Shown here piece by piece: positions 1-64,000 of a DNA stretch of 64,000 nucleotides; position 1 is the stretch's first letter; the number at the start of each line of letters is the position of its first letter. The notes under the pieces were generated by a model. It saw nothing but the letters and a program-made list of their open reading frames with translations, was not told the origin of the DNA and searched no databases. The DNA is from Candidatus Fermentibacteraceae bacterium (GTDB taxonomy: Bacteria; Fermentibacterota; Fermentibacteria; Fermentibacterales; JCC-6). The position numbers were made by a program, and so were the translations under genes. The stretch covers positions 1 through 64,000 of the forward strand of contig JBGSZS010000020.1 in NCBI GenBank assembly GCA_041750285.1, read 5' to 3'.

Positions 1-327
1 ATCCCCCTGGCCGGTGGAAGGCTCGCCATGCATTTCGGGCATTGCGAGAGCTTCGCCCTTGTGGATGTTGACAACGGATCGGGATGTATCGCCGGCAGAA
101 AAGACGTTCCCGCACCGGCACACCAGCCCGGCCTTCTCCCCCCCTGGCTTTCGGAGAAGGGCGCAACCGTAATCATCGCGGGAGGGATGGGACAGCGGGC
201 ACAGGAGCTCTTCACGCAGCATGGTATCAAAGTTGTGGTGGGCGCCCCGTCTGAAACCCCCGAAACCCTTGTAAAAGGCTTTCTGGAGGGAAGCCTGAAA
301 CTCGGGGGAAACGCGTGTGACCACTGA
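1..327 (+). CDS. NifB/NifX (dinitrogenase FeMo-cofactor) domain protein, 5'-truncated by the window edge; possibly the C-terminal domain of an Mrp/NBP35 ATPase
   Basis: Frame is open from base 1 (IPLAGGRLAMHFGHCESF); motifs HFGHC, PxHQPG, IAGGMGxRA and C-terminal NACDH are typical of this family. Confidence 0.8.
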   Translation: MPLAGGRLAMHFGHCESFALVDVDNGSGCIAGRKDVPAPAHQPGLLPPWLSEKGATVIIAGGMGQRAQELFTQHGIKVVVGAPSETPETLVKGFLEGSLKLGGNACDH

Positions 328-742
328 CGAACAGGTTTCGACGGGCCACACTCACTGTCTTTTCTGCGGAAGCCTGAACCCCAGGTCTTTGCACCTTGTT
401 TTCGAGGCAACGGAGGATGGCGGTGTGAAAGCCCTTTACACCGCTCCTCCGGAACTCCAGGGCTATGAGGGCATAATACACGGCGGGATCCTTGCGTCGC
501 TTCTGGACTCGGCGATGACACATTGTCTCTTTCACAGGGGCGTTAGGGCAATGACGGGCGACCTTCACATACGGTACCTGCAGTCGGTGCCGTTCGGCGT
601 CCCCCTCGAGATACACGCCAGTGTTCGCTCTTCGAGGCCGCCCGTGCATCTGCTGGAATCGGACATTACGACCGGCGGCACGGTTATGGTCAGGGCCGAA
701 GCCAAGTTCATGGAGTGCCCCAGGAAATCCACCTGCGTCTGA
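317..742 (+). CDS. PaaI-family hotdog thioesterase
   Basis: CLFCG..NP.SL.L, QGYEGIIHGGILASLLDSAM, T.DL.IRY motifs; GTG start overlaps upstream stop. Confidence 0.85.
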   Translation: MTTDEQVSTGHTHCLFCGSLNPRSLHLVFEATEDGGVKALYTAPPELQGYEGIIHGGILASLLDSAMTHCLFHRGVRAMTGDLHIRYLQSVPFGVPLEIHASVRSSRPPVHLLESDITTGGTVMVRAEAKFMECPRKSTCV

Positions 743-883
743 CGTTTTCACTGTCAGCAGGAAAGGAACGGTGCAGTATCCGGTCAGAATACCGATGTTC
801 GTCCAGGGTTTCATCTTGCGGTTCCCGGTAACTCCTGCTGCGGCCGTCCATCGCAACAGGTTCAACGGGTTGAATACCGGGAG

Positions 884-911
884 TTGACCGTTCCCGCCCA
901 AGTCATATATT
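884..911 (+). promoter_or_regulatory. Putative sigma-70 promoter of the arsR-acr3 operon
   Basis: TTGACC (884-889), 16 bp, TATATT (906-911); GGAGG SD at 937-941 before ATG 948. Confidence 0.6.
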
Positions 912-915
912 CCTT

Positions 916-936
916 TATGCACATATACACATATAC
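916..936 (+). promoter_or_regulatory. Candidate ArsR operator
   Basis: Imperfect palindrome TATG-N3-ATAT-N3-CATA (916-933) overlapping a perfect tandem ACATATAC x2 (921-936), between the -10 and the SD. Confidence 0.5.
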
Positions 937-947
937 GGAGGGACGGG

Positions 948-1298
948 ATGGAAAGGGATGCGCGTTTGTTCAAGGCCTTGTCGGACCTGACACGGCTGAA
1001 ACTGATGGTCATCCTGACGGTGTCGGGAGAGACATGCGTCTGCCGTCTGACTGAGGCACTCGGGGTTTCGGAGAGCACGGTTTCCAGACATCTGGGCGTT
1101 CTCCGGGCTCACGGACTCGTCAAAGCGAGACGCGAGGGCACCTGGATGCACTACAGTGTCGTCTCCCCCCCCGCGGGAGCGGTGAAGCATCTTTCCAGCT
1201 ATTTCGTCACCGGGTTGTCGTCGTGCCCCGAAATGAAGCAGGTGTTCCAAAAACTTTCAAAAAGCTCGTGCGAAACAGGGAGGCGCGCAGATGGCTGA
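948..1298 (+). CDS. arsR: ArsR/SmtB family metalloregulator
   Basis: FKALSDxTRL, ETCVCRL (CVC site), [12 protein letters not shown], REGTWMHY; directly upstream of acr3. Confidence 0.88.
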
Positions 1299-2454
1299 AA
1301 GAAGGATGAGCAACCCTTTCGAGAAGTACCTTACGGTCTGGGTGGCCTTGTGCATCGTGGCGGGGATCCTTCTTGGCAAGGCGGCCCCTGAACTGGCCCG
1401 AACCCTCGACGCCATGTCGATCACCGTAGGCGGGGCACCGGTGGTGTCCATTCCAATTGCGGTCTGCCTGTTCATGATGATGTACCCCATCATGGTGAAG
1501 ATCGATTTCGGCAGCGTGGTGCGTGCCGGCAAGAACGGCAAACCTGTCCTTCTGACGCTTTTCATCAACTGGTGCGTCAAGCCCTTCACCATGTACGGAA
1601 TCGCCCTTCTCTTCCTTGGCTTTTTGTTCAGGGGGTTCATAGGGGCGGATGCAACGGACCTCGTGAGAATGCCGTTCGGCCTCGATCTTCCGGTGGGAGC
1701 CACTCACGGCGCAGGAACCGTCGTGCTTTCCGAAGGTGTGCGGATGCTCGAGATACCGCTCTGGCGAAGCTACCTGGCAGGGGCCATACTGCTGGGAATA
1801 GCACCCTGTACAGCGATGGTTCTGGTTTGGAGCCATCTCGCCAGGGGCAACGACGGCCTCACACTCGTAATGGTTGCCATAAACTCACTGACGATGCTTC
1901 TGCTTTACGGCATCCTGGGGGGTTTTCTGCTGGGTGTCGGCAGGCTGCCCATACCATGGCAGGCCCTTCTCCTGTCGATCGGCATCTACGTCGCCCTGCC
2001 GCTTGCGGCAGGATACCTCTCCCGGCGCTGGATCATCGCGGCAAGGGGAAGGGAGTGGTTCGAGAGGAAGTTCCTCCACTTCCTGACGCCCGTCACCATC
2101 AGCGCACTGCTTCTCACTCTCGTTCTCCTTTTCAGCTTCAAGGGCGGGGTGATCGCATCCAATCCACTGACGATCCTGTGGATAGCCGTGCCGCTATTCA
2201 TCCAGACCGTGATGATCTTCGGGCTGGGTTACCATATGTCCCGGAAACTGAAGCTCTCCTATGAGGATGCAGCCCCTGCAGCAATGATAGGGGCGTCGAA
2301 CCACTTCGAAGTCGCGATCGCCACTGCGACCATGCTCTTCGGGCTCTCCTCCGGCGCGGCGCTGGCAACGGTTGTCGGAGTGCTTATTGAAGTGCCGGTC
2401 ATGCTGCTTCTGGTGAGGTTCTGCACCCGCACCCGGGGGTGGTTCGATTCTTGA
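1291..2454 (+). CDS. acr3: ACR3 family arsenite efflux transporter
   Basis: [62 protein letters not shown]; multiple TM segments. Confidence 0.95.
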
Positions 2455-2506
2455 CGTGACCGTGTGTGGGCAATAGGGTATCCTGACTCACACCGGAAGG
2501 TGCCTT

Positions 2507-2833
2507 TTGATCGATTCGAGGGAAATGGCCAGGGTTTTCAAGATCCTGTCGGTCGACGCCAGGGTTCGAATCGTCACACTCCTGAAAGAGCGCCCGATGT
2601 GCGTGAACGCACTGGCAAAAAACCTCGGGATGTCTCCCGCGGCTGTCTCACAGCACCTCCGTGTGCTTCGTGACGGAGGTGTGGTGCTTGACTGCAAAAG
2701 CGGCAACTTCGTGCACTACAGCCTCAATCCCGGAACCATCGAAGCCTGGAGAGTCATGGCTTCAGGGCTTCTGGTGTGCGATCCGAACCAGCAGGGATGC
2801 AGGCTTGACGGGAATGACACCTGCGGAAGATAG
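2507..2833 (+). CDS. Second ArsR/SmtB family regulator
   Basis: FKILSVDARVRI, MCVNAL, SPAAVSQHLRVLR, GNFVHY; TTG start; candidate own promoter TTGACG(2451)-17-TAGGGT(2474). Confidence 0.85.
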   Translation: MIDSREMARVFKILSVDARVRIVTLLKERPMCVNALAKNLGMSPAAVSQHLRVLRDGGVVLDCKSGNFVHYSLNPGTIEAWRVMASGLLVCDPNQQGCRLDGNDTCGR

Positions 2834-2910
2834 GGCATTGCGCCTTCCGGTACGATTGCACATAGTCACATCGAAGTGAAACCCGGAGGGGCAGAAGGGT
2901 CACTTGTCCA

Positions 2911-3714
2911 TTGGCTGACGTCACCCGCACCAACACCATGCTGGGTGTGCTCGAAGCGGTTTCAGAACCGGTTATATCCTACAGTGGTTCCCTGCGCATC
3001 GTCTGGATGAATCCTGCCGCCGAGGTCTTTCTTGGTCTCAGTCTCGAAAGGGTCCGGGGGCTTTCATGCCTCGACATCTTCCCCGAAGACCTTCCATGCC
3101 GGAACAACTGCCCTGTTCGCAAGGCGCTGTCCGAAGACCGGACCGTTTCCCTTCTAACCGGAGGGCTTGCCACGGGGGAAACCCTGCTCACCGCGGTTCC
3201 TCTCATCCAGGGCGACGGCCTGGCAAGGGTTCTCGAGATCATCCAGGGAGAATTCATGGAGATATCGAAACCGCCGTTCCGGTTCAGGTTCCTGGAACGG
3301 GTAAACTGCGCCTTCAATCTCGCCGAGGCAGCCCCGATGCTCGTGGAGGCGACCAGGGAGATAGCCGGGGAAGTTGCCGTGGGTGTCTATTCACTCTGCG
3401 ACAACGGGTTCTCCCTGATCTCGGGCAACGCGGTTCCCGAAGCAATGAGAATGCTTCCAGGGCTCGAATTCGTATCCCGGTCAGCCCTTTATGTACCGAC
3501 AGGCTCGATCTTTCCAGGGATACCCTCCGAGGGGCTTCCACTGGAGGTGTCCCTGTTGCCGCTTCACGGCTCCAGCCGCCCCGAGGGCCTTCTGCTGTGC
3601 GGAGTGATACCCGGTTCGGAAGGCAGGGAAAGGCTCGAGGAACTTCAGTCCGTCATGAACGCCGCCATGGAAAGGTTTCACCGCGCGGAGGAATGCGAAA
3701 GGCTTCTCACCTGA
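2911..3714 (+). CDS. PAS-domain protein with possible degenerate GAF-like region and no recognisable output domain
   Basis: IVWMNPAAEVFLG..G.SC..IF...PCRNNCPV PAS signature; start uncertain (TTG 2911 or ATG 2938). Confidence 0.65.
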   Translation: MADVTRTNTMLGVLEAVSEPVISYSGSLRIVWMNPAAEVFLGLSLERVRGLSCLDIFPEDLPCRNNCPVRKALSEDRTVSLLTGGLATGETLLTAVPLIQGDGLARVLEIIQGEFMEISKPPFRFRFLERVNCAFNLAEAAPMLVEATREIAGEVAVGVYSLCDNGFSLISGNAVPEAMRMLPGLEFVSRSALYVPTGSIFPGIPSEGLPLEVSLLPLHGSSRPEGLLLCGVIPGSEGRERLEELQSVMNAAMERFHRAEECERLLT

Positions 3715-3756
3715 ACGGCGCTATATTCCTCCTTGCCTTGTAAGGGAGGAGACACT

Positions 3757-4149
3757 GTGGACATTTCCGGGGCCCTCAATTCCAGGCATTTCATTACCAG
3801 ACCGGTGGAATCCCACATGAGCGCTTCAGCCGTCGGCTCGGGAGGTATCGAGGTATTGTCCACACCCTGGATGATCGCCCTTATGGAATCCGCCTCCAGG
3901 GACGCCGTTCAGGGTTTTCTGCCCCAGGGTCACACCACTGTTGGAACAAGGGTTGATGTCTGTCATACGGCCCCCCTGCCGGTCGGAGCATTCGTAAGCG
4001 TTGAAAGCACGCTCATCGGGATCCATGACCGTACCCTCGTCTTCGCCGTAAGGGCCTGGAGCGATTCGGGCGACATCGGCCACGGCACCCATGAGAGGGT
4101 CGTGATCAACATCGACAGGTTCATGTCACGGATGAGGAAAGGTGTTTGA
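3757..4149 (+). CDS. Thioesterase family protein (fluoroacetyl-CoA thioesterase FlK-like)
   Basis: VLSTPWMIALME, TVGTxVDVxHTAP, G.HER.VI; GTG 3757 after GGAGGAG. Confidence 0.85.
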   Translation: MDISGALNSRHFITRPVESHMSASAVGSGGIEVLSTPWMIALMESASRDAVQGFLPQGHTTVGTRVDVCHTAPLPVGAFVSVESTLIGIHDRTLVFAVRAWSDSGDIGHGTHERVVINIDRFMSRMRKGV

Positions 4150-5960
4150 TGGCTGCTTCCCCACTTAAGAGGAACCAGGTTGCCAGGGAGGATACCTGGG
4201 ACCTTGCCCCGATGTACGCCACCGACGAAGAGTGGCATCACCGGTTCACCGAGGCCTCCGCTCTTCCCGGAGAAGCCTCGCGCTTCCGGGGAACGCTGGG
4301 AAAGTCGGCTGAAGAGCTTGCCGAAGCACTGAAGCACATCATCGAAGCGTTCCGCACTGTCGAGAAGCTCTATGTCTACGCCCACCTTCGACAGGACCAG
4401 GACCTTTCCGACTCCCCCGCGGTCGAGATGTTTGAAAAGGCCGCTGCCCTCAATTCCCGTCTGGCCGCGGAAACCAGTTACATGGCCCCCGAGATCCTCG
4501 CAGTTGAGCCTTCCAGAATGGCTGCGTGGCTCGAGACGCCCGGCGTGAAACCCTACGCGACCTGGCTCGAAGAGATACTAAGGGCGGGACCCCACACCCT
4601 TGGCGCCTCCGAAGAGGCCCTTCTCACCAGGGCTTCTGAGGTTTCCAGGTGTTTCAGCAGCGCCAGCGGCAAGCTCACCAACGTGGAAATGCCCGCCAGA
4701 CTGCCCGAGATCGGAACCGATGACGGCAGAACGCTGAAACTGACGAACAGCAACTTCATAAGGATACTCACAGAGGCCACCGGAGGCGTGCGAAAGGCTG
4801 CGTTCCAGGGGTTCTACAACGAGCTTTCCGGAAATACCGCCACCCTTGCCGCGCTTCTCGAGGGGCAGGTCAAGGCTCATGTCTTCCATGCCAGGGCACG
4901 CAGCTTCCCTTCCGCCCTTGCCGCATCCCTCTTCAACGACCGTGTGGGCACCGAAGTCTACGAATCGCTGATCGCGGCGGTCAGAAGGAACCTGCCAACC
5001 CTGCACAGGTACTACGACCTCAAGAAACGGATTCTCGGGCTTCCCGCCCTGGGAATGCACGACCTCTACACACCCATCGCCGGCGAGAGCGGCAGAAGGT
5101 ACACGTTCGAGGAGGCGGTCGAGATGACCCTCGACGCCGTAAAGCCCCTGGGAGCAAGGTACGTTGAAACCCTGGCGCGGGGAATCGAGAACCGCTGGGT
5201 GGACAGGTACGAGAACGCGGGCAAACGTTCCGGTGCGTACTCCAGCGGCTGCTACGACAGCCCGCCCTACATGCTTCTGAATTTCACCGGCACGCTCGAT
5301 TCGGTCTTCACCCTCGCCCACGAGGCCGGACACTCCATGCACAGCCACTACTCCCGCAGGGCCTGCAGCTATCAGGAATCGGACTACCCCATCATCCTTG
5401 CGGAAGTGGCCAGCATAACCAACGAGATACTGCTTTTCGAACATCTGTCACGAAGGATCTCGGACAGGAATGAACTCGTCGGAATGCTTGATCACCTTGT
5501 GAACAGCTTCAGATCGACGCTGTTCCGCCAGACCATGTTCGCCGAGTTCGAGCTTCTGATGCACAGGCATGTCGAGGAAGGCGGGATACTGACACCCGAT
5601 TTCCTGAACGAACAGTATTTCGGCCTGGTCAGGGCCTACCACGGAGACTCATTCACCTGGGATGACTCCGACAGGCTCATCGCAACTGAATGGGCCCGTG
5701 TCCCCCACTTCTACTACAACTTCTACGTCTACAAGTACGCAACCGGCATGGCGGCCGCGGTCGCCGCGAGTGATGCGGTTCTCGGGGGCAAAGCCGATGC
5801 ATACTCGGCCTTCCTCGCAGGGGGGCGAACGAAACCTCCGCTCGAGCAGCTGATGGGCATCGGTGTCGACCTTGCCTCCCCGGGGCCTGTGAACTCTGCG
5901 GTTGCGCGTTTCGCCGGCACGACTGACGCACTGGAGGAGGCTCTTGGCCAGAAAGGATAA
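4149..5960 (+). CDS. pepF: Oligoendopeptidase F (M3B)
   Basis: WDLAPMY, GKRSGAYSSG, TLAHEAGHSMHS (HExxH), LAEVAS, FRQTMFAEFE, HFYYNFYVYKYATG. Confidence 0.96.
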   Translation: MAASPLKRNQVAREDTWDLAPMYATDEEWHHRFTEASALPGEASRFRGTLGKSAEELAEALKHIIEAFRTVEKLYVYAHLRQDQDLSDSPAVEMFEKAAALNSRLAAETSYMAPEILAVEPSRMAAWLETPGVKPYATWLEEILRAGPHTLGASEEALLTRASEVSRCFSSASGKLTNVEMPARLPEIGTDDGRTLKLTNSNFIRILTEATGGVRKAAFQGFYNELSGNTATLAALLEGQVKAHVFHARARSFPSALAASLFNDRVGTEVYESLIAAVRRNLPTLHRYYDLKKRILGLPALGMHDLYTPIAGESGRRYTFEEAVEMTLDAVKPLGARYVETLARGIENRWVDRYENAGKRSGAYSSGCYDSPPYMLLNFTGTLDSVFTLAHEAGHSMHSHYSRRACSYQESDYPIILAEVASITNEILLFEHLSRRISDRNELVGMLDHLVNSFRSTLFRQTMFAEFELLMHRHVEEGGILTPDFLNEQYFGLVRAYHGDSFTWDDSDRLIATEWARVPHFYYNFYVYKYATGMAAAVAASDAVLGGKADAYSAFLAGGRTKPPLEQLMGIGVDLASPGPVNSAVARFAGTTDALEEALGQKG

Positions 5961-7695
5961 CTCCGAACATCTGCTGAACCTGCTGCTGAACAACGGACAG
6001 GATCTCATCAGCATCAAGGATACAAGCCTGCGCTGTGCAGCGGTAAGCAGATCAGTGGCCGACTTCTTCGGCTATGACGACACTTTCGCGTTCCGCGGAC
6101 GCACGCTCGGTGAAGTGCTGGGGGAAGAGGCCGTGCAGGCCGAGGAGATCGCTGACCGCCAGGTCATCGACAGCATGGAACCCCGAAACGTCCTTCTTCA
6201 ATACAGGGCGTCCGATGGCAGCCCGCATGGCTTTCAGTGCCTGAAGACCCCCCTTTTCCAGGCTGACGGAAGCCTCTGGGGAGTCCTGAGCGTTTCACGC
6301 GACACCACCGAGTACGAGGGTCGTCTCAAAGACCTTCAGGAAGACGCCGCGGTTTACGAAGCCGTGATAATGAACGCTCCGCTGGGCGTCTCCGTGCGAG
6401 ACTCCGTCGGAAACCTTGTGATGGTCAACAGCGCCTGGAAAAAGATATGGGCCCTTTCCGACGAAGCGGTTTCGAGCGATATGCGCAAGACCCGAACCAC
6501 CCTGCAGTTCGACGACACCGACAGCTATCTGGCCGGCTACAACCAGGAGGTCAAACGGATTTACACCGAGGGCGGACAGCTCTTCATCCCCCAGCTCAGG
6601 GTATCCGAACCAAGGCCCGGTGGTGCTTCCTGGGTCAGCCACCACTTCTACGCCCTTCACAACGTCGAGGGCAGGGTTGACAAGGTGGTCGTACTGACCG
6701 AGGACCTGTCCGAACAGGTGAGGAGCCGGAAAGCCCTCGAGCAAAGTCAGATCAACTACCGCAACCTTTCCGAGAACGTCCCTGTGGGGATCTTCAGCGC
6801 CGAGCTCAGGGTCGGGGGTCCGATACTCTTCTGCAACCCCTCATTCAGGAAGATGTTCGGATTCCAGGGACAGGATTCCCCGATCGGCATGCCGATGGAC
6901 TCGTTCGTCGCCGATCCCGAATTCATTGCCTCGACGATTCCCGATCTTCAGGAAAGGGGAAGGGCCGACGATGTCGAGATACTGATGCGGCGCGTTGACG
7001 GCAGCGACTTCTGGGGTTCACTCACGATAAGGCTCCACCGCACTGATGATGCGGTGGTGATGCAGGGCGTCATCACCGACATCAGCCATCGCCGCGAATC
7101 ACTCGAAAGGCTTCACAAGACGGTCATGGGAACCGTTTCCGCAATGGGACGCCTCGTTGACATGAAGGATCCGTACACAGCGGGCCATCAGGAACGCGTC
7201 GCCCACCTGGCCACGGCGATAGCCACCGAAGCGGGGCTGAGCCAGGAGAGGATCGAGGGCGTGAACATCGCGGGCAAGCTTCACGACATTGGCAAGATGT
7301 GCGTACCCGCCGAGATACTGACCAAGCCGGGGGTTGTTTCACCGGAGGAGATGCGTCTTCTCAAGACTCATCCCGCAAGCGGTTACAACATTCTTCGCAA
7401 CATCGAGTTCCCATGGCCGGTGGCCGAGTACGTCCTTCAACACCATGAACGGCTCGACGGAAGCGGCTATCCTGCGGGGCTCACCGACAGGGAGATCTGT
7501 ATCGAGGCCAAGATCCTCGCGGTGGCGGACGTTGTCGAGGCAATGGCTACCCGAAGGCCTTACAGGGCGGGCAAGGGGCTTCACGAAGCCCTTCAGACGG
7601 TCACCCTGGGGGCGGGAATCCTGTACGACAGAAAGATGACCGAGATCTGCGTGAACCTGTTCCTTCAGAAGGACTACAGCCTGCCTCCCTACTGA
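5944..7695 (+). CDS. Multi-PAS HD-GYP cyclic-di-nucleotide phosphodiesterase
   Basis: Three PAS/PAC-like blocks, then DPYTAGHQERV, LHDIGK, HHERLDGSGYP, AVADVVEAM..RRPYR; TTG 5944 after GGAGG. Confidence 0.92.
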   Translation: MARKDNSEHLLNLLLNNGQDLISIKDTSLRCAAVSRSVADFFGYDDTFAFRGRTLGEVLGEEAVQAEEIADRQVIDSMEPRNVLLQYRASDGSPHGFQCLKTPLFQADGSLWGVLSVSRDTTEYEGRLKDLQEDAAVYEAVIMNAPLGVSVRDSVGNLVMVNSAWKKIWALSDEAVSSDMRKTRTTLQFDDTDSYLAGYNQEVKRIYTEGGQLFIPQLRVSEPRPGGASWVSHHFYALHNVEGRVDKVVVLTEDLSEQVRSRKALEQSQINYRNLSENVPVGIFSAELRVGGPILFCNPSFRKMFGFQGQDSPIGMPMDSFVADPEFIASTIPDLQERGRADDVEILMRRVDGSDFWGSLTIRLHRTDDAVVMQGVITDISHRRESLERLHKTVMGTVSAMGRLVDMKDPYTAGHQERVAHLATAIATEAGLSQERIEGVNIAGKLHDIGKMCVPAEILTKPGVVSPEEMRLLKTHPASGYNILRNIEFPWPVAEYVLQHHERLDGSGYPAGLTDREICIEAKILAVADVVEAMATRRPYRAGKGLHEALQTVTLGAGILYDRKMTEICVNLFLQKDYSLPPY

Positions 7696-8240
7696 GCGGC
7701 AGCCTTTTCGAGAACAAGGTCGAACATCGCGCGGAGCTTGTCCGTTGAAACGGCCGTATCGAAGCAATCACCGTTCGGACGTGAATTCAGTACACCCAGT
7801 GCAGGGAGGGGCATCGCATCGAGAAGGCCCTGTCCGAGGTCCCTGGGACAGGCGACCGCAACCACAAGCCCGGGACGCTTCTCCCGCAGCAGCCTTCTTG
7901 CGAGGGTGCCGCCCGTGGTGACCCTTGCCTCGATCCCAAGTTCACCAGCCATCTCCGAGATCGCTCCCACGACACACCCGCCGCAGCGGACACATTTGCT
8001 TATGTCAAAGGTGATGCGGTGCGGGCATCCGTGATACTGGAGACAGTGGGGAAGCAGGAGAAGCACGCGGTCCGGGGAGAACCTCTTCCCAAGCCCGAGG
8101 GTTTTCCCCGTTACCGAGGCAACGACCGCAAGTTCAGCCTTCCCGGGTTGCACAAGCCTGAAAGCCTCGAGAAACTTTGTGAAAAGGTAGCGAACTTTCA
8201 CGGAGGCACAGAAAAAACGGGGCAGGCGGGGTTCCGTCAT
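7689..8240 (-). CDS. DUF116 family Cys-rich protein
   Basis: LLLLPHCLQ, CxxCxxC, TGGTLAR, VAVACxRDL, RPNGxCxDT; typical position after fmt; ATG 8240 overlaps fmt stop. Confidence 0.85.
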   Translation of the reverse strand: MTEPRLPRFFCASVKVRYLFTKFLEAFRLVQPGKAELAVVASVTGKTLGLGKRFSPDRVLLLLPHCLQYHGCPHRITFDISKCVRCGGCVVGAISEMAGELGIEARVTTGGTLARRLLREKRPGLVVAVACPRDLGQGLLDAMPLPALGVLNSRPNGDCFDTAVSTDKLRAMFDLVLEKAAAQ

Positions 8241-9145
8241 ACACCGACCGGTCCAGCCCTGAGCCCCCGAAGAAAGGTGGCCGTCTCCATGCGGCGCCCG
8301 GATTCGGGCTGGACCTCGATGAGTTCGAGCATGCCCCTGCCGGTGGCTACTGTCATCCGTTCCCTCCCCGTGATGAAAAAGGTGCCGGGAACCCCGGAAC
8401 CATCGATGGCAACAGCCCGGTGAACCTTCAGGACCCTGCCGTTGAAGACACACCATGCCCCCGGCGCGGGATTGAAGGCCCGCACTGCCAGGACCAGCTG
8501 TTCCGCAGGCTTGCTCCAGTCAAGCTCGGCATCCTCCCGGGAAAACTTGTCGGCATAGGTTCCGGCGCCCTGCTGGGGAACGGGCAGAATCTCACCCCTG
8601 GCGTAGCCGAGGAGGACCTGCGGCGCGACCCCTGCGGCAAGCCTTGAGAGCCTTTCCGTGAGCTCCCCCGCGGTCTCGCCGGGCAGCACCCCGGTGCGGA
8701 CGGAGTGTATGACCGGGCCGGTATCCCAACCCGAGTCGGTGAGCATGAAGGAAACACCGGTCTGCTCACGGCCCGCAAGAATCGTCATGGTTACCGGAGC
8801 CGCCCCCCTGCCGTCCGGCAGGAGCGACGGGTGGACGTTGACGACGCCAAGCCTCGTTGATCCCAGAAGCCATCGGGGAAGCCACTGACCGAAGGCGGCG
8901 CTCATCATCACGTCTGCGTCCAGACCCGCGAACTCCTCCTTCACCAGCTTTTCAGGCTTCAGGAGAGGAATGTTCAGGGATTGAGCTGCATGGGCAACCG
9001 GAGTGCTTGACTTCGAAAGACCTCTGCCGGCCCGGCTGTCGGGCCTCGTTACAACGGCCGTCACGGTGATGTCTGAAGACGCGGCGATGCTTTCCAGAAC
9101 GGGTACCGCAAAGCCCGAGGAACCCAGGAACAGAAGCCTCAGCAA
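8237..9145 (-). CDS. fmt: Methionyl-tRNA formyltransferase
   Basis: FLGSSGFAVP, VVTRPD..GRG, NVHPSLLP..RGAAP, DTGP, VRAFNPAPGA; TTG 9145 with GGAGG SD. Confidence 0.95.
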   Translation of the reverse strand: MLRLLFLGSSGFAVPVLESIAASSDITVTAVVTRPDSRAGRGLSKSSTPVAHAAQSLNIPLLKPEKLVKEEFAGLDADVMMSAAFGQWLPRWLLGSTRLGVVNVHPSLLPDGRGAAPVTMTILAGREQTGVSFMLTDSGWDTGPVIHSVRTGVLPGETAGELTERLSRLAAGVAPQVLLGYARGEILPVPQQGAGTYADKFSREDAELDWSKPAEQLVLAVRAFNPAPGAWCVFNGRVLKVHRAVAIDGSGVPGTFFITGRERMTVATGRGMLELIEVQPESGRRMETATFLRGLRAGPVGV

Positions 9146-9648
9146 CTCTCCTCCCGGATCTTTCGTAGCCTGCTTCTTAATAGCCTTCGCTTCAGGGCGC
9201 CCATGCGATCGACCAGGAGGATGCCGCCGAGATGGTCGTATTCGTGCTGGACGAGCCTTGCACCAAGACCGGCGATCTCCAGCGTGAACGGCTCCCAATG
9301 CTCATCGAGCGCCTTCACCCTCACGCCCTGGTTTCTCTCCACGTCTGCGTAAATCCCCGGAAAGCTCAGGCAGCCCTCCTCTCCCCTGATGACGGGGCCG
9401 AAGAGCTCGATCTCCGGGTTCAGGAAGACCGTGTGCCCTCCCAGGGGAAGCCCGGTGTCCTGACCGGCGATGAACACGCACACGGACTCACCCGCCTGGG
9501 GTCCCGCCAGACCAAGCCCGTCGTGTCCGGCAAGGATCCGTCTCATGTCGGGCAGCAGGGATGCAAGAAGGGCATCGTCTTTGCCGGGTTCAAGGGGACG
9601 GCACCTTTCCCTGAGCACATCCCTTCCGAAAAGGACTATCTCCCTCAT
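9139..9648 (-). CDS. def: Peptide deformylase
   Basis: GLGLAGPQ, EGCLSFP, QHEYDHL motifs. Confidence 0.96.
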   Translation of the reverse strand: MREIVLFGRDVLRERCRPLEPGKDDALLASLLPDMRRILAGHDGLGLAGPQAGESVCVFIAGQDTGLPLGGHTVFLNPEIELFGPVIRGEEGCLSFPGIYADVERNQGVRVKALDEHWEPFTLEIAGLGARLVQHEYDHLGGILLVDRMGALKRRLLRSRLRKIREESC

Positions 9649-10031
9649 TTCGTATCGGGTTCGCCGGCTTCCACGGATGCTTCCCGGACCGTCAGCGAAC
9701 TCTTCTCCACATCGACCTTCACTCCTTCGGCGATCCTCACGGTGACGATGCTTCCCTTGATGTTGGTCACGACCCCGTGGATGCCTCCGGAAGTTACCAC
9801 ACCGTCGCCCCTCTTCATTGCTTCACGCATTTCGTTGAGTTTCTTCTGCTGTTTCTGCTGGGGCCTGATGATGAGGAAATAGAAGATGGCCACCATGGCG
9901 ATGATGGGAAGAAAGCCGGTGATCCCTCCGCTTCCGAGACAGCCCGCGGGTGCGGCCTCCTGAGCGGCGGGGGCTTCCTGTGCGAAGAGGGCGATTGCAT
10001 GAAGCAGTGGCAGTGCTGCGAAAATCCTCAT
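9645..10031 (-). CDS. yajC: Preprotein translocase subunit YajC
   Basis: FYFLIIRPQQKQQK, GDGVVTSGGIHG. Confidence 0.95.
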   Translation of the reverse strand: MRIFAALPLLHAIALFAQEAPAAQEAAPAGCLGSGGITGFLPIIAMVAIFYFLIIRPQQKQQKKLNEMREAMKRGDGVVTSGGIHGVVTNIKGSIVTVRIAEGVKVDVEKSSLTVREASVEAGEPDTK

Positions 10032-10047
10032 TTTTTTGTCTCCCGAT

Positions 10048-10932
10048 CTAGATCTGATTGTTGCCGCCGCGCGAAGTCTTTCCGGGCCTTATGCCCAGAA
10101 CGGCTCCGACGGCCCCGGTTGCGCCTCCCAGCAGCACAACCGTCCAAAAAAGCCGAGGGGGCAGGAATGAATGACCCACTGCACCCTGCAGCATCCCGCT
10201 GAGAACCGCCGAGATCAGAAGCCCTCCCAGGGCGCCTGCAAGGCCCGTCAGGGTTCCCTCGGCCACGAAAGGCGCAATGATGAACCAGTCCGGAGCGCCG
10301 ACAATGCTCATGATCTCGACCGTCAGCGACCTTTGAAGGGCCGACAGCCTCACGGTGTACGCCACCACAAGGGCAATGCTGACGGCGAGAACCGTGCCCA
10401 GAAAGACCAGGAGCTTCCTGAAGGCAGAGACTGTCTTTGAAAGCCCGGGAAGGTACTCTTCACCAAACACGGCCTCGGTCACTCCCTCGAGTCCCTGGAT
10501 CGCTGCGGCAAGTGACCTGACACCAGTTTCGTTGTCCCAGCCGGGTTCAAGTGAGACCTGTATCGACGCGGGAAGACGGAACTGCCCGGAGAGAAGGTCG
10601 AGGAGGCGTTCCTGTTCCGGCATCTCGGCACGGAACAGCGCTTCGGCCTCGAAAACCGAGACATAATAAACGGAGCGCACACCATTCATCGTGCTTACGA
10701 GGTCGGCAAGGCTCCTGCCCTCGGACTGGGTAAGCTCCGGGCTCAGGAATGCCTCGATACGAACGGACTGAAGTTCCCTCTGAAGAAGCCGTTCGAGGTT
10801 CCAGCTCACGAGAAGGAACGTGTTGAACACAACGAAGGCGAGGCTCACCATGACCAGCGTGACAGCCCTTGAACCGGGCCTGGTTCCGATGTGATTCAGG
10901 GTTTCCCGTCCCAGTGCCTTCCACAGGCTCAT
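10048..10932 (-). CDS. ftsX: Cell division permease FtsX
   Basis: N-terminal TM, periplasmic loop with LPASIQV, VEIMSIVGAPDWFIIAPFVAEG; follows ftsE. Confidence 0.88.
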   Translation of the reverse strand: MSLWKALGRETLNHIGTRPGSRAVTLVMVSLAFVVFNTFLLVSWNLERLLQRELQSVRIEAFLSPELTQSEGRSLADLVSTMNGVRSVYYVSVFEAEALFRAEMPEQERLLDLLSGQFRLPASIQVSLEPGWDNETGVRSLAAAIQGLEGVTEAVFGEEYLPGLSKTVSAFRKLLVFLGTVLAVSIALVVAYTVRLSALQRSLTVEIMSIVGAPDWFIIAPFVAEGTLTGLAGALGGLLISAVLSGMLQGAVGHSFLPPRLFWTVVLLGGATGAVGAVLGIRPGKTSRGGNNQI

Positions 10933-11615
10933 CGGGTTTCCTCCAGGTCCTGCCAGCTCTCCGCATTCGTCAGCCTGCCTCCGTCGAGGAAAAGGAACCT
11001 GGCGCTTCCGGGAGGGATTCTCCTCGGATCGTGGGTTGCCATTACCACTGCCGTTCCGCCCCGGTTGATGTCAATGAGGTGCTGGATGACCCTGGCTGAA
11101 GCTTCGGGATCGAGGTTTCCGGTTGGCTCGTCCGCAAGAAGGATCAGGGGGTGAGCGGCCATGGCCCTTGCGATGGCCACCCTCTGCTGTTCACCGCCGG
11201 ACAGCTGGTGGGGCAGGGAGTTGCGCCGGTGGCTGAGCCCCATGAGTGCAAGAAGGCTGAACACCCTCTTCCTGACAGCCCTTCCCGAAGCGCCGGAAAC
11301 AACGAGCGGAAGCGCCACGTTGTCGAAGACTGTCCGGTCGGGCAGAAGCCTGAAATCCTGGAAGACTATCCCTATCTTCCTTCTGAGCATGGCGAAATGG
11401 CTGCGTTTCATCATGTCGCTCCTGAAACCTGCGACCTGGACGAATCCGCGGTCGGGCATGTCGCCCATCCATATCAGTCTTAGCAGCGTGGTCTTTCCGG
11501 CCCCGCTGGGTCCGGATACCACCACGAACTCGCCTTCCGCCACCTGAAGGGTCACCTGATCGAGAGCCGGCCAGCGGCCGTAGCTTCTGGACGCACCCTC
11601 GATCTCTATCAGCAC
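10929..11615 (-). CDS. ftsE: Cell division ATP-binding protein FtsE
   Basis: GPSGAGKTT, IGIVFQDFRLL, LSGGEQQRVAIARA, LADEPTGNLDP. Confidence 0.93.
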   Translation of the reverse strand: MLIEIEGASRSYGRWPALDQVTLQVAEGEFVVVSGPSGAGKTTLLRLIWMGDMPDRGFVQVAGFRSDMMKRSHFAMLRRKIGIVFQDFRLLPDRTVFDNVALPLVVSGASGRAVRKRVFSLLALMGLSHRRNSLPHQLSGGEQQRVAIARAMAAHPLILLADEPTGNLDPEASARVIQHLIDINRGGTAVVMATHDPRRIPPGSARFLFLDGGRLTNAESWQDLEETR

Positions 11616-11878
11616 GGCGTACTCCCGTCATCAAGAACCTGGTAGAGCAGTTCCCGGTCCGCCCTTGAGACGCTCCGGGATGCAGGTATGCCGCGCACCG
11701 CGAATGTCACCTCCTCACCCGAAGGCTTTCTGAGGTTCACGATCGAGCCCGGAACGACCCGCGAAGCGCTTTTTGCCGTTCTGCCGTCTATCGTCACGGC
11801 ACCGGCGTCACACGCCTTCTCGGCCAGCGACCTGGTTTTGACAAGACCTGAAAGCTTCAGGAACAGGTCGATTCTCAT
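11609..11878 (-). CDS. S4-domain RNA-binding protein (Hsp15/YabO-like)
   Basis: MRIDLFLK...LVKTRSLA..AC..G.V.IDG..AK. Confidence 0.88.
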   Translation of the reverse strand: MRIDLFLKLSGLVKTRSLAEKACDAGAVTIDGRTAKSASRVVPGSIVNLRKPSGEEVTFAVRGIPASRSVSRADRELLYQVLDDGSTPC

Positions 11879-13149
11879 TCCAACCCCGGGTAAAAGACAG
11901 GGATCTCCGCCTCAAGCGAGTCGATGGTCTCGTTGAAAGCCCGTTGCCAGAGGAAGGAGCTCACGACCGACTCAAGGTCTTCCGGTGGGAAGCCTGAAAA
12001 ATCGGGGGTCTGATCCGGCGCGAGGCGAAAGACTGCCACTGCAGAACCCCGTTCGATCTGGACGGGAGCGGACAACTCGCCGGGTGACAGGCCCGAGACC
12101 ATCTCCGCCAGGCTCGCGTCCCATCCCGCGAGGAAGACCGTTCCCAGACTGCCGCCCCCGTAACGGGTCGAAGGATCGAGACTGAATTCGGCGGCAGCAT
12201 CGGAGAAGCTGACTTCTCCGCTCGCAACGGACGCCCGTATTGCCTGGGCCTCGTCCAGAACGGTCTGGACGTCAAGGGGCTCCACTGGAACAAGCCTGAG
12301 TATGTGGCTTGCCCGAAGACGGTCGCCATCGCGCTCGGTGAGCATCACCAGATGCACGCCGAAGGGTGTCACGAAGGGACCCGCCATCTCTCCGGTCTGG
12401 AGGTCCGCCACCCTGGCCTCGAAGGCCGGGGTCATGTCGCCCGGGTCGAACCAGTCAAGGTCGCCCCCTGCCCTTGCGGTTGCGTCCTGTGAATACTCCA
12501 TTGCCATTACGTCGAATGTGGTCTCTCCGCTCTCGATACGGTTCCTGACCTGTGTGAGGAGAAGCTCGGCCTCGGAGGTGTTCCCGGGAATGACGGGCAG
12601 GTAGATCCACTCAAGGTTGGCCAGGCCCATGATCTCACGGAATGCTTCGATGTTCTCGGCAAGGAAGGCCGCAGGGTCGGAGGGCAAGGTCAGCCCCGCG
12701 GCCCCGCTGATGCGTCGGGCGTAGTTTTCGGCCGCGAGCCGGTGCTCGATGGTTCCCGCAAGGACCTGGCGGTATGTGGCCAGTGTGAGTCCCGTTGCGG
12801 AAAGCGCCTGCTGAAATGCCGTTTCGGTCGGGAATTCAGTCCGGCGTTCCGCCAGAAAGAGCTCGACCCTTTCGTTCACCTGTGCGGGTGTGGGGTAAAG
12901 ACCTTCCCTGCGTGCAGCCTCGACGAGAAGCTTCTCCTGGATCAGCTCAGCAAGGGCCGCATCGTAAAGGGTATCACCGTGAAACATCCCCCGGGCCACT
13001 TCGGGTGCAACCCCGGATTCCTGAAGCAGGCTCACCACGTCGCTGTGCAGTATGGGCACAGCTCCCACGACGGCGGCGATGCCGTCTACAGGGGCGCCCG
13101 CCGGCATGGCAGCCGCGACCGAAAAAAGAAGGACAGAAAGGACCGTCAC
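11875..13149 (-). CDS. surA: SurA-like chaperone with two parvulin domains
   Basis: VDGIAAVVG..PILHSDV SurA N-terminus; YSQD.TA..GGDL.WF, TPFGVHL, ASHIL, FS.D..T..GGGSLG. Confidence 0.82.
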   Translation of the reverse strand: MTVLSVLLFSVAAAMPAGAPVDGIAAVVGAVPILHSDVVSLLQESGVAPEVARGMFHGDTLYDAALAELIQEKLLVEAARREGLYPTPAQVNERVELFLAERRTEFPTETAFQQALSATGLTLATYRQVLAGTIEHRLAAENYARRISGAAGLTLPSDPAAFLAENIEAFREIMGLANLEWIYLPVIPGNTSEAELLLTQVRNRIESGETTFDVMAMEYSQDATARAGGDLDWFDPGDMTPAFEARVADLQTGEMAGPFVTPFGVHLVMLTERDGDRLRASHILRLVPVEPLDVQTVLDEAQAIRASVASGEVSFSDAAAEFSLDPSTRYGGGSLGTVFLAGWDASLAEMVSGLSPGELSAPVQIERGSAVAVFRLAPDQTPDFSGFPPEDLESVVSSFLWQRAFNETIDSLEAEIPVFYPGLE

Positions 13150-13970
13150 TGGATCACCTCGCAGTCATATCTGCCGGATGCGGCGGAAACAACGCTTTCC
13201 ACGGCAGTCTCGAGTCTTTGTGAGAACAGGTGGTCCCGAAGCGCCGTAATGACCCTGGCTCTCATCGAGTCGGGAAGCGCACGGGTTTCGGATGTCATCA
13301 GGATGTGCCAGCCATCGGGGGTCCTGTAGACGGGACCAAGGCCTTCAAGTGTGGCTGCCTCGCGGGGAAGCCCTGAAAGATAAATCTCTCCCCCTGTCAC
13401 GAAGCCCAGGTCGCCACCGATGGCAGCCTTCTGACTCAGCGATACCCGTTGAGCGGTGATCTGGAAAGCATCGCCGCCCGCAAGCCTCCGATGGACCGAA
13501 TCCGCCGTGGCACTGTCCGCCAGAAGGATGTGGAAGTAATGACGTTCCAGCAGGAACTCGTCGGGAAACTGCCCCATGTAGGCGAGAGCCTCCTGTTCAG
13601 TGGGGTAATCGACAGAAGCGGCTATGTGCTCGATCATCACGTCCCGAAGGTAGACCTGCCTTGCCCGGTGTGCAACAAGCCTGCTCACCGCAGGGTTCTC
13701 AAGACCCTCATCGACCGCGGTTCTGGCGAGGAGCTCGTCACGGTACCAATCGAGAGCATCCTGCTCATCAAGATTCATCAGGGCCATGTCTTCACGGTAG
13801 AGGCAGGCGTCAGCCACCCTGGCCGCAACTTCGCCCCGCCGGCTCTCCCCGGCTTCGGGTTCGGGCATGCGTCGGAAATCCGCGCGAAGGACCGGAAGCG
13901 TCACGACGGCGGTGATGGCCAGGACAAGCCCCGATGCTGCCAGAATCATCCAGGAGGGAATCCTGTTCAT
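13146..13970 (-). CDS. Membrane-anchored parvulin (PpiC-type) peptidyl-prolyl isomerase
   Basis: N-terminal TM, HILL, GDAF..TA..VS, GGDLGFV, TPDGWHI. Confidence 0.8.
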   Translation of the reverse strand: MNRIPSWMILAASGLVLAITAVVTLPVLRADFRRMPEPEAGESRRGEVAARVADACLYREDMALMNLDEQDALDWYRDELLARTAVDEGLENPAVSRLVAHRARQVYLRDVMIEHIAASVDYPTEQEALAYMGQFPDEFLLERHYFHILLADSATADSVHRRLAGGDAFQITAQRVSLSQKAAIGGDLGFVTGGEIYLSGLPREAATLEGLGPVYRTPDGWHILMTSETRALPDSMRARVITALRDHLFSQRLETAVESVVSAASGRYDCEVIQ

Positions 13971-13980
13971 GGAGACCTTT

Positions 13981-14790
13981 CTAAAGCCTCTCGAGAAGCC
14001 TCTGGGGGTAGACGGTCACGCTGTGTCCGCCCCGCAGGTCGGAAAGGATGTCCATCACGGCCTTTTCCTGCCGGGTCGCCAGCAGTTCTTCGCCTGCCAG
14101 TTGAACGAGCTCGGCCTGGGTGGCCCGTGTTGCAAGGTCGCGCACCTCCAGAAGCTGGATGATGTGAAAACCCGCAGTTGTCTCGACTATCCCGGAGACC
14201 TGGCCGGGTTCGAGCGAGCAGACCGCCTCCATGAACGTGGCTGATGTCATTCCCCTGCGCAGCCACCCGAGGTTCCCTCCCTGCCTGGAACTGGGACAGG
14301 ACGAGAAGTTTGCAGCAAGGGACTCGAAGCTCTCGCCGCCCGAAAGCCTGGAGAGCACGCTTCCGGCAAGGACACTGCTGTCGAGGAGTATGTGCCTGGC
14401 ATTGTATTCCTTGCCGTATGAGTCGCTCCAGATGTCCAGATAGTTCTCGACCTCGAGCCTGGAAACTTCCACTTCCTCGAGGACATCGCTTATGAAGACC
14501 TCGATGAGCACCTGGTCGATCGCGGCCTGAACAGCCTTCTCGACATCGGGTCGGCTGCGGAGCCCGGCGCTCTCGGCGGCAGCGACAACAAGCCTCTCCC
14601 TGACCCAGGACTCGAGGATCTGAGAAGCCTCGGATTCAGAGGTTATACCCATGTAGTTGATGGCTTCGATCCCTCCGGCCTGTTCCAGAAGGTCTTCCCA
14701 GGTTAGAACGGCATCGTCGACCTGGGCGAGGACCTGAGCGGCCAGTGAGGGTGCCAGGATGACAACGGCCAAAAGAGCGATGTTCTTCAT
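13981..14790 (-). CDS. Exported parvulin (PrsA/PpiC-type) peptidyl-prolyl isomerase
   Basis: Signal peptide, ARHILL, FESLAANFSSCPS..GGNLGW, ETTAGFHII. Confidence 0.88.
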   Translation of the reverse strand: MKNIALLAVVILAPSLAAQVLAQVDDAVLTWEDLLEQAGGIEAINYMGITSESEASQILESWVRERLVVAAAESAGLRSRPDVEKAVQAAIDQVLIEVFISDVLEEVEVSRLEVENYLDIWSDSYGKEYNARHILLDSSVLAGSVLSRLSGGESFESLAANFSSCPSSRQGGNLGWLRRGMTSATFMEAVCSLEPGQVSGIVETTAGFHIIQLLEVRDLATRATQAELVQLAGEELLATRQEKAVMDILSDLRGGHSVTVYPQRLLERL

Positions 14791-14808
14791 TGTGCGGTTC
14801 CCCGTTCT

Positions 14809-16365
14809 TTATCGCCCGGGCGCTGCGGCCCAGGGATCCACCCGTTCAACGGCTGCGGTGTCTATCTCGACGCCCAGTTCGAGGGTGAGGCTGTCCATGA
14901 ATTCGGTGAAGAAAGGCTCGAAACGGCTTCGGAACAGGTCGAGTTCAGCCAGCTCGTACACCGTCTCAAGCTGCAGGGTGTCGGGGGGGGCAATGGCGAC
15001 GACAGTGAAGTAGGCTGCAAGTTCCCGGCCCGACTCGACAGGTCCCTGGAAGGTCCCGAGCGGGGCGGCGAAGATCCTCTCGCCCAGGATCGCCCCGAAG
15101 GCTTCCATGGGCTGAAGAGGCGTGGGAATGAGGTTTCCGGATGAATCGGTCATGGAGCTGAATTCCCCCAGATCTGGAAAGTCAAGGGCTGACTGCAGTT
15201 GGGGAACCCGGTCCTGTTCGACGTAGGCGAGAAGAACGCTGCGTCTTTCCGGAACGGAGTATCGTTCAGGGGCTTCGGCGTAGAACCCGGCGACCTGCGA
15301 GCTGTCGGGCATGGCCGGGTTGATCACCCTCTCCCTCACCAGGGCTTCGATGCGGGCGTAGTCGGTCGTTGAGCGGGGAACACCCGCACCCTGGGAACGG
15401 GCAATGCCGGCAAGTGCCATGGAACGCGAGGTGGAGAGCACCGAAAACCAGAGCGAGGTGACAGGGTCGGCCGAGGAGGCTTGCCTGTCGAAGGACGACA
15501 GCTCGGAAGGAACGCCATCCGGGAAGGAACGGTAGGAGACTCGTTCCAGGATCTGGGCCATCTCTGAAGTGGTGAGCTGTCCGCCGTTCCAGGATGCAAG
15601 CACGGCTTCGGGGTCGGTGGTTGATCGATCAAGGGCGAAGCTGTTGAGAACGGGTGCATTCACCGTCACCCCGGCCACCCTCTCCACCTCCCAGCCGAAG
15701 AGCGACATTCCCGAGTTCTGATCGGGAAGAGCCTGCGAATCTGTGGGGACTGAGAGACCAACAAGCCACGCCCCGTAACGGGGCAGAACCTGAACGTCCC
15801 CATTGTCGAGGAGTTGGCGGAAAGCCGAAGTGAACTGCCAGGGCGGACCCGACATGGTCCTGTAGCTTGTGCCCGAGCCGCCGCTCCACGGGGCGAGCAG
15901 GCTTCCGCCCGGGTCGGATGGAACGGAGGTCCGCCAGGCGGCGGCGACCTGAAAGGCCGTGGAACTGTCCTCCAGCAGGACGACATGGATCGAGTAGACC
16001 GTCGAGTCGAGACCCGCAAGAACGGGCCCGGGATCGAAAGCCATCGCCAGGCTTCTGGTGACGGAGTCGGAAAGCCAGGCCGTTTCATAAAGATCGACCC
16101 AGAATCCGGTGTCTTCAGCGGGGATCAGGTCGCAGGCAGCCAGAAGGAGCCTCTTTGAAACCATGCTGTGCATCAGATCGAGCCTGCCGCCGGGCTCGAG
16201 GACAGCCACCTGCCGGTCCGGCGGGAGGTCGTTGAAGGTGTTCAGAAAGTCGTCAACGGTGATGTCCTGCCCGGCAACGGTGCCGAGCCTGTCCGGCGAG
16301 CCTCCGCATGAGACCAGCAGCACAGAGAGAAAAAAGAATATGGAAATCCTATTCAAGAGCGCCAT
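14809..16365 (-). CDS. Lipoprotein with duplicated, degenerate PrsA/PpiD-like chaperone modules
   Basis: Lipobox LVSC; TVAGQDITVDDF, VLASWNGGQLT, FY......YSVPERR.V, GPVES; ATG 16365 overlaps mfd end. Confidence 0.65.
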   Translation of the reverse strand: MALLNRISIFFFLSVLLVSCGGSPDRLGTVAGQDITVDDFLNTFNDLPPDRQVAVLEPGGRLDLMHSMVSKRLLLAACDLIPAEDTGFWVDLYETAWLSDSVTRSLAMAFDPGPVLAGLDSTVYSIHVVLLEDSSTAFQVAAAWRTSVPSDPGGSLLAPWSGGSGTSYRTMSGPPWQFTSAFRQLLDNGDVQVLPRYGAWLVGLSVPTDSQALPDQNSGMSLFGWEVERVAGVTVNAPVLNSFALDRSTTDPEAVLASWNGGQLTTSEMAQILERVSYRSFPDGVPSELSSFDRQASSADPVTSLWFSVLSTSRSMALAGIARSQGAGVPRSTTDYARIEALVRERVINPAMPDSSQVAGFYAEAPERYSVPERRSVLLAYVEQDRVPQLQSALDFPDLGEFSSMTDSSGNLIPTPLQPMEAFGAILGERIFAAPLGTFQGPVESGRELAAYFTVVAIAPPDTLQLETVYELAELDLFRSRFEPFFTEFMDSLTLELGVEIDTAAVERVDPWAAAPGR

Positions 16366-19300
16366 CCTCTCCTGACCTTGATCTTGCCGCCATGTAATCC
16401 CTGAATATACGCAAAACGCCGCAAAGGGTTTCCCTTTCCTCATCGTCGAAAGCCCCGGAGGTGCGTCTGTGAAGTACGAGCCGGCCAGTGGGCTCATCGG
16501 ATGCCACCCATCCCCGACCCGCGAGAGCCTGCGCTTTCTCCCGTCTGGGGCCTTTTCCGGCGGCAAATACAAGCCTGACGACCCCGGAGGATGCCACAAC
16601 CTCCTCGAGGCCTGCCTCGCGCGCCAGAAGGTGGTAACGGGATCGTCTGGCAACTCCGGCCACCGGCTCGGGGATCTCGCCGAAGCGGTCCTTTATGTAT
16701 GAGAGCCAGTCATCGATCGTGCCCTCGCTGACCGCCCGCCAGACCCAGCGGTAAAGATTGACCCTCTCCGATGTGTCGGGCATGTACTCTTCAGGTATGT
16801 AGGCCCTTCCGGGAAGCTCCACCCGCACCGATCCGGTGACGATGGCCCTGCCGCCCTTCAACTCCTCCACTTCCCGGGAAAGGAGCTCCTCGAAAAGCCC
16901 GTAGCCAACGGCGTCGATGTGTCCGTGCTGACCCGCGCCGAGAAGCTCTCCCCCGCCCCTTATCTCGAGGTCCCTCATTGCTACGTGCCAGCCGGAACCA
17001 AGCTGTGTGTAACGCTGGACTGCCTCCAGTCTTCCCCGGCTCTCCTGCTTCAGTTTGGTCCTTCCGCCCGGGGTGAGCAGGTAGCAGTACGCCTGGTGGT
17101 GGCTTCTGCCCACCCTTCCCCTGAGCTGGTACAGCTCGGCAAGACCGAAAGCGTGCGCGTTGTCTATGAAGATCGTGTTGACGCGGGGCAGGTCGAGGCC
17201 CGACTCGATGATGGAAGTGCAGAGAAGGATGCGGTACCGCCCCTCGATGAAGGAGTGCATGACCTCTTCGAGGCGGGACGGTGGCATCTGACCGTGTCCC
17301 ACGATGATGTCCGCATCCACGATAGATTCAAGGCGTTCCCTGACCTTTTCAAGGGACTGGACCCTGTTGTGCACGAAGAAGATCTGACCGTCCCGCTCAA
17401 GCTCGCGCTCCACCGCTCTTCTGATGATCGCGGTCTCCCAGGGGATGATCTCGGTCTGGATGGGATACCTGTCCCTGGGCGGAGTTGTGATGAGGCTGAT
17501 GCTTCTAAAGCCGGAAAGGGACATGTGAAGAGTTCGGGGAATGGGTGTGGCGGTCATGGAAATGGTGTCCACACTTGACCTTATCTCCCTCAGGTATTCC
17601 TTCTGGGCGACACCGAACCTGTGCTCCTCGTCCACTATCAGAAGAGCAAGATCGTTAAATCGTACATCTTTCTGAAGAAGGCGGTGGGTGCCGACGACAA
17701 TGTTCACCCGTCCCTCGGCGAGGCCTCTCAGGATGACCTTCTGCTCAGCTGGGGTCTGAAAGCGGCTCAGAAGGCAGACCGTTACGGGGAACTCGGCCGT
17801 TCTGTCCCGAAACGTATTGTAGTGCTGCTCGGCGAGGATCGTTGTGGGCACCAGCACTGCGACCTGCCTTCCGGCTTCGGCGGCACGAAAGGCTGCCCTG
17901 ACAGCGACCTCGGTCTTTCCGAAGCCCACGTCTCCGCAGACAAGCCTGTCCATGGGAACGGGAACATCGAAGTCGCCGAGGACTGAGGCTATCGCCCTCG
18001 CCTGATCGGGGGTCTCTTCGTAGGGAAAGCTCTCCACAAGGGCCTGCATGTGCCGGCCGGGCGGAGGGAAAGCCGGCCTGCTCCTGGCCTTCCTCTCCGC
18101 GTACAGCATCGCCAGTCTTCCCGCTATCTCACCGGCCCTCTTCCTGGCCCTTCCAAGCCTGCCCTGCCAGACCAGGCTTCCAATCCGGTCAAGTGTGGGA
18201 GCCGCACCGGAAGGTGAAAGGTATTTCTTGACCTGGGCGAGTTCGTGAAGAGGGACAAGCAGCTTGTCTCCCCCGTCGTACTGGATCTCAAGGCAATCCC
18301 ATGAGCCGTCATTGGTGTCGATCCTTTTTATCCCAAGAAACCGGCCTATCCCATGGGCTTCGTGAACAACGTAGCACCCCGGTGAGAACTCGTCCCAGTC
18401 CGAGACAACCTGCCCTCCCCTGAACTTCCTTATCCGGTCGGGCCGCCTCCTGCGGCTGAGAAGTCCCCGTTCCACAAGGAACACGACCGGCCCGGCAGGG
18501 GTTTCGGGAGCGATGAAGCCCTGGGAAAGGGAAGCAACCTCGATGCTGACCCACTCCGCCACCTCTGCGGGAAGGAGTTCACGGATGGTCTCGGTTTCGG
18601 CGCGGGTATCGCAGGCTATGATTATCCGGTAGCCTTCGCCCAGCCAGCTCCTGAACTGCCTTATCATCTCCCCGGCGTGATCTGCGAAACCCGCAACGGG
18701 GGCCGTGGGCATCGGGAAGTCGCACGCCCCGGCGGGGAAGGGCAGATGAACGAGAACCTGGCCGGCCCGCTGCATGCCCTGGTCGAGTTCTTCCCATGAC
18801 GCGTACAGTTCCCGGGCGGAAAATGGCATGCCGGAGGGGAACGATGACAGCCTGGATTCGAGCGTGGCGTCGATGGCGGACTCGAGCCTGTCAGGTTCGA
18901 GAAGAACGAGCGTTCCGATGGACGGAAGGTAGTCGAGAAGCGTGGCCGACCTTTCATTGAAAAGGGGAACGAAATGCTCGATGCCGGGGAAATCACAACT
19001 GTCGGAAAGCTGGTCCTCGAGGAGGTGGCCTTCGGGAAGGATGTCCAACGCCCTGTTCCAGTGCTCCGGTGTGAGGAAGAGCTCACGGGCGGGAATGAGG
19101 ACGACCTCCCTCACGCTCCTCACGCTTCTTTGGGACTGGGGGTCGAAAAGCCTGAGCGATTCGATCTGATCATCGGAGAACTCGATCCTCACAGGGTTGG
19201 GCAGACCGTACGATCCAACATCGACGACTCCCCCCCTGCGGGACCAGCGCCCCTGCTCGAAAACCCCGGTCTCCCTTCTGTAGCCCCCTGCGAGAAGCCA

Positions 19301-19765
19301 CTCACCCAGGTCGGTGGGACAAAGCCTCATGCCTTCGCGCAGCGTCAGGAAAGGGAAATCAGAAGGTGGGGGAAGCCTTTTCACAAGAGCCGGGGCCGAG
19401 GCTACAACCATTGTGGACGGGCCGCCGCGAAGAAGACCGGCCATGCACTCCACCCTGTCCGCGATCACACCCTGATGGGCCTCTTCACCGTGGAAGGGCA
19501 GGGTTTCGTAGGAGGGGAAGAAGAGCACGGGATCGGGAAGCAGTGCGGTGAGGTCATCCCGGATGGCTTCGGCCTCCCTTGTTCCGGGTACGACCACCAT
19601 GGTAGGCCCCGCAAGCCTGTGGGCGGCTGCTATTGCCATGGAAAGTGCCGCTCCCCCAAGACCGCCCATTGTAACCCTTTGGCCGGTCCCGGATGCCAGC
19701 CGGTCCAGAAGGGGGGCAAAAACGGCGTCCCAGAACCGTTCGTCGTGAATAACAGGCTCAGCCAC
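16349..19765 (-). CDS. mfd: Transcription-repair coupling factor
   Basis: RGGVVD, VVHEAHGIGRF, FPYEETPDQ, CGDVGFGKTEVA, DEEHRFG, QLRGRVGRS, DLEIRGGG, TRCF C-domain. Confidence 0.97.
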   Translation of the reverse strand: MAEPVIHDERFWDAVFAPLLDRLASGTGQRVTMGGLGGAALSMAIAAAHRLAGPTMVVVPGTREAEAIRDDLTALLPDPVLFFPSYETLPFHGEEAHQGVIADRVECMAGLLRGGPSTMVVASAPALVKRLPPPSDFPFLTLREGMRLCPTDLGEWLLAGGYRRETGVFEQGRWSRRGGVVDVGSYGLPNPVRIEFSDDQIESLRLFDPQSQRSVRSVREVVLIPARELFLTPEHWNRALDILPEGHLLEDQLSDSCDFPGIEHFVPLFNERSATLLDYLPSIGTLVLLEPDRLESAIDATLESRLSSFPSGMPFSARELYASWEELDQGMQRAGQVLVHLPFPAGACDFPMPTAPVAGFADHAGEMIRQFRSWLGEGYRIIIACDTRAETETIRELLPAEVAEWVSIEVASLSQGFIAPETPAGPVVFLVERGLLSRRRRPDRIRKFRGGQVVSDWDEFSPGCYVVHEAHGIGRFLGIKRIDTNDGSWDCLEIQYDGGDKLLVPLHELAQVKKYLSPSGAAPTLDRIGSLVWQGRLGRARKRAGEIAGRLAMLYAERKARSRPAFPPPGRHMQALVESFPYEETPDQARAIASVLGDFDVPVPMDRLVCGDVGFGKTEVAVRAAFRAAEAGRQVAVLVPTTILAEQHYNTFRDRTAEFPVTVCLLSRFQTPAEQKVILRGLAEGRVNIVVGTHRLLQKDVRFNDLALLIVDEEHRFGVAQKEYLREIRSSVDTISMTATPIPRTLHMSLSGFRSISLITTPPRDRYPIQTEIIPWETAIIRRAVERELERDGQIFFVHNRVQSLEKVRERLESIVDADIIVGHGQMPPSRLEEVMHSFIEGRYRILLCTSIIESGLDLPRVNTIFIDNAHAFGLAELYQLRGRVGRSHHQAYCYLLTPGGRTKLKQESRGRLEAVQRYTQLGSGWHVAMRDLEIRGGGELLGAGQHGHIDAVGYGLFEELLSREVEELKGGRAIVTGSVRVELPGRAYIPEEYMPDTSERVNLYRWVWRAVSEGTIDDWLSYIKDRFGEIPEPVAGVARRSRYHLLAREAGLEEVVASSGVVRLVFAAGKGPRREKAQALAGRGWVASDEPTGRLVLHRRTSGAFDDEERETLCGVLRIFRDYMAARSRSGEDGALE

Positions 19766-20927
19766 GACGGAAAAGTCGCTTCAGGAAGCCGATGACTCCC
19801 TTTTGCGGAAGCCGCCCCTGGGACCCGCCGTCCCCTCTCAGAGCGTCGAGGATCCTTTGGGAGTCTACGTGCCTTTTTACCATCTCAAGGATTGAAGCTA
19901 TCTTGCCACCCTCGTCCGGCTCGATCTTGAACACATGGCCGGAAAGCCTGTCCGCCGAGCCCTGAAGGGATGCCGCCGTGTGGAAGAGGGGAATTCCGGA
20001 AGCCATGCAGGCGGACTGCCTTCTCAGGTCGGGCTCGCCTCCGCAGACCACTACCGCTGAAGGGCGCGCGCCCCCCCCAAGTGCCGATACTATGACGGCG
20101 TCAAGCACTTCGGGTCGCGAGCGGCTCACCAGAAGGGCTCTCCCCTCATCCCTGCCGACCCTCGAAAGGACCTCGTCTGCAGAGTCGAATGCAGTGAGGA
20201 AGCCCGAGCCCTCCGGGCACAGGGGACCTTCCGCTGCGAAGAGGGGAAGGGCTCCTATCTCCCTTGTTATGACCGGGATGGACGGCAGGGCTATGCGCTC
20301 TTCATAGGGGAGGATGCCGAAGACCGGAACCCCTGCAGCGGCGAACCATACCCCCAGCACCGAAGAAACCGAATCGTATTTTTCCTGTTTCACCCGGTTG
20401 ATCACGACACCGAGCACGGGAACTCCGTGGTTCTTGAACAGGGCCCGGCAGAGGCAGAAGCTGTCGATGGTGCTTCCCACTCCCCCCTCCAGGACCAGAA
20501 TGACCGGGATTCCCAGAAGGGACGCCACCTTTGCGTTCCCGAGATCGAAGACCGAACCGACGCCTGGATGGCCGGTACCCTCCACAAGGACCAGACCGCT
20601 GTTCCTGCAGTGTTCCCTGTAGGCGTTCTTCACTGCGCCATGGATCCCCCTGGGTTCCCCGGTTTCAACGTACCTTTCCGCGGCGCCCCGAGATGCAAGC
20701 AACGGCGTGGACTCGCCCCGGATGCCGGGAAGTCCCAGCGCCCTCGATATGAACCATGAATCCTGCCCGACAGATTCTCCGTCAACTACGGTTATCTTCT
20801 GGCCCAGAGGCTTGAAGAATGATACACCGCCCGGAACCATGGGATTCAGGGCCCCGGAGAGACCCAGACAGAGGGTTGTCTTGCCCGCATCCTTGCATGA
20901 GCCGGCGATGTATACGCCTTGGGTCAC
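19758..20927 (-). CDS. BioD-like / phosphotransacetylase N-terminal (AAA_26, degenerate DRTGG) family protein
   Basis: DAGKTT, FFKPLGQ, LVEGTGHPGVGSVFDL.NA, GGVGSTID, GVVINRV; no PTA catalytic domain. Confidence 0.8.
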   Translation of the reverse strand: MTQGVYIAGSCKDAGKTTLCLGLSGALNPMVPGGVSFFKPLGQKITVVDGESVGQDSWFISRALGLPGIRGESTPLLASRGAAERYVETGEPRGIHGAVKNAYREHCRNSGLVLVEGTGHPGVGSVFDLGNAKVASLLGIPVILVLEGGVGSTIDSFCLCRALFKNHGVPVLGVVINRVKQEKYDSVSSVLGVWFAAAGVPVFGILPYEERIALPSIPVITREIGALPLFAAEGPLCPEGSGFLTAFDSADEVLSRVGRDEGRALLVSRSRPEVLDAVIVSALGGGARPSAVVVCGGEPDLRRQSACMASGIPLFHTAASLQGSADRLSGHVFKIEPDEGGKIASILEMVKRHVDSQRILDALRGDGGSQGRLPQKGVIGFLKRLFRRG

Positions 20928-22330
20928 GTTTCATCTCCGGCAGGAGGGGAGGCCATGGGTTCCGATGAGGGAACCGGAAGGGGAGCGCCGCTGAGCATCG
21001 CCCAGGATGCCTCGAGAACGGGAAGCTGGCGGACGAATGCCTGCAGGTCCTCGCCCTCGAGAGGATCCGACGGGGGGACGATCTCCTCGGCTGGATTCAC
21101 ATGGGTGCCGTTCCGCAGCATCTCGAAGTGAACGTGGGGGCCGGTGGAGAGTCCCGTGGATCCCACGTAGCCAATGATCTCACCCTGGCGGACGTGGGTT
21201 CCCACGGCCTGCCCGGATGCGTATCCGTTGAGGTGACCGTAAGCGGTTTCGTAGCCGTTGGCGTGCCTTATCCTGACGAAATTCCCGTACCCGCCCTGCC
21301 ACTGCCTGACCGTGATGACGCCGTCACCCACCGCGTAGATCTCGGTTCCCAGCGGGGCAGCGTAATCCACTCCCCTGTGGGCCCTTGTGTACCCGAGAAC
21401 CGGATGAAGCCTTGCGCTCGAGAAGGGCGAACTCACCCTTCCGTACGGAACGGGCATCTTCAGGAACATGGTCCGGAGCGAGGCGCCGTCGCGGTGAAAA
21501 TGGTCGAGGTAGGATCCGGTCGAGCCCTCGGGGCAACGGTAGAACGGCAGGGCTTCGGCAAGTCCGCCGCCGGCGAAGCTGTACTTTGCCCCAAGTATTC
21601 TCAGGAAACCCGACTCACCGTCCTCGGGGTACCTGGTCTCCTCGATCAGTATCCAGAGGCTGTCGCCGACCCTCACATCGTAGTAGAAGTCGATGTCGTA
21701 GCAGAAAAGCCGGTCGGTGAGTTCGTGCTGGAGTTCGGAGATGTAACCGACAGCCCTTGATGAGTCGCGTGGACTGAGAAGCATCCCTGTTGGTGTGAGG
21801 TCGGGCGGGATGGCCGAATCCCAGAGGGCTCCCCAGACAGTTGTCGTCACGCGGCAGGTCACCGCTCTTGTCCTTACCCAGCTCTCCTGCGGGGAATACT
21901 CCCAGAGGCTTGGCGAATCGCCCGTCCAGCAGATCCGGAAAAACCCCCTCCTGTTGCGGGGATATGCCCTGAGTTCTGCCAGACGCCCCCTGTGGTAGAC
22001 CGCGATGATCGTGTCGCCGGCCTGTTGAACGTTCCAGCCCAGGCTGTCGATAAGGAGCTCGCAAGCCCCCGAGAAAGCGTTTCCCGAGAGGCCGGCTTCA
22101 CGCAGGGCGCCGCCGAGAAAGCCGTCGCCGATGACACCGATGCAGGTATCGATCGTGTCGGCCATCACATGAAGCACGTGCGTCCTTGTGTTTCCGATCG
22201 CGGCGATGTCATCGTGAAAGGGCCAGGACGCACCGCCGCCCCCGCTTCTTCCCTGGATGGAAAGGCCGGTCACAAGGCCCGCGATGACAATGATCCCAAC
22301 CGCCGCGAAGTTTCTCCTGCTTCTCAGCAA
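20924..22330 (-). CDS. M23 family peptidoglycan DD-endopeptidase (MepM-like)
   Basis: N-terminal TM; RVSSPF..RLHPVLG..RAHRGVDYAA, YGHL, GSTGLSTGPHVHFE. Confidence 0.92.
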   Translation of the reverse strand: MLRSRRNFAAVGIIVIAGLVTGLSIQGRSGGGGASWPFHDDIAAIGNTRTHVLHVMADTIDTCIGVIGDGFLGGALREAGLSGNAFSGACELLIDSLGWNVQQAGDTIIAVYHRGRLAELRAYPRNRRGFFRICWTGDSPSLWEYSPQESWVRTRAVTCRVTTTVWGALWDSAIPPDLTPTGMLLSPRDSSRAVGYISELQHELTDRLFCYDIDFYYDVRVGDSLWILIEETRYPEDGESGFLRILGAKYSFAGGGLAEALPFYRCPEGSTGSYLDHFHRDGASLRTMFLKMPVPYGRVSSPFSSARLHPVLGYTRAHRGVDYAAPLGTEIYAVGDGVITVRQWQGGYGNFVRIRHANGYETAYGHLNGYASGQAVGTHVRQGEIIGYVGSTGLSTGPHVHFEMLRNGTHVNPAEEIVPPSDPLEGEDLQAFVRQLPVLEASWAMLSGAPLPVPSSEPMASPPAGDET

Positions 22331-22347
22331 ATCTATGGTACCTTCCG

Positions 22348-22968
22348 TCAGCTTCCGCCGGAGAAGAGCCTCTCGCCGTAGTCACCCATCCCGGGTCGTA
22401 TGAACCAGTTCTCATCCAGTTCCCTGTCCACGTTCGCGGTGATCAGGGTCAGTTCCGGGAACTGCCTCAGGTTCGCTATGCCTTCCGGAGCAGCGACTAC
22501 GGTGACGAGGATTATGGATTCCGCCCTTCTTTCCATCAGGTAGCCCACAACGGAAGCAGCGGTTCCACCGGTTGCCAGCATGGGGTCGAGAACGATGACG
22601 GTCCTGCCCGAAAGGTTCGGTATGCACTGGTATTGCCATTGGGCCACGCCTGTGTCCTCATCCCTTCGCAGCCCGACGAAGGCAACGGGAGAATCGGGCA
22701 GGATGTCCATGAAGGGCTGCAGGAGGCCAAGGCCTGCCCTGAGAACGGGAAGCAGCACCGGAGGGCGCTTCAGTACCTCTCCGAACGTGGTTTCCAGCGG
22801 GGTTTCAACCTCGACGGGCGTTGTGGGGAGGTTCCGCGTGGCCTCGACCGCCAGAAGGCAGCCCAGACGCTGGGTGTACGCCCTGAAGCGTGAAGGCGGG
22901 AAATCCTTGCAGCGCAGCCTTGTCACCAGGTCACGGGCAATTGGGTGCTCGAATTCGATCAGATCCAT
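22348..22968 (-). CDS. upp: Uracil phosphoribosyltransferase
   Basis: VETPL, PVLRAGLG, GLRRDE, LDPMLATGGT, IRPGMGDYGERLF. Confidence 0.96.
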   Translation of the reverse strand: MDLIEFEHPIARDLVTRLRCKDFPPSRFRAYTQRLGCLLAVEATRNLPTTPVEVETPLETTFGEVLKRPPVLLPVLRAGLGLLQPFMDILPDSPVAFVGLRRDEDTGVAQWQYQCIPNLSGRTVIVLDPMLATGGTAASVVGYLMERRAESIILVTVVAAPEGIANLRQFPELTLITANVDRELDENWFIRPGMGDYGERLFSGGS

Positions 22969-22996
22969 GGAATGCGCCTTTCATACGATTTGTTTG

Positions 22997-23025
22997 TTGA
23001 CAAGATACTCTGAACTGCTTACTGT
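22997..23025 (+). promoter_or_regulatory. Putative sigma-70 promoter of tyrS
   Basis: TTGACA (22997-23002), 17 bp, TACTGT (23020-23025). Confidence 0.65.
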
Positions 23026-23061
23026 CGCCAGATGCGGAAACGAACCTCGAAGGATGGATCA

Positions 23062-24288
23062 ATGGAACTGCTTGCCGCTCTCAGTGAACGGGGCCTCGTG
23101 TACCAGATGACGGGAAGCGGCGGGTTGTCGGCGTTTCTCGCGCAGGAACCCCGGGTTTTCTACGCCGGTTTCGACGCCACGGCGGACAGCCTCCATCTGG
23201 GCCATCTCGTGCCCCTGATGGCCGCAGCCCACCTTCAGAAAGCCGGGCACAAACCCCTCGTCCTGGTCGGGGGGGCAACAGCCCTCGTGGGGGATCCGTC
23301 TGGCAGATGCTCTGAAAGGTCGCTGCTTGCGGTGGACGAGGTTGAACGGAATGTCGCCGCACTCAGGGAACAGGTTTCGAGATTTCTTGATTTCGGGCCC
23401 GGCGGCGCCGAGATACTCAACAACGCGCAGTGGCTGATGGACCTCAACTACATCGAGTTCCTTCGCGACATCGGAAAGCACTTCAGCGTGAACAGGATGC
23501 TCACTGCCGACAGTGTAAGGACGAGGCTTGAAACCGGCCTGAGCTTCCTGGAGTTCAACTACATGCTACTGCAGAGCTACGACTTCCTTCACCTTTTCCG
23601 CACAAGGGGCTGCCTTCTCCAGCTCGGGGGCGCCGACCAGTGGGGCAACATCGTCGCCGGAGTCGACCTCGTGCGCAGAATGGCAGGTGTGGAGGTGCAC
23701 GGCTTCACCGTTCCCCTTGTCACGACATCCACCGGTGAGAAGATGAGCAAGTCCCAGCCAGGCGGGGCGGTCTGGCTCGATCCCGAAAAAACCTCTCCCT
23801 ACGACTACTACCAGTTCTGGATAAACACCGACGACAGGGACCTTGGCAGGTTCCTCAGGCTCTACACGTTCCTTCCAATGGAACAGGTGCGCGACCTCGA
23901 GTCTGAAACCGGAGCCAACCTCAGGGCCGGCAAGGAGACTCTCGCCTTCGAGGCAACGGCCATCGCCCACGGTCCGGATGAGGCGAAAGCGGCTCAAAAC
24001 GCAAGCAGGGCATTGTTCCAGGGCGCAGGCAACACGGACGACGTTCCCACGTTCCCTGTCCCGCGCGACGCAGTCACCCGGGGCATCACACTGCTCGAAC
24101 TCGTCGTGATGGCCGGACTTGCCCCGTCACGGGGCGAGGTCAGAAGGCTGTCCGAGCAGGGTGGGCTCTACGCTGACGGAGAAAGGGTCACGGACGTTCT
24201 GAAACCCGTGACCCTTGAAGACTTTCCGGAAGGTGGCATTCTTCTCCGGATTGGAAAGAAAAAGTACTGCCGGATCGTTGCCGGCTGA
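23062..24288 (+). CDS. tyrS: Tyrosine--tRNA ligase
   Basis: YAGFDATADSLHLGH, GDPSG, QLGGADQWGNI, KMSKS, C-terminal S4 domain; alternative in-frame ATG at 23032. Confidence 0.97.
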   Translation: MELLAALSERGLVYQMTGSGGLSAFLAQEPRVFYAGFDATADSLHLGHLVPLMAAAHLQKAGHKPLVLVGGATALVGDPSGRCSERSLLAVDEVERNVAALREQVSRFLDFGPGGAEILNNAQWLMDLNYIEFLRDIGKHFSVNRMLTADSVRTRLETGLSFLEFNYMLLQSYDFLHLFRTRGCLLQLGGADQWGNIVAGVDLVRRMAGVEVHGFTVPLVTTSTGEKMSKSQPGGAVWLDPEKTSPYDYYQFWINTDDRDLGRFLRLYTFLPMEQVRDLESETGANLRAGKETLAFEATAIAHGPDEAKAAQNASRALFQGAGNTDDVPTFPVPRDAVTRGITLLELVVMAGLAPSRGEVRRLSEQGGLYADGERVTDVLKPVTLEDFPEGGILLRIGKKKYCRIVAG

Positions 24289-24302
24289 CGTTCAGCCCCC
24301 GT

Positions 24303-24791
24303 CTACCTGCCGCCCGAACTGCCTCCGGTGCTTCCGCCCCGTCCGCCGTCTGGGGTGGTGCCCCGTCCGGTGGAACCCGAAGAGCCTGAGCTGCCGCCCG
24401 AGGGTCTGTTCTCCAGGGCTGTCACCCTTGTTGACAGAGCGGTCAGACGACCCTCCAGATCTTCGATGACCCCGGTGAGGCTGTCGATCCTGGCCTGGCC
24501 GTCCTGCACCAGGCCGGAAACCTCGGCCTTCACTGAATCCACTCTCGCGGTAACGCCCTGGAACATCTCATCCATGTCGGGGAACTGGAACTCGCCGGTT
24601 TCAGGGAACTGAAGCCCCTGCAGCTGATCCTCCATCTCCTCGAGGCGTTCAGTCAGCTCTTCTCCGGTTTCGGACAGGTCGCTGACCTGGCTGGAGACCG
24701 TGTTGACCTTCTCCTCGACTTCCTTAACCCCCGGTACCTGGCAGGCTGCAAGGGCAAGAACCATCAGGGCCGGTGCGACAAAACGATTCAT
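24303..24791 (-). CDS. Hypothetical coiled-coil lipoprotein with Gly/Ser-rich tail
   Basis: Lipobox LAAC, heptad-patterned acidic helix, GGSSGSSG tail; ATG overlaps amrA stop. Confidence 0.7.
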   Translation of the reverse strand: MNRFVAPALMVLALAACQVPGVKEVEEKVNTVSSQVSDLSETGEELTERLEEMEDQLQGLQFPETGEFQFPDMDEMFQGVTARVDSVKAEVSGLVQDGQARIDSLTGVIEDLEGRLTALSTRVTALENRPSGGSSGSSGSTGRGTTPDGGRGGSTGGSSGGR

Positions 24792-25339
24792 TGGTTCCTC
24801 TCTTCCATTTCGGGGAAAACCTCTGCCGTATATACAAGAATCTCTGTGTCGCCGTACTTCCATGCGTCAGGCGGAAGCCCCGCCTTCAGACACGAATGCG
24901 AAAGAAGGGTTTCACGGTCCCAGCCTTCCTCGGTGGCTACCTGCGGCAGAAGTGTTCCCGCCCGTCGTCCCCTTCTCACGTAGACGCCGTGCACCCCGGG
25001 AATGACCTCGGAAGGAAGCGCCGGCCTCATTTCGGAGAGCACGGATATCTGGATCGCAAGGGAAGCGGTTTCGGAGGGGGTCACCGGCCTGAAGCGGGGA
25101 TCACCGGTGGCTGCAGCCCCGGCCATGGCCACTATCGTTGCGCCGAGGGATCCCGTTCCCTTGAAACTGCCGATACACCCCCTCAATCTCCCGTTCTTCT
25201 TCAGTGTGACGAATGCACCACACTTCAGCCCGAACACCCCATCACTTCCGGGAACCGGCGGGACACCGCCGGAAGCTGCGCTTTCAACGGCGTGTCGGGC
25301 AAGGTCGAGGAGAAGGTTGCGTTCGGCAGGGTTCAGCAA
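24788..25339 (-). CDS. amrA: AmmeMemoRadiSam system protein A (AMMECR1 family)
   Basis: GAFVTL...GRLRGCIG, DPRF, ISVLS, LLPQVA.E.GW, CLKAG. Confidence 0.93.
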   Translation of the reverse strand: MLNPAERNLLLDLARHAVESAASGGVPPVPGSDGVFGLKCGAFVTLKKNGRLRGCIGSFKGTGSLGATIVAMAGAAATGDPRFRPVTPSETASLAIQISVLSEMRPALPSEVIPGVHGVYVRRGRRAGTLLPQVATEEGWDRETLLSHSCLKAGLPPDAWKYGDTEILVYTAEVFPEMEERNQ

Positions 25340-25340
25340 C

Positions 25341-26132
25341 TCAAGGCTCCCTGATGATCATGCCCGAGAAATAGCCCACGACCTGCCTTTCACCGGCACC
25401 GGCATCGGCAGATGTGGAATAATCGATCTCGACGGCCCTGTTTCCCCCCGCCAGCGCTGCGAAGTGCAGCAGTGTGATCATGGCCGCCCTTCCGCACGCC
25501 TCTCCCCCCCTTGAAAGGGCTTCCATCAGCGCATCGGGGGATAGGGTGAGGAACGCCCCGCGCACAATGGAATCGAGCTTCATGGCTGCTGCGAGACTGT
25601 GGTAGTGCGAGAGGTCGCTGCTTGCCACGAAAAAGGCGTCGGGAGCCTCTTCGAAAAGGGCCGATGCCAGGTCGGAAAGGAAGGAGGGGTCATCGGAGAT
25701 TGTCACCACGGGAATGACTGAGGCACCGGGCCAGATGGCGAGGATGAAAGGAAGCTGCACCTCGATGCTGTGCTCGGCTATCACCGCGGCACCGAGGCCC
25801 CGTTTTCTGAGCCCGGTGAATGCCTGGCGGTCGACCCTTGCATTTCCGAGAGGCGTTCCGAGCCCGGCCGCGTCAATCAGAACGGCGCCATGGACGAAAG
25901 CCCTGTGGCTTGGGGCGCACAGCACCACCCGGGAAACGTCGCGGGGAGCCCTTGCGTATGCCTTGCCCGCGGTCTTGCCGGAATAGACCATGCCGGCGTG
26001 GGGAACAACCATTCCCACCGCACCGGGCAGCGGCCGGACAGGTGCGGTCAGTCTGCCGACAAGTGCTGACAACAGGTCGGGGTCGGATGGATAGAAACTT
26101 CCGGCAAATGAAGGCTCAAGAACCGTGTCCAA
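25341..26132 (-). CDS. amrB: AmmeMemoRadiSam system protein B (MEMO family)
   Basis: AGSFYP, VPHAG..YSG, PSH, TPLG, EHSIEVQLPF, ASSDLSHY, EACG, VVGY; TTG 26132. Confidence 0.93.
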   Translation of the reverse strand: MDTVLEPSFAGSFYPSDPDLLSALVGRLTAPVRPLPGAVGMVVPHAGMVYSGKTAGKAYARAPRDVSRVVLCAPSHRAFVHGAVLIDAAGLGTPLGNARVDRQAFTGLRKRGLGAAVIAEHSIEVQLPFILAIWPGASVIPVVTISDDPSFLSDLASALFEEAPDAFFVASSDLSHYHSLAAAMKLDSIVRGAFLTLSPDALMEALSRGGEACGRAAMITLLHFAALAGGNRAVEIDYSTSADAGAGERQVVGYFSGMIIREP

Positions 26133-26820
26133 ACATGTCCTCCATCCCGTAAAGCCCCGGGGGCATGCCGGCGATGAACCCTGCCGCCCTGAGGGCGCCG
26201 AGGGCAAGAACACGCCTGTCGGTGGTCATGTGGGTGAGACAGAGCCTTTCGCCCTGGCCAAGCAGATGGACCTGATGCTCACCATAAACATCGCCTCCCC
26301 TGAGGGAGTGAACACCGATCTCGTCGGCGGACCGAACGCCCGTGTTCCCACGCCTTCCGTACACCACGTTCCCTGTGGAACCCTCGACAAGGGTCATGGC
26401 GGTGCCGCTGGGGCTGTCGACCTTGTTCCTGTGATGGATCTCGACCAGCTCGACATCGAAGCCTTCACCCAGCATTGCCCGGGCCTGCCTTGCAAGGCGG
26501 TTGAGAACGAAAACCCCCGTGCTCATGTTGGAGCTGTAAAATACCGGTCTCTCCCGGGACCAGCGCTCGAGCATGCCCCTGCAGGCTTCGTCCAGCCCCG
26601 TGGTGCCGCTGACCAGCGCCGCCGCCGAACCCGACACTGCCCGATCGAGGTCACTCCAGGCGGAAGGAGAGCTGAAATCGAAGATAACATCCGTTCCCGC
26701 GGGAACGGCCATTCTGGAACCGAGGTCGATGGATGCGGTGAGTTCAAAGGAGAGGTTGCCGGCTTCCCTGATGACCGAACTCCCCATTCTTCCCATGGCT
26801 CCGAAAACGGCATACCTCAT
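26116..26820 (-). CDS. dapB: 4-hydroxy-tetrahydrodipicolinate reductase
   Basis: GAMGRMG, DFSSP, GTTG, SNMSTG, EIHHRNKVDSPSGTA, LRGG.V.GEH. Confidence 0.95.
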   Translation of the reverse strand: MRYAVFGAMGRMGSSVIREAGNLSFELTASIDLGSRMAVPAGTDVIFDFSSPSAWSDLDRAVSGSAAALVSGTTGLDEACRGMLERWSRERPVFYSSNMSTGVFVLNRLARQARAMLGEGFDVELVEIHHRNKVDSPSGTAMTLVEGSTGNVVYGRRGNTGVRSADEIGVHSLRGGDVYGEHQVHLLGQGERLCLTHMTTDRRVLALGALRAAGFIAGMPPGLYGMEDMFGHGS

Positions 26821-27692
26821 TCGATCGCTCCGGCCCCTTTCATGGCAGACCTGAGTATCCCGATGCAGGTCTGCCCCGCGGAAACCAGGGGAAGCCTTGG
26901 TGCGGGGTCGGGGAAGATGCCGAGCATGTGCAGTGCCATCTTGACCGGTCCCGGGTTGGTCTCTGTGAAAAGCGCCCTGAACAGGGGAAAAAGCCTTTCG
27001 TGAATCCTTCTTGCAACTTCGACGCTGCCTGCAAGCCCCTGGCGGATCATCTCACTCATTGCTGCGGGAACCACGTTGGATGTGACCGAGACAACTCCGT
27101 CCGATCCCATGAATGCCTGGGAAAGGGCAAGGTGGTCATCGCCCGAGAAGAGCCCAATGCGGCATGCACGGCGTATCTCGGTGATCCTTTCGACACTTCC
27201 GGCGGCATCCTTCAGGGCTTTGATGTTCCCGTGCGCGGCAAGCCCGGCTATCGTATCCACCGTCATGCAGGTGCCGGTCCTGCCCGGCACGTTGTAGATC
27301 ATCACGGGCACCTCCGAGGCGTCGGCGACCGCGTTGAAATGCGCGATCTGGCCCGCAGGGGTGGGCTTGTTGTAGTACGGCGTGATGACAAGGACCCCGT
27401 CAATGCCTGTCTTGACGGCCTCCCGCGTGAACCTCATGGTGGATTCGGTGCAGTTGGTGCCCGTTCCGCCAAGGACCGGCACGGCTCCCGCGGCCTGATC
27501 CACGACCGTCTGCATCACCAGCAGCCTCTCGGACTCGCTCATGGTGGCCGGCTCACCCGTGCAGCCGCACGCCAGAAGTCCCTCGACGCCGCTTTCGATC
27601 TGAAAGTCGACAAGACGGCGCAGGGCCCCCGTGTCGGGGGCCCCGCCGGTGAACGGGGTCGCAAGGGCCGTAACGGTGCCCCGAAGGTTCAC
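26817..27692 (-). CDS. dapA: 4-hydroxy-tetrahydrodipicolinate synthase
   Basis: [43 protein letters not shown]. Confidence 0.95.
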
Positions 27693-28447
27693 TGCTTGTC
27701 CCTCTTCGCTATCATGTCCATGAATGGCTTCATGAGTTCGATGGGGATGGGGAACGCGATGGTGGAGTTGTTCTCAACCGCGATCTCGCCAAGGGTCTGC
27801 AGGTATCTGAGCTGAAGGGCCACAGGATGGTTTTCGATCACCATTGCCGCTTCACTGAGCTTCTTCGATGCCTGGAATTCGGCGTCGGCGCGGATGATCT
27901 TGGAACGGCGGTCCCTCTCGGCTTCGGCTTCTTTCGCCATCACCCTCTGCATCTCGACGGGAAGGTCGACATGCTTGACTTCGACAGCTGTGACCTTGAT
28001 ACCCCAGGGGTCGGTGGCACGGTCGAGAATATCCTGCAGTTTCGAGTTGATCTCGTCGCGCTCGGCCAGGAGCTGGTCGAGGGTGGTCTCGCCGAGAACG
28101 CTGCGGAGGGTGGTCTGGGCGAGCTGGTTGGTTGCGTACATGTAGTTGGTGACCTCGAGAACGGCGCGCTTGGGATCCATCACCCTGTAGTAGGCGACTG
28201 CGTTGACCTTAACGCTCACGTTGTCGCGCGTGATGATGTCCTGCGGCGGGACGTCCATGGTTATTATCCTGAGGTCGACCTTTTTGAGCTGATCTATGAC
28301 CGGAAAGACGAATATCAGCCCGGGGCCTTTCAGGCCGATGACCTTGCCAAGGCGGAAGACGACGCCCCGCTGGTACTCCTTGAGCACCCTGAGGGAGATG
28401 AGAAGAAAGAAACCGATTATCCCCAGCGGAATACAGATGACGCCCAT
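27689..28447 (-). CDS. Slipin / SPFH (band 7) membrane protein
   Basis: [51 protein letters not shown]. Confidence 0.93.
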
Positions 28448-28449
28448 GT

Positions 28450-28755
28450 TCAGCTTCCTTTCCTGTTGACTGGTTCGACTATGAGAACGGGATCGTCGGG
28501 GTCGTGCGTGACGACCCTCACGTCCTGGCCGGGGGAAAGCTGCGATTCCGACCTGCACCACCACAACTCGCCCCGGACCTCGATGACATGCCTGCCCCTG
28601 AAGCCCACATGCCTTTTCACCACGCCCGTTTCCCCCGCCATCCCTTCGTATCCCGTCAATCTGGGCCTTTTCTGGGCCTTCAGGCCGACGATGGCGAGGA
28701 AGACGACAATGACAAGGAATGTTGCGAGCATGAGCACCAGAATCGTGTAACTCAT
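28450..28755 (-). CDS. Short NfeD-like (C-terminal OB-fold) protein, slipin partner
   Basis: One [20 protein letters not shown], adjacent to SPFH gene. Confidence 0.82.
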
Positions 28756-29861
28756 AAGACCCTCCAATCATCCGAGGATTCGACGCCCTTGATCCTGAGT
28801 ATCAGAGCCGTGGGGTTGGTCGCGGCGGAGAGCGCGGTCTCCTGGTCGATGGCGCCGTCGGTCAGGAGCTGGAAAAGGGCCATGTCGAATGTCTGCATGC
28901 CGTACTGCCTGCCGCTCTGCTCCATGGTCTCGTGGATCAGGTAGAGCTTTTCGGGGTCGGAGATGCAGTCCATTATTGTGGAGGTGTGAAGCATTACCTC
29001 ACAGGCGAGGACCCTCTCTCCGCTGCTGTCGCATCTCGGGAGAAGCCTCTGGCTTATGACGCCCTTCAGAAGGCCTCCGAGCTGGATCCTGACCTGTTTC
29101 TGCTGGTGCGCGGGAAACATGTCGATGATCCGGTTCACCGTTTCGGCGGCATCGGTGGTGTGCAGGGTGCTCATGACCAGGTGACCCGTCTCGGCTCCGG
29201 TCAGGGCTATCAGGGCCGTTTCGGCATCCCTCATCTCACCGATCAGGATGACGTCGGGGTCCTGGCGGAACACCGACCTCAGGGCGTTTGCCCAACCCGC
29301 CGTGTCGATGCCCACCTCCCGCTGACAGACGCTGGAAGCCATGTCGGCATGAAGGAACTCGATGGGGTCCTCGATGGTCACGATGTGCGCCTTGCGGTTC
29401 TCGTTGATGTGTCTGATCATGGCGGCAAGGGTCGTCGATTTCCCGCTGCCCGTTGCGCCGGTGACGAGAACGAGGCCGCGCCTTTCGGTGGCTATCTCCT
29501 TCACCACGGCCGGAAGGCCGAGTTTGTCGATGTCGGGTACGCTGAAGGGGATCTTGCGCATGACGACCGCTGGAGTGCCCCTTTGATGAAAGATGTTCAC
29601 CCTGAATCTTGCCTTGCCCCCAAGGCTGTAGGCGAGATCGATCTCGTTCCCCTCGTTGAGGGAGTTGATCTGTTTCTCACTGGCTATTTCGGAGATTATC
29701 CGGTTGACGTGTTCGGCGGCAAACACCGGAAAGCCTTCGGCGTGGATTATCAGACCGGACTTTCGCACGACGGGGGTTGACCCGGCCTTGAAGTGTATGT
29801 CGCTGACCTGGTCGTCGACCAGTGCTTCAAGAATCTGATCTATCGCCTTTTCCCGACCCAT
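28752..29861 (-). CDS. pilT: PilT/PilU family type IV pilus retraction ATPase
   Basis: [64 protein letters not shown]. Confidence 0.9.
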
Positions 29862-30426
29862 ACAACCCCTTTTCCCGTATATATGACCTGACCCCGTCAC
29901 TTACAAGGTATCTGATGCTTTTCCCCTCCGAAACCCGGCTCCTGATAATGGACGAGGAAAGCCAGACCCCGGGAAAGCTGAACAGGCGAACCGAATCGAG
30001 GTAGACCGGGGCGATTCCCGCGGTGGAGAACCCCGGGCGTGTCCCGACCACCACGCATGCCTCCTCCAGAATGGTAAGGGGATCCCTCCAGGATGCCATT
30101 TCCAGAAGACTGTCGAGGCCCATGACAAGACATGGCTTTGCGCCGAAGAGCCCTCTGAGCCTTCGGACAAGGTTGACGGTATACGAGGGTTCATCCTGCG
30201 GTTCCGCATCGAGGATCGAAAAACGGGGGTCACCGGAGATCGAAAGGGAAAGCATCTCACAGCGGATGGCAAAGCTCGAGACCGCCCCTTCAGCCTTGTG
30301 GGGCGGGTTGCGCGCCGGCACGAAACAGACGTGGTCGAGGTTCATGAACCCGAGCGCCTCCTGGGCAAGCACCAGGTGACCCATATGGGGCGGATCGAAG
30401 GTGCCTCCCAGAAAGCCTCTTGTCAT
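29827..30426 (-). CDS. nadD: Nicotinate-nucleotide adenylyltransferase
   Basis: GGTFDPPHMGH, PPHK, SYT, MGLDS...[15 protein letters not shown]. Confidence 0.95.
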   Translation of the reverse strand: MTRGFLGGTFDPPHMGHLVLAQEALGFMNLDHVCFVPARNPPHKAEGAVSSFAIRCEMLSLSISGDPRFSILDAEPQDEPSYTVNLVRRLRGLFGAKPCLVMGLDSLLEMASWRDPLTILEEACVVVGTRPGFSTAGIAPVYLDSVRLFSFPGVWLSSSIIRSRVSEGKSIRYLVSDGVRSYIREKGLYGSGKGDRSDS

Positions 30427-31169
30427 TGGTCCTCCGAGAGGCTCTCCTCCACCCTGGTCAGCTGGGCCGGGGTGAGTTCGCATTCGTCCCTGGCCCTGCG
30501 GTAGTAGCTTCGCGCCGAGAATGAGTTGCCCATGGCGAGGTAGGCATCGCCAATGGTGAGCAGAAGTTCGGCCCTGCATGAGGCCTGGGGATGGTCTTCA
30601 AGGGCTTCCCTGAGGTAGAGGATCGCTGCTTCGGGTTTGTCTCGCCGGAGATAGAAGCGGCCGGTGTCAAGGGCGCGAAGGGCCAGGTGTTCGTCAACCA
30701 CTCCGAGCAGTTCGATGGCCTGACCCATGAGATCGGACCCCGGGTAGCGGTCGATGAACGTCTGAAGCTCTTCCCGGGCCCTCAGAACGGGGGCCGGATC
30801 GCGCCTGTGGTCGCGCCGCTGCCGCCACATGGTCTCGGCGAGGGCAAGCTGGGCATCGTCGGCCCATGCTCCGCTGGGGAATTCGTTCACCACCCTGAAA
30901 AAGTTGAACTCGGCATCGGCCCAGAGACGCATCTCACGGTCGCAGACGGCCCCTCGGAAAAGGAACAGGTCGTAGAGCTCGTCACCCGGAAAGCGGAACT
31001 GCATTTCCGTGTAGATCAACGAAGCCTGCGCCCAGGCGCCGCTTTCGAAATGACTGTCGGCCAGCCCGATCATCCCGTCCCGGGTCATGCCGGTTGTTGA
31101 GACGGATGTCCCACAGGACGAAAGCGCCGAAAGGATGCCGACCAGCAGGAAACAAAGCTTTCTGTTCAT
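30423..31169 (-). CDS. bamD: Outer membrane protein assembly factor BamD-like lipoprotein
   Basis: Lipobox LSSC, TPR helices, F..RYP.S, GRFYL; next to nadD. Confidence 0.82.
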   Translation of the reverse strand: MNRKLCFLLVGILSALSSCGTSVSTTGMTRDGMIGLADSHFESGAWAQASLIYTEMQFRFPGDELYDLFLFRGAVCDREMRLWADAEFNFFRVVNEFPSGAWADDAQLALAETMWRQRRDHRRDPAPVLRAREELQTFIDRYPGSDLMGQAIELLGVVDEHLALRALDTGRFYLRRDKPEAAILYLREALEDHPQASCRAELLLTIGDAYLAMGNSFSARSYYRRARDECELTPAQLTRVEESLSEDQ

Positions 31170-32188
31170 TCAACTCCTAAAGGTGTTACGAAGTACCTGA
31201 GGGAATCCCTGCGGGCAGCCGCCGTGATGGCCGACTGGGAGGTCAGCCCCGGTGAGACCTGACATGCCCTTGTATACCAGAGAAGGGCGGTCCGGGCGTC
31301 GCCGGCACCCTGGGCCATCTCTCCCAGAAGCACCGCGGCATCGACACGGACACCCGTGAAACTGGAGCTCCACACTTCCATCAGCCTCTCCCTGGCCATT
31401 GCAGTCTGACCCTGTTCAAGGTCGGCGCGGGCGGATCGGAGGAGCAGTTCCATCCTTCTGTGCCTCCAGCCCGGTTCGATCGAGCCCAGCCGGTCAAGTT
31501 CGGTGAGGACCTCGAGCTCATCGCTCCAGCGGGAGGGAGCGTACTGCATAAGTCTTGCAGTGGCTTCGAGCCTGGGGGTCCTGAGGTCGGTCCTGACCAG
31601 TGGGATCCTGTCCAGCTCGACAAGGTGTATCTCCGCATGGAAGGAGAGGATGCTGTCTTCCAGCTGGGTTCCGACAAGTGAATCGGGAACGGCCGAGACC
31701 GTTGACAGGTGCCAGGCAGCGAAGGTTCCCCTTAGAAGCCACTCCTCCTCGAAGACCCCGGCGAGGTCGGGGCAGACGCCGACGGCGGCGCCGAAAGCGT
31801 TGTAGGCCTGAAGGGAATCGGCGTCCCGCGCCATCTCCCATCCCAGCCTTCGCCAGAGCTCACCAATCTCTCTGGGTTCCACGGCCCCCGGCGTTTCGGT
31901 GAGAACCTGCAGCGCTTCCAGAGCTTTCTGTCTTGAGGACCTGTTCCTGTCCGCCTGGGCGGAGAGAACAGCAGCCTCGGCGTACTCGAGCTGAAGAAGG
32001 GGATCGTACTCCGATGCGAGCGACAATGCCTCGCCGTAAAACACCATGGCCTGTTCATACTGGCCTGATGACATGAGGGTCCGGGCCTGCTGAAGCAGGT
32101 CGCCCTGATCACCTGATGCCCCCGTGTCACAACCTGTAGCGCAGAGCATCAGGACAAGCGATGCAAGAAGGGGGGATCGACGCATCAA
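31166..32188 (-). CDS. TPR-like hypothetical lipoprotein
   Basis: Lipobox-like ATGC; helical repeats GQYEQAMVFY, ALLWYTRAC. Confidence 0.65.
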   Translation of the reverse strand: MMRRSPLLASLVLMLCATGCDTGASGDQGDLLQQARTLMSSGQYEQAMVFYGEALSLASEYDPLLQLEYAEAAVLSAQADRNRSSRQKALEALQVLTETPGAVEPREIGELWRRLGWEMARDADSLQAYNAFGAAVGVCPDLAGVFEEEWLLRGTFAAWHLSTVSAVPDSLVGTQLEDSILSFHAEIHLVELDRIPLVRTDLRTPRLEATARLMQYAPSRWSDELEVLTELDRLGSIEPGWRHRRMELLLRSARADLEQGQTAMARERLMEVWSSSFTGVRVDAAVLLGEMAQGAGDARTALLWYTRACQVSPGLTSQSAITAAARRDSLRYFVTPLGVE

Positions 32189-32769
32189 TCAGCCCTGCTG
32201 GAGTAGAACAGATAGATCAGCGCAGCAACAACACCAGTCACCACAACCGGTTCGAGAACCTTGTTGCCCGACCCGGCCGGGACCGTGTCGTTCGCCCACA
32301 ACTCGGTCCGATGCTCGAAGAGCTGCTGGTCGTCCGGTGAGACTGTGTCCTGTACGAGGCCTTCAGTCCGCCACGTGTCGACGACTGTTCCGTTCTCGTC
32401 GAGAAGTGATATGGCAAGGCTGCACACAGCCGATCTCGGCATCCTGCGTGAGCCGAGGAACCATGAGCGCTCGATCTCGCCGTACACCACTCCCAGCTGC
32501 ATCGGACGAACCATGAGCTGTGAACCCGTCCTGTCAGTTCTCTCCGCGGTGACCCCTATACCGTTCTCGGACAGAAGGTTCGTAAGGGCCTGAACGACAA
32601 GCCAGCCCCCCTCGTGACCGCCTTCGACGGTTATGAAAAGGCTTTCGGTGCCCCTGAGCGAGAGGGCGTCAGCCACCGGCGCAACCGCCTGAAAAACGGC
32701 CTGCTCGGTCAACTCAAGGTTTCCCTGAACCCCGGTAAGGGTTGCGAGGACCAGCGCGAAGAACATCAT
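32185..32769 (-). CDS. Hypothetical exported protein with C-terminal TM anchor
   Basis: Signal peptide; C-terminal LEPVVVTGVVAALIYLFYSSR; stop overlaps next start. Confidence 0.7.
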   Translation of the reverse strand: MMFFALVLATLTGVQGNLELTEQAVFQAVAPVADALSLRGTESLFITVEGGHEGGWLVVQALTNLLSENGIGVTAERTDRTGSQLMVRPMQLGVVYGEIERSWFLGSRRMPRSAVCSLAISLLDENGTVVDTWRTEGLVQDTVSPDDQQLFEHRTELWANDTVPAGSGNKVLEPVVVTGVVAALIYLFYSSRAD

Positions 32770-32821
32770 TCGGGTACCCTTCCTTCAGAGTGATTGCCAC
32801 GATCATCGCAGGAATATAGGT

Positions 32822-34066
32822 TCATTCCGCTTTATCGACTACCATTTCCGAGCTTGAGCCGCTGACAAGCGAGCACATCACTACTGAACCCGGAACGACG
32901 GGGCTCGTGAACGTTGCCTGAAGGTCGGCCTCGGGAGCGTCGTAGAAAGAGTGTCCGGTGCGGGAGGTGTCAGCCATCACGGGAAACCGTTCTCCCGACA
33001 GCCTTTCCGCCCAGGAATGGTAGATGCTCTCCCCAAGCGATGAAAGTGCGGAAAGCCTCTCCATCGTCTTGTGTTCAGGTACAGTGTCACCCTGACGGGC
33101 AGCCCTCTCATACTCGGGTGTGCCCTCTTCGGGCCACCAGGGAAACGCGGCGATGTGCCTGATGGAAGGGTATCCCCCCAGGAACCGCTCGAGACTGTGA
33201 AAGTCTTCATCGGTCTCGCCGGGGTACCCGGTTATCACGGTAACCCTCACCGCCACCAACCTGGAGAGGCCTTCTATGGCATTCATGATACTCGTGAGCC
33301 TGTCGGGGCCGTAGCCCCTCCCCATTCTCCCAAGCACCTGAGCTGATGCGTGCTGGATCGGCAGGTCGAGGTAGGGCGCCAGATTGTGTCTGGACTCGAA
33401 AAGCCCTGGCAGTTCGGCCGGGAAGTGCGCTGGATGAACGTAGTAGAGCCTGAACCAGACCCCGGGGTGCAGGCCGGTCACACGGTCGAGAATACCCGCG
33501 AGTTCCGGATGAGCGCCGGAATCCTGGGCAACCAGCCCCACCTCTCCGGCTCCCTGCCCGACGACAAGGTTCACCGCATCAACCACCCGTTCTGAATCGA
33601 CGGGGCTGAAGGCCCCCCTGATGAGTGGAATGGTGCAGTAACTGCACCTGTTGCTGCAGCCTTCGGCGATCTTGACGAACCTGTAAACGCCGCTCCCGGT
33701 CTGACTTGTGATGCAGCTCTCCGCTCCCAGCCAGCGTGCGAGACGGTCATGCTGGCCCGGACCGATCACCAGATCGATCTCTTCGAGACCTCCGCTTCCG
33801 TCATCCGCATACCTTCCGGGAAGACAACCCGCGAGCACTACGTGCCGGCCTTCGCCCGAAGCCTTCCAGTCCAGAAGTTCGCCGAGTCTTTCAAGGCTCT
33901 CCTCCACGGCGGGTTTTATGAACGCGCAGGTGTTCAGGATCAGAAGGTCGGCTCTGCCGGGGTCCTTCCTCAGGCGGAGACCAGCCCTGAGGCACACACT
34001 CGAAAGGATCTCGGAGTCAACCTGATTCTTCGGGCAGCCCAGGGTGATCACGTGAAAGCTCTTCAA
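32822..34066 (-). CDS. rimO: Ribosomal protein S12 methylthiotransferase RimO
   Basis: LGCPKNQVDSE, NTCAFI, GCL, KIAEGCSNRCSYCTIP, YLDLPIQHAS, ITGYPGET, APEAD. Confidence 0.92.
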   Translation of the reverse strand: MKSFHVITLGCPKNQVDSEILSSVCLRAGLRLRKDPGRADLLILNTCAFIKPAVEESLERLGELLDWKASGEGRHVVLAGCLPGRYADDGSGGLEEIDLVIGPGQHDRLARWLGAESCITSQTGSGVYRFVKIAEGCSNRCSYCTIPLIRGAFSPVDSERVVDAVNLVVGQGAGEVGLVAQDSGAHPELAGILDRVTGLHPGVWFRLYYVHPAHFPAELPGLFESRHNLAPYLDLPIQHASAQVLGRMGRGYGPDRLTSIMNAIEGLSRLVAVRVTVITGYPGETDEDFHSLERFLGGYPSIRHIAAFPWWPEEGTPEYERAARQGDTVPEHKTMERLSALSSLGESIYHSWAERLSGERFPVMADTSRTGHSFYDAPEADLQATFTSPVVPGSVVMCSLVSGSSSEMVVDKAE

Positions 34067-34639
34067 TCAGTCCCCGCCCGAAACGACAGAGAAACCGTCG
34101 GGGACCTCAAGATCGAAAAAGCTCCCGGGGATGGTTCCGTGAACCTCGAGACCGCTGAGCGACCATACCGTCTCATTGCCGTTCACGTCCGACGTTGCGA
34201 ACGTAACGGGAAGTGAATCCGACAGGGAGTAGCAGACATCCATGGCGGACAGCCCGCCCCCGAGATCGCCGCGGACGGATACGGTGACCATTCCGGCCCT
34301 GCTGGTTCCCTCGATGACCATGCCGTCACCATCTGCCCTGTTCAACAGGTGCAGGAACCCCTCGGGATTCGATTCACCGTAGACTATGACTTCGCCATTG
34401 AGCGGTTCGATGGTGAAGACCTGAATCCCGTCGCAGCCGGTAACCCTGCCCGGGGGATCCGCATACTCCAGCCTGAAGAGGTTCGGATGGGCCAGGCCCA
34501 GTGAGCCCGTTGTCGACTCTGTTTCCCTTGTAAGGGCCCATGTTTCGGTCTGGATGAATTCACCCGTGAGAAAAACGGTATTCGCAAGCTTCGAGGTAAG
34601 AGGATCCAGAAGACCCGCGATGACAAGCAGAATCAGCAT
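34067..34639 (-). CDS. lolA: LolA-like outer membrane lipoprotein carrier
   Basis: EFIQT, G.L....PNLFRLEY, CDG..V..EP, D.NGNET; located in ftsK-rimO cluster. Confidence 0.72.
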   Translation of the reverse strand: MLILLVIAGLLDPLTSKLANTVFLTGEFIQTETWALTRETESTTGSLGLAHPNLFRLEYADPPGRVTGCDGIQVFTIEPLNGEVIVYGESNPEGFLHLLNRADGDGMVIEGTSRAGMVTVSVRGDLGGGLSAMDVCYSLSDSLPVTFATSDVNGNETVWSLSGLEVHGTIPGSFFDLEVPDGFSVVSGGD

Positions 34640-34666
34640 CGGAAAAACCCCTCCAGGTTCCTTCGG

Positions 34667-35278
34667 TTATTCAAGTACCGCGTCCGTGCCCACTACGATC
34701 ATCACACCGCCGCAACCCGGTTCAACGGCATCTATAAGCCCGCCGCCGCCCTGATGTTCCACCACTTGCGGCCTGAAGAGCCAGAGACTGAGCGAATCGG
34801 CAAGCATCCCCGCAACGGCATCGTAACCCTGCCTGTGGAGTACGACTGTCACTTCGGGTGCGTCCGGGTCGAAGACTGTGTTCACGGAACACCCGAGAAG
34901 GGTCAGTCTGCCGGCAACCCATTCCATCACCGGTCTTCCCGCGGACTGGCCCACAACAGTCACCGCAAGGCCCCTGAACTCCTCGGGAAGCGGAATCCCA
35001 TCCTCTCCCCCTTCGCCTTCGCGAAGTTCGCCGTCTATCCGTCTGACCGCGAGCCTCGCGTCATCGGCCAGGGGCGAGTCCGAAAACCTGTAGACGACCC
35101 CGTTGAACTCCTCGCGGGAAGCGGAGAGACTTCCCCTGAAATAGAGCTGCGCCGCCCTGGCAAATTGACCGGGGGCTGAAGCGTCGGCCACCAGTCCGTC
35201 CTGGTCGGTCCCTTCGGCCGCCCCCCCGCAGGAGAGCGCAAGAAGAATTGTCAGGGAACAGAGAAGCATGATTCTCAT
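34667..35278 (-). CDS. Lipoprotein with BamD/YfiO-like TPR and probable LytR_C-like C-terminal domain
   Basis: Lipobox ALSC; F..VV.RF.DSPLA.DA; VTVVG....VA..L...G..V, TVV.H..GY..VA..LA, MIVVG.D. Confidence 0.6.
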   Translation of the reverse strand: MRIMLLCSLTILLALSCGGAAEGTDQDGLVADASAPGQFARAAQLYFRGSLSASREEFNGVVYRFSDSPLADDARLAVRRIDGELREGEGGEDGIPLPEEFRGLAVTVVGQSAGRPVMEWVAGRLTLLGCSVNTVFDPDAPEVTVVLHRQGYDAVAGMLADSLSLWLFRPQVVEHQGGGGLIDAVEPGCGGVMIVVGTDAVLE

Positions 35279-35291
35279 CTGGACTCGTCTC

Positions 35292-37523
35292 CTATTCATC
35301 ATCAGACAGAACGGGGCCTGAATCGGGCTTCTGAAGAACCTCGCGCGCCTTGCTTCCGCAGTAGGGGCCCACGACTCCGGTCTGCTCCAGCATCTCGAGC
35401 AGCCGGGCCGCCCTGGTGTATCCAACCTTCAAACGCCTCTGCAGAAGCGAAGCCGAGCCCCTCTGGTAGGTCACAACGACCCTTCTGGCTTCCTCCAGAA
35501 GCGGATCGTCGAGGGAAAGGTCTCCCGTCACGTCGGATCCGTTCTGCTCATCGTCGCCGGGTTCGTAATCGTACGGCATGTGCGGCTGCGCCTTCCAGAA
35601 GACGACCAGTTCCTTTATCTCGCGGGAAGAGACGAATGAGCCGTGAACCCTCACGGGATCGGGAGCCCCCGCAGGCATGAAGAGCATGTCGCCCTGCCCG
35701 AGAAGCTTTTCGGCGCCGTTCATGTCGAGGATCGTTCTCGAATCGGTCTTGGATTTCACATTGAAGGCAATTCTCGACGGAAAGTTGGCCTTGATCATAC
35801 CCGTGATGACATCGACCGAAGGACGCTGGGTTGCAACCACCAGGTGAATCCCCACTGCCCTGGCCTTCTGGGCGAGCCTTGCGATCGGCTGCTCTATGTC
35901 GTTGCCGAGAACCATTCTCAGGTCGGCGAGCTCGTCGATGACCGCCACGATGGAAGGCATGGTGTCCGGCGTCTCGGTGGAATCCTCGGTTCCACGCCCG
36001 GCACGGTCGGCAAGGATCGCGCTCCTTATGTTGCCGTTGTACTCGTCAATGGACCTTACGCCCTGGCGGGTGAGCAGCGCGTACCTGTCCTCCATCTCCC
36101 TTACGAGCCTGTCCAGAAGAGCCTTGGCCCGCTGGGGATTGAGGACCACCGGAGCCCACAGGTGCGGCACGCCCTCATAGATGGAAAGTTCGAGCATTTT
36201 GGGATCGACCAGTGCAAGTCTCACCTGACTCGGGGTTCTGGTCATGAGTATGGACGTAAGGATGGAATGGATGCAAATGCTCTTGCCGCTTCCGGTCGCG
36301 CCGGCTATCAGCAGGTGGGGCATGTCGGCTATATCAACCACAAGGGGTTTTCCCTCGGCATTCTTGCCAAGGGCAACGGGTATCCTTTCGTTCTCCACCG
36401 AGACCAGGACCTCGCGAAGGTAGACCATTTCCGGGTTCTTGTTGGGCACTTCGATCCCCACGGTGCCCTTCCCGGGAATGGGCGCAAGTATCCTTATCCG
36501 CTTGGCAGCCAGCGCAAGCGCCAGGTCATCGGCCATGTTCACTATCCTGTTGACCTTCACCCCAAGACCCGGCGTCAGTTCATACCTGGTCAGCACCGGG
36601 CCTGCGCAGACCGTGCTCTCAAGACGGCACTCGATGCCGAAATCACCCAGTTTCTCCACAAGGGTGGCGCCCCGTTCCTGAATCTCCCTGGCGGACTGCC
36701 GTGTCCGCTCACCTGGAACGGGCATTTTAAGGCACTCGATGTCCGGAAGGGTGTATGCCGTCTCATCCCTGTCACCTGGCTCGGGCTGAACCGGCGCCTT
36801 TGTCTGCACCTTCGGACGGGGGGCCGTCCGTGCCGGCTCCGCTTCGGGTGTTTCGCGGAAAGGTTCCGGACGCGGGGAATCGTGGTAGAGAACCTTGACC
36901 TCGGGTTCGGTTTTGACGGGAACGGTTTCCTTCCGTACCCAGGGGCTGGAAACCGTTTCGGGGATGGGTTCGATGGTTTTGACCGCGACCGGTTTTGGTC
37001 TTCCGGACCGGGTCATCATCCTCCTGAAAAGGTTTTCGAGGTCGGTGCCCATGTCCCACCCCGTCAGGACGGCGACCGACGCGGTAAAGAGAAGGAAAAG
37101 AGCGAGCCATGTCAGGACTCCTCCCATGATCCCCTCGAGAGCCACCACGAGCTTGAGAACGAGCATGCCTCCGGGAAAACCTGCAGCGGAAGGACAAAAG
37201 CGCGCCAGAACGCAGGTGACCGAAGCTGCCAGGAAGAAGAGGGTCAGAAAAACACCGAACGTGATCCGCAACCATCTCGATGCAAAACCAAAACCGATGC
37301 ACAGCGCCCCGAGAAGGAAAATGACCGGCGGCACAAGAAAGGCCAGCAGCCCCACGGCATTCCTGAGTGTGCTTCCCAGAGCAACGAGAAGGCCGGCTCT
37401 GGATGGCGGGAAGGAAACGGCCACGAGAACCGCAAGGGATGCAAAGACCGCCAGAAGGAACGCTATCTTTCCCATCGGGTGGGTTCTGCGCGTCCTGCCC
37501 TTTTTTGCGGGTTTTCTGTTCAT
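35292..37523 (-). CDS. ftsK: DNA translocase FtsK
   Basis: N-terminal TMs, [53 protein letters not shown], gamma domain LQRRLKVGYTRAARL. Confidence 0.97.
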   Translation of the reverse strand: MNRKPAKKGRTRRTHPMGKIAFLLAVFASLAVLVAVSFPPSRAGLLVALGSTLRNAVGLLAFLVPPVIFLLGALCIGFGFASRWLRITFGVFLTLFFLAASVTCVLARFCPSAAGFPGGMLVLKLVVALEGIMGGVLTWLALFLLFTASVAVLTGWDMGTDLENLFRRMMTRSGRPKPVAVKTIEPIPETVSSPWVRKETVPVKTEPEVKVLYHDSPRPEPFRETPEAEPARTAPRPKVQTKAPVQPEPGDRDETAYTLPDIECLKMPVPGERTRQSAREIQERGATLVEKLGDFGIECRLESTVCAGPVLTRYELTPGLGVKVNRIVNMADDLALALAAKRIRILAPIPGKGTVGIEVPNKNPEMVYLREVLVSVENERIPVALGKNAEGKPLVVDIADMPHLLIAGATGSGKSICIHSILTSILMTRTPSQVRLALVDPKMLELSIYEGVPHLWAPVVLNPQRAKALLDRLVREMEDRYALLTRQGVRSIDEYNGNIRSAILADRAGRGTEDSTETPDTMPSIVAVIDELADLRMVLGNDIEQPIARLAQKARAVGIHLVVATQRPSVDVITGMIKANFPSRIAFNVKSKTDSRTILDMNGAEKLLGQGDMLFMPAGAPDPVRVHGSFVSSREIKELVVFWKAQPHMPYDYEPGDDEQNGSDVTGDLSLDDPLLEEARRVVVTYQRGSASLLQRRLKVGYTRAARLLEMLEQTGVVGPYCGSKAREVLQKPDSGPVLSDDE

Positions 37524-38050
37524 ATGCGCCTGACCGACCTTCCGTCCGGGCCTGCGGGAAAGAGGGAATCGGGCTTCTGTGCTCCGTCAACGCTGTAGGC
37601 GTAGTGCAGGAGCTGTCCGGAGTGAAGGGATATCTCGGCGACCCAGCTTCCGTCGGGCAGCTTCTGCATCGGGTTGACCACGGGGTTCCAGCCGTTCCAG
37701 TCGCCCACCACTGAAACCCTGCGTGCTCCGGGGTGCCCGAGGCACAGGAACTCGACTACGGTTCTTTCGGAAAGCCCCTTGTGAACTGCATCCTTCAGGT
37801 CATCGTAAGGGCGGAACACCGGTTTGACACGGGGCGGTATCTCCATCACGCCACCCTGACCGGGGTTCCTTGCCCTCCGCAACTTCCCCTTCTTCGTGGT
37901 GAAGCAGCCGAATCCCCTGAGAAACACGCTTTCACCGGCACAAAGCCTTTCCGTGATGATCGAGAGCAGAACGACGGTAAGCGACTGCACCTCGCGAACG
38001 GTGAGTCCCGTTCGTCTCGCAGCCTCCCGTGCAAGTTCCTCGCGCGTCAA
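37520..38050 (-). CDS. HU/IHF family DNA-binding protein fused to a C-terminal CBM48/AMPK-like (isoamylase early-set) glycogen-binding domain
   Basis: TREELA..A..TGL, GESVFLRGFGCF, ARNP...MEIPP..KPVFRP then PGARRVSVVGDWNGWNP..NPM.K..DGSW..EI.L..G...Y.Y.VDG; TTG 38050 (ORF also open from ATG 38083). Confidence 0.85.
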   Translation of the reverse strand: MTREELAREAARRTGLTVREVQSLTVVLLSIITERLCAGESVFLRGFGCFTTKKGKLRRARNPGQGGVMEIPPRVKPVFRPYDDLKDAVHKGLSERTVVEFLCLGHPGARRVSVVGDWNGWNPVVNPMQKLPDGSWVAEISLHSGQLLHYAYSVDGAQKPDSLFPAGPDGRSVRRI

Positions 38051-38122
38051 GCCGTCACCCCCCCGGATTGGGTATCTACTCATGCCATGAAGTTTTGAAT
38101 ATAGTCATAACCGGGGGGGAAG

Positions 38123-38671
38123 GTGCAGGGTCAGAACAACATGTGGGACAATATCAAACGGAACATCTGCTTTATCGCGGGCCCGCCGTTTTCGGGCAAG
38201 TCGACTGTCGGCGGCATCCTTGCGATAAGGCTTCGCATCCCGTTCAGAAACCTCGACGATATGATCGAGAAAGCCGCGGGCATGGAAATCCGCGACATTT
38301 TCGGAACCATTGGGGAACGCGGTTTCAGAAGCATTGAATCCAGAAGTCTCAAAGAGATCTCCGACTCCCCGGGACCGCTCGTCGTAGCGCTGGGCGGTGG
38401 AACCCTCCTTTTTCCCGGAAACCTTGAAACTGTCGTGTCGAGGGGGATCCTCGTAACACTCGCCCCGGATGAGACGGAACTCCTGACCCGTTTCGAGCTC
38501 TCCCGGGGACGCCCGCTCGTTCCCGATCACAAGTCACTTGAGGGTCTTCTGAAAGCCCGCCGGAAACACTACGACAGCCTTCCGGGAAGGATCGACACCA
38601 GGGGGAAGACCCCTGAAGAGGTGGCCTCCCTCATCGCTTCGAGCTTTGGTCTTCCTCTGATGCCTCTGTGA
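38123..38671 (+). CDS. aroK: Shikimate kinase
   Basis: GPPFSGKSTVG, LD..IE..AG..I.DIF...GE.GFR..E, VALGGG, RPL, R...Y. Confidence 0.9.
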   Translation: MQGQNNMWDNIKRNICFIAGPPFSGKSTVGGILAIRLRIPFRNLDDMIEKAAGMEIRDIFGTIGERGFRSIESRSLKEISDSPGPLVVALGGGTLLFPGNLETVVSRGILVTLAPDETELLTRFELSRGRPLVPDHKSLEGLLKARRKHYDSLPGRIDTRGKTPEEVASLIASSFGLPLMPL

Positions 38672-39641
38672 GCCCGGCCCTGGCAATCGTCTCCCGTGCG
38701 TGCGACAGCCCCACGAAGAAACGGTTCGTGTAAAGCGTGTAATCATCCCTGAGACGGGGTGGGGTCATGTTCACCGTGATGACGTTGGCACCGGCTTCGA
38801 AACAACGGTACTGCCCGTCGGGCAGAAGCTTCTGAAAGGTGCTGGTGGCGGGGATCAGGGTGTTCCCGAGATAGAGCCGCATTGCAGCGATGAACCTCAG
38901 TCCGAGCTCCGGGTCACCGCAGGGGTGACCGGCAAGAGGGGTGCCCGATGCCGGCATGAAGACCGATACGCTGGACATCTGCACCCCCAGCTCCTTCATG
39001 AGAAGCAGGTCGCCCACCAGGCTTTGGATGGTCTGTCCGGGCAGTCCGAGAAGGGTGCCTGAACCAACGCTGTATCCATGCTTCTGAAGGAGTCTGAGCA
39101 TCCCGATCCGGTCGCTCAGCGTGAAACCCGGTTTCATCCTTGCGAACAGACCGGCGTCGGATGTCTCGTGCTTCAGGATGAACTTGCCCGCGCCGGCGGC
39201 GTGCCAGTCATCGAGATCCTGCGTGTTGTGGAAGCCGACACAGAGGATGACCTCCATTCCCAACCGAGAAATGCGCCCGATCACCTCGGTCAGCCAGCCC
39301 GACTCGTAGGTTTCGCTCTCCGCGGCCTGCAGGAAAAACGTTCTGATCCCGTTCCTGAGGGCGGTTTCGGCGGTCCCGACGATCTCGTCGGCGTCGAGCT
39401 CATACCCCGCGGCGCCCTGATTGCCAAGGCGCATTCCGCAGTAGAGACAGCTGCAACGGCATCTGTTTGCGAACTCGATGACGGCCCTGATGTAGGCTTT
39501 GTCGCCGAAGTGCCGTCTTCTGACCTCGACCGCCTTCTCACGGATCAGCTCGAAATCACTTTCGTCGGATTCCAGAAGGGCCCTGAGATCATCGGGCGAA
39601 AAGCCCTTTTCAAGCCTTTCATCGATCCAGCAGCGTTTCAC
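38631..39641 (-). CDS. HydE-like radical SAM enzyme ([FeFe]-hydrogenase maturase family / BioB-like)
   Basis: IEFANRCRCSCLYCGMR, KHETSD, GSG.LLGLPGQT, F.P..GTPL, IPATS, GANVI..N.TP..LR..YTLY (YxxY). Confidence 0.8.
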   Translation of the reverse strand: MKRCWIDERLEKGFSPDDLRALLESDESDFELIREKAVEVRRRHFGDKAYIRAVIEFANRCRCSCLYCGMRLGNQGAAGYELDADEIVGTAETALRNGIRTFFLQAAESETYESGWLTEVIGRISRLGMEVILCVGFHNTQDLDDWHAAGAGKFILKHETSDAGLFARMKPGFTLSDRIGMLRLLQKHGYSVGSGTLLGLPGQTIQSLVGDLLLMKELGVQMSSVSVFMPASGTPLAGHPCGDPELGLRFIAAMRLYLGNTLIPATSTFQKLLPDGQYRCFEAGANVITVNMTPPRLRDDYTLYTNRFFVGLSHARETIARAGLTEASEEDQSSKR

Positions 39642-40393
39642 CCGAAAAACCTCCTGACATGATTCAGTGCAGTCCGGAACAGCTCGTCCCGAACCGTGAG
39701 ACCCGTCCAGAAGGAGAAGGACAATGCCGCCTGCCGTACGAGCATGGACTCACCGGTTATCACCGGTATTCCCCTTGCCGACAGGCTGTTCCTCCACCTC
39801 CAGCCCGGGTTGTAGTTCAGATCCATGAAAGCCCATCCCACAGGCGGGGTCAGGGGAAAAGGATCGTCGTTCCTCCAGCCCAGGGGTGTGGCGTTCACCA
39901 CGGTGCCGACCTCCCCGGCAAGGTAGCTGACAGCCCGGGAGAACGGCAGATGTTCAGGCCGGGAGGGGTTTCTCGTGAACACACGGTACTCGCGTCCCTC
40001 GAGAGCGGCGCATACCGCCTGTGAGGCCCCTCCCGCGCCAACCACGGCGAATGGGGACGGCAGCCCGGAGGCTTCGAACGAAAAGGCCTCCGTATCAGTG
40101 TTGTGGCCGAGAAGAAGGCCGCATTCGGTCTTCACTGCGTTCACTGCACCGGTAGCATCCGAGGCGGCCGTTTTACTGTCGCACAGTTCGAAAACGCGCC
40201 TCTTGTATGGCATTGTGACGTTGAGCCCCCGGTAATCCCCTTTCCTGAGCGCGTCAAGCACAACCCGCAGAGATTCCGGGGGTGTGGGCAGAAGCTCATA
40301 CGAGCCTTCGATGCCGCACTCCCTGAGAAACACCTCATGGATCACCGGAGAAAGCGAATGGGCGACCGGAAAACCGACAAGACCCAGTTTCAC
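39638..40393 (-). CDS. aroE: Shikimate dehydrogenase
   Basis: G.PVAHSLSP.IH, GLNVTMPYK, GAVNAV, GHNTD, GAGGA, NATPLG, DLNY, MLVRQA; GTG 40393 overlaps upstream stop. Confidence 0.92.
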   Translation of the reverse strand: MKLGLVGFPVAHSLSPVIHEVFLRECGIEGSYELLPTPPESLRVVLDALRKGDYRGLNVTMPYKRRVFELCDSKTAASDATGAVNAVKTECGLLLGHNTDTEAFSFEASGLPSPFAVVGAGGASQAVCAALEGREYRVFTRNPSRPEHLPFSRAVSYLAGEVGTVVNATPLGWRNDDPFPLTPPVGWAFMDLNYNPGWRWRNSLSARGIPVITGESMLVRQAALSFSFWTGLTVRDELFRTALNHVRRFFG

Positions 40394-41613
40394 GGGTGCC
40401 TCTTCCTTCTGATCCATGCGAAGAGCCTGAACATGGCGGCGGAAAGGCCACGGGGCGCGTGAAACACCGGTTCGAGGAGGTCGGTTCCAGGAGGAAGCTC
40501 GAGGGACATGGGACTTCCCGGGTATATCCTGATGGTGCCGATGTTCACGAAGGTGTCTCGGTAACCCAGGAACAGCCTTGCCCTGATCATGAAGAAGAGC
40601 TTCTGAAGAAGGGCGATGAACCCTTCTCCCGGATTCCCGTTGAAGAAGTTCACACCAACTGAAAGGCCGGCCTTCCTTGCGTTCCTGACGACGGAGTAAA
40701 GGGAACGCCCGTTGCCGGGCTTCCCCAGGAGACGAAGCCCCTTCTGCGTGATGGCGTCAGGGGAGAAGTCGACCCAACGGCACCCGTTTTCCCGGAGAAG
40801 GGTGAGGAAGTCGGAAGGGACCCCGTCCGACAGCCAGGCGCCCCACTCGAGCCCGGCACGCTTCTCCCCCACCGCGCGGGTCAGTTCCCGGGCGTACTGG
40901 AGGGGATGATCGAACACCGAATCAACGAACATGAAGGTCTTCACACCCAGCCGGCCCAGTTCAGCGACATCGGCAGCCACTGCATGCGCCGGGCGGAGCC
41001 TCCATGACCTGCCACCGATGTGCCCGTAGGTGCAGTATCTGCAACCGAAAGGGCACCCCCTGCGGCTCTGCACCCCGATGGCCCCCTTCCCGGGGTAGTC
41101 GGAAACGGGAAAGAGCGTGTAATCGGGGTTCAGGAGATCGGAGGTCGAAGGCCTGGCCGGCAGGAGCAGCCTGCCCGGGAGTGGACCTCCCCGCTCGATC
41201 GAGCCGATCAGCCCCGGGAAGGCAAGTTCCCCCTCCCCAGCCACACCGAAGTCGATCCGCGGCCACAGGGACAGGATCCTCTCCGCGTATATCGAAAAGC
41301 CGGGGCCGCCTGTGATCACGCTGCCGGAGAAGCCTGAAAGCTCGTCCATTATCTCTCCGAAGGCGTTGAGATATGACCAGGTGACCGGCCAGCTGCTGTC
41401 ATCTATGTTCCGGAGGGAGATGGCGGCAGCGTTCGGGCTGCAGGAATGCAGGGCCTGCCGGAGGTCTTCCCGGCAGTCCCGGGAGAGGCTGAGATCGATC
41501 CCCAGGCACTCGTGTCCCGAGGCCTTGAGGTGTGACGAAAGGAACGCCAGACCCAGGGGGTAGATCGGGGTCTCCCTTCTGCCGGTGGGAGACTGTATCA
41601 GGAGCACCTTCAT
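40390..41613 (-). CDS. Cobalamin-binding radical SAM protein
   Basis: YPLGLAFL, ISLRNID, GGPGFS, GEGE, QSRRGCPFGCRYCTY, FVDSVF. Confidence 0.88.
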   Translation of the reverse strand: MKVLLIQSPTGRRETPIYPLGLAFLSSHLKASGHECLGIDLSLSRDCREDLRQALHSCSPNAAAISLRNIDDSSWPVTWSYLNAFGEIMDELSGFSGSVITGGPGFSIYAERILSLWPRIDFGVAGEGELAFPGLIGSIERGGPLPGRLLLPARPSTSDLLNPDYTLFPVSDYPGKGAIGVQSRRGCPFGCRYCTYGHIGGRSWRLRPAHAVAADVAELGRLGVKTFMFVDSVFDHPLQYARELTRAVGEKRAGLEWGAWLSDGVPSDFLTLLRENGCRWVDFSPDAITQKGLRLLGKPGNGRSLYSVVRNARKAGLSVGVNFFNGNPGEGFIALLQKLFFMIRARLFLGYRDTFVNIGTIRIYPGSPMSLELPPGTDLLEPVFHAPRGLSAAMFRLFAWIRRKRHP

Positions 41614-41635
41614 GAAACCACCCTTCCCGGGGGAT

Positions 41636-41663
41636 TTGACCGGACCGGAATAAAAACTATAAT
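41636..41663 (+). promoter_or_regulatory. Putative sigma-70 promoter of the CAP/HD-GYP operon, probably leaderless
   Basis: TTGACC (41636-41641), 16 bp, perfect TATAAT (41658-41663); in-frame ATG at 41671. Confidence 0.7.
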
Positions 41664-41670
41664 GAAAAGC

Positions 41671-42585
41671 ATGGTAAGCGGCCTGATCTCGACGCTGGTG
41701 ACCGCGGCAGCCCTGTCGGGGGGAAGGTACGCATCCCTTGACAGTCTGGCATCGTCCATAATGAAACTCGACCGGATACCCGCCGGCGCCGACCTTCTGC
41801 GCCATGCCGCAAGGGCCGGGTGGTTCTGGCCCCTGGGCGCCGTAGAGGTGCAACGGGAACCCGCGGGGACGATTCCCGATTCCCTCGCATGGGGTCTTGC
41901 GGAATCCGATGAGGGAGTCTGTCTGGTAACCGCTCCACCACCATTGTTTTCGCTTCTGCTACCCATACCGGCCTCTGTGGAACCCGGCGACACGGTCCGT
42001 GTCATGCCCGCCGGTGATCCGCCGGAAATGCGTGGAGCGGTTCTCTCACCATCCCTTCAGATCCTGCCGGTCGCTGGGGGGACCATCGTACCAGACCGCG
42101 AGGGAACATGGTGGCTCGAGTTCATGTCCGAGACCGATTTCGGACCCCAGGTCCAGATGCTCACCCCGATCGCCGTGGGAGCTCCGGGTGCGTGGCCGGG
42201 GAATGGGTGGAGTGGAACCGAGATCCTCAGGGGATTGAACAATCTGAGAGGAAAGCTGCGGGTTTCCGCCCTTTCGGAAAGCCCGTTCCTCAACGGGCTG
42301 GCCTCACTGAGAGCGAGACAGGCGAGAAGCTGGGGAGGTGCGTTCCACAGTTACCCGGGCAGCGCCGGAACCAGTGAGATGATGCCCCCATCGTACGGAG
42401 GGTGGGCCGAGAACATCGCCGTGGGTTCCAGCGTTGCGGAGGCAGTTGAAATGATACTGATAAGCCCGTTTCACCTGGCGTCGTGCATCGACGGCAGGTA
42501 TTCATTCATGGGCATGGGAAGCGTTTCGGGCCACGAAGGGACAGTTCTCGTGATCATTCTCTCCGAGTCATCGGGAAACCAGTGA
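41671..42585 (+). CDS. Exported CAP (SCP/PR-1) domain protein
   Basis: Signal peptide; LN.LR....L...L..LA, FHS, WAENIA.G, SPFH, YSFMGMG. Confidence 0.8.
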   Translation: MVSGLISTLVTAAALSGGRYASLDSLASSIMKLDRIPAGADLLRHAARAGWFWPLGAVEVQREPAGTIPDSLAWGLAESDEGVCLVTAPPPLFSLLLPIPASVEPGDTVRVMPAGDPPEMRGAVLSPSLQILPVAGGTIVPDREGTWWLEFMSETDFGPQVQMLTPIAVGAPGAWPGNGWSGTEILRGLNNLRGKLRVSALSESPFLNGLASLRARQARSWGGAFHSYPGSAGTSEMMPPSYGGWAENIAVGSSVAEAVEMILISPFHLASCIDGRYSFMGMGSVSGHEGTVLVIILSESSGNQ

Positions 42586-44132
42586 TGAGAGGTGCAGGCT
42601 CCTCCCTGACGGTTGCCCTGTCCATGCTGGCCGGCATCATCACAATTGCCGGAGCGGTCTGCTTCGCCGTTAATCCAGTGGTGACCCTCATACTTGCCAT
42701 CACCGCCTTCGTGAGCTCGGGGATCCACATAATCTACCGCGACCGCGAGTACGAGACCCTTCACACCATGCTGATGTTCCTGTGTTTCTGGTACGGCGGC
42801 CCGGTTTCCGGATTGTTCTCGGCGCTCATCCTTGCCTCGGGTTCCGTACAGGGTGCGACGGGTACACCCAGAGCTGGGGTGTTTCACATTGTCACGTCGG
42901 TCCAGGCCCTTCTCATCCTGCCCTTTGCCCTTCTCCTCCCCCGCAGCGGGCTTGCCTTTCCTTCGCCGGCCTACCTTCTCCTGATCCCCCTGCTCTACCT
43001 CGCCAGAAGGCTTTCTTCAACCGGGCCTTCCGCAGGGCGGTTCAGGAACCTGGCATTCCTTGGCTTCCTGACCAACGTACCCGCAGTCCTCCTGGCGGTT
43101 CATCTCACCGACACCTTCGGCCCCGCCGCAACCGCCTTCCTCTGCCTGCTCTGCATTCTCTACCTCTTCCTCGTCCGGAAGGAGACGGCCGAGATCGGCA
43201 GGCGCACCGTCCGGCTCATGAGGCTCACTGAGCACGACATGATCTCCCGCGAGCTGCTTTCGGCTTCCTCACTCTCCGCCTTCGTTGCAGCCATAGAAAC
43301 ACTCACGGGAGAGGGGTTGTCGTTCTACGAGAAACTCCCCGATGGCTGGAGCGTCTGGACCTCGAAGGGATGCAGCGCTGCCGATGATCCCTCCGCGCTC
43401 CACATCAGGGGTCCTGTCTTCGTTCCTGCATGTGTTCAAGGTCTTTGGATCGCTGCGGAGGGTGAGGCCGCGCTCAGGATATCGACCCTTTTTGCCGATG
43501 AAATTGTCGATTTCGGCGAGCAGATAGCACGGTCATGGCAGGTTGTCTCGGCCAGGATTCACCAGGAAGAGGCGCTTTTCAGCGTGGCGCTCCTTCTGGC
43601 GCGCATAGCGGACCTGAAGGACAGGTACACGAAGATGCACTCACTCAGGGTTGCGGGTATTTCAACATCCATTGGCCGGGAACTTGGTCTTTCCGACACC
43701 GAGATCAGCATGCTCAGAACCGGAGCGCTCCTTCACGACATCGGAAAGGTCAGCCTTCCCTCAGAGATCCTGGGGAAGAAGGGGATACTGACCTCGAGGG
43801 AAAGAATGGTCATCAAAAGCCATCCCGTTGAGGGCGCGGCACTGGTTTCAAGGCTCAGCCGCTTTGCAAGGGCTGCCGAAACCGTTCTGCATCACCACGA
43901 GAGGCTTGACGGAAGCGGATATCCAACAGGCCTGAGGGGTTCGGCCATCCCGCTTCACAGCAGGATCGTGGCGGTCGCCGACACCTTCGATGCCATAACG
44001 GCGTACAGGCCCTACCATCCCGAGGTCCAGTCCGGGAACGCACTGAAGGAGATCCAGGCGGGTCGCGGCACCCTGTACGACGCCCGGGTTGTGGATGCTC
44101 TCGGACACCTGGTGGAGAGGGGAACATGGTGA
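42585..44132 (+). CDS. Multi-TM membrane HD-GYP phosphodiesterase with intact motifs
   Basis: Multiple hydrophobic N-terminal segments; KDRYTKMHSLRV, LLHDIGK, HHERLDGSGYP, AVADTFDAIT.YRPY. Confidence 0.9.
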   Translation: MRGAGSSLTVALSMLAGIITIAGAVCFAVNPVVTLILAITAFVSSGIHIIYRDREYETLHTMLMFLCFWYGGPVSGLFSALILASGSVQGATGTPRAGVFHIVTSVQALLILPFALLLPRSGLAFPSPAYLLLIPLLYLARRLSSTGPSAGRFRNLAFLGFLTNVPAVLLAVHLTDTFGPAATAFLCLLCILYLFLVRKETAEIGRRTVRLMRLTEHDMISRELLSASSLSAFVAAIETLTGEGLSFYEKLPDGWSVWTSKGCSAADDPSALHIRGPVFVPACVQGLWIAAEGEAALRISTLFADEIVDFGEQIARSWQVVSARIHQEEALFSVALLLARIADLKDRYTKMHSLRVAGISTSIGRELGLSDTEISMLRTGALLHDIGKVSLPSEILGKKGILTSRERMVIKSHPVEGAALVSRLSRFARAAETVLHHHERLDGSGYPTGLRGSAIPLHSRIVAVADTFDAITAYRPYHPEVQSGNALKEIQAGRGTLYDARVVDALGHLVERGTW

Positions 44133-45655
44133 CCGACAGGGACCAGAGCCGCCCCGTATCACCTTTCATCGCAGCCGGTCTTCTTGCGGCAGCGCTATGC
44201 GTCGGAACCCCCTCTGCTCAGGGCATAAGCCTTCAGCAGCTTCCGGTTATGCTTGCCCTTTCCTCCTGCCTTCTCGTCTCGGTTCTGTTCACCGGCAACT
44301 CTGCTTCGGGCTCCCCCCTGAACACATTTCCATTCGCCCTGTCAATGGCGGTCACACTGCAGGGTTCCATGCCTGCCGCAATCGTATTCGCGCTTGTCAC
44401 CGGCTACGGCACCTTCTTTCTTGAGTCCAGCCGCGGCGGCGAGAGAACGCACGGCAGAAAGAGGGCTTTTGAACTTTTCGCGTCTGTCTTCCTCCTTTCC
44501 CGTGCACTTTCATTCACAAGGTTCCAACTGGAAGGTACGGATTTCGTCCACGGGCTTCCGATGAACATCCTTTCGCTGGTGCTCCTCACATGGCTCGCCA
44601 TGGCAGGGATGCGGCTGCTTCCGGCACCAAGGGAACTCAGGACATACTGGAACACCCATGTCCTGTTCAACCTCATTCCCATGCCCATGGTCATCCCAGT
44701 GCTTGAAGCCAGGGATGATCCGGAATCACTTCTGATACCCCTCGCTGGAACCGTCTTCCTCGTGGGCATAGTCCAGCTTGGTGCGTTCCTTCTGACGACA
44801 AGGCGCAGGGCGATCGAGCGCGGAATGGACATGGAGAGAGCCCTGGCCGAGCTCACAACGGAGTTGTCCACCGCCGGATCGGTGGCAACGGCGTTGAAGA
44901 TGATGCTTGAAAAACTGCTCAAGGGAAGCGGTGCTTCGAGGGTTACGGTCACCAATGCGAACCTGTCCGTGTCATTGCCGGTCAAACCATCTCCATCGGC
45001 GTGCACGGTCAGCAGAAGCCTCGCCGGGCTCACAGCCGTCCTCGATTACCCTGTGATGCCCCTGGTGAGCCCTGAGAGAGTCGATGCGTTCCTCACCAGA
45101 ACCGCCGTCATGCTTGAATGGATGGTTGTGTCCGAAAGCATCACCAGGGAAACATGGGAGAGCATTGAAGCCCTTGTGCTGTCACTTGAGAAAACCGATG
45201 AGAAGGTGGCAGACTTCAGCAAAAGGGTTGCAGCCACCGTAACCGAACTGGCCGAAAGGCTGGGTTTCGACAGCTGGTCGGTCAATTCGCTCAGGGTCGC
45301 ATCTCTCCTCCACGCAGGATCAGCGGCCATCCTGGGCGGTCTGGGGAACGAGGAGCCGCAGGCCATAAAATCGATGGGCCTTCCCCCCCTGACCATAGAC
45401 GCCCTCAGGTACCATGGCGAATGCTGGGACGGAACTGGAACCAACGGCCTGTCCGGGGAAGGTATCCCCATAAGCGCCAGGATCCTGGCTGCAGGCATTG
45501 GTTGGGAGAAAGCCTTCGCTGCGGGCGGTCTGAAAGAATCCAGCCGCGCCATGAGAATGGCAAGCGGACTCCTTTACGACCCCGCCCTTGCTTCCCTGCT
45601 TCTCGAGTTGAAGTCCGGGCGGCAGGGCCGCCCGGACACTTCCGTCAGTGGCTGA
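44126..45655 (+). CDS. Multi-TM membrane protein with degenerate HD-GYP domain
   Basis: TM N-half; EALV.SLE..D...FSKRVA, LLHAG, YHGECWDGTGTNGLSGE.IP.SARILAA, YDP.L. Confidence 0.8.
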   Translation: MVTDRDQSRPVSPFIAAGLLAAALCVGTPSAQGISLQQLPVMLALSSCLLVSVLFTGNSASGSPLNTFPFALSMAVTLQGSMPAAIVFALVTGYGTFFLESSRGGERTHGRKRAFELFASVFLLSRALSFTRFQLEGTDFVHGLPMNILSLVLLTWLAMAGMRLLPAPRELRTYWNTHVLFNLIPMPMVIPVLEARDDPESLLIPLAGTVFLVGIVQLGAFLLTTRRRAIERGMDMERALAELTTELSTAGSVATALKMMLEKLLKGSGASRVTVTNANLSVSLPVKPSPSACTVSRSLAGLTAVLDYPVMPLVSPERVDAFLTRTAVMLEWMVVSESITRETWESIEALVLSLEKTDEKVADFSKRVAATVTELAERLGFDSWSVNSLRVASLLHAGSAAILGGLGNEEPQAIKSMGLPPLTIDALRYHGECWDGTGTNGLSGEGIPISARILAAGIGWEKAFAAGGLKESSRAMRMASGLLYDPALASLLLELKSGRQGRPDTSVSG

Positions 45656-48212
45656 TGGTCAGCATTCCCTCGCTGTAGACCTCGTAGGTGCCGTCGATCG
45701 ATGGATCGGACAGCACTCCGTAGATGTAATAGCTTCCCTCCGGCACTGCCCCGCAATTCCAGGTGTAACTGCTCAGATACTCTGGGCAGCCCACGTCCCC
45801 CGCGATGGGCACGAGCCCACCCGAAGGGTCGGTGTCGGTGTCGTAGTAGAGGTCAACGGTGCGGCCGGCGGGACCGACCGAATACCATTCGAGGGTGTAG
45901 CTGTCATCCGCGGTGGCCCCCGGCGGAGGCGGTGAGTAGAACGCCATCCAGAGAGGTTCCCTGTCGATAGTAAGTGTTCCCTCACTGTAAGCGGTAAGGG
46001 TCTGCTGGGCGTTCTCGAGTTTGGCGTAGATGTAGTACACGCCCTCGGGAGCGGTCGAGCAGTCCCAGTCGAACTCGAAGGCATCCCACGAGAGACCGCT
46101 CTGGATCATCGTCATCCCGTTGGCCGGATTCGTGTCTTCGTCGTAGAAGAGCGTCACGGTTCCGCCATAGGGAGTGTCGGCCGCCCACTGGATCAGATAC
46201 TCGGTCTGCGCGTAGGCACCCCATGGTGGTGGAGCAGTGACAATGATGTAGTTGTACTCGTGCTGGACCGTAAGCACTCCGTCGCTGTAATCCCCGGCAA
46301 AGCCGTCGGTTCCCGGGACCGGTCCACCCCTGGAGGGATCGTAGATGGCTCCGTAAACGTACCAGTCGCCTTCGGGCACCATGATGGTGTTCCACTGGTA
46401 GGTGCCGGTATTGGCAAGACCCGATGCGATGGGGAACATTTCCGAAGGGTCCGTATCGTCGTCGTAGTAGAGCGCGACAAGGCTTCCCGTTCCACCCGAG
46501 GCCGTCCAGCCAACGGTGTAGCTGCTGTCGGCGGAAGCTCCCCCGGCTGGCGGGGCGGTTACTGTCATGGAGTACAGAGAATGGTCGATCGTGAGCGTTC
46601 CCTGGCTCCATCCGCTTCCCGAACCTCGCCACAGGTCGGGGTGCCTTTCCCTTGTGTCGGTCACGAACCCGTAGATCCAGTAGACACCTTCGGACACACC
46701 GGTGCAGTCCCAATCGTACTGCCCGGCGTTGGGCGTTCCCATGACTATCGGGTTAAGGGTTCCTCCCGGCTCGTTTGACGTGCTGTAGAAGAGGTAGACC
46801 CAGGTGGAACCGTACGGGGCGTCGGTTTCCCACTCAAGGGTGTACTGGTCATCTGCGACTGCGCCTTCCTGGGGGGGAGCCGTTATCGTGAACGAGTAGA
46901 GTTCCTCGTGAGTGACGGTAACGGTCCCGCTGCTCCAGTCGCTGCCAAGTCCCCTGTCGGTGAGGGCCGCGAAGACGAACCAGGCGCCCTCGGGAACCAT
47001 TGATGTATCCCAGAGGTGCTCTCCCGAGTTCAGCACACCGGATGCAACCGGGTAAAGGGGAGCGCCGGTGGTGTCTGCAGCGTAGAAGAGGCTGAGCGTT
47101 GCCGAAGGTGGAGCGTCGGACTCCCATTCCACCAGGTAACTGCCATCGGCCTGCCCGCCCTCGGGAGGTGGTGCTGTCACTGTCACATGGAACTGGCTGT
47201 CATGAGTTATCGTCAGCATGCCATCGCTGTAGTCCGACGCCAGTACTCCCCGGGTGAGGTTGCGGATCAGTCGTGTCAGCCGTCCTCTCCCTTCGGGCTC
47301 GACGAGCTGGGCATGGACATAGTAAGAGCCCCCGGGCACCGAGGAACAGTCCCATGTATAGAAGCCGTCATTGTAAAGGCCGGAAGAGATCGGCTGCAGC
47401 CCGCCCGCGGGATCATCGTCCACATCGTACCAGAGCGATACAGTGGTGCCCTGGGGAGCCTCGCTGACCCATTCGATCGTGTAGAAGCCGTCTGCGCTGT
47501 CACCGGCTGCCGGAGGCTTCAGGACCGTGATCCAGGCAGGGGTCCCGTGGTCGATCTGCAGCATCCCGGGGCTGTAGGCGTAGGCGGAATTCTCACCGTC
47601 GGTAATCCCGGCGCGAACGTAGTAGTAGCCTTCGGGTACCGCGGTGCAGTCCCACTTGTACTCACCCGTATCGGGCAGGCCGCCGGCGATCTCGGTCAGT
47701 CCCTGGTCGGGCAGTGTGTCTGTGTCGAACCACAGGGTAACCGTTCCATCCGGGAATCCCGACGAGACCCACAGGATGCTGTATGTGTCATCGGCCTGGG
47801 CGCCCTCCGCCGGCGGGGCTGTGATGACCATGCCTTGTTCGCCCTGCGAATGGTCCACGGTAAGGGTGCCGTCGGAATAGTCGGATGCGGCGTTCATCCC
47901 GCTCGTGAGAACGGCCCTCACGTAGTAGGTCCCGTTTGGGACCTGCGAAAGGTCCCAGGAATGGCTCCCCGAGACCTGAAGGCCGGACGCGATCAACTGC
48001 TGGCCGGTCGGGCTCTGCACGGTATTGTAGTAGAGGGCCACGGTGCCGTCGCCCTGTCCCGTCCAGGCCACCGTGTAGGTGTCGGTGGCCTCTGCGCCTC
48101 CTGCGGGGGGGGCCGTGACCGTTACGGAGAGTGTCTCGGATGGTCCTGCAGGGTCGTCCCCACAGGAGAGAAGCGCTACGCAGAACGCGGTGGCAAGGAG
48201 CTTCCTGATCAC
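45645..48212 (-). CDS. Acidic surface lipoprotein with eight tandem ~100-aa Ig-like (Kre9/KNH1-like, Ser-Thr-rich GPI family-like) repeats
   Basis: Lipobox LLSC; repeat consensus VTAPP.GG..AD..Y...W.....V.LYYD.D..P.....I..G..N.G.Y.WD.S.VPEG.YYVY...YS.G.LTI.H seen 8 times. Confidence 0.85.
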   Translation of the reverse strand: MIRKLLATAFCVALLSCGDDPAGPSETLSVTVTAPPAGGAEATDTYTVAWTGQGDGTVALYYNTVQSPTGQQLIASGLQVSGSHSWDLSQVPNGTYYVRAVLTSGMNAASDYSDGTLTVDHSQGEQGMVITAPPAEGAQADDTYSILWVSSGFPDGTVTLWFDTDTLPDQGLTEIAGGLPDTGEYKWDCTAVPEGYYYVRAGITDGENSAYAYSPGMLQIDHGTPAWITVLKPPAAGDSADGFYTIEWVSEAPQGTTVSLWYDVDDDPAGGLQPISSGLYNDGFYTWDCSSVPGGSYYVHAQLVEPEGRGRLTRLIRNLTRGVLASDYSDGMLTITHDSQFHVTVTAPPPEGGQADGSYLVEWESDAPPSATLSLFYAADTTGAPLYPVASGVLNSGEHLWDTSMVPEGAWFVFAALTDRGLGSDWSSGTVTVTHEELYSFTITAPPQEGAVADDQYTLEWETDAPYGSTWVYLFYSTSNEPGGTLNPIVMGTPNAGQYDWDCTGVSEGVYWIYGFVTDTRERHPDLWRGSGSGWSQGTLTIDHSLYSMTVTAPPAGGASADSSYTVGWTASGGTGSLVALYYDDDTDPSEMFPIASGLANTGTYQWNTIMVPEGDWYVYGAIYDPSRGGPVPGTDGFAGDYSDGVLTVQHEYNYIIVTAPPPWGAYAQTEYLIQWAADTPYGGTVTLFYDEDTNPANGMTMIQSGLSWDAFEFDWDCSTAPEGVYYIYAKLENAQQTLTAYSEGTLTIDREPLWMAFYSPPPPGATADDSYTLEWYSVGPAGRTVDLYYDTDTDPSGGLVPIAGDVGCPEYLSSYTWNCGAVPEGSYYIYGVLSDPSIDGTYEVYSEGMLTISH

Positions 48213-51127
48213 CGGTACACCTCCCCGGCTGGTGCGTCGACAGGTAGAACGACAGGGGTTTCGTGCAGGGGAACTCCCGGTGAAACGGGGCCTTCAGCCG
48301 GTTTGTCGCCTTCCGCGGGCATGAGCCTGCCGGGATACCTGCCGTTGATGGCTCCGTGGGTAACGTTGGGAAGCCAGGTATCGCTGGAGAAGAAACGCAG
48401 ACGGTCGATGTTCCAGCCGCCCCTGACGATCGAACCGTCGCTCATCATCCTCCAGCGGTAGACCACGGTTCGATTGGTGCCGAAAACGGTCGAGGGGAGG
48501 TTGTCCACCCTGAAGCGGTAGTAACCCCATCCGGAGGCTGTGCCGTGAAGGGTTGCCAGCGGATGCCAGTCGTTGAACTGGTGCGGAGCTATCTCGCTGA
48601 ACCTGGCGACCTCGACGTACCCGAAGTCGTAGTTCTGTTCGAACCTCGGGCAGGCGTAGAACTCGACGTAAGCGTAGTTGTCGCCCATGTCATTGTTGTA
48701 GAAGATGGGAGGAGTGATGAGGGCATTGTGCTGGCTGTTCTCGTACTGAAGGTTCCAGTAGAACCCGTGCGAACTCCATGCAGTGGACATGTCGTTTCCG
48801 GCCCATTTTGAGCCGTCGGGTGTCGAGGTGGGATCGGCCGTGCCGGAAAGGACCCTGGCGTACGCAAACCAGTCGGCCATGGCCCATGTCGTCATGTTCC
48901 AGATGATCTGGGGCCAGTCCGCCCCGGGCCGGCTTCTCGTGTAGTCAACTTCCCAGCCGGGATTGGACGAATTGCCCACCGTGCCGTAGTTGAACCTGAG
49001 CCTCACCTGCTGCCCCGCGTATTCGGTTATGTCTATCACGGAGAAGTTCCAGTTCGTGCCGTTGCTTCCGGTCCATCCCGGCTCCATCGAAAGGGCCGGA
49101 ACCGCAGCAGTGTAGTAGCCCCAGTACGGAACGATAAGCTCCCAGCTCTCCCCGTTGTTGTTGGTGATCTTCACATTGCAGCCGTCTCCCGTGCTGCCGA
49201 AGCTGTACCTGTGAAAGAAGGCGACTGCGATCCTGTGACCCTCGGGATACCCCGAAAGGTCGATCAGCGGACTCTGCAGCCACGCCCGTGTGGGTGTCTG
49301 CTGGTAATTTTGTGCGCCGGCTACGGCGAAGCACCATGCGCCGTTGTAGGCCGCGTGGTTCGACGGCTCCCACTCATCGGTCACGTACCCGGGCCACGGT
49401 CCGTGTGTCCATCCCGACATTCCCCAGCCCCTGTTGTCTATGGAGATCTGGTCGAAGGCAATTCCGCTGTTGGGTATGGACTGGTCTCCGCGCTGGGCGA
49501 AACCAATGAGGAAGTTTCCCGAGAACGGGATTCCGGCGTTCTGCGCAGCCTGGCCAAGATCGACCGAGGCGGTTGTCCAGTTCGGGAAGTTGTCGGGCAC
49601 CGAGAGGATCTTGTGGCTCATGTCCCAGTAGCCGCTGGTGCCCTCGGAGACGAGAACGTTGTCGAAACTCACCCCGCCGTTGGCGTTGAAGGCCACAGTG
49701 GCGCCGGTGCCCTGCTGGGCAAGGATTATCCGGGTGTTGGCCAGGTCGTAACCCACGGGTATCAGCTCGTCAAGGTCGATGGTTATCCTCGCCCATGAAC
49801 CGGCAGGGTATGCCCCTGGATTGAGCTGGTGTGTCGCCACCGGGGTGCTCGTTATGCCTCCCGGCCCCATGATTCCCACAAAGGCGGTGTTGGGTGAACC
49901 CCTGCTGCACATGTCGAAGCTGATCTCGAGGTCGGTGCTCCCCGCGTAGGCGGACAGATCGAGCGTGGTCATCACCCTGCTCGTTCCCGTGTAGCCCTGC
50001 CGCCGTGTATCGAGGTTGAGGTAGTTCCCGCCGTCCGGAAGCTTGGGCCACGAAGCCGAGATCTGGACCCTTCCGTAGTCGTCGGTCCAGAAGGTCCAGC
50101 TTCGGGGAAAGCCGTTCCTGAACTCGCTGAAGTCCTCGTTGAGTATCTCGACCTGGGCATCGGGAATCCATTCAGTAAGGTAGACTCCGTCCTCTGTGTC
50201 CCATGAATCGTTGAACTCGCGCCAGTTAATGTGAAGCCGCAGCGAGTCGGTCCAGTCGAACCCCGACAGGTCGACGCTCCAGACGGCCATCTGGGTGCTG
50301 AGCCCGGGGGTCTCGCAGTCGAGGGCCAGACAGCTCTGCCCCTCGTACGCCTCGCTGTTGGTCCACCTGCGCACGCGGCCGTTGCTGTTCTCCGACCAGG
50401 TGACCCATTTGTTGCTCCATGATGCAGGACTCTCGAAATCCTCGGTGATCATGGGCACCCACATCCATCCAGCTTCCATCGCATCCTCGAAAATGAACGT
50501 GGTGGGAACCTCGAAGTCCTCGAAGAAGACCTCGCGCTCGAGTCGGGAGCCTCCGTCGTCATGATAGGACTCGTACACCGCCAGAAGCATTTCGGGATCG
50601 TGGCAGACAGCGAGGTTCAGCGGAGACACGCTTCCCGTTACCCGGGCGCCATTGCCGGAGGCCAGGTCAAAGTCGATTCGCCTGATCAGGGCCGGGTCGG
50701 TGACTTCCAAACCCGCGGCATCAAAGTATCCAAAGGTAACACTGCCCTCGATGGGCGGCGTGAAATCCTCGCCCGAGGCGTTCCGAACGGTAATGAAACC
50801 GCCGGAATTCCTTATCGAAAGCGTGTCTTCGGGGCCGAAGCCCTCTGTCAGGGTCAGGTTCGCAACGATAACAAGACCATCGTCGTCCGCCTGAAGGACC
50901 GGCTGCCATGCACCGGGAAAAACATCCCCCATGTAGCCGGTGTTGGCAAGAATGTCTTCAAGCCTTGCCGCGCCCAGCCTGGCGTCCGTTATGGCCGCCT
51001 CACGGGCCACGGCGTCGCCGGCACGCTGAGTTCCCCTTATAAAGAAGAACAGAGCAGCCAGAACCACACCCAGAACGGCAAGGGCGATCAGCCCCTCCAC
51101 AAGGGTGAAACCCCGTCTTCCACTCAT
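48209..51127 (-). CDS. Giant type IV pilin-like protein (~972 aa; PilW/GspJ-like head plus four jelly-roll domains)
   Basis: Class III signal RRG|FTLVE and hydrophobic helix; FGYFDAAG, IRRIDF, VSPLNL head; four EDF-type openers and four G..hD.h.h closers. Confidence 0.85.
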   Translation of the reverse strand: MSGRRGFTLVEGLIALAVLGVVLAALFFFIRGTQRAGDAVAREAAITDARLGAARLEDILANTGYMGDVFPGAWQPVLQADDDGLVIVANLTLTEGFGPEDTLSIRNSGGFITVRNASGEDFTPPIEGSVTFGYFDAAGLEVTDPALIRRIDFDLASGNGARVTGSVSPLNLAVCHDPEMLLAVYESYHDDGGSRLEREVFFEDFEVPTTFIFEDAMEAGWMWVPMITEDFESPASWSNKWVTWSENSNGRVRRWTNSEAYEGQSCLALDCETPGLSTQMAVWSVDLSGFDWTDSLRLHINWREFNDSWDTEDGVYLTEWIPDAQVEILNEDFSEFRNGFPRSWTFWTDDYGRVQISASWPKLPDGGNYLNLDTRRQGYTGTSRVMTTLDLSAYAGSTDLEISFDMCSRGSPNTAFVGIMGPGGITSTPVATHQLNPGAYPAGSWARITIDLDELIPVGYDLANTRIILAQQGTGATVAFNANGGVSFDNVLVSEGTSGYWDMSHKILSVPDNFPNWTTASVDLGQAAQNAGIPFSGNFLIGFAQRGDQSIPNSGIAFDQISIDNRGWGMSGWTHGPWPGYVTDEWEPSNHAAYNGAWCFAVAGAQNYQQTPTRAWLQSPLIDLSGYPEGHRIAVAFFHRYSFGSTGDGCNVKITNNNGESWELIVPYWGYYTAAVPALSMEPGWTGSNGTNWNFSVIDITEYAGQQVRLRFNYGTVGNSSNPGWEVDYTRSRPGADWPQIIWNMTTWAMADWFAYARVLSGTADPTSTPDGSKWAGNDMSTAWSSHGFYWNLQYENSQHNALITPPIFYNNDMGDNYAYVEFYACPRFEQNYDFGYVEVARFSEIAPHQFNDWHPLATLHGTASGWGYYRFRVDNLPSTVFGTNRTVVYRWRMMSDGSIVRGGWNIDRLRFFSSDTWLPNVTHGAINGRYPGRLMPAEGDKPAEGPVSPGVPLHETPVVLPVDAPAGEVYR

Positions 51128-51183
51128 TCTTTCGCCGCCTTTCCAATAAGAATCCCTGCAACCATCTATCATATCTTCCCGTA

Positions 51184-52548
51184 TCATTCGTCGAAAGCCT
51201 CACGAGGGGCATCCATCAGCCACGACACAGGCGTCCACCTCCACACCTGGGGAAACCCGGGGGGATGCAGTGAGACAAGGCCCGGATCGTGGGAGATTCC
51301 CAGCTCGTATCCTGTAAGTCCGCTTCCGAACCCTGCGAACGTCGCCGTGGCGAGCCCGCCCTGTATGGCTATCCGTGTTGGTTCGGGGGGATACATCCCG
51401 GTCCTTGCCCTGAAGCGGCCACGCGGGGCCGCCAGGAAAGCCCTTACCGTGAAGTGGGAGTCTGTCTCGATGTCCCACGGCCTGTCCCAGTCGTCCTGCC
51501 CCGTGAACTCGGGATCGGTTTCCACGATTATGTCGCCCAGTGCCACGAGTCCCAGAGGGCCTCCGTGACCCGCCAGCCCTCCGTCTATGGGTCCCCCGAG
51601 AACAAGGTTCCCCCTTGAGATGATCGTGAGCGGCGCCGTGAGGCTTGCCCGTGACTTCAGGATCGTGCCGTCATAACCACCTGACACACAAAGCACGCTC
51701 ACTCCCTGAAGGGAGAGGGTTTCGGGGGGACTTGCGGTGTCCCTTCTGTAGATCACCCTGCTTCCGTCCAGCAGCATCCGGGCCGCAGTGACCGAAACGG
51801 CTCCGCTGACAAGTCCGGCGAGCTCCTGTGATGCCCCGGGCATGTCCACCGGATCCTGGGTGCAGCTCCAGCTGGGTCTTCCCTGATTGTGCCTCGGCCA
51901 TGGCCTCACCCATACCCTGCTGTCGGGCGGGTGGGGTGAATCCGACATCCCCGCATCGGAGAACATGAATCCCCCCGTTACCGTGGTGGAGACGGACGAG
52001 ACCCAGGGGTCATCGGTGGAGTCCGGGGAGGAGCTGTCGAAGAAAATCCTTCCGTTGGCGTGCACGTGACCATCAACAACGCTTCCGTCGCTGAAGAAGC
52101 CCGGAGGGATCTCACCGCCGACAACGAGGGCAAAACCGGAAAGGTATCTGGGAACGGCCCTTACTATCAACCTGTAGTCCTGCGACCTGAATGTTCCGAT
52201 GCTCCTTATCTCGGCAACGCCGTTGCCGACCGAGGGATTCACGGGCACCGAGGGATGAACAGTTATAAGGGCGGTTGAACCCTCCGGCATTGAAAACCCG
52301 TCGGGAAATGGTTCGAAGGGTTCACGGGGGAGTTCATCCAGCGATTTCAGGTAGTGCATTGCCAGGTTCGCGCCGGACTCGGCTGCGTATGCCGCCATCA
52401 GTCTGTCCCTCTTGAAGATGGCGGTTCCAGCGTTAGACTTGAAGTACGTGTACGATGCCAGGACAAGGAACATCATCACAGAGGCAACACCGATTACCAT
52501 GGCCAGCACCGCGCCCCGCCGTGAGTGTCTACGGGTGTTCCTTGTCAT
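51184..52548 (-). CDS. PilX/GspK-like minor pilin with DUF4900-like beta-solenoid
   Basis: SRRG|AVLAM (no Glu5), AAYAAESG.N.A, EIRS.G, DGHVHANG, LGLVA.GDI, GY....HDP.L....PPGFP. Confidence 0.8.
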   Translation of the reverse strand: MTRNTRRHSRRGAVLAMVIGVASVMMFLVLASYTYFKSNAGTAIFKRDRLMAAYAAESGANLAMHYLKSLDELPREPFEPFPDGFSMPEGSTALITVHPSVPVNPSVGNGVAEIRSIGTFRSQDYRLIVRAVPRYLSGFALVVGGEIPPGFFSDGSVVDGHVHANGRIFFDSSSPDSTDDPWVSSVSTTVTGGFMFSDAGMSDSPHPPDSRVWVRPWPRHNQGRPSWSCTQDPVDMPGASQELAGLVSGAVSVTAARMLLDGSRVIYRRDTASPPETLSLQGVSVLCVSGGYDGTILKSRASLTAPLTIISRGNLVLGGPIDGGLAGHGGPLGLVALGDIIVETDPEFTGQDDWDRPWDIETDSHFTVRAFLAAPRGRFRARTGMYPPEPTRIAIQGGLATATFAGFGSGLTGYELGISHDPGLVSLHPPGFPQVWRWTPVSWLMDAPREAFDE

Positions 52549-52564
52549 GGCGTCATTCCAGCCG

Positions 52565-54046
52565 TCAGCGCCTGTTGTCGATCATGTCGGTGATCTCCAT
52601 GTTCGATTCTTCAGTCCAGTATAGAACGTGCCACCGGCCGTTGTTCGGGAAGAAGGGCGGGTGCATGGTCATCAGCCTGGGGTCGAAATAGACCTGCATG
52701 TCGTACCCTGCCGAGCCGGTACCGGTATAGCCTTCGGTTTGAACCATATAGCCGCCCATCACCAGAAAGGTCGCGAACGGCACCGGAAATCTCCAGTCCT
52801 GAGCCTGGAGCACGCCGTCAAGTGCCAGAAGCACTGCATCGTATTCAACGTTCATGTGGGTCTCGATCGAAAAGCCATCCTCCCACTGCCCGGGAAAGCC
52901 TGTGGCCCCGAGGCACCTTGCAATGAGCATGTTTCCGTTGACGGTAAGCAGCCCCAGCATGATGTCGTTGTCGGGGTCGAGGGGGTCGTCGTTCTGGTAG
53001 AGCATGTTGCCCGACATGACGATGTTGCCCTGCGTGCCGATGGTCAGGGGCATGGACAGCCCGTCAACCCTCATGTTGCCGTAGCTGCGGAGGTAGACAT
53101 CCTGGCCGATGGGCAGGTCGATCCAGACCACGGGATTGGCCAGAGAGTCCAGCCAGTACTTGGTGACCGGACTGAATTCGGTCAATTTCACCATGAGGGT
53201 GTCGTTCCTTATCATCGTGCGCATCCGGTTGGCGACCTGGGCGCCCGTCAGAACAAGGCCGCCGTTCTCGGCGGCATTCAGCACCGATGTCCAGTCCAGC
53301 TCGTCGCTTCCGAAGGGGATGGTGTCGGCGTTGAGCTCGAAGTAGGGCTCTCCCATAAGCATTCTGTCGTAGGGCTGGAGCCGGAGGTTCCCCCCCCCGC
53401 CTGAAACCTCCGGCTGGGTCGCCTGGATCTTGGTACTCTGTGCAAGATAGTATGGAGATGTCAGGGAGAGGCTGTAGAAGTAGGGGTCGTTGTTGAAACC
53501 CAGGCTTCTGCTGTAGATCCAGACCGGTCCGTTGGCGTAGAAGGGGCCGTCGAACTTGTAGCCGTCGCCGTAGTAGCCGCTGACATCGGGGTTGTCCATG
53601 AACACGCTGAACCTGGCAACGTTCTCGGGCATCACGCCGTTTGACATGCCGAATGTGAGGGGGCCTCCGGTGGCGTCTATCCTGCCTATGCAGCGGACCT
53701 CGTACGCATTGGCGGACAGCACCCTGTCGTTGGTGTCAAACGGGTCCACGACCACCATGACCTCGCCCAGCGGATCGGGAAGCTGGAACCATGTCAGGCC
53801 GTCACCCAGGAACCACTCGGGCACCTTTCCCTGAGGGATGTCCGACCCTCCCATTATCATGTGAACGGCGAGGTTGGCTCCGGACTCGGCCGTGAGCTTG
53901 ACCTGGATGCGGTCCCGCGTCCACAGCTGGGTATCGCCGCTCGATCTGAGGTAGGTGTAGGCCGCCCCGGTGAGAATGATAAGGAACAGGGCGGATATGA
54001 CAACCAGCATGAGGGCGGAACCCCTTTTTCTTCCGATTGCTTTCAT
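52565..54046 (-). CDS. PilX/GspK-like minor pilin with DUF4900-like beta-solenoid (paralogue of 51184-52548)
   Basis: RKRG|SALML, TAESGANLAVH, YEVRC.G, DGPFYANG, LGLL..NGN, GY....YFDPRL...HPPFFP. Confidence 0.8.
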   Translation of the reverse strand: MKAIGRKRGSALMLVVISALFLIILTGAAYTYLRSSGDTQLWTRDRIQVKLTAESGANLAVHMIMGGSDIPQGKVPEWFLGDGLTWFQLPDPLGEVMVVVDPFDTNDRVLSANAYEVRCIGRIDATGGPLTFGMSNGVMPENVARFSVFMDNPDVSGYYGDGYKFDGPFYANGPVWIYSRSLGFNNDPYFYSLSLTSPYYLAQSTKIQATQPEVSGGGGNLRLQPYDRMLMGEPYFELNADTIPFGSDELDWTSVLNAAENGGLVLTGAQVANRMRTMIRNDTLMVKLTEFSPVTKYWLDSLANPVVWIDLPIGQDVYLRSYGNMRVDGLSMPLTIGTQGNIVMSGNMLYQNDDPLDPDNDIMLGLLTVNGNMLIARCLGATGFPGQWEDGFSIETHMNVEYDAVLLALDGVLQAQDWRFPVPFATFLVMGGYMVQTEGYTGTGSAGYDMQVYFDPRLMTMHPPFFPNNGRWHVLYWTEESNMEITDMIDNRR

Positions 54047-54056
54047 CAGTCTCACC

Positions 54057-57000
54057 TCACTTTCCCGTGGTTCGGCCAAAGAACTGGATGTTGTCGAGGT
54101 TCCAACCCCCCTGTTTGAGCCAGAGGCCCGAGGAGAGAACGAACCTTATGAAATAGTAGTCGAAGGAGGAGTTGGCGTTGAACTCCGCGGTGAGATTGAT
54201 GGTCTCATACTGCCAGTTGTTGTCGTAAACACCGCTGTAGGTCCTGATGTTCTCCCACGAGAGCTCCTCGGGGTTGCGGTCGGGGTCGTCGTCAAAGGCT
54301 ATCTGAACGTAGCCGAAGTCGTTCGTGGCCAGCCTGAGGCAACGGTAGAACCTCACGTTGACGGTGTCGTACGCGGCTGCGTCAGCCATCTCGTAACCGC
54401 TTGACGCGAACCACCACCAGGCTTCGTCTTCGTAGTACCCGTTAATGGTGAGGTCGGTACCCGCAATGCTCGTTCCGTTCTCGGCAGTCAGGGCCGGATC
54501 GGGTGCCGGCCAGAATGCCGGAGCCCCAATCTCCCATTCGTTGCCTGCCGTGCCTGCTGTGGTGCCGCCGGAGGTCCAGGTGACGGGGTTGAAAAGACCA
54601 AGTTCGGGTGCCGTGTAGATGGCCTCGAAGTCGGTGAACCTGAAGTCGAAACTCACCGGCATGTTGCTGCTGTACTGGGTGCCGCTCTCCCCAACCGTGA
54701 CCGGGCTGCCGCCGATGGTGACCCTTGTGACCGGTCTGGTCGTCTGCACGGGCAGGAATGTGGGAGGGGTTCCTCCCCAGGCGGCCCTGCACACGTTCTC
54801 GATGCCTTCGTGCCTGAATGTGCCAAACCCCATGGTCTGGTTGTCGGAGACGATCTTCACACGAAGGTTGGCGTCGACGGGAAGGAAGTAGCTGTTGTCG
54901 AGCGGTATCGTCTGCCACTGCTGGGTGTTGCTGAAGACAAGCGGACCGCTGTAGGCAAGGAACAGCTCGCTCGGTTCCCATCTTCCACCCGAAAGCGTGG
55001 TCTGATCGGTCGAGCCCATGTACACATCGACATGGTCGAAGGTCATGTTCGCCACGACCGAGGTCTGGAAGTCGATGGAGGTTATCTCGTGGCCTTCGAT
55101 AAGGCAGTGGGCGTAGAAGTCGTCGAGGTACCAGCCTTCCCTTATGACCGACAGGTCTGAGTAGAAGACGAACCGGAACCTGACGCTGCTGCCTTTGTAG
55201 GGAGCGAGGTCGATCACCTCGGTGCTCCAGGACCTGGACCCGCTGAAGACGTCGCGGCCCCCGATAACGGCGTTGTAGTTAAGGCCGCTTGTGAGACCGA
55301 GGTCGGTCCATGAGCCGCCGTTCACCGATATCTGGACATAGCCGTAGTCGTAACCGGTTTCGAATTCGAAATCGGAACGGAATGAAAGCTCTGGGTCGAT
55401 GGCTTCGAGAGGTATCATGAAAGAGGGGGTCTCGAGGAAGCAGTGGGCAAAGTTGCTGTAGTAATCGGGGTCGTTGGCGTGAAGCGACCACATGTAGTCG
55501 GACGGATCGCTTGTGCTCTGATGAACGCTCCAGTCGTCAATACCCGTAAGGATGGGGTTGTGGGTCCAGCCCGGCATCGTGAGCCTGTCGACCGCCATGC
55601 CAACCTCGAAGTCGTCCCAGCAGATGCCGTGGATGTCCCACGGACCGGTGCCCGCCTGGCTGAGAAGAACCCCGAAGTCGCTCACGAAACCGGGGCCCGA
55701 AGGCGGCATCGCCGCGGCATTGAGGTCTACGTTGATTGTGCTCCAGTCGGCACCCGAAGAGGGAACACCTATCCGGGTGTAGGTGGTGTCGGCGGAGCCT
55801 GCTATGACTTCGACATCGTCTATGCTGATTCCCCTGTTTGTGCTGAAGTCGACTGCCATTCCGTTGTCGTACTGGGCGAAGATCAGGTAGAGCGGGTCGG
55901 GGGGAATACCGGGAATGGTGAAAACGGCTGATCTATCGGTCCACTCGGCGTTGCCGTAGCTCTGCGGGACAAAGTCGGCAACGTGATTGACCGTTCCCTC
56001 TATGACTCCGTGGCTGTTCCATCCGAGGAAGTCACCGGTGCCGCTTCCCGCGTTGTAGGCGTGGTTTTGGTCATTGTGATCGTGGAACCTGTAGTTGACG
56101 GTGAACTGGGTGTTGCTGGCCAGCCCCGTGGTTGGGACCTCGATCATCATCCTGACCTGTCCGTCGAAGCCCTCGCGCCTGCTGTCGAGGGTGACGAAAC
56201 CGCCGTTGCCGGGCCAGCCCGAGGGAGCGTGCACACGGCTGCGGCCGTAAAGGCTGCCCCAGAAAGTGATGTCACCCGAGGCCATGCCGACGTTGTTGAA
56301 GTTCTGCGTCAGGATGGTCTGGGGCACGCCGGTGAAATCGAGGAAGAAGACGCCGTCGGAAGCGTCGATCGTCTCGTTGGTGCCCCTGAGCGTGCTTACT
56401 TTGAGGTAGAGGTCGTCTGTCCAGATGCTGTAGGGGCTGAGGTCGAGTACGACCCCGGCCAGGTTCCGGGTCTGGGCGCCCGCGACCCTCCGCTGCATCC
56501 GGAGGGATTCATCCACCACGCCAATCATGCCGTCCGGACCCAGGGAGTAGGTGTTCCAGGTGAGAGCCTTCCCTCCCTTGGCCGAAAAGTCGTCGAAAAA
56601 CAGCGGGATGGAATCGGATACGACCTGTGGGGAGTTGAGATCGTCCTCCCACAGCACCACCGGGGTCACCGCGGAACCGGCGCCCTCGAATCCCTCGGCT
56701 GCGGTTATCGGATCACCGGGACTGCCGCCGCCCGAGCCGCCGAGCGTCCAGTGAAGGACGTTCCAAAGGAACTGGTAGCCATCGCCGGTGTAACCCGTAG
56801 CGGCAGGAAGACCGTAGAAGACCCTTCTCGTGGGAAGCTCTTCGTCCCTGACCGAGACAAGACCGGGCGTCGATCCGAAACCGTCGATCGTGGTGATGGT
56901 TTCGGTTATGGGTGTCAGGTCTTCCAGGTAGTTCATTACCGGAGTAATGGGAGGGACGATGAGCGTATCGTACATCGTGAACACCAGGTCTGCGGGGGAA

Positions 57001-58013
57001 AGAAGCGGAATCCTGTCGTGAATGTGGTGTGCGGGGATCTCCTTGAAATTGTCGTAGTAGAGATTGGTGGTTCCGGGGGTCAACGCCATTCCGTACACGA
57101 AACAGGCATCCTGGGGATCAATGCAGATAGTCGCGCACGGAAGGGCGTTCAGGGCGCCTATGATGGATGAGTGGTACGAGGCGCCGGGTATGTCACGCAG
57201 TAGCACAAGGTCGATCTGGTTGCCCACATAGTCGTAGGTTTCCAGCATGTCGTCCGTGAGTGAGATCACGGTCAGACCCCAGTAGGCCATTTTCTGTATG
57301 ATCCTGTACTGGTCGGGGGTTGGAGCAAAGGCCGTGGAGTCGCCATCGACGTTGACCACCGCGATACCCGAGAGAGGGGGTACCGGTATGAACATGGGGT
57401 CGATGTCGCGGTCGAGTCCGAGGTTCCTGGGACTGATCGTTGTGCGCATGGTGGTCGAGTAGATGTCTCCCATGTAGGTGTCCTGCAGTACAAGCGTTAC
57501 CCTTATGTGCCTCACGGCGTCGCGGTCCTGCAGGGAAAGGGGCTGGGAGAGTTCGCTTCCGTCCTCGTCCATGTAGTCGAACTGAACGCTCGTGATGTTG
57601 TAGCCGGCGCGGCGCTGCATCACAGCCTTGTCCGTTATCAGGACCGTGTTCTCCGAACCGAGAAAGATCCTGCGGTACTCGTCATCGTCGACCTGCCCCC
57701 AGGGCGCATGGTAATCAGCGTAGAAAGTGAAGCTGCCGGGGTCCGTTTCGTGCACGGGATGCCACAGGTCGCCGTCAATTCCGCCATGGGGCAGATAACC
57801 CGCCCAGATGATCTCGTCCGTGATCTGTTCAAGGGCCAGGCGCCCCGCTGTTGACAGTTCGTTCTGACGCCTGCTGAAGTGGAACTGCTCCATGCCTTTG
57901 GTGAAGAAGAAGAAGACTGCGGCGAATATCACGCCCAGCACTCCCACGACGATCATCAGTTCCACCAGGGACATACCCCTTCGGTGATGATCTCTGACAA
58001 AGTTGAACTTCAT
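54057..58013 (-). CDS. Giant type IV pilin-like protein (~1318 aa; PilW/GspJ-like head, alpha/beta domain, four jelly-roll domains and an extra module)
   Basis: RRG|MSLVELMI, EIIWAGY, FDYMDEDG, VRHIRVTL, ISPRNL head; FETGYDYGYVQISVNGG.W, IDLAPYKG..VRFRF.F.SD....EGWYLDD. Confidence 0.87.
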   Translation of the reverse strand: MKFNFVRDHHRRGMSLVELMIVVGVLGVIFAAVFFFFTKGMEQFHFSRRQNELSTAGRLALEQITDEIIWAGYLPHGGIDGDLWHPVHETDPGSFTFYADYHAPWGQVDDDEYRRIFLGSENTVLITDKAVMQRRAGYNITSVQFDYMDEDGSELSQPLSLQDRDAVRHIRVTLVLQDTYMGDIYSTTMRTTISPRNLGLDRDIDPMFIPVPPLSGIAVVNVDGDSTAFAPTPDQYRIIQKMAYWGLTVISLTDDMLETYDYVGNQIDLVLLRDIPGASYHSSIIGALNALPCATICIDPQDACFVYGMALTPGTTNLYYDNFKEIPAHHIHDRIPLLSPADLVFTMYDTLIVPPITPVMNYLEDLTPITETITTIDGFGSTPGLVSVRDEELPTRRVFYGLPAATGYTGDGYQFLWNVLHWTLGGSGGGSPGDPITAAEGFEGAGSAVTPVVLWEDDLNSPQVVSDSIPLFFDDFSAKGGKALTWNTYSLGPDGMIGVVDESLRMQRRVAGAQTRNLAGVVLDLSPYSIWTDDLYLKVSTLRGTNETIDASDGVFFLDFTGVPQTILTQNFNNVGMASGDITFWGSLYGRSRVHAPSGWPGNGGFVTLDSRREGFDGQVRMMIEVPTTGLASNTQFTVNYRFHDHNDQNHAYNAGSGTGDFLGWNSHGVIEGTVNHVADFVPQSYGNAEWTDRSAVFTIPGIPPDPLYLIFAQYDNGMAVDFSTNRGISIDDVEVIAGSADTTYTRIGVPSSGADWSTINVDLNAAAMPPSGPGFVSDFGVLLSQAGTGPWDIHGICWDDFEVGMAVDRLTMPGWTHNPILTGIDDWSVHQSTSDPSDYMWSLHANDPDYYSNFAHCFLETPSFMIPLEAIDPELSFRSDFEFETGYDYGYVQISVNGGSWTDLGLTSGLNYNAVIGGRDVFSGSRSWSTEVIDLAPYKGSSVRFRFVFYSDLSVIREGWYLDDFYAHCLIEGHEITSIDFQTSVVANMTFDHVDVYMGSTDQTTLSGGRWEPSELFLAYSGPLVFSNTQQWQTIPLDNSYFLPVDANLRVKIVSDNQTMGFGTFRHEGIENVCRAAWGGTPPTFLPVQTTRPVTRVTIGGSPVTVGESGTQYSSNMPVSFDFRFTDFEAIYTAPELGLFNPVTWTSGGTTAGTAGNEWEIGAPAFWPAPDPALTAENGTSIAGTDLTINGYYEDEAWWWFASSGYEMADAAAYDTVNVRFYRCLRLATNDFGYVQIAFDDDPDRNPEELSWENIRTYSGVYDNNWQYETINLTAEFNANSSFDYYFIRFVLSSGLWLKQGGWNLDNIQFFGRTTGK

Positions 58014-58026
58014 TGTGCCCACCCCC

Positions 58027-58395
58027 CTAGAACAGGATGCTGAGGCTTGTGGAATCGGCCCCTTCCGGGCCGCTCCACGTTACACGACACTTGATCAGCT
58101 TCGCTGCGGGGTATTCGAGATAGGGCGAGGAGACGAACACCTGCCTGCTGAAGCCGTCGGGAAGGCTTTCGACAGGACCTGCTCCGTCAGGCAGGGAGGC
58201 GACGTCGATCGTGCGCATCTCCTCGAGTTGTTCCCTGCAGTACTGAAGGCCCTTGGTCATCTGGTCCATCGTCTGGGAGTTGCGTATTATGTGCAGGAAG
58301 AATACCGCAATACCCGCGACTATTATCGCCATCAGTATCGATGCGATGACGACCTCGATGAGGGTAAAACCTCCGCTCCCCCTGATCCTGCTCAT
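58027..58395 (-). CDS. Small type IV minor pilin (PilV/GspI-like)
   Basis: GG|FTLIEVVIA, QLEEMR, FSRQVFV, K.I.C.VTW. Confidence 0.87.
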   Translation of the reverse strand: MSRIRGSGGFTLIEVVIASILMAIIVAGIAVFFLHIIRNSQTMDQMTKGLQYCREQLEEMRTIDVASLPDGAGPVESLPDGFSRQVFVSSPYLEYPAAKLIKCRVTWSGPEGADSTSLSILF

Positions 58396-58760
58396 CTTTC
58401 ATCCTCCTGAGAGTTGAAGCTGAATTGTCTTGCCAGTTCAACGGTAATGGAATCGCCTCTTGAAACCCTGACCGTAAGGAGACGGGTCCTGTCGCCAGAC
58501 CAGGCCAGGGTGGTTCTTACAAGGAATTGCCTCCCCATTATGGTGTCGGTTCTCTCCGATGAGAACGGCTCGGGGAGAGGGATCTCCGACTCGATGTCAC
58601 GCACCTCGAGCACAGCGAGTGTCAGGGCGTCCTGCCTCAGTTCAAGGTTGCGGGAACCTCTGAAGAAGTACTGCAGCGTCAGGGCCAGCACCCCCAGCAC
58701 CAGAACGATGACCACCGAGGCAACAAGCACTTCAACCAGTGTGAAACCACGTGCCTTCAC
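58392..58760 (-). CDS. Small type IV minor pilin (PilV/GspI-like)
   Basis: ARG|FTLVEVLVA, ALTLA, LLTVRVS. Confidence 0.87.
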   Translation of the reverse strand: MKARGFTLVEVLVASVVIVLVLGVLALTLQYFFRGSRNLELRQDALTLAVLEVRDIESEIPLPEPFSSERTDTIMGRQFLVRTTLAWSGDRTRLLTVRVSRGDSITVELARQFSFNSQEDER

Positions 58761-60202
58761 TGTTCCCCCGGCCCTTCACGCTCGGTGAACACCCTGCAGG
58801 CGGGGGGGGCGCCGTAAACGAGGATCCGGTATGACGAGCGGCTGGTCTCGTTGCGGGAAGTGCTGGAGGTTTCGATGATCTGAGCCGTCCCGTCTCCCGC
58901 GAGGGGATTGAAGACGGCGTCGAAACCGCCTTCGACGGGAGAGAAAACATCCACATCAAGGCCGTCTGCATCACCCCAGACGCAGCTTCCGGCTGCCAGG
59001 ACCGGGAGGATCCGGCCTCCGTTCAGCGAAGCCATCATGACTGAATCGGAGATGACGCCAGTCATCAAAGTTCCGCGGCCGAAGAACCTTCCCGCCCATG
59101 GTTCCAGCAGGGCGCCGGTGGGCTGAAAGATCCCGAAACCGTCGTGACTGAGCCGTGTCCAGACAGACTCGCCGCCGGAAAGGGTCCACTTCGCACCGAG
59201 ACCCAGGCTGCCCTCGATGGAACCCCAGGCAGCCAGGGCGGCATCGCGGGATGGACTGGCGGAATGAAGACCGGTGGAAGTAAGGGTGAAGAGGGTTCGT
59301 GGTCCCGCCCAGGCTATGTCCTCACGGCCGTCGCGGTTGAAATCGCCGAAAAACACCTCGCCGACCGGAGGTGCAAGTGTGAAGGAGCTTGGTGAACCCG
59401 GGCTGCCGAAAACTTCACCCGATGGTGTTACCACCGGACATGTCCCGACAGGTGAGATGAGCTTCCGGCAAGCGCCTGTTCCGATGTCGACAACCGTCCC
59501 CAGGTTGGAGCCGTTGCTCACGGCAAGGAGGGGGGTTCCGCCCGGATCGCCGAATGAAAGCACCGAGGAGGGATTGAAAGCCTCGATCGCAGCATCGGTG
59601 ACATGTACGAAACCGTCGCTGGTAACCACCGCAACCTTCCGGCCATCGACCGTATCCAGCACAAGAAGCGCCGCGTCTGTACCGTTCCAGGTGGCGGCGC
59701 AGCCCATGACGAGCGATGGTGAAAGGTCCGAGCGGAAAACACCTGTCCTTTCAGCGCCTGAACCCTCGTAGACGTAGACGGTGAGCCCGTTCTCGGGAGT
59801 CACTGCAAAAAGCAGCCTCCCGGCCGGGACAACGAGCGGGACCGCATCCCCTCCGGTGGCGTAACCCGCTGTACGGGGTCCAACCTGTTCATTGCCCGAT
59901 ACGGTGAAGACCGTGGTGACGCCGGCAAGTTCGTAGGAATGGGAGCTGCCCGTTTCGAGCAGCCCTTCGCGTTCGACCTTCAACACCAGGGCCTCGAGGG
60001 CGCTTGCCTCGGAAAGGGCAACCTGGGCGTCCCGCTCCCTTTGGAGCTGCCCGGATATCATCCGGTCCATCAGGGTGAAAAGGATTCCTGCGGCAAGCAT
60101 GACAATGAGTGCGGCAGCAATGGCTATGAAGATCGCTGCTCCACGGTTCCGGCAGGCCCGGTTCGCTCTGCCGACTGATCGCGGGGCACGAAAACGGATC
60201 AT
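58757..60202 (-). CDS. PilX-like pilin with inserted FG-GAP-type beta-repeat region
   Basis: RNRG|AAIFIAI hydrophobic helix, then amphipathic helix; FFGDFNRDGREDIAW and WGDADG motifs; ATG 60202 with AAAGG SD (TTG 60211 alternative). Confidence 0.7.
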   Translation of the reverse strand: MIRFRAPRSVGRANRACRNRGAAIFIAIAAALIVMLAAGILFTLMDRMISGQLQRERDAQVALSEASALEALVLKVEREGLLETGSSHSYELAGVTTVFTVSGNEQVGPRTAGYATGGDAVPLVVPAGRLLFAVTPENGLTVYVYEGSGAERTGVFRSDLSPSLVMGCAATWNGTDAALLVLDTVDGRKVAVVTSDGFVHVTDAAIEAFNPSSVLSFGDPGGTPLLAVSNGSNLGTVVDIGTGACRKLISPVGTCPVVTPSGEVFGSPGSPSSFTLAPPVGEVFFGDFNRDGREDIAWAGPRTLFTLTSTGLHSASPSRDAALAAWGSIEGSLGLGAKWTLSGGESVWTRLSHDGFGIFQPTGALLEPWAGRFFGRGTLMTGVISDSVMMASLNGGRILPVLAAGSCVWGDADGLDVDVFSPVEGGFDAVFNPLAGDGTAQIIETSSTSRNETSRSSYRILVYGAPPACRVFTEREGPGEQ

Positions 60203-60205
60203 GCT

Positions 60206-60253
60206 TGGCAACCTTTCTTTCTGTATGCGAGAAAGAAAGCAAATTCGTTGCCA
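60206..60253. repeat. Interrupted inverted repeat overlapping the sigma-54 promoter and SD
   Basis: TGGCAAC-CTTTCTTTCT-[GTATGCG]-AGAAAGAAAG-[CAAATTC]-GTTGCCA. Confidence 0.85.
60238..60253 (-). promoter_or_regulatory. Sigma-54 (-24/-12) promoter of the pilin operon
   Basis: Minus strand TGGCAACGAATTTGCT = TGGCA-N6-TTGCW with GG-N10-GC spacing; AT-rich tract immediately upstream. Confidence 0.78.
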
Positions 60254-60347
60254 CGTGGATTACCCATTTTACTTAAATATTAATGGATTTATTGATGTTT
60301 TGTTCCGGAATGCCATGAACGGGGATGCACAGACCAGGCAGGGCTTT

Positions 60348-61205
60348 TCACACCCCGATGTAGAACCCGCCAGGCCTCCTGACAGCAAGTCCGCTGAGTT
60401 CGAGGTCGAGAAGACGGGCCCTGATCTCGGATTCGGCAAGGCCCATTACCATGGAAAGCTCCTCAGGAGTGGCCTCCCGGGTCCGGATCAGGGTCAGCAG
60501 AGGGTCATTCACCATCGGTTCCAGTGGGGTTCGTTCCCCGATTCCCATTGCCCTCAGTATGTCTGCGGTCTCCAGTACGATCCCGGCACCGTCACGGATC
60601 AGGCGGTTGCTTCCAACTGCGGATGAGCGTGTGATCTCGCCCGGAACCGCAAGCACTTCCCGTCCCTGGTCGAGAGCGGTTCCCACTGTGATCATGGTGC
60701 CGCTTTTCTCACCCGCCTCGACAACGACCACCGCGCCGGCGAGACCGCTTATGATCCTGTTGCGCTCGGGGAAGGTGTGCCTTGCAGGGTCTGCGCCGGG
60801 AGGATACTCGCTTACCAGCAGACCCTTTTCGATGATCGAGTTCGAGAGCCTTTCATGCTCGGGAGGGTAGATCACGTCGATCCCGCTCCCGAGAACGGCC
60901 ACGGTGACCCCTCCCCCGTCGAGGGCTCCCTGGTGGGCCTCGGCATCGATGCCACGGGCCATTCCACTGACGACGGCAACGCCGCACAGGGCAAGCTCCC
61001 TGGCAAGCGTCCGGGCAGTGCGCCTTCCGTAGAGCGAACACCTTCTCGATCCGATGACGGCCACCGAATGGGGAAAGGAGTTGAGGGAGACCGATCCCCG
61101 GTGGAACAGGATGGCGGGTGCGTCAGGAATCGAGGCGAGGGCTTCGGGGTAATCCGGGGCGCCGAACCAGGTGGCTCTCACATGAAGTCTGGCACATGTC
61201 TCCAT
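60348..61205 (-). CDS. dprA: DNA-processing protein DprA (Smf)
   Basis: YPEAL..IPDAP, VAVIGSR.CS.YG, VSGMARGIDA.AH, FPERNRIISGL, VVEA.EKSGT.IT, GSNRLIRDGA, C-terminal winged helix. Confidence 0.95.
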   Translation of the reverse strand: METCARLHVRATWFGAPDYPEALASIPDAPAILFHRGSVSLNSFPHSVAVIGSRRCSLYGRRTARTLARELALCGVAVVSGMARGIDAEAHQGALDGGGVTVAVLGSGIDVIYPPEHERLSNSIIEKGLLVSEYPPGADPARHTFPERNRIISGLAGAVVVVEAGEKSGTMITVGTALDQGREVLAVPGEITRSSAVGSNRLIRDGAGIVLETADILRAMGIGERTPLEPMVNDPLLTLIRTREATPEELSMVMGLAESEIRARLLDLELSGLAVRRPGGFYIGV

Positions 61206-61336
61206 CGCTCTTTCGAGGGATGTGTCTGACGGGGCGGATGCAAAACGGGAAGTCGCTTCCGGGCCGCGTTCGGGCAGCAGCCTTCTGAGTTCCCTGCGGT
61301 TGGGGCGGCCTCCCAGTGCCAGTACGAGCAGGGCCC

Positions 61337-62329
61337 TTAACTCCGCAGTTCCCGAACCCTGCCCGCGAGGGTCGTAAGAAATGCCTTCACCCCCGTTCCG
61401 GTGGCCGAACTGAGGGCAATGGCGCCTTCGGGAAGGGTTCCGAGAAGGGATTCGAGCTGTTCGGGGGGGACGAGGTCGGCCTTGGACAGGACAACCAGAG
61501 ACTGGGTATCCTGGAAACCGCCATACTCCAACAGCTCGGCTTGAAGCGCGGAAAGCTGCTGCGATGGTGACAGCTCGAGGTCGGGCGAGAGAACGAACAC
61601 CAGGAGCCTGTTGCGCTCTGCGTGACGCAGAAACCGGAAACCCAGGCCGATCCCGCGGGCGGCGCCCCGGATCAGCCCGGGAAGGTCCGCTATGACGAAG
61701 CTTTCGCCGGTGCCTGTCTTCACGACACCCAGGGCCGGGTGAAGGGTCGTGAAGGGGTAGTCTCCCACCTTGGGCCTTGCGGAACTCACAACTCTGACCA
61801 GTGTGGATTTGCCGGCATTGGGAAAGCCCACCAGACCTGCATCTGCCATGAGCTTCAGCTCCAGTCGGAGTTGAAGCTCCCTTCCGGGGCTTCCCTTCGT
61901 GAACTGCCTGGGGGTCCGGTTCCTCGAAGTGGCAAAGGCGGAGTTGCCGCGGCCGTGGGCGCCCCCCCGCACCACCATGAACTTCTCGCCGTCTTCGGTG
62001 AGGTCGGCCAGAAGGTCTCCGGTCTGATTGTCGTAGACTTGCGTTCCCGGAGGGATCCGCAGGACAAGGTGTTTTCCGGCGGCGCCGGTGCAGTCCGACG
62101 AGCCGCCGGGCTGCCCGTCTTCAGCCCGGAAAAGCGTTCCTCCAACGAAATCCGCGAGAGTTGACAGCTTGCGGTCCACCAGAAGGTAGACGCTTCCGCC
62201 GTTGCCGCCGTTACCGCCGGAGGGTCCTCCCTTGGGTACGAGGGCCTCCCTGCGAAAGGCTACCAGCCCATCCCCACCCTTGCCGGAGCGGACAAGAATG
62301 ACGACCCTGTCGATGAATCTGCCGTCCAA
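61337..62329 (-). CDS. obgE: GTPase ObgE/CgtA
   Basis: FIDRV....SGKGGDG..AFRRE..VPKGGPSGGNGG, GLVGFPNAGKST, YPFTTL.P, DLPGLI.GA..G.GLG.RFLRH. Confidence 0.96.
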   Translation of the reverse strand: MDGRFIDRVVILVRSGKGGDGLVAFRREALVPKGGPSGGNGGNGGSVYLLVDRKLSTLADFVGGTLFRAEDGQPGGSSDCTGAAGKHLVLRIPPGTQVYDNQTGDLLADLTEDGEKFMVVRGGAHGRGNSAFATSRNRTPRQFTKGSPGRELQLRLELKLMADAGLVGFPNAGKSTLVRVVSSARPKVGDYPFTTLHPALGVVKTGTGESFVIADLPGLIRGAARGIGLGFRFLRHAERNRLLVFVLSPDLELSPSQQLSALQAELLEYGGFQDTQSLVVLSKADLVPPEQLESLLGTLPEGAIALSSATGTGVKAFLTTLAGRVRELRS

Positions 62330-62347
62330 GGGACCCCCCGGGCAGGG

Positions 62348-63913
62348 TTACTGGGAGTAACGCTGAACCCTGTCTATTTTCTCCTCGCAGAGGCTGATGG
62401 CGTTCCGCGCGGCGGCGACCATGTTCTGGGCCTGAGCAGCCCTGAAACCGGTTACCTGGTTGAGCGAGCCGATCGCCGCGTTGAGCTCGCTGATGGCGGC
62501 TTCCCATGTCGGGATGTTCGAGGCCACCAGCTCGGATACCTGAGCCTTGTTGACGCCGCTCTGGTAGTAGAACGAGCCCACCATGTAGTTCGCGGTGGGA
62601 TCACCGGGGTATGCGTTCTGGAGTCTGTTGAACACGCCCTGCATGGCGGACCTCTGGCCGCTGTCGCGATAGACTGTTGCCAGGAGAAGGTATGCCTGCC
62701 GGCTGCCGCTCGAACTGATTATGCCCTCGAGCCTCGTGACGGCGGAGGATGTCCGGCCGGCCCTTGCCTCGAGCTGCGCCGCGTACAGGGCGGTCTGCTC
62801 GTCGTAGTCATGTTCGAGAACGGTGACGACATTGTCGGCCGCAGCGCCGTAGCTTCCCGTCTCCTCCTGAGCCCTTGCGAGCCTCACGCGGATGTTGTCC
62901 CAATCCGGGCGGACCTGAAGTATGGCCTCCATGTGCGGGATGGCCTCGGTGTAGTTGCCGATCTGGGCGTAGAGAAGACCAAGGGCGTACCTTGCCTGAA
63001 GGTTCTGGGGATTGGCGGCGAGGGCCGACTCGAAGCTTGCAAGCGCCTGGTCGACCATGCCCATGGAATTGTATGCGGAAGCCAGGCCGGCATAGGCGGG
63101 AGCGTTGTCGGGATCGGCCTCGATGGCCTGTTCGAAGAAGCTCCTCGCGCTGTCGTACTGCTGGCGCCTGAGGGCTATCTCTCCAAGGCCTGTCAGGGCG
63201 TCGGGATTCAAGGGTTCCTGCGCGATTATCCCGTTGAGGATGACCTCGGCCCGGTCAACGGAATCCACCGCGCTTCTGAGGTAGATGTCGGCGAGATCGA
63301 GCCTTGCCTGAAGGTGGTTGGGGTCGACCTCGAGAACCTGCTTGTAGGTCATTATGGCCATGGGCCAGTTCTCGGTGCTGGCGTGGTAGACCGCCATGTT
63401 GAGCGTCTCGTCAACCCTGCCGCCGATCTGGCTGCTGATCGCTTCCACGATTGACTGGGCAAGGGCCTGAACGGGACCGGTGTTCTTCGGGACCATTGAA
63501 GGCGCCGGGCTGATGGTGTTTCCGCTGGCGACGACCATGATGGTCCAGATCACCTGGTACTCGGTGCCGCCAGTGGGAGCCACGAAGCCGAAAATGACGA
63601 GGTCTGCGCCCATGGCTGCTCCCGCTGTGGGAACGAACTCGGGGGGAACCCCGTACCTGAAACCCGACGGATCGAAGCCTGCATCCTCGAAGGCGCGGTT
63701 AAGGTCTCTGTCGGACACCACGCTGTAGGAAGCGTTCTCCTCAAGGGCGGAGCGGATGAAATCGTGGAGCTTCTCGCTTATCCAGCGGGAGTTGTCGTCG
63801 CTGTTGCCGAACGGGATGATCCCGACCGTAGAGCTGCCGTCGGTTCCACTTGCAACAGCAGTGGAACATGCAGTGACGAAGAAGAAAACCAGAACCGCGG
63901 TAAGCCTTGTCAT
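62348..63913 (-). CDS. Exported TPR protein with N-terminal TolB/CsgG-like alpha/beta domain
   Basis: Signal peptide; VGIIPF.N....WIS, GADLVIFG.V; many TPR motifs (ALTGLG..A, AYAGLA..Y, ARYALG..Y). Confidence 0.82.
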   Translation of the reverse strand: MTRLTAVLVFFFVTACSTAVASGTDGSSTVGIIPFGNSDDNSRWISEKLHDFIRSALEENASYSVVSDRDLNRAFEDAGFDPSGFRYGVPPEFVPTAGAAMGADLVIFGFVAPTGGTEYQVIWTIMVVASGNTISPAPSMVPKNTGPVQALAQSIVEAISSQIGGRVDETLNMAVYHASTENWPMAIMTYKQVLEVDPNHLQARLDLADIYLRSAVDSVDRAEVILNGIIAQEPLNPDALTGLGEIALRRQQYDSARSFFEQAIEADPDNAPAYAGLASAYNSMGMVDQALASFESALAANPQNLQARYALGLLYAQIGNYTEAIPHMEAILQVRPDWDNIRVRLARAQEETGSYGAAADNVVTVLEHDYDEQTALYAAQLEARAGRTSSAVTRLEGIISSSGSRQAYLLLATVYRDSGQRSAMQGVFNRLQNAYPGDPTANYMVGSFYYQSGVNKAQVSELVASNIPTWEAAISELNAAIGSLNQVTGFRAAQAQNMVAAARNAISLCEEKIDRVQRYSQ

Positions 63914-64000
63914 GCCGGACTCCCTCCGAAGGTGAAGTGATCGTAAGGTTTGACTGAAACAGATGCGGTAATATCGTGTCTGAAAGCGTGCGGCGCAAGC

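Follow-up and report, generated by a model that had tools for sequence, protein, structure and literature searches.

The window, a 64,000-nucleotide stretch of genomic DNA from a Candidatus Fermentibacteraceae bacterium, carries a single gene directly upstream of ftsK whose product, HU-CBM48, joins a complete HU/IHF domain to a CBM48/AMPK-beta-type beta-sandwich. Both folds are present and conserved, the gene lies in an operon with ftsK, and the genome encodes a glycogen synthase, a CBM48-bearing GH13 enzyme and a phosphorylase. By analogy with PhaM and PhaF, which serve PHB, we favour, at a probability of roughly 0.4, a dimeric protein that would bridge DNA and glucan and so keep glycogen on the nucleoid.

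No bacterial chromosome protein is more widespread than HU. To our knowledge, few accessory domains are found on it, namely lysine-rich tails and the wHTH, Ig and Gly-rich extensions of Bacteroidetes, and we know of no cultured member of Fermentibacterota. Retention of a carbohydrate-binding-type module by an HU paralogue throughout the history of this phylum would point either to a physical link between the nucleoid and a storage polysaccharide or to a re-use of the CBM48 fold beyond sugar. How bacteria place glycogen and share it at division is an open question; in Escherichia coli the polymer drifts, at a cost, to the old poles via nucleoid exclusion, and it can itself exclude the chromosome (PMC4836754).

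The fused gene, its operon and its distribution

The ORF occupies 37520..38083 of the minus strand and encodes 187 aa counted from its ATG, the numbering used for all residues below. The true gene is probably 37520..38050 (minus strand; 176 aa), with a TTG start at 38050. Judged from sequence, this start is the likely one, because the approximately 70 HU-CBM48 homologues are 176 aa long and begin at query residue 12; it is also the upper coordinate given in the initial annotation. Read by eye, the TTG has a G-rich stretch immediately 5' of it, and the ATG of the 187-aa ORF is not preceded by anything resembling a Shine-Dalgarno sequence. The initial annotation had further described one continuous ORF with a complete HU/IHF domain and then a CBM48-type domain, which Pfam, the AlphaFold model and structural superposition bear out, and all of the motifs that it quoted (GFGCF, RARNP, PVFRPY, ARRVSVVGDWNGW, MQKLPDGSW and YAYSVDG) are found in the translation. 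The fusion is not an assembly artefact or chimera, because the same two domains are joined at 59 independent public loci, because 63 of the 70 Fermentibacterota genomes encode such a protein, and because contigs from four runs of three studies cross the junction near 37770; these cover 37534-38038 (X2), 37723-37928 (X3) and 37679-37936 (X4), X1 being a possible source of the DNA itself.

The stop codon of HU-CBM48 overlaps the ftsK start on the minus strand at 37520..37523, as had been annotated: the plus strand reads tcat there, hence ATGA on the minus strand, with the TGA stop lying over the ftsK ATG. The ftsK gene (35292..37523, minus strand; Pfam, NCBIfam) encodes 743 aa comprising an N-terminal membrane part and alpha, beta (motor) and gamma domains, with matches to FtsK_alpha (PF17854), FtsK_SpoIIIE (PF01580), FtsK_gamma (PF09397) and NF007615 (E 2.7e-122). 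It is followed on the same strand by a conserved gene of no known family (34667..35425) for a probable lipoprotein, assigned from a signal-peptide-like stretch ending in Cys; its product has no Pfam or NCBIfam match and its start, again by eye, is an ATG near 35299-35302 that overlaps the end of ftsK. The next gene on the minus strand, at 34067..34639, is lolA-like and would encode a lipoprotein chaperone (PF03548; TIGR00547 at E 7.3e-13, below cut-off). On the other side lies the divergent shikimate kinase gene aroK (38123..38671, plus strand; PF01202, E 2.8e-29). The HU-CBM48 promoter must sit in the gap of roughly 40 nt between the two, and a scan restricted to sigma-70-type signals found no such consensus upstream of HU-CBM48.

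This arrangement is retained across the 59 related loci used for gene-order counts. HU-CBM48 has ftsK directly downstream in 58 of them, and in the 17 whose FtsK alignment extends to residue 1-3 the two genes overlap or are separated by at most about 37 nt. The probable lipoprotein gene lies 3' of ftsK in all 53 loci whose DNA extends that far, lolA is present in 53 of the 59 (the other six end before reaching it), and every locus of sufficient length has the order HU-CBM48, ftsK, lipoprotein gene, lolA on one strand. Shikimate kinase adjoins HU-CBM48 in 54 of the 59, divergently in 46 and co-oriented in 8. The connection with ftsK is one of genomic linkage; a part in division, whether by contact or by function, would be conjecture.

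The phylum sample comprised 70 genomes from one order and three families. HU-CBM48 gives one strong match in each genome that has it, at 50-60% identity across the phylum. Of the seven genomes that gave no strong match, five (G032, G028, G033, G030 and G060) contain only plain HU genes, and in the same five the C-terminal half of ftsK lies in open frames of 424-687 aa versus 743; from sequence, these absences look like contig breaks inside or before ftsK.

No HU and CBM48 fusion outside Fermentibacterota was found among the matches listed. Within the best 120 of 137 matches of a profile search of longer proteins, all 73 that bear PF00216 belong to the HU-CBM48 family (E <= 1e-22), and the next matches (E >= 2e-11) carry no HU domain. 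A phmmer search with the C-domain gave 1453 matches, of which the best 150 were seen, so that the absence of the fusion elsewhere is not proven; among the 37 of these scanned with Pfam, HU occurs only in P0113 and P0069, both of the HU-CBM48 family. The Atlas holds one HU and CBM48 cluster, labelled Fermentibacterota. A word-based search with residues 105-187 returned only eight close relatives and is uninformative. The annotation had known of no characterised fusion of this kind, and we likewise found no published description of one; the main text of an HU-superfamily survey (PMC5499826) contains none of the words 'carbohydrate', 'glycogen' and 'FtsK'.

The two halves of the protein

The HU/IHF domain spans residues 12-104 (37772..38050, minus strand) and consists of helix 1, helix 2, a beta-arm and helix 3. 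Bac_DNA_binding (PF00216) matches residues 12-100 over model positions 1-89 of 90 (E 2.4e-19; 69.8 bits against a cut-off of 22.4). In the AlphaFold model, with a pLDDT of about 90 in this half, helices 14-25 and 29-48 are followed by strands within 53-92 and by helix 94-104, and the best HU/IHF structure found by Foldseek is the HU protein 5lvt_A (E 4.1e-7; TM 0.84 by target length). The beta-ribbon DNA-binding arm (residues 59-92; 37808..37909, minus strand) contains R69, R70, R72 and P74, each identical in all 72 sequences of the alignment on which our conservation counts are based. We take P74 to be the DNA-intercalating proline of HU/IHF and the arm arginines to contact DNA. The genome has two plain HU genes besides HU-CBM48, scoring 105-107 bits each on PF00216 versus 71.6 in the same genome scan.

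The C-terminal domain, a CBM48/AMPK-beta-type beta-sandwich (residues 105-187; 37523..37771, minus strand), is identified by Pfam, superposition and conservation. CBM_48 (PF02922) is passed marginally over residues 118-169 (E 3e-5; 24.7 bits against 22.4), while AMPK1_CBM (PF16561) over residues 119-175 stays under its cut-off at 20.6 bits against 26.8, although some homologues pass it, P0069 for instance at 28.8. The AlphaFold model has a pLDDT of 90.7, and the domain superposes on the glycogen-binding domain of AMPK beta1 (1z0m_B) with Z 12.6 and an r.m.s.d. of 1.5 Å over 76 aligned residues; the CBM48 of E. coli GlgB gives Z 11.6 at 31% identity and SEX4 gives Z 11.2. Every one of the 50 structural matches listed is a CBM48-type module, from an alpha-glucan enzyme, AMPK/SNF1, SEX4 or a CE1 esterase, and a profile of the domain matches GlgB and AMPK beta at E 2e-6 to 5e-6.

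Mean pairwise identity over the 72 sequences is 0.62 in the HU half and 0.54 in the CBM half, so the two are under comparable constraint throughout the phylum. Their charge differs, with median pI values of 9.96 and 6.5, respectively; an additional DNA contact by the C-domain was considered and is thought unlikely at 6.5 versus 10. The sandwich is thereby near-neutral, and in the AlphaFold model helix 3 (94-104) enters its first strand (107-114) without a flexible linker.

The putative sugar site and possible functions

The initial annotation had proposed that the fusion tethers glycogen to the nucleoid or makes chromosome architecture respond to carbon storage. The structural premise of this proposal, a conserved protein with HU and CBM48 folds in an operon with ftsK, holds up, but the AMPK-beta signature fares less well, with one position conserved among the three that could be mapped. 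W132, the equivalent of Trp100 of AMPK beta1, is Trp in 69 of the 72 sequences. Position 169, equivalent to Trp133, is Trp in 7, Leu in 33 and Arg in 14, and is Gln in the window protein; position 162, equivalent to Lys126, is Lys or Arg in 17 and is Ala in the window protein. According to PMC9788615, Trp100 is one of two stacking tryptophans in AMPK beta1, cyclodextrin bound to the glycogen-binding domain allosterically inhibits the kinase, and mutation of Trp100 and Trp133 abolishes this effect. By a hand count over aligned ranges rather than a residue-level superposition, 15 residues separate D172 from the C-terminus, compared with a span of 19 between Asp136 and residue 155 of AMPK beta1, and from the same ranges the segment matching AMPK Leu146-Asn150 appears to be about four residues shorter in HU-CBM48.

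The elements of the C-domain that do not vary are the LPDGSW loop (142-147), Y161, D166-G167, D172 and R185. AMPK beta offers no sequence counterpart to the loop, the residues aligned with it being TRS-QNNF; in human GBE1 it lines up with the Tyr119-Gly120-Lys121 loop, which touches bound oligosaccharide (PMC4581599). Among the CBM48 contacts of human GBE1 (Trp91, Pro93, Tyr119, Gly120 and Lys121), the Gly alone is matched family-wide, and the phmmer alignment places Gly and Asp at the aromatic contacts Trp91 and Tyr119. For the CBM48 modules of several GH13 debranching enzymes, sugar binding has not been demonstrated (PMC6243121). Moreover, the nearest non-HU relatives include proteins of approximately 200 aa (P0207 and P0213) in which a Cys/His-rich N-terminus and a hydrophobic segment precede the domain; we read their sequences as those of anti-sigma-like membrane proteins, and if this is correct the subfamily also works outside the cytoplasm, where glycogen is absent.

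With these reservations, the DNA-glucan bridge remains our preferred reading. HU-CBM48 would be a specialised third HU/IHF paralogue of Fermentibacterota whose HU half, to judge from its intact fold, should dimerise and clamp and bend DNA through its beta-arms as other HU/IHF proteins do. Because helix 3 is joined to the sandwich without a flexible linker, the dimer would present two CBM48 modules flanking the DNA-bound body and could form a bivalent bridge from chromosomal DNA to alpha-glucan, whether glycogen particles or nascent chains. The storage polymer would then be kept on the nucleoid rather than excluded to the poles, and be positioned and inherited with the chromosome, the gene probably being co-transcribed with ftsK, which acts at chromosome clearance and division. 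For Hyd24-12 genomes a complete glycogen pathway has been reported as the sole storage route (PMC5030696). Glycogen synthase (GlgA) is encoded in 68 of the 70 Fermentibacterota genomes, and being near-universal in the phylum its co-occurrence with HU-CBM48 is uninformative either way. A fuller version, in which the tethering dimer holds glycogen at a site other than the AMPK-beta pincer, perhaps W132 with the LPDGSW loop, and in which the chromosome scaffolds the sole carbon store with expression tied to ftsK, we regard as doubtful.

The strongest alternative, which is somewhat unlikely in our view, makes the CBM48-fold domain an adaptor for protein or for some other non-glucan ligand: HU would place it on DNA, where it would recruit a segregation or division partner such as FtsK or another product of the operon. 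HU-CBM48 would in that case be an accessory nucleoid protein for division or segregation, unconnected with glycogen. It accounts for the loss of most canonical sugar-contact residues and for an invariant loop that AMPK beta lacks. Gene order and strand argue in the same direction, being fixed from HU-CBM48 to lolA with overlaps or short gaps and with HU-CBM48 and ftsK staying together even in the eight loci where aroK flips. The CBM of AMPK beta, too, contacts protein, in its case the kinase domain. The proposed partner interaction is nevertheless conjectural, and since the sample covers one order and three families the conserved order may partly reflect shared descent. Two features of the C-domain count against the adaptor, namely sequence relatives that are overwhelmingly alpha-glucan-associated modules and the near-constant Trp100 equivalent.

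A glucan-sensing nucleoid protein is more improbable still. Here, by analogy with AMPK beta, occupancy by maltodextrin or glycogen ends would alter HU bending or compaction so that chromosome architecture or transcription tracks carbon storage. The CBM48/AMPK-beta fold and homology agree with this, as does the allosteric effect of cyclodextrin on AMPK reported in PMC9788615, and with no flexible linker at the junction the HU half could respond when ligand is bound. The equivalents of Trp133 and Lys126 are, however, not conserved, the data give no hint of a regulon or of allostery, and the tight housekeeping operon is unlike that of a regulator.

Comparison with known systems

Relative to classical HU/IHF (PF00216), HU-CBM48 has the full-length model match, the predicted fold and the R..R[ND]P arm in common, whereas the plain copies score higher on PF00216 and lack the 83-residue C-terminal beta-sandwich. 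The Cys of its GFGCF motif, present in 69 of 72 sequences, also sets the family apart.

The nearest precedent in architecture is the Ig-fused subclade of HU-HIG proteins of Bacteroidetes, represented by 4FMR, in which, as described by Burroughs et al. (2017; PMC5499826), HU is likewise followed by a C-terminal all-beta Ig-like module. Both families come from the FCB group of phyla, yet the C-domain of HU-CBM48 is specifically CBM48 by sequence and fold. According to the same paper, HU-HIG genes have expanded in particular lineages, diverge rapidly and show no conserved linkage, a pattern not seen in the single-copy, phylum-wide HU-CBM48 with its fixed ftsK operon. PF18291 (HU-HIG) scores 19.0 bits on the window protein, below its cut-off of 26.2, over model positions 32-87 of 125; weak matches occur in many homologues, and P0113 reaches 36.3 bits, yet Bac_DNA_binding scores about twice that. 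4FMR is absent from the structural matches listed and from the family-profile matches at E <= 0.01, an absence compatible with like or unlike folds. The Ig domain of 4FMR occupies part of the DNA space (PMC5499826), and on this precedent and the weak PF18291 matches the C-domain could mask or narrow the DNA cleft, leaving the protein off DNA and its HU clasp for another ligand; this is very improbable for a single-copy, slowly evolving family with a conserved operon and a profile that does not match 4FMR at E <= 0.01, and arm arginines and a proline identical in 72 of 72 sequences on a strongly basic HU half would be unexpected if DNA binding had been lost.

For the C-domain itself, the CBM of AMPK beta (1Z0M/1Z0N) is the best structural match and has the FN.W Trp and the Y...VDG...DP framework in common with it, at approximately 21% sequence identity and with a Trp133 and Lys126 that HU-CBM48 has not conserved; it is joined to a kinase scaffold, the C-domain to a DNA-binding domain. 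The CBM48 of GH13 branching enzymes (E. coli GlgB and human GBE1) is the most similar in sequence (phmmer E 4e-4 to GBE1), with a common P-M-..-L-..-G-.-W stretch, but HU-CBM48 has no catalytic domain. Non-enzymatic CBM48 scaffolds that anchor another activity to alpha-glucan are known from plant plastids, where PTST/FLO6 bring their partners to starch. In place of a DNA-binding domain these scaffolds carry a coiled coil for starch enzymes, and they have kept both tryptophans, which they need: a double Trp mutant of PTST loses starch binding.

In its proposed logic, our preferred bridge is closest to PhaM of Cupriavidus necator and PhaF of Pseudomonas putida, which combine a histone-like DNA-binding part with a polymer-binding part, attach to the nucleoid as well as to the PHB/PHA granule, and are required for even granule inheritance (PMC9049629). 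The likeness is one of functional analogy only, as the folds are unrelated, the polymer is different, and function has been demonstrated for PhaM and PhaF whereas HU-CBM48 is known from sequence and model. If glucan bridging holds true, HU-CBM48 would be the glycogen counterpart of PhaM and PhaF, the first system described that anchors glycogen to the nucleoid, and the source of a new ligand class for the HU family.

Gene limits, domains and predicted fold

The HU–CBM48 open reading frame lies on the minus strand from 38083 to 37520 and encodes 187 residues when counted from its ATG. About 70 homologues of the protein are 176 residues long, and their first residue corresponds to codon 12 of this frame, a TTG at 38050. 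In our reading of the sequence, a G-rich stretch is found 5' of this TTG and nothing Shine–Dalgarno-like before the ATG. Owing to these homologue starts and this difference in upstream sequence, the gene is provisionally taken as 37520..38050 with a TTG start, which is exactly the interval given in the initial annotation. The same annotation had described one frame with an HU domain followed by a CBM48-like domain. Pfam bears this out, with Bac_DNA_binding over residues 12–100 (E = 2.4e-19, model positions 1–89 of 90) and CBM_48 over residues 118–169 (24.7 bits against a cut-off of 22.4), and the predicted structure agrees. The AMPK1_CBM match is under the Pfam cut-off. In NCBIfam, there are sub-threshold matches to IHF-alpha/beta and HU for the first half and to GlgB for the second.

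The AlphaFold2 model, built on 72 sequences, has a mean pLDDT of 90.7 and a pTM of 0.68. Its HU half consists of helices at 14–25 and 29–48, a beta-arm over 53–92 and a helix at 94–104; an all-beta domain begins at residue 107 without a disordered linker. A Foldseek search with the first half finds HU and IHF structures (best 5lvt_A, E = 4.1e-7). For residues 106–187, the top VIA-align match is the glycogen-binding domain of AMPK beta1 (1z0m_B; Z = 12.6, rmsd 1.5 Å over 76 residues), followed by other AMPK/SNF1 beta chains, the CBM48 of the E. coli branching enzyme (Z = 11.6, 31% identity), SEX4 and CBM48–CE1 esterases; all 50 entries among the matches listed are CBM48-type modules. A sequence profile of 24 C-domains also matches GlgB and AMPK beta chains (E = 2e-6 to 7e-6).

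By all sequence and fold criteria examined, the protein belongs to HU/IHF. Two further, ordinary HU genes in the same genome score 105–107 bits versus 71.6 for the HU–CBM48 gene, which is thus a third, diverged HU paralogue. Conserved cysteines occur at residues 48, 60 and 114 (window positions about 37742–37942); 69 of 72 sequences keep C60, which lies in the motif GFGCF, and 60–90% keep C48 and C114. Since each domain contains cysteines, an inter-domain contact or a metal site is conceivable.

Conservation and gene order

The protein search yielded 74 proteins from 327 candidates. Full-length two-domain proteins of 176–208 residues make up 71 of them, the named ones coming from Candidatus Fermentibacteria, Sabulitectum and Aegiribacteria; the remainder comprises a 135-residue fragment, a 196-residue chimera with WD40 matches and a 122-residue frameshifted form (P0074, which is out of frame). 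Frameshifted or split forms of the gene apparently occur in two assemblies (G043, with two adjoining partial matches at G043:C3:519-766; L061, a Ca. Sabulitectum silens record; protein P0074) and are possibly sequencing errors. In the species-representative genomes scanned, 61 loci were found: 59 of Fermentibacterota type and two from Bacteroidota that match the HU half only. Of 70 Fermentibacterota genomes (three families, 14 genera), 63 contain a frame of about 170–215 residues that matches the C-domain strongly. Five of the seven non-matching genomes were re-examined (G032, G028, G033, G030 and G060); they contain plain HU genes only, their ftsK open frame is shortened to 424–687 residues, and we read the missing gene as the result of contig breaks. 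The pattern in these five is as if assemblies broke repeatedly inside the 5' half of ftsK or immediately ahead of it; in the window, this half encodes a Pro/Glu-rich linker.

The fusion is therefore present in relatives, at 59 loci and in 63 genomes, and the domain junction is spanned by contigs from four runs in three studies, one run possibly being the source of the window DNA. This recurrence and these contigs exclude an assembly artefact.

The TGA stop of the gene overlaps the ATG of ftsK (743 residues; alpha, motor and gamma domains), as had been noted initially. In the 17 loci where the FtsK alignment reaches the first three residues, the two genes overlap or are separated by no more than about 37 nt by our arithmetic. 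ftsK is the next gene on the same strand in 58 of 59 related loci; the one exception is a contig whose end falls within the HU gene. Next come a conserved gene without a known family and then a lolA-like one, in all 53 loci that are long enough. In the window, the former gene (34667..35425, minus strand, between ftsK and lolA) has no Pfam or NCBIfam family, and its probable start, an ATG near 35299-35302, overlaps ftsK at its end. Its translation has, in our reading, a signal-peptide-like stretch ending in Cys, which suggests a lipoprotein.

On the other side, a shikimate kinase gene is found upstream in 54 of 59 loci; in the window this is aroK, on the plus strand at 38123..38671. Since it is divergent in 46 loci and co-oriented in eight (L049, L052, L054–L057, L059 and L060), a unit boundary lies just upstream of the HU–CBM48 gene. 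The HU–ftsK order is unchanged whichever way the shikimate kinase gene points, and thus survives local rearrangement. All loci come from one order-level group, so shared descent may explain part of this conservation. Further upstream, beyond aroK, are radical SAM/BATS, shikimate dehydrogenase and B12-binding radical SAM genes in a row (38631..41853, minus strand). The window also has two adjoining HD_5 (HD-GYP-type) genes of 549 and 509 codons (42483..45655, plus strand), the second match being weak.

Sugar-contact residues and other CBM48-like proteins

Glucan binding by the C-domain is the weakest point of the initial interpretation. In AMPK beta, according to a review, Trp100 and Trp133 form a stacking pair, Lys126 and Asn150 donate hydrogen bonds, and Leu146 and Thr148 add contacts (PMC9788615). 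In PTST, the equivalent double Trp mutant lost starch binding (PMC4339375). The HMMER alignment to 1Z0N (96-residue chain; index 1 is residue 68 by our count, which correctly places Trp100, Lys126 and Trp133) equates W132 with Trp100, position 162 with Lys126 and position 169 with Trp133. Of 72 sequences, 69 have Trp at position 132, but only seven have it at position 169 (Leu in 33, Arg in 14, Gln in the window); at position 162, a basic residue (Lys or Arg) is found in 17, with Ala in the window. Judged from the aligned ranges, the C-terminal segment expected to hold the Leu146–Asn150 contacts seems about four residues shorter.

The most invariant element of the family is the loop L142-P-D-G-S-W147, which phmmer aligns with Leu117-Asp-Tyr119-Gly120-Lys121-Trp122 of human GBE1. 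In GBE1, Trp91, Pro93, Tyr119, Gly120 and Lys121 touch bound acarbose and maltoheptaose (PMC4581599), so the loop sits where CBM48s are known to contact sugar, but in the family the aromatics give way to Asp (for Tyr119) and Gly (for Trp91). According to a review, the canonical residues are often missing from the CBM48s of GH13 debranching enzymes, for which no binding is demonstrated, whereas those of branching enzymes do have binding sites (PMC6243121). The fold of the C-domain is thus that of a CBM48 and its Pfam score just qualifies, but the second tryptophan and the lysine are not conserved. For now, it should be named CBM48-like, with glucan binding putative.

The nearest non-HU relatives of the C-domain are small stand-alone 'isoamylase early set' proteins and proteins of about 200 residues that we read as membrane proteins of an anti-sigma-like kind. 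Two of the stand-alone proteins were inspected (P0174 and P0203), and both also lack the Lys126 and Trp133 equivalents. P0207 and P0213, in the same subfamily, are about 200 residues long, with a Cys/His-rich N-terminus for which Pfam names no family, a hydrophobic segment and a C-terminal CBM48-like domain; they resemble membrane anti-sigma factors with an extracytoplasmic CBM48-like sensor. Within the phylum, small CBM48-like frames occur in G018, G011 and G069; one in G069 (127 residues, G069:C65:25372-25560) stands alone about 3 kb from a glgA match (G069:C65:21949-22554). Many long proteins (P0075–P0112) carry 2–17 tandem AMPK1_CBM/CBM48 copies with strong AMPK1_CBM scores, P0075 having 17 matched stretches in 1812 residues; no catalytic domain was found among those scanned against Pfam.

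Possible functions and comparison with known systems

Both halves seem to be under constraint. The HU halves share a mean pairwise identity of 0.62 and the C-domains one of 0.54, their median pI values are 9.96 (basic) and 6.49 (near neutral), respectively, and the arm residues R69, R70, R72 and P74 are invariant. Genes for a GlgA-type synthase, a CBM48-bearing GH13 enzyme and a phosphorylase are present in the genome, and GlgA is found in 68 of 70 Fermentibacterota genomes; the earliest genome study of the phylum reported that its glycogen pathway is complete and is the sole route for storage (PMC5030696). Together, these observations speak for function of both halves.

The reading that we favour, with a probability of roughly 40%, is a DNA–glucan bridge. 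A dimer seated on DNA in the manner of HU would display a pair of glycogen-holding CBM48 modules, avidity on the multivalent particle would offset a weak or non-canonical site, and the glycogen store would remain attached to the nucleoid and be passed on with it; we infer dimerisation, DNA binding, glucan binding and partitioning alike. PhaM and PhaF, which act on PHB/PHA granules, are a precedent for the tether logic (PMC9049629). Such a bridge would meet a genuine need, because the glycogen of E. coli is driven to the old poles by exclusion and can displace the chromosome (PMC4836754). This attractive function depends on glucan binding, which the residue pattern makes uncertain. In the main rival, which is possible though doubtful, the sandwich does not serve glucan binding but acts as an adaptor for a partner such as FtsK. 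An architectural protein that senses glucan, which shares the dependence on a sugar site, is improbable. Masking of the DNA cleft by the C-domain, as in 4FMR (a Bacteroides HU–Ig structure whose Ig domain partly fills the DNA space), fits poorly with the invariant basic arm and is very improbable.

Database labels of the homologues read only 'HU family DNA-binding protein' or 'nucleoid DNA-binding protein', and an automatic Atlas name includes both domains. We found no description of an HU–CBM48 fusion in the literature searched, and the main text of an HU survey contains none of the words 'carbohydrate', 'glycogen' and 'FtsK' (PMC5499826). The fusion is a clean, phylum-wide and cheaply testable oddity. 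Compared with HU-HIG, the Bacteroidetes HU clade (PF18291), it scores under the Pfam cut-off, and its gene is a slowly evolving single copy within an operon; HU-HIG genes, by contrast, have expanded, diverge rapidly and lack conserved linkage according to that survey (PMC5499826). The HU–CBM48 protein is not a typical HU-HIG member.

Follow-up and report, generated by a model that had tools for sequence, protein, structure and literature searches.

Two giant modular type IV pilins in a Fermentibacteraceae minor-pilin operon and the predicted nesting of their jelly-roll domains

The window analysed here is a stretch of 64,000 nucleotides (64 kb) from the uncultured Candidatus Fermentibacteraceae bacterium, comprising positions 1-64,000 of contig JBGSZS010000020.1 in assembly GCA_041750285.1. 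It contains a minor-pilin operon on the minus strand, with dprA directly upstream on the same strand, and among its products are two giant pilins, here called pilin A and pilin B, which are paralogous. Relatives, including ones from other genera, retain both genes in one operon and in this order, and 55 of 61 sampled genomes of the phylum contain a match of some kind. The same genome encodes one secretin and five T2SSE ATPases of PilB and PilT size, two of them PilT-sized. On the pilins of Fermentibacteria, the open-access literature yielded only a mention of type IV pilus genes. The genes at the locus are as follows.

58757..60211, minus strand: first gene of the operon, encoding a 484-aa protein that has a hydrophobic helix at its N-terminus and matches FG-GAP weakly
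58027..58760, minus strand: two small pilins of 122 aa each, with Pfam N_methyl
54057..58022, minus strand: pilin A, 1321 aa
52565..54079, minus strand: 504-aa protein of the same kind as the 454-aa protein
51184..52548, minus strand: 454-aa protein with a hydrophobic helix at its N-terminus, lacking Glu5 and any family match, possibly PilX/GspK-like by sequence
48209..51187, minus strand: pilin B, longest ORF 992 aa; database relatives begin at M21 (coordinate 51127)
45645..48212, minus strand: 855-aa lipoprotein-like protein containing Kre9/KNH Ig-like repeats; the start of its gene overlaps the pilin B stop

Both giant proteins begin as prepilins do, with a methylation/cleavage motif followed by a hydrophobic helix; Gly-1 and Glu+5 are present in each (RRG/FTLVE in pilin B, RRG/MSLVE in pilin A). 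Pfam N_methyl (PF07963) scores 28.2 bits in pilin B and 24.0 bits in pilin A against a cut-off of 21.2, and TIGR02532 scores 21.4 and 19.5 respectively against 16.3. The pilin fold is recovered in the AlphaFold2 model of pilin B, where a helix at 9-60 precedes strands at 77-167 (model numbering) with block pLDDT mostly 70-91, and the head of pilin A aligns with that of pilin B by BLASTP. Pilin A has an additional domain behind its head, which is conserved in the ortholog from genus g2; residues 201-438 matched no Pfam or NCBIfam family besides one chance-level NCBIfam line (E 0.28), and a sequence search of residues 195-439 against solved structures returned four matches, all of E 0.29 or worse. 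The tail of pilin B is modelled as disordered (pLDDT 29-42) and is poorly conserved, with a mean column identity of 0.32.

57423..58022, minus strand: pilin A prepilin leader and head (residues 1-200), Pfam N_methyl
56709..57422, minus strand: pilin A extra alpha/beta domain preceding the stack (residues 201-438)
50558..51127, minus strand: pilin B prepilin leader and head (residues 21-210), a long N-terminal helix and then beta-sheet
48212..48352, minus strand: pilin B proline-rich C-terminal tail (residues 946-992)

Since pilin A matches PF20773 and the models of both proteins contain jelly-roll folds, pilins A and B are, as modelled, modular pilins in the published sense of a pilin module joined to a non-pilus domain (PMC8179133). 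The survey in that paper covers more than 1,200 proteins in 264 architectures, exemplified by PilB and PilC of Streptococcus sanguinis, which carry a vWA module and a lectin module respectively, and our proteins resemble these in having functional, non-pilin modules added to an N-terminal pilin module.

An earlier note on this DNA had listed short strand motifs that open and close MAM-like jelly-rolls, and had read their order, with the openers stacked ahead of the closers, as four domains (D1 to D4) each inserted in the one before. An exact string search of the two ORFs recovered all 16 of the listed motifs on the minus strand, each at the position given or a few bases from it.

56583..56708, minus strand: pilin A opener stack AEGFEG, LWEDDLN, LFFDDFS (residues 439-480)
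Pilin A residues 442, 457, 474 and 570, minus strand: start positions of the openers
Pilin A residues 731, 799, 963 and 1305, minus strand: start positions of the closers
50429..50536, minus strand: pilin B opener stack, first strands of D1, D2 and D3 back to back (residues 218-253)
50510-50527, minus strand: pilin B opener FFEDFE (residues 221-226)
50474-50494, minus strand: pilin B opener IFEDAME (residues 232-238)
50429-50449, minus strand: pilin B opener ITEDFES (residues 247-253)
50126-50146, minus strand: pilin B opener ILNEDFS (residues 348-354)
Pilin B residues 505-511, 575-581, 744-749 and 923-930, minus strand: closers GVSFDNV, GIAFDQI, GWEVDY and GGWNIDRL

Openers equal closers in number in each protein, and both motifs are shared with MAM and InhA-like domains. 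The premise that such folds normally bear a local opener and a closer held among non-pilin MAM-like matches: an opener of the pattern '[FLM][ED]..G' lies at most 30 residues upstream of the 'GW' strand in 94 of 102, compared with 27% of random 40-residue windows from the same proteins (1383/5100), and a G-x-x-h-D-x-h closer ends 86 of 97. This looser pattern with its random-window control replaced a stricter expression, [ED][DENGS]F[EDNS], which caught 28/108. Before the same MAM-like domain in pilin-family matches a local opener was found in none of six. Hosts D1-D3 of pilins A and B would be split, against an opener immediately upstream of the matched domain in those 94 non-pilin cases. Conservation of the motifs extends to 27 relatives of pilin B and 18 of pilin A, and the three stacked openers occur in 27/27 aligned B-family proteins (39-86% identity). 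Invariant opener residues in the B family are F201, E206, D215, E218, P225, E229, F231 and E232 (model numbering), and in the A family E443, F445, E446, W458, D460 and F575 are invariant together with closer residues; opener 1 has an invariant glutamate and opener 2 an invariant aspartate in 49 of 49 sequences from both families. On these counts the opener and closer motifs exceed chance. An 851-aa ortholog from another genus (g2) has two closers and only one clear opener, fewer openers than closers, so that a rule of one opener per closer may not be universal.

The module would be divided into domains as follows.

56328..56603, minus strand: pilin A, first half of D3 (residues 474-565)
55788..56327, minus strand: pilin A, D4, innermost and contiguous (residues 566-745), absent from P0042
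55587..55787, minus strand: pilin A, second half of D3 (residues 746-812)
55098..55586, minus strand: pilin A, D2 core, an InhA-like MAM domain (residues 813-975), Pfam PF20773
54603..55097, minus strand: pilin A, extra beta-rich stretch between D2 and the remainder of D1 (residues 976-1140), with modelled strands
54060..54602, minus strand: pilin A, D1 core, ending in GGWNLDNI at the C-terminus (residues 1141-1321)
50153..50449, minus strand: pilin B, first half of D3 (residues 247-345), matching an uninterrupted P0096 repeat by BLASTP, and P0068 repeats
49637..50152, minus strand: pilin B, D4, innermost contiguous jelly-roll (residues 346-517), paralogous to D3
49433..49636, minus strand: pilin B, second half of D3, ending in GIAFDQI (residues 518-585)
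48920..49432, minus strand: pilin B, D2 core, MAM-like and without a local first strand (residues 586-756)
48353..48919, minus strand: pilin B, D1 core, C-terminal jelly-roll ending in GGWNIDRL (residues 757-945)

The PF20773 match in D2 of pilin A reaches 35.2 bits (cut-off 26.9, E 1.2e-8) over residues 875-971, and is partial, covering profile positions 63-162 of 191; in pilin B the same family stays below the cut-off (17.2 bits against 26.9, E 0.0038). Linear HMM scans had been expected to see only fragments of the module, and indeed Pfam caught part of one of the four jelly-rolls per protein. The gingipain cleaved-adhesin family was not listed by Pfam for either protein at E up to 1, and no dedicated match was found for the beta-rich stretch on the return path of pilin A (approximately 976-1140). 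The C-terminal domains of the two proteins are homologous.

The insertion of D4 in D3 is attested by homologs in which the host domain is whole and by an ortholog from which the guest is missing. Residues 250-339 and 515-585 of pilin B, the two halves of D3, both match one uninterrupted repeat of about 150 aa in the non-pilin protein P0096 (BLASTP, E 4e-9 and 0.004), and in P0068, a second non-pilin protein with uninterrupted D3, the halves lie 9-20 aa apart in four of four repeats, as against about 199 aa in pilin B. P0042, a natural 1119-aa ortholog of pilin A with approximately 51% identity, lacks exactly the residues corresponding to 562-743 of pilin A, its junction reading 'DGVFFVSVNSPGDTTYNRF', and it retains three openers and three closers, one of each having been lost together. 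At the level of sequence, the nesting of D4 in D3 is therefore demonstrated without any structure model. Structural alignments are consistent with a contiguous D4, since 23 of 50 listed VIA alignments span 321-328..495-498 of the pilin B model, and those for pilin A span 137-141..310-318 of its model. None of the structural alignments listed for either model runs from opener 3 to closer 2, and the split of D3 accordingly rests on sequence.

The middle and outer levels were assessed in AlphaFold2 models, with a mean pLDDT of 80.8 for pilin B and 85.9 for residues 430-1321 of pilin A, and modest pTM values of 0.41-0.54; opener 1 is modelled with moderate pLDDT (blocks of 65-73 in pilin A, a block of 56 and then 83 in pilin B). 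The opener stack of pilin B is modelled as strands at 198-203, 213-215 and 219-229 (model numbering). Alignment ranges in what follows, given in model numbering, are the first and last aligned residues only, judged as single-domain spans. Solved single domains span opener 2 to closer 3 in both models, bearing out the earlier proposal that opener 2 pairs with the penultimate jelly-roll. For pilin B, 12 of 50 and 19 of 50 alignments in two listings run from about 209 to 735-745 and cover 133-165 aligned residues (rmsd 2.3-3.3); the MAM domain of meprin beta (4gwm_A) aligns over 153 residues at 210..745 (rmsd 2.5, Z 15.5), and 8xmz_B over 135 of its 137 residues at 209..736. For pilin A, 3 of 50 and 5 of 50 alignments run 19-27..545-546, including 8jiy (22..546) and 7uaf_C (26..546). 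Two separated segments would hence form one D2 domain in both models, and the first strand of this type of domain is adjacent in 94 of the 102 canonical examples above; the models support insertion of D3 with D4 in D2 in both proteins.

The other pairing proposed in the earlier note, between opener 1 and the C-terminal domain, fared differently in the two proteins. In pilin A, 3 of 50 and 5 of 50 alignments in the two listings run 6-10..887-890, with 4gwm_A aligning over 153 residues at 8..889 (rmsd 2.7, Z 14.6) and 8yt7, 4l0p, 4gwn, 7auw and 7t7z behaving in the same way, so that two segments again appear to form one domain and the model supports insertion of D2 in D1. In pilin B, no listed structural alignment begins before model residue 205, and the outermost level, D2 in D1, is predicted from homology to pilin A and by elimination. 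The C-terminal jelly-roll of pilin B aligns at 760..919 with the MAM domain of InhA2 (4yu5_A, Z 11.5), and a complex prediction of model residues 180-210, containing opener 1, with 737-932, run without controls, gave a median score of 0.31 against a mark of 0.32, which speaks neither for nor against the pairing. Similarity of fold extends to the MAM domains of meprin alpha and beta, to CBM jelly-rolls, to the cleaved-adhesin domains K1-K3 of gingipain (4itc, Z 12.9-13.8; 3km5 and 3m1h, Z 12.5-13.3) and to InhA-like MAM (4yu5_A, Z 11.3-11.5 overall), and the identity of MAM, gingipain and CBM structures to the pilins in structural alignments is 8-19%. Foldseek with the whole pilin B model found multi-domain matches, reelin repeats (E 1.4e-14) among them, whose rmsd exceeds 20 and which are uninformative on topology. 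Searches against solved structures by sequence gave only chance-level or N-terminal-helix matches for pilin B and no match for the C-terminal 547 aa of pilin A. As a whole, the four-domain nesting is largely supported.

We consider that pilins A and B are giant modular minor type IV pilins whose four-jelly-roll module arose by recursive domain insertion, with a probability of about three in four. The module would follow the pilin head, and in pilin A also the extra 201-438 domain, and would contain four beta-sandwich jelly-rolls, D1 and D2 being MAM/InhA-like and D3 and D4 of a second, CBM-like type. On its way outward the chain would contribute a single initial strand to D1 and then to D2, before building the first half of D3 and the whole of D4; on its return it would complete D3, D2 and D1 in that order. 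It follows from recursive insertion that such a chain runs out and back, that each pair of neighbouring domains would be linked by two chain crossings, and that the C-terminus would end in D1, the domain adjoining the pilin head. We infer that the module would be carried at the pilus tip alongside the operon's other minor pilins, that its distal jelly-rolls would bind a glycan or protein ligand, and that the double connection would preserve the adhesin under retraction load.

The same motifs might belong to ordinary tandem jelly-rolls, with D1 and D2 lacking a first strand and the EDFE strands forming a local sheet or linker that AlphaFold2 docks only from learned MAM/CBM patterns. The pTM of 0.41-0.54 would suit this, as would the fact that opener 1 of pilin B never falls within a listed alignment and the apparent shortage of openers relative to closers in the genus-g2 ortholog. 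We nevertheless regard a tandem arrangement as improbable, given openers invariant across 49 sequences in two paralogous families, a local opener in 94/102 canonical domains against 0/6 pilin domains, many independent solved domains aligning from opener to closer at rmsd 2.3-3.3, and a D4-in-D3 insertion demonstrated model-free. Complementation in trans is less probable again, and we give it very little credence: orphan strands would complete the jelly-rolls of the other giant pilin, or of a second copy, tying tip subunits together. The two paralogs, each with orphan strands and incomplete domains, do stay together across genera, and the joining of tip subunits by beta-strand addition is well established in type IV filaments (PMC13533445); against this, opener and closer counts are equal within each protein, monomer models satisfy the pairing in cis, and in P0042 an opener and a closer are missing as a pair.

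Somewhat less remote, if still unlikely, is a real nest in which the module serves for spacing or shielding, for contact between cells or within a DNA-uptake pilus, instead of as a force-bearing glycan adhesin. The position of dprA upstream of the operon speaks for such a role, and a shared fold by itself proves no function, but carbohydrate-binding modules, MAM domains and gingipain adhesin domains come nearest in fold, and minor pilins are known to use lectin-type modules as adhesins (PMC8179133). With the nested adhesin as the preferred reading, one may further speculate, with considerable doubt, that the three levels of nesting serve to bear load, in a design peculiar to the tips of retractile pili. 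The conserved acidic opener strand and the D-x closer strand of each level would then hold it together, possibly, by analogy, through a shared structural metal site of the kind common in CBM jelly-rolls; on calcium in cleaved-adhesin, MAM or jelly-roll domains, nothing relevant was found in the open-access literature. At each junction two strands would share the retraction force, which would never pull on a domain through its own termini. With the chain brought back to the head, the C-terminal tail of pilin B, conserved in position, could add a strand to one of the operon's three possible PilX/GspK-like proteins, licensing tip assembly.

In the pneumococcal pilus adhesin RrgA and in D0-D3 of flagellin, the chain likewise runs out and back in a filament-borne protein. 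Their folds and assembly systems are unrelated to those of pilins A and B, and the likeness is a topological analogy only; neither appears in the fold-search tables among the matches listed for the two models, which is not an exclusion, and nothing on nested or inserted RrgA domains was found in the open-access literature. The modular type IV pilins surveyed in PMC8179133 have modules expected at the pilus tip, with lectin-type folds serving adhesion. As the text of that survey describes them, modules are grafted linearly at the C-terminus through a short loop, whereas pilins A and B would have four nested, and no nested jelly-roll architecture is mentioned there. Tip subunits of the CpaL/TadG and GspK types are likewise large and minor-pilin-like, with a chain that passes out to a bulky middle and back (PMC13533445), yet in pilins A and B the return would end in D1 beside the head, and no model ends in the pilin sheet. 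Recursive insertion itself is known from the Si3 region of the cyanobacterial RNA polymerase beta' subunit, which has up to six levels, in a survey where single-level insertions dominate (PMC13114784). Si3 resembles the pilins in that domains of the same fold are repeatedly inserted into each other in an order of the A1-B1-C-B2-A2 type, and differs in its fold, in belonging to a cytoplasmic enzyme and in having no link to a filament or load (PMC13114784).

Modular pilins and recursive nested insertions are each known already, and their combination on a pilin would be a new variant; no earlier report of nested jelly-rolls on a pilin was found in the open-access literature. Pilus-tip minor pilins decide the targets of bacterial adhesion and must withstand retraction forces, and a three-level jelly-roll nest on a pilin would be a natural test case for how chain topology relates to adhesin strength. 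A natural series of four, three and two domains is available in pilin A, P0042 and the genus-g2 ortholog. The nest would also bring the C-terminus back towards the tip complex, and recent work reports that strand addition by a C-terminus licenses pilus assembly. Finally, nesting would explain why domain scanners under-annotate these proteins, detecting part of one jelly-roll in four.

P0101, in which query residues 437-772 match in one stretch, was considered as a non-pilin nest and rejected, having a local opener before its MAM domain.

The predicted insertion sites differ between levels: the insertions of D2 and D3 directly follow the first host strand, and that of D4 lies in the middle of its host domain.

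The giant pilins are encoded by two genes:

48209-51187, minus strand: pilin B, 992 aa (longest ORF)
54057-58022, minus strand: pilin A, 1321 aa

Each has a prepilin cleavage/methylation motif at its N-terminus, with Pfam N_methyl above cut-off, and the sole other Pfam match is an InhA-like MAM fragment (A 875-971, 35.2 bits; B 711-748, 17.2 bits), while the NCBIfam hits beyond this are all partial and fall on the MAM-bearing portion of M36 peptidases. Since database relatives of pilin B begin at M21, its AlphaFold model is numbered as the ORF minus 20. The earlier note had described four jelly-roll domains (D1, outermost, to D4, innermost), nested so that the first-strand motifs (openers, EDFE-like) are stacked ahead of the last-strand motifs (closers, G-x-x-h-D-x-h), each numbered here in sequence order. 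All 16 motifs were found where it had placed them, and the opener stack is real and retained by all 27 B-family proteins aligned, with eight invariant residues; openers and closers are likewise conserved in the A family, with invariant residues, and in a joint alignment of 49 sequences from both families the opener 1 Glu and the opener 2 Asp never vary. The two pilins are paralogous across the whole module (B 244-814 versus A 472-1034, 25% identity, E 5e-30), and their C-terminal domains also align.

The innermost insertion, of D4 in D3, is upheld by homologous sequences alone, both by uninterrupted homologs and by an ortholog without D4. The D3-type domain occurs as an uninterrupted repeat of ~150 aa in the non-pilin proteins P0069, P0096 and P0106, and residues 144-229 of P0096 align with the first D3 half (B 250-339; BLASTP, E 4e-9), while the second half of the repeat matches B 515-585 (E 0.004; also inside a longer alignment). 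Of the 175 residues between these halves, B 372-514 are matched by the whole P0096 repeat (E 2e-8); hence D4 is a paralog of its host. The gap between D3 halves is 9-20 residues in four of four repeats of another protein, P0068, versus about 199 in pilin B. P0042, a pilin A ortholog of 1119 aa (about 51% identity), matches A 17-561 and 744-1317, so that exactly D4 is absent; its D3 continues unbroken across the junction, and its openers and closers number three each. This natural version of pilin A without the innermost domain would lend itself to experimental comparison.

Nesting presupposes that such domains normally open with a first strand and end with a closer of their own. Searching exhaustively with HMMER gave 361 proteins (E ≤ 0.001), and the D2 region was re-aligned to 147 proteins (P0051-P0197), comprising most of the 150 listed from that search and, in addition, two pilin A relatives; the opener pattern '[FLM][ED]x(2-6)G' was sought up to 30 residues upstream of the conserved 'GW' strand. 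Both premises hold among the matches listed, with a local opener in 94 of 102 non-pilin matches and a closer at the end of 86 of 97; the eight non-pilin matches missing the opener pattern are mostly near-variants of it, and the pattern occurs in 27% of random 40-residue windows (1383/5100). None of the six pilin-family D2 matches has a local opener, and D2 there begins immediately where the closer of the domain before it ends. Set against the 94 of 102, this indicates that D2 and D1 of the pilins are without the usual first strand, and the orphan first strands upstream are equal in number to those missing from D2 and D1.

The outer levels were judged from where alignments of solved single domains to the predicted structures start and stop, considering first and last aligned residues only. 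The pilin B model (49-row alignment) has a mean pLDDT of 80.8 and a pTM of 0.54 and renders the openers as strands; that of pilin A residues 430-1321 (46-row alignment) has a mean pLDDT of 85.9 and a pTM of 0.41.

Alignment ranges of solved single domains on the two models (model numbering)
D2 (opener 2 to closer 3), pilin B: 12 of 50 and 19 of 50 rows in two tables, including 8jiy_A, 207..735 (Z 14.1, 165 aligned); 8xmz_B, 209..736 (135 of 137 residues aligned); 4gwm_A, 210..745 (Z 15.5, rmsd 2.5, 153 aligned)
D2, pilin A: 19-27..545-546, 3 of 50 and 5 of 50 rows in two tables
D1 (opener 1 to C-terminal closer), pilin A: 6-10..887-890, 3 of 50 and 5 of 50 rows, including 4gwm_A, 8..889 (Z 14.6, rmsd 2.7, 153 aligned)
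D4, contiguous: pilin B 321-328..495-498 (23 of 50 rows, one table); pilin A about 137..314

D2 of the pilin B model begins at opener 2 (model 212-218) and stops at closer 3, and must be discontinuous because a domain of ~150 residues spans 530 model residues. Single solved domains align from opener 2 to closer 3 in both models, which argues for the proposed insertion of D3 and D4 into D2 as predicted. The further claim, that D2 is itself inserted in D1, is favoured by the pilin A model, in which the D1 rows run from opener 1 to the C-terminal closer, but found no counterpart in pilin B, where no row in either table begins before residue 205. Six further pilin B rows (one 50-row table) begin at 207-211 and finish at 803-847, an extent that points to packing of C-terminal-domain strands against D2. 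Counting against nesting, the InhA2 MAM domain aligns with B 760..919 and A 404..546 with no opener included.

On this reading, with a and b denoting the two segments of a split domain, the chain passes through D1a-D2a-D3a-D4-D3b-D2b-(extra stretch in A)-D1b. The entry point of D2 and of D3 is right after the first strand of the host, that of D4 a mid-domain loop, and the C-terminus by topology comes to lie in the domain adjoining the head. Three further features are:

54603-55097, minus strand: pilin A residues 976-1140, beta-rich, with long strands and block pLDDT mostly 83-94
56709-57422, minus strand: pilin A residues 201-438, conserved, ~240 aa, following the pilin head and preceding the opener stack
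L005 (a locus of another genus) 516-3071, minus strand: pilin A ortholog from genus g2, 851 aa

Residues 976-1140 separate the end of D2 from the remainder of D1, and are absent from pilin B. Residues 201-438 gave no match by sequence to Pfam or to solved structures, and one chance-level NCBIfam line (E 0.28), and are retained at 39% identity in the genus-g2 ortholog, which comprises only a head, this domain, and D2-like and D1-like domains. With two closers but a single clear opener, LLIEEGFDD, this ortholog indicates that nest depth varies within the family.

According to PMC8179133, modular pilins are widespread and diverse, and insertions nested up to six levels deep have been reported from the RNA polymerase of cyanobacteria (PMC13114784). 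Our searches of open-access text turned up no account of a type IV pilin with nested jelly-rolls; the arrangement is a variant on two themes, each already known. The nearest folds to the pilin modules are MAM domains, carbohydrate-binding modules and gingipain adhesin domains, and lectin-type modules on minor pilins of S. sanguinis are adhesins (PMC8179133, in part); by analogy with both, we infer a comparable function here. The double chain connection would protect the module under retraction load, and the returning C-terminus may have a role in beta-strand addition, as described for PilY1, GspK and CpaL (PMC13533445, in part). The 47-residue tail of pilin B shows little conservation (mean column identity 0.32) and comes out disordered in the model.

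A tip location is thought likely for large minor pilins. Both pilin genes belong to one run of closely spaced genes on the same strand, whose other members, followed by the upstream dprA, are:

45645-48212, minus strand: 855-aa lipoprotein-like protein in which a unit of 100 aa recurs, with variations, about eight times (Kre9/KNH Ig-like repeats, E 8e-29)
51184-52548, minus strand: 454-aa protein, hydrophobic N-terminal helix without Glu5
52565-54079, minus strand: 504-aa protein, hydrophobic N-terminal helix without Glu5
between the pilin A and 484-aa genes, minus strand: two 122-aa pilins
58757-60211, minus strand: 484-aa protein, N-terminal hydrophobic helix, weak FG-GAP matches
60348-61205, minus strand: dprA (DNA_processg_A, E 5e-76), directly upstream of the minor-pilin operon and after obg

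The 855-aa gene is probably co-transcribed with pilin B, because its start codon overlaps the pilin B stop. In the 454-, 484- and 504-aa proteins the hydrophobic helix is preceded by Arg/Gly and Glu5 is absent from all three; Pfam (E up to 0.01) gave no family for the 504- and 454-aa proteins. From their sequences, the 454-504-aa proteins resemble tip subunits of the PilX/GspK type or a stand-in for PilY1. The adjoining dprA may point to some connection with DNA uptake, or be coincidence. Three HD_5 (HD-GYP-type) proteins are encoded at 42483-45655 and 5902-7695 (plus strand); two lie next to each other and converge on the end of the pilin operon. All three could be cyclic-di-GMP signalling genes close to pilus genes.

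The host genome (2.55 Mb, 23 contigs) encodes one secretin, on contig C4. Of its five T2SSE-family ATPases, two are of PilT size; four are on contigs C4 and C2 and the remaining one is inside the window:

28752-29900, minus strand: T2SSE-family ATPase of PilT size, 382 aa, 173.5 bits

Pilins A and B are the only paralogs within this genome. Among 61 genomes sampled from the phylum, 55 contain some match to pilin B (E up to 0.001), many of these matches being confined to the pilin head; near full-length B-type genes occur in about a quarter of the whole sample. Several genera have A-type open frames of ~1300 aa a few kb from a B-type gene on the same contig, and in genus g11 the best matches to the B head fall in open frames of ~225 aa.
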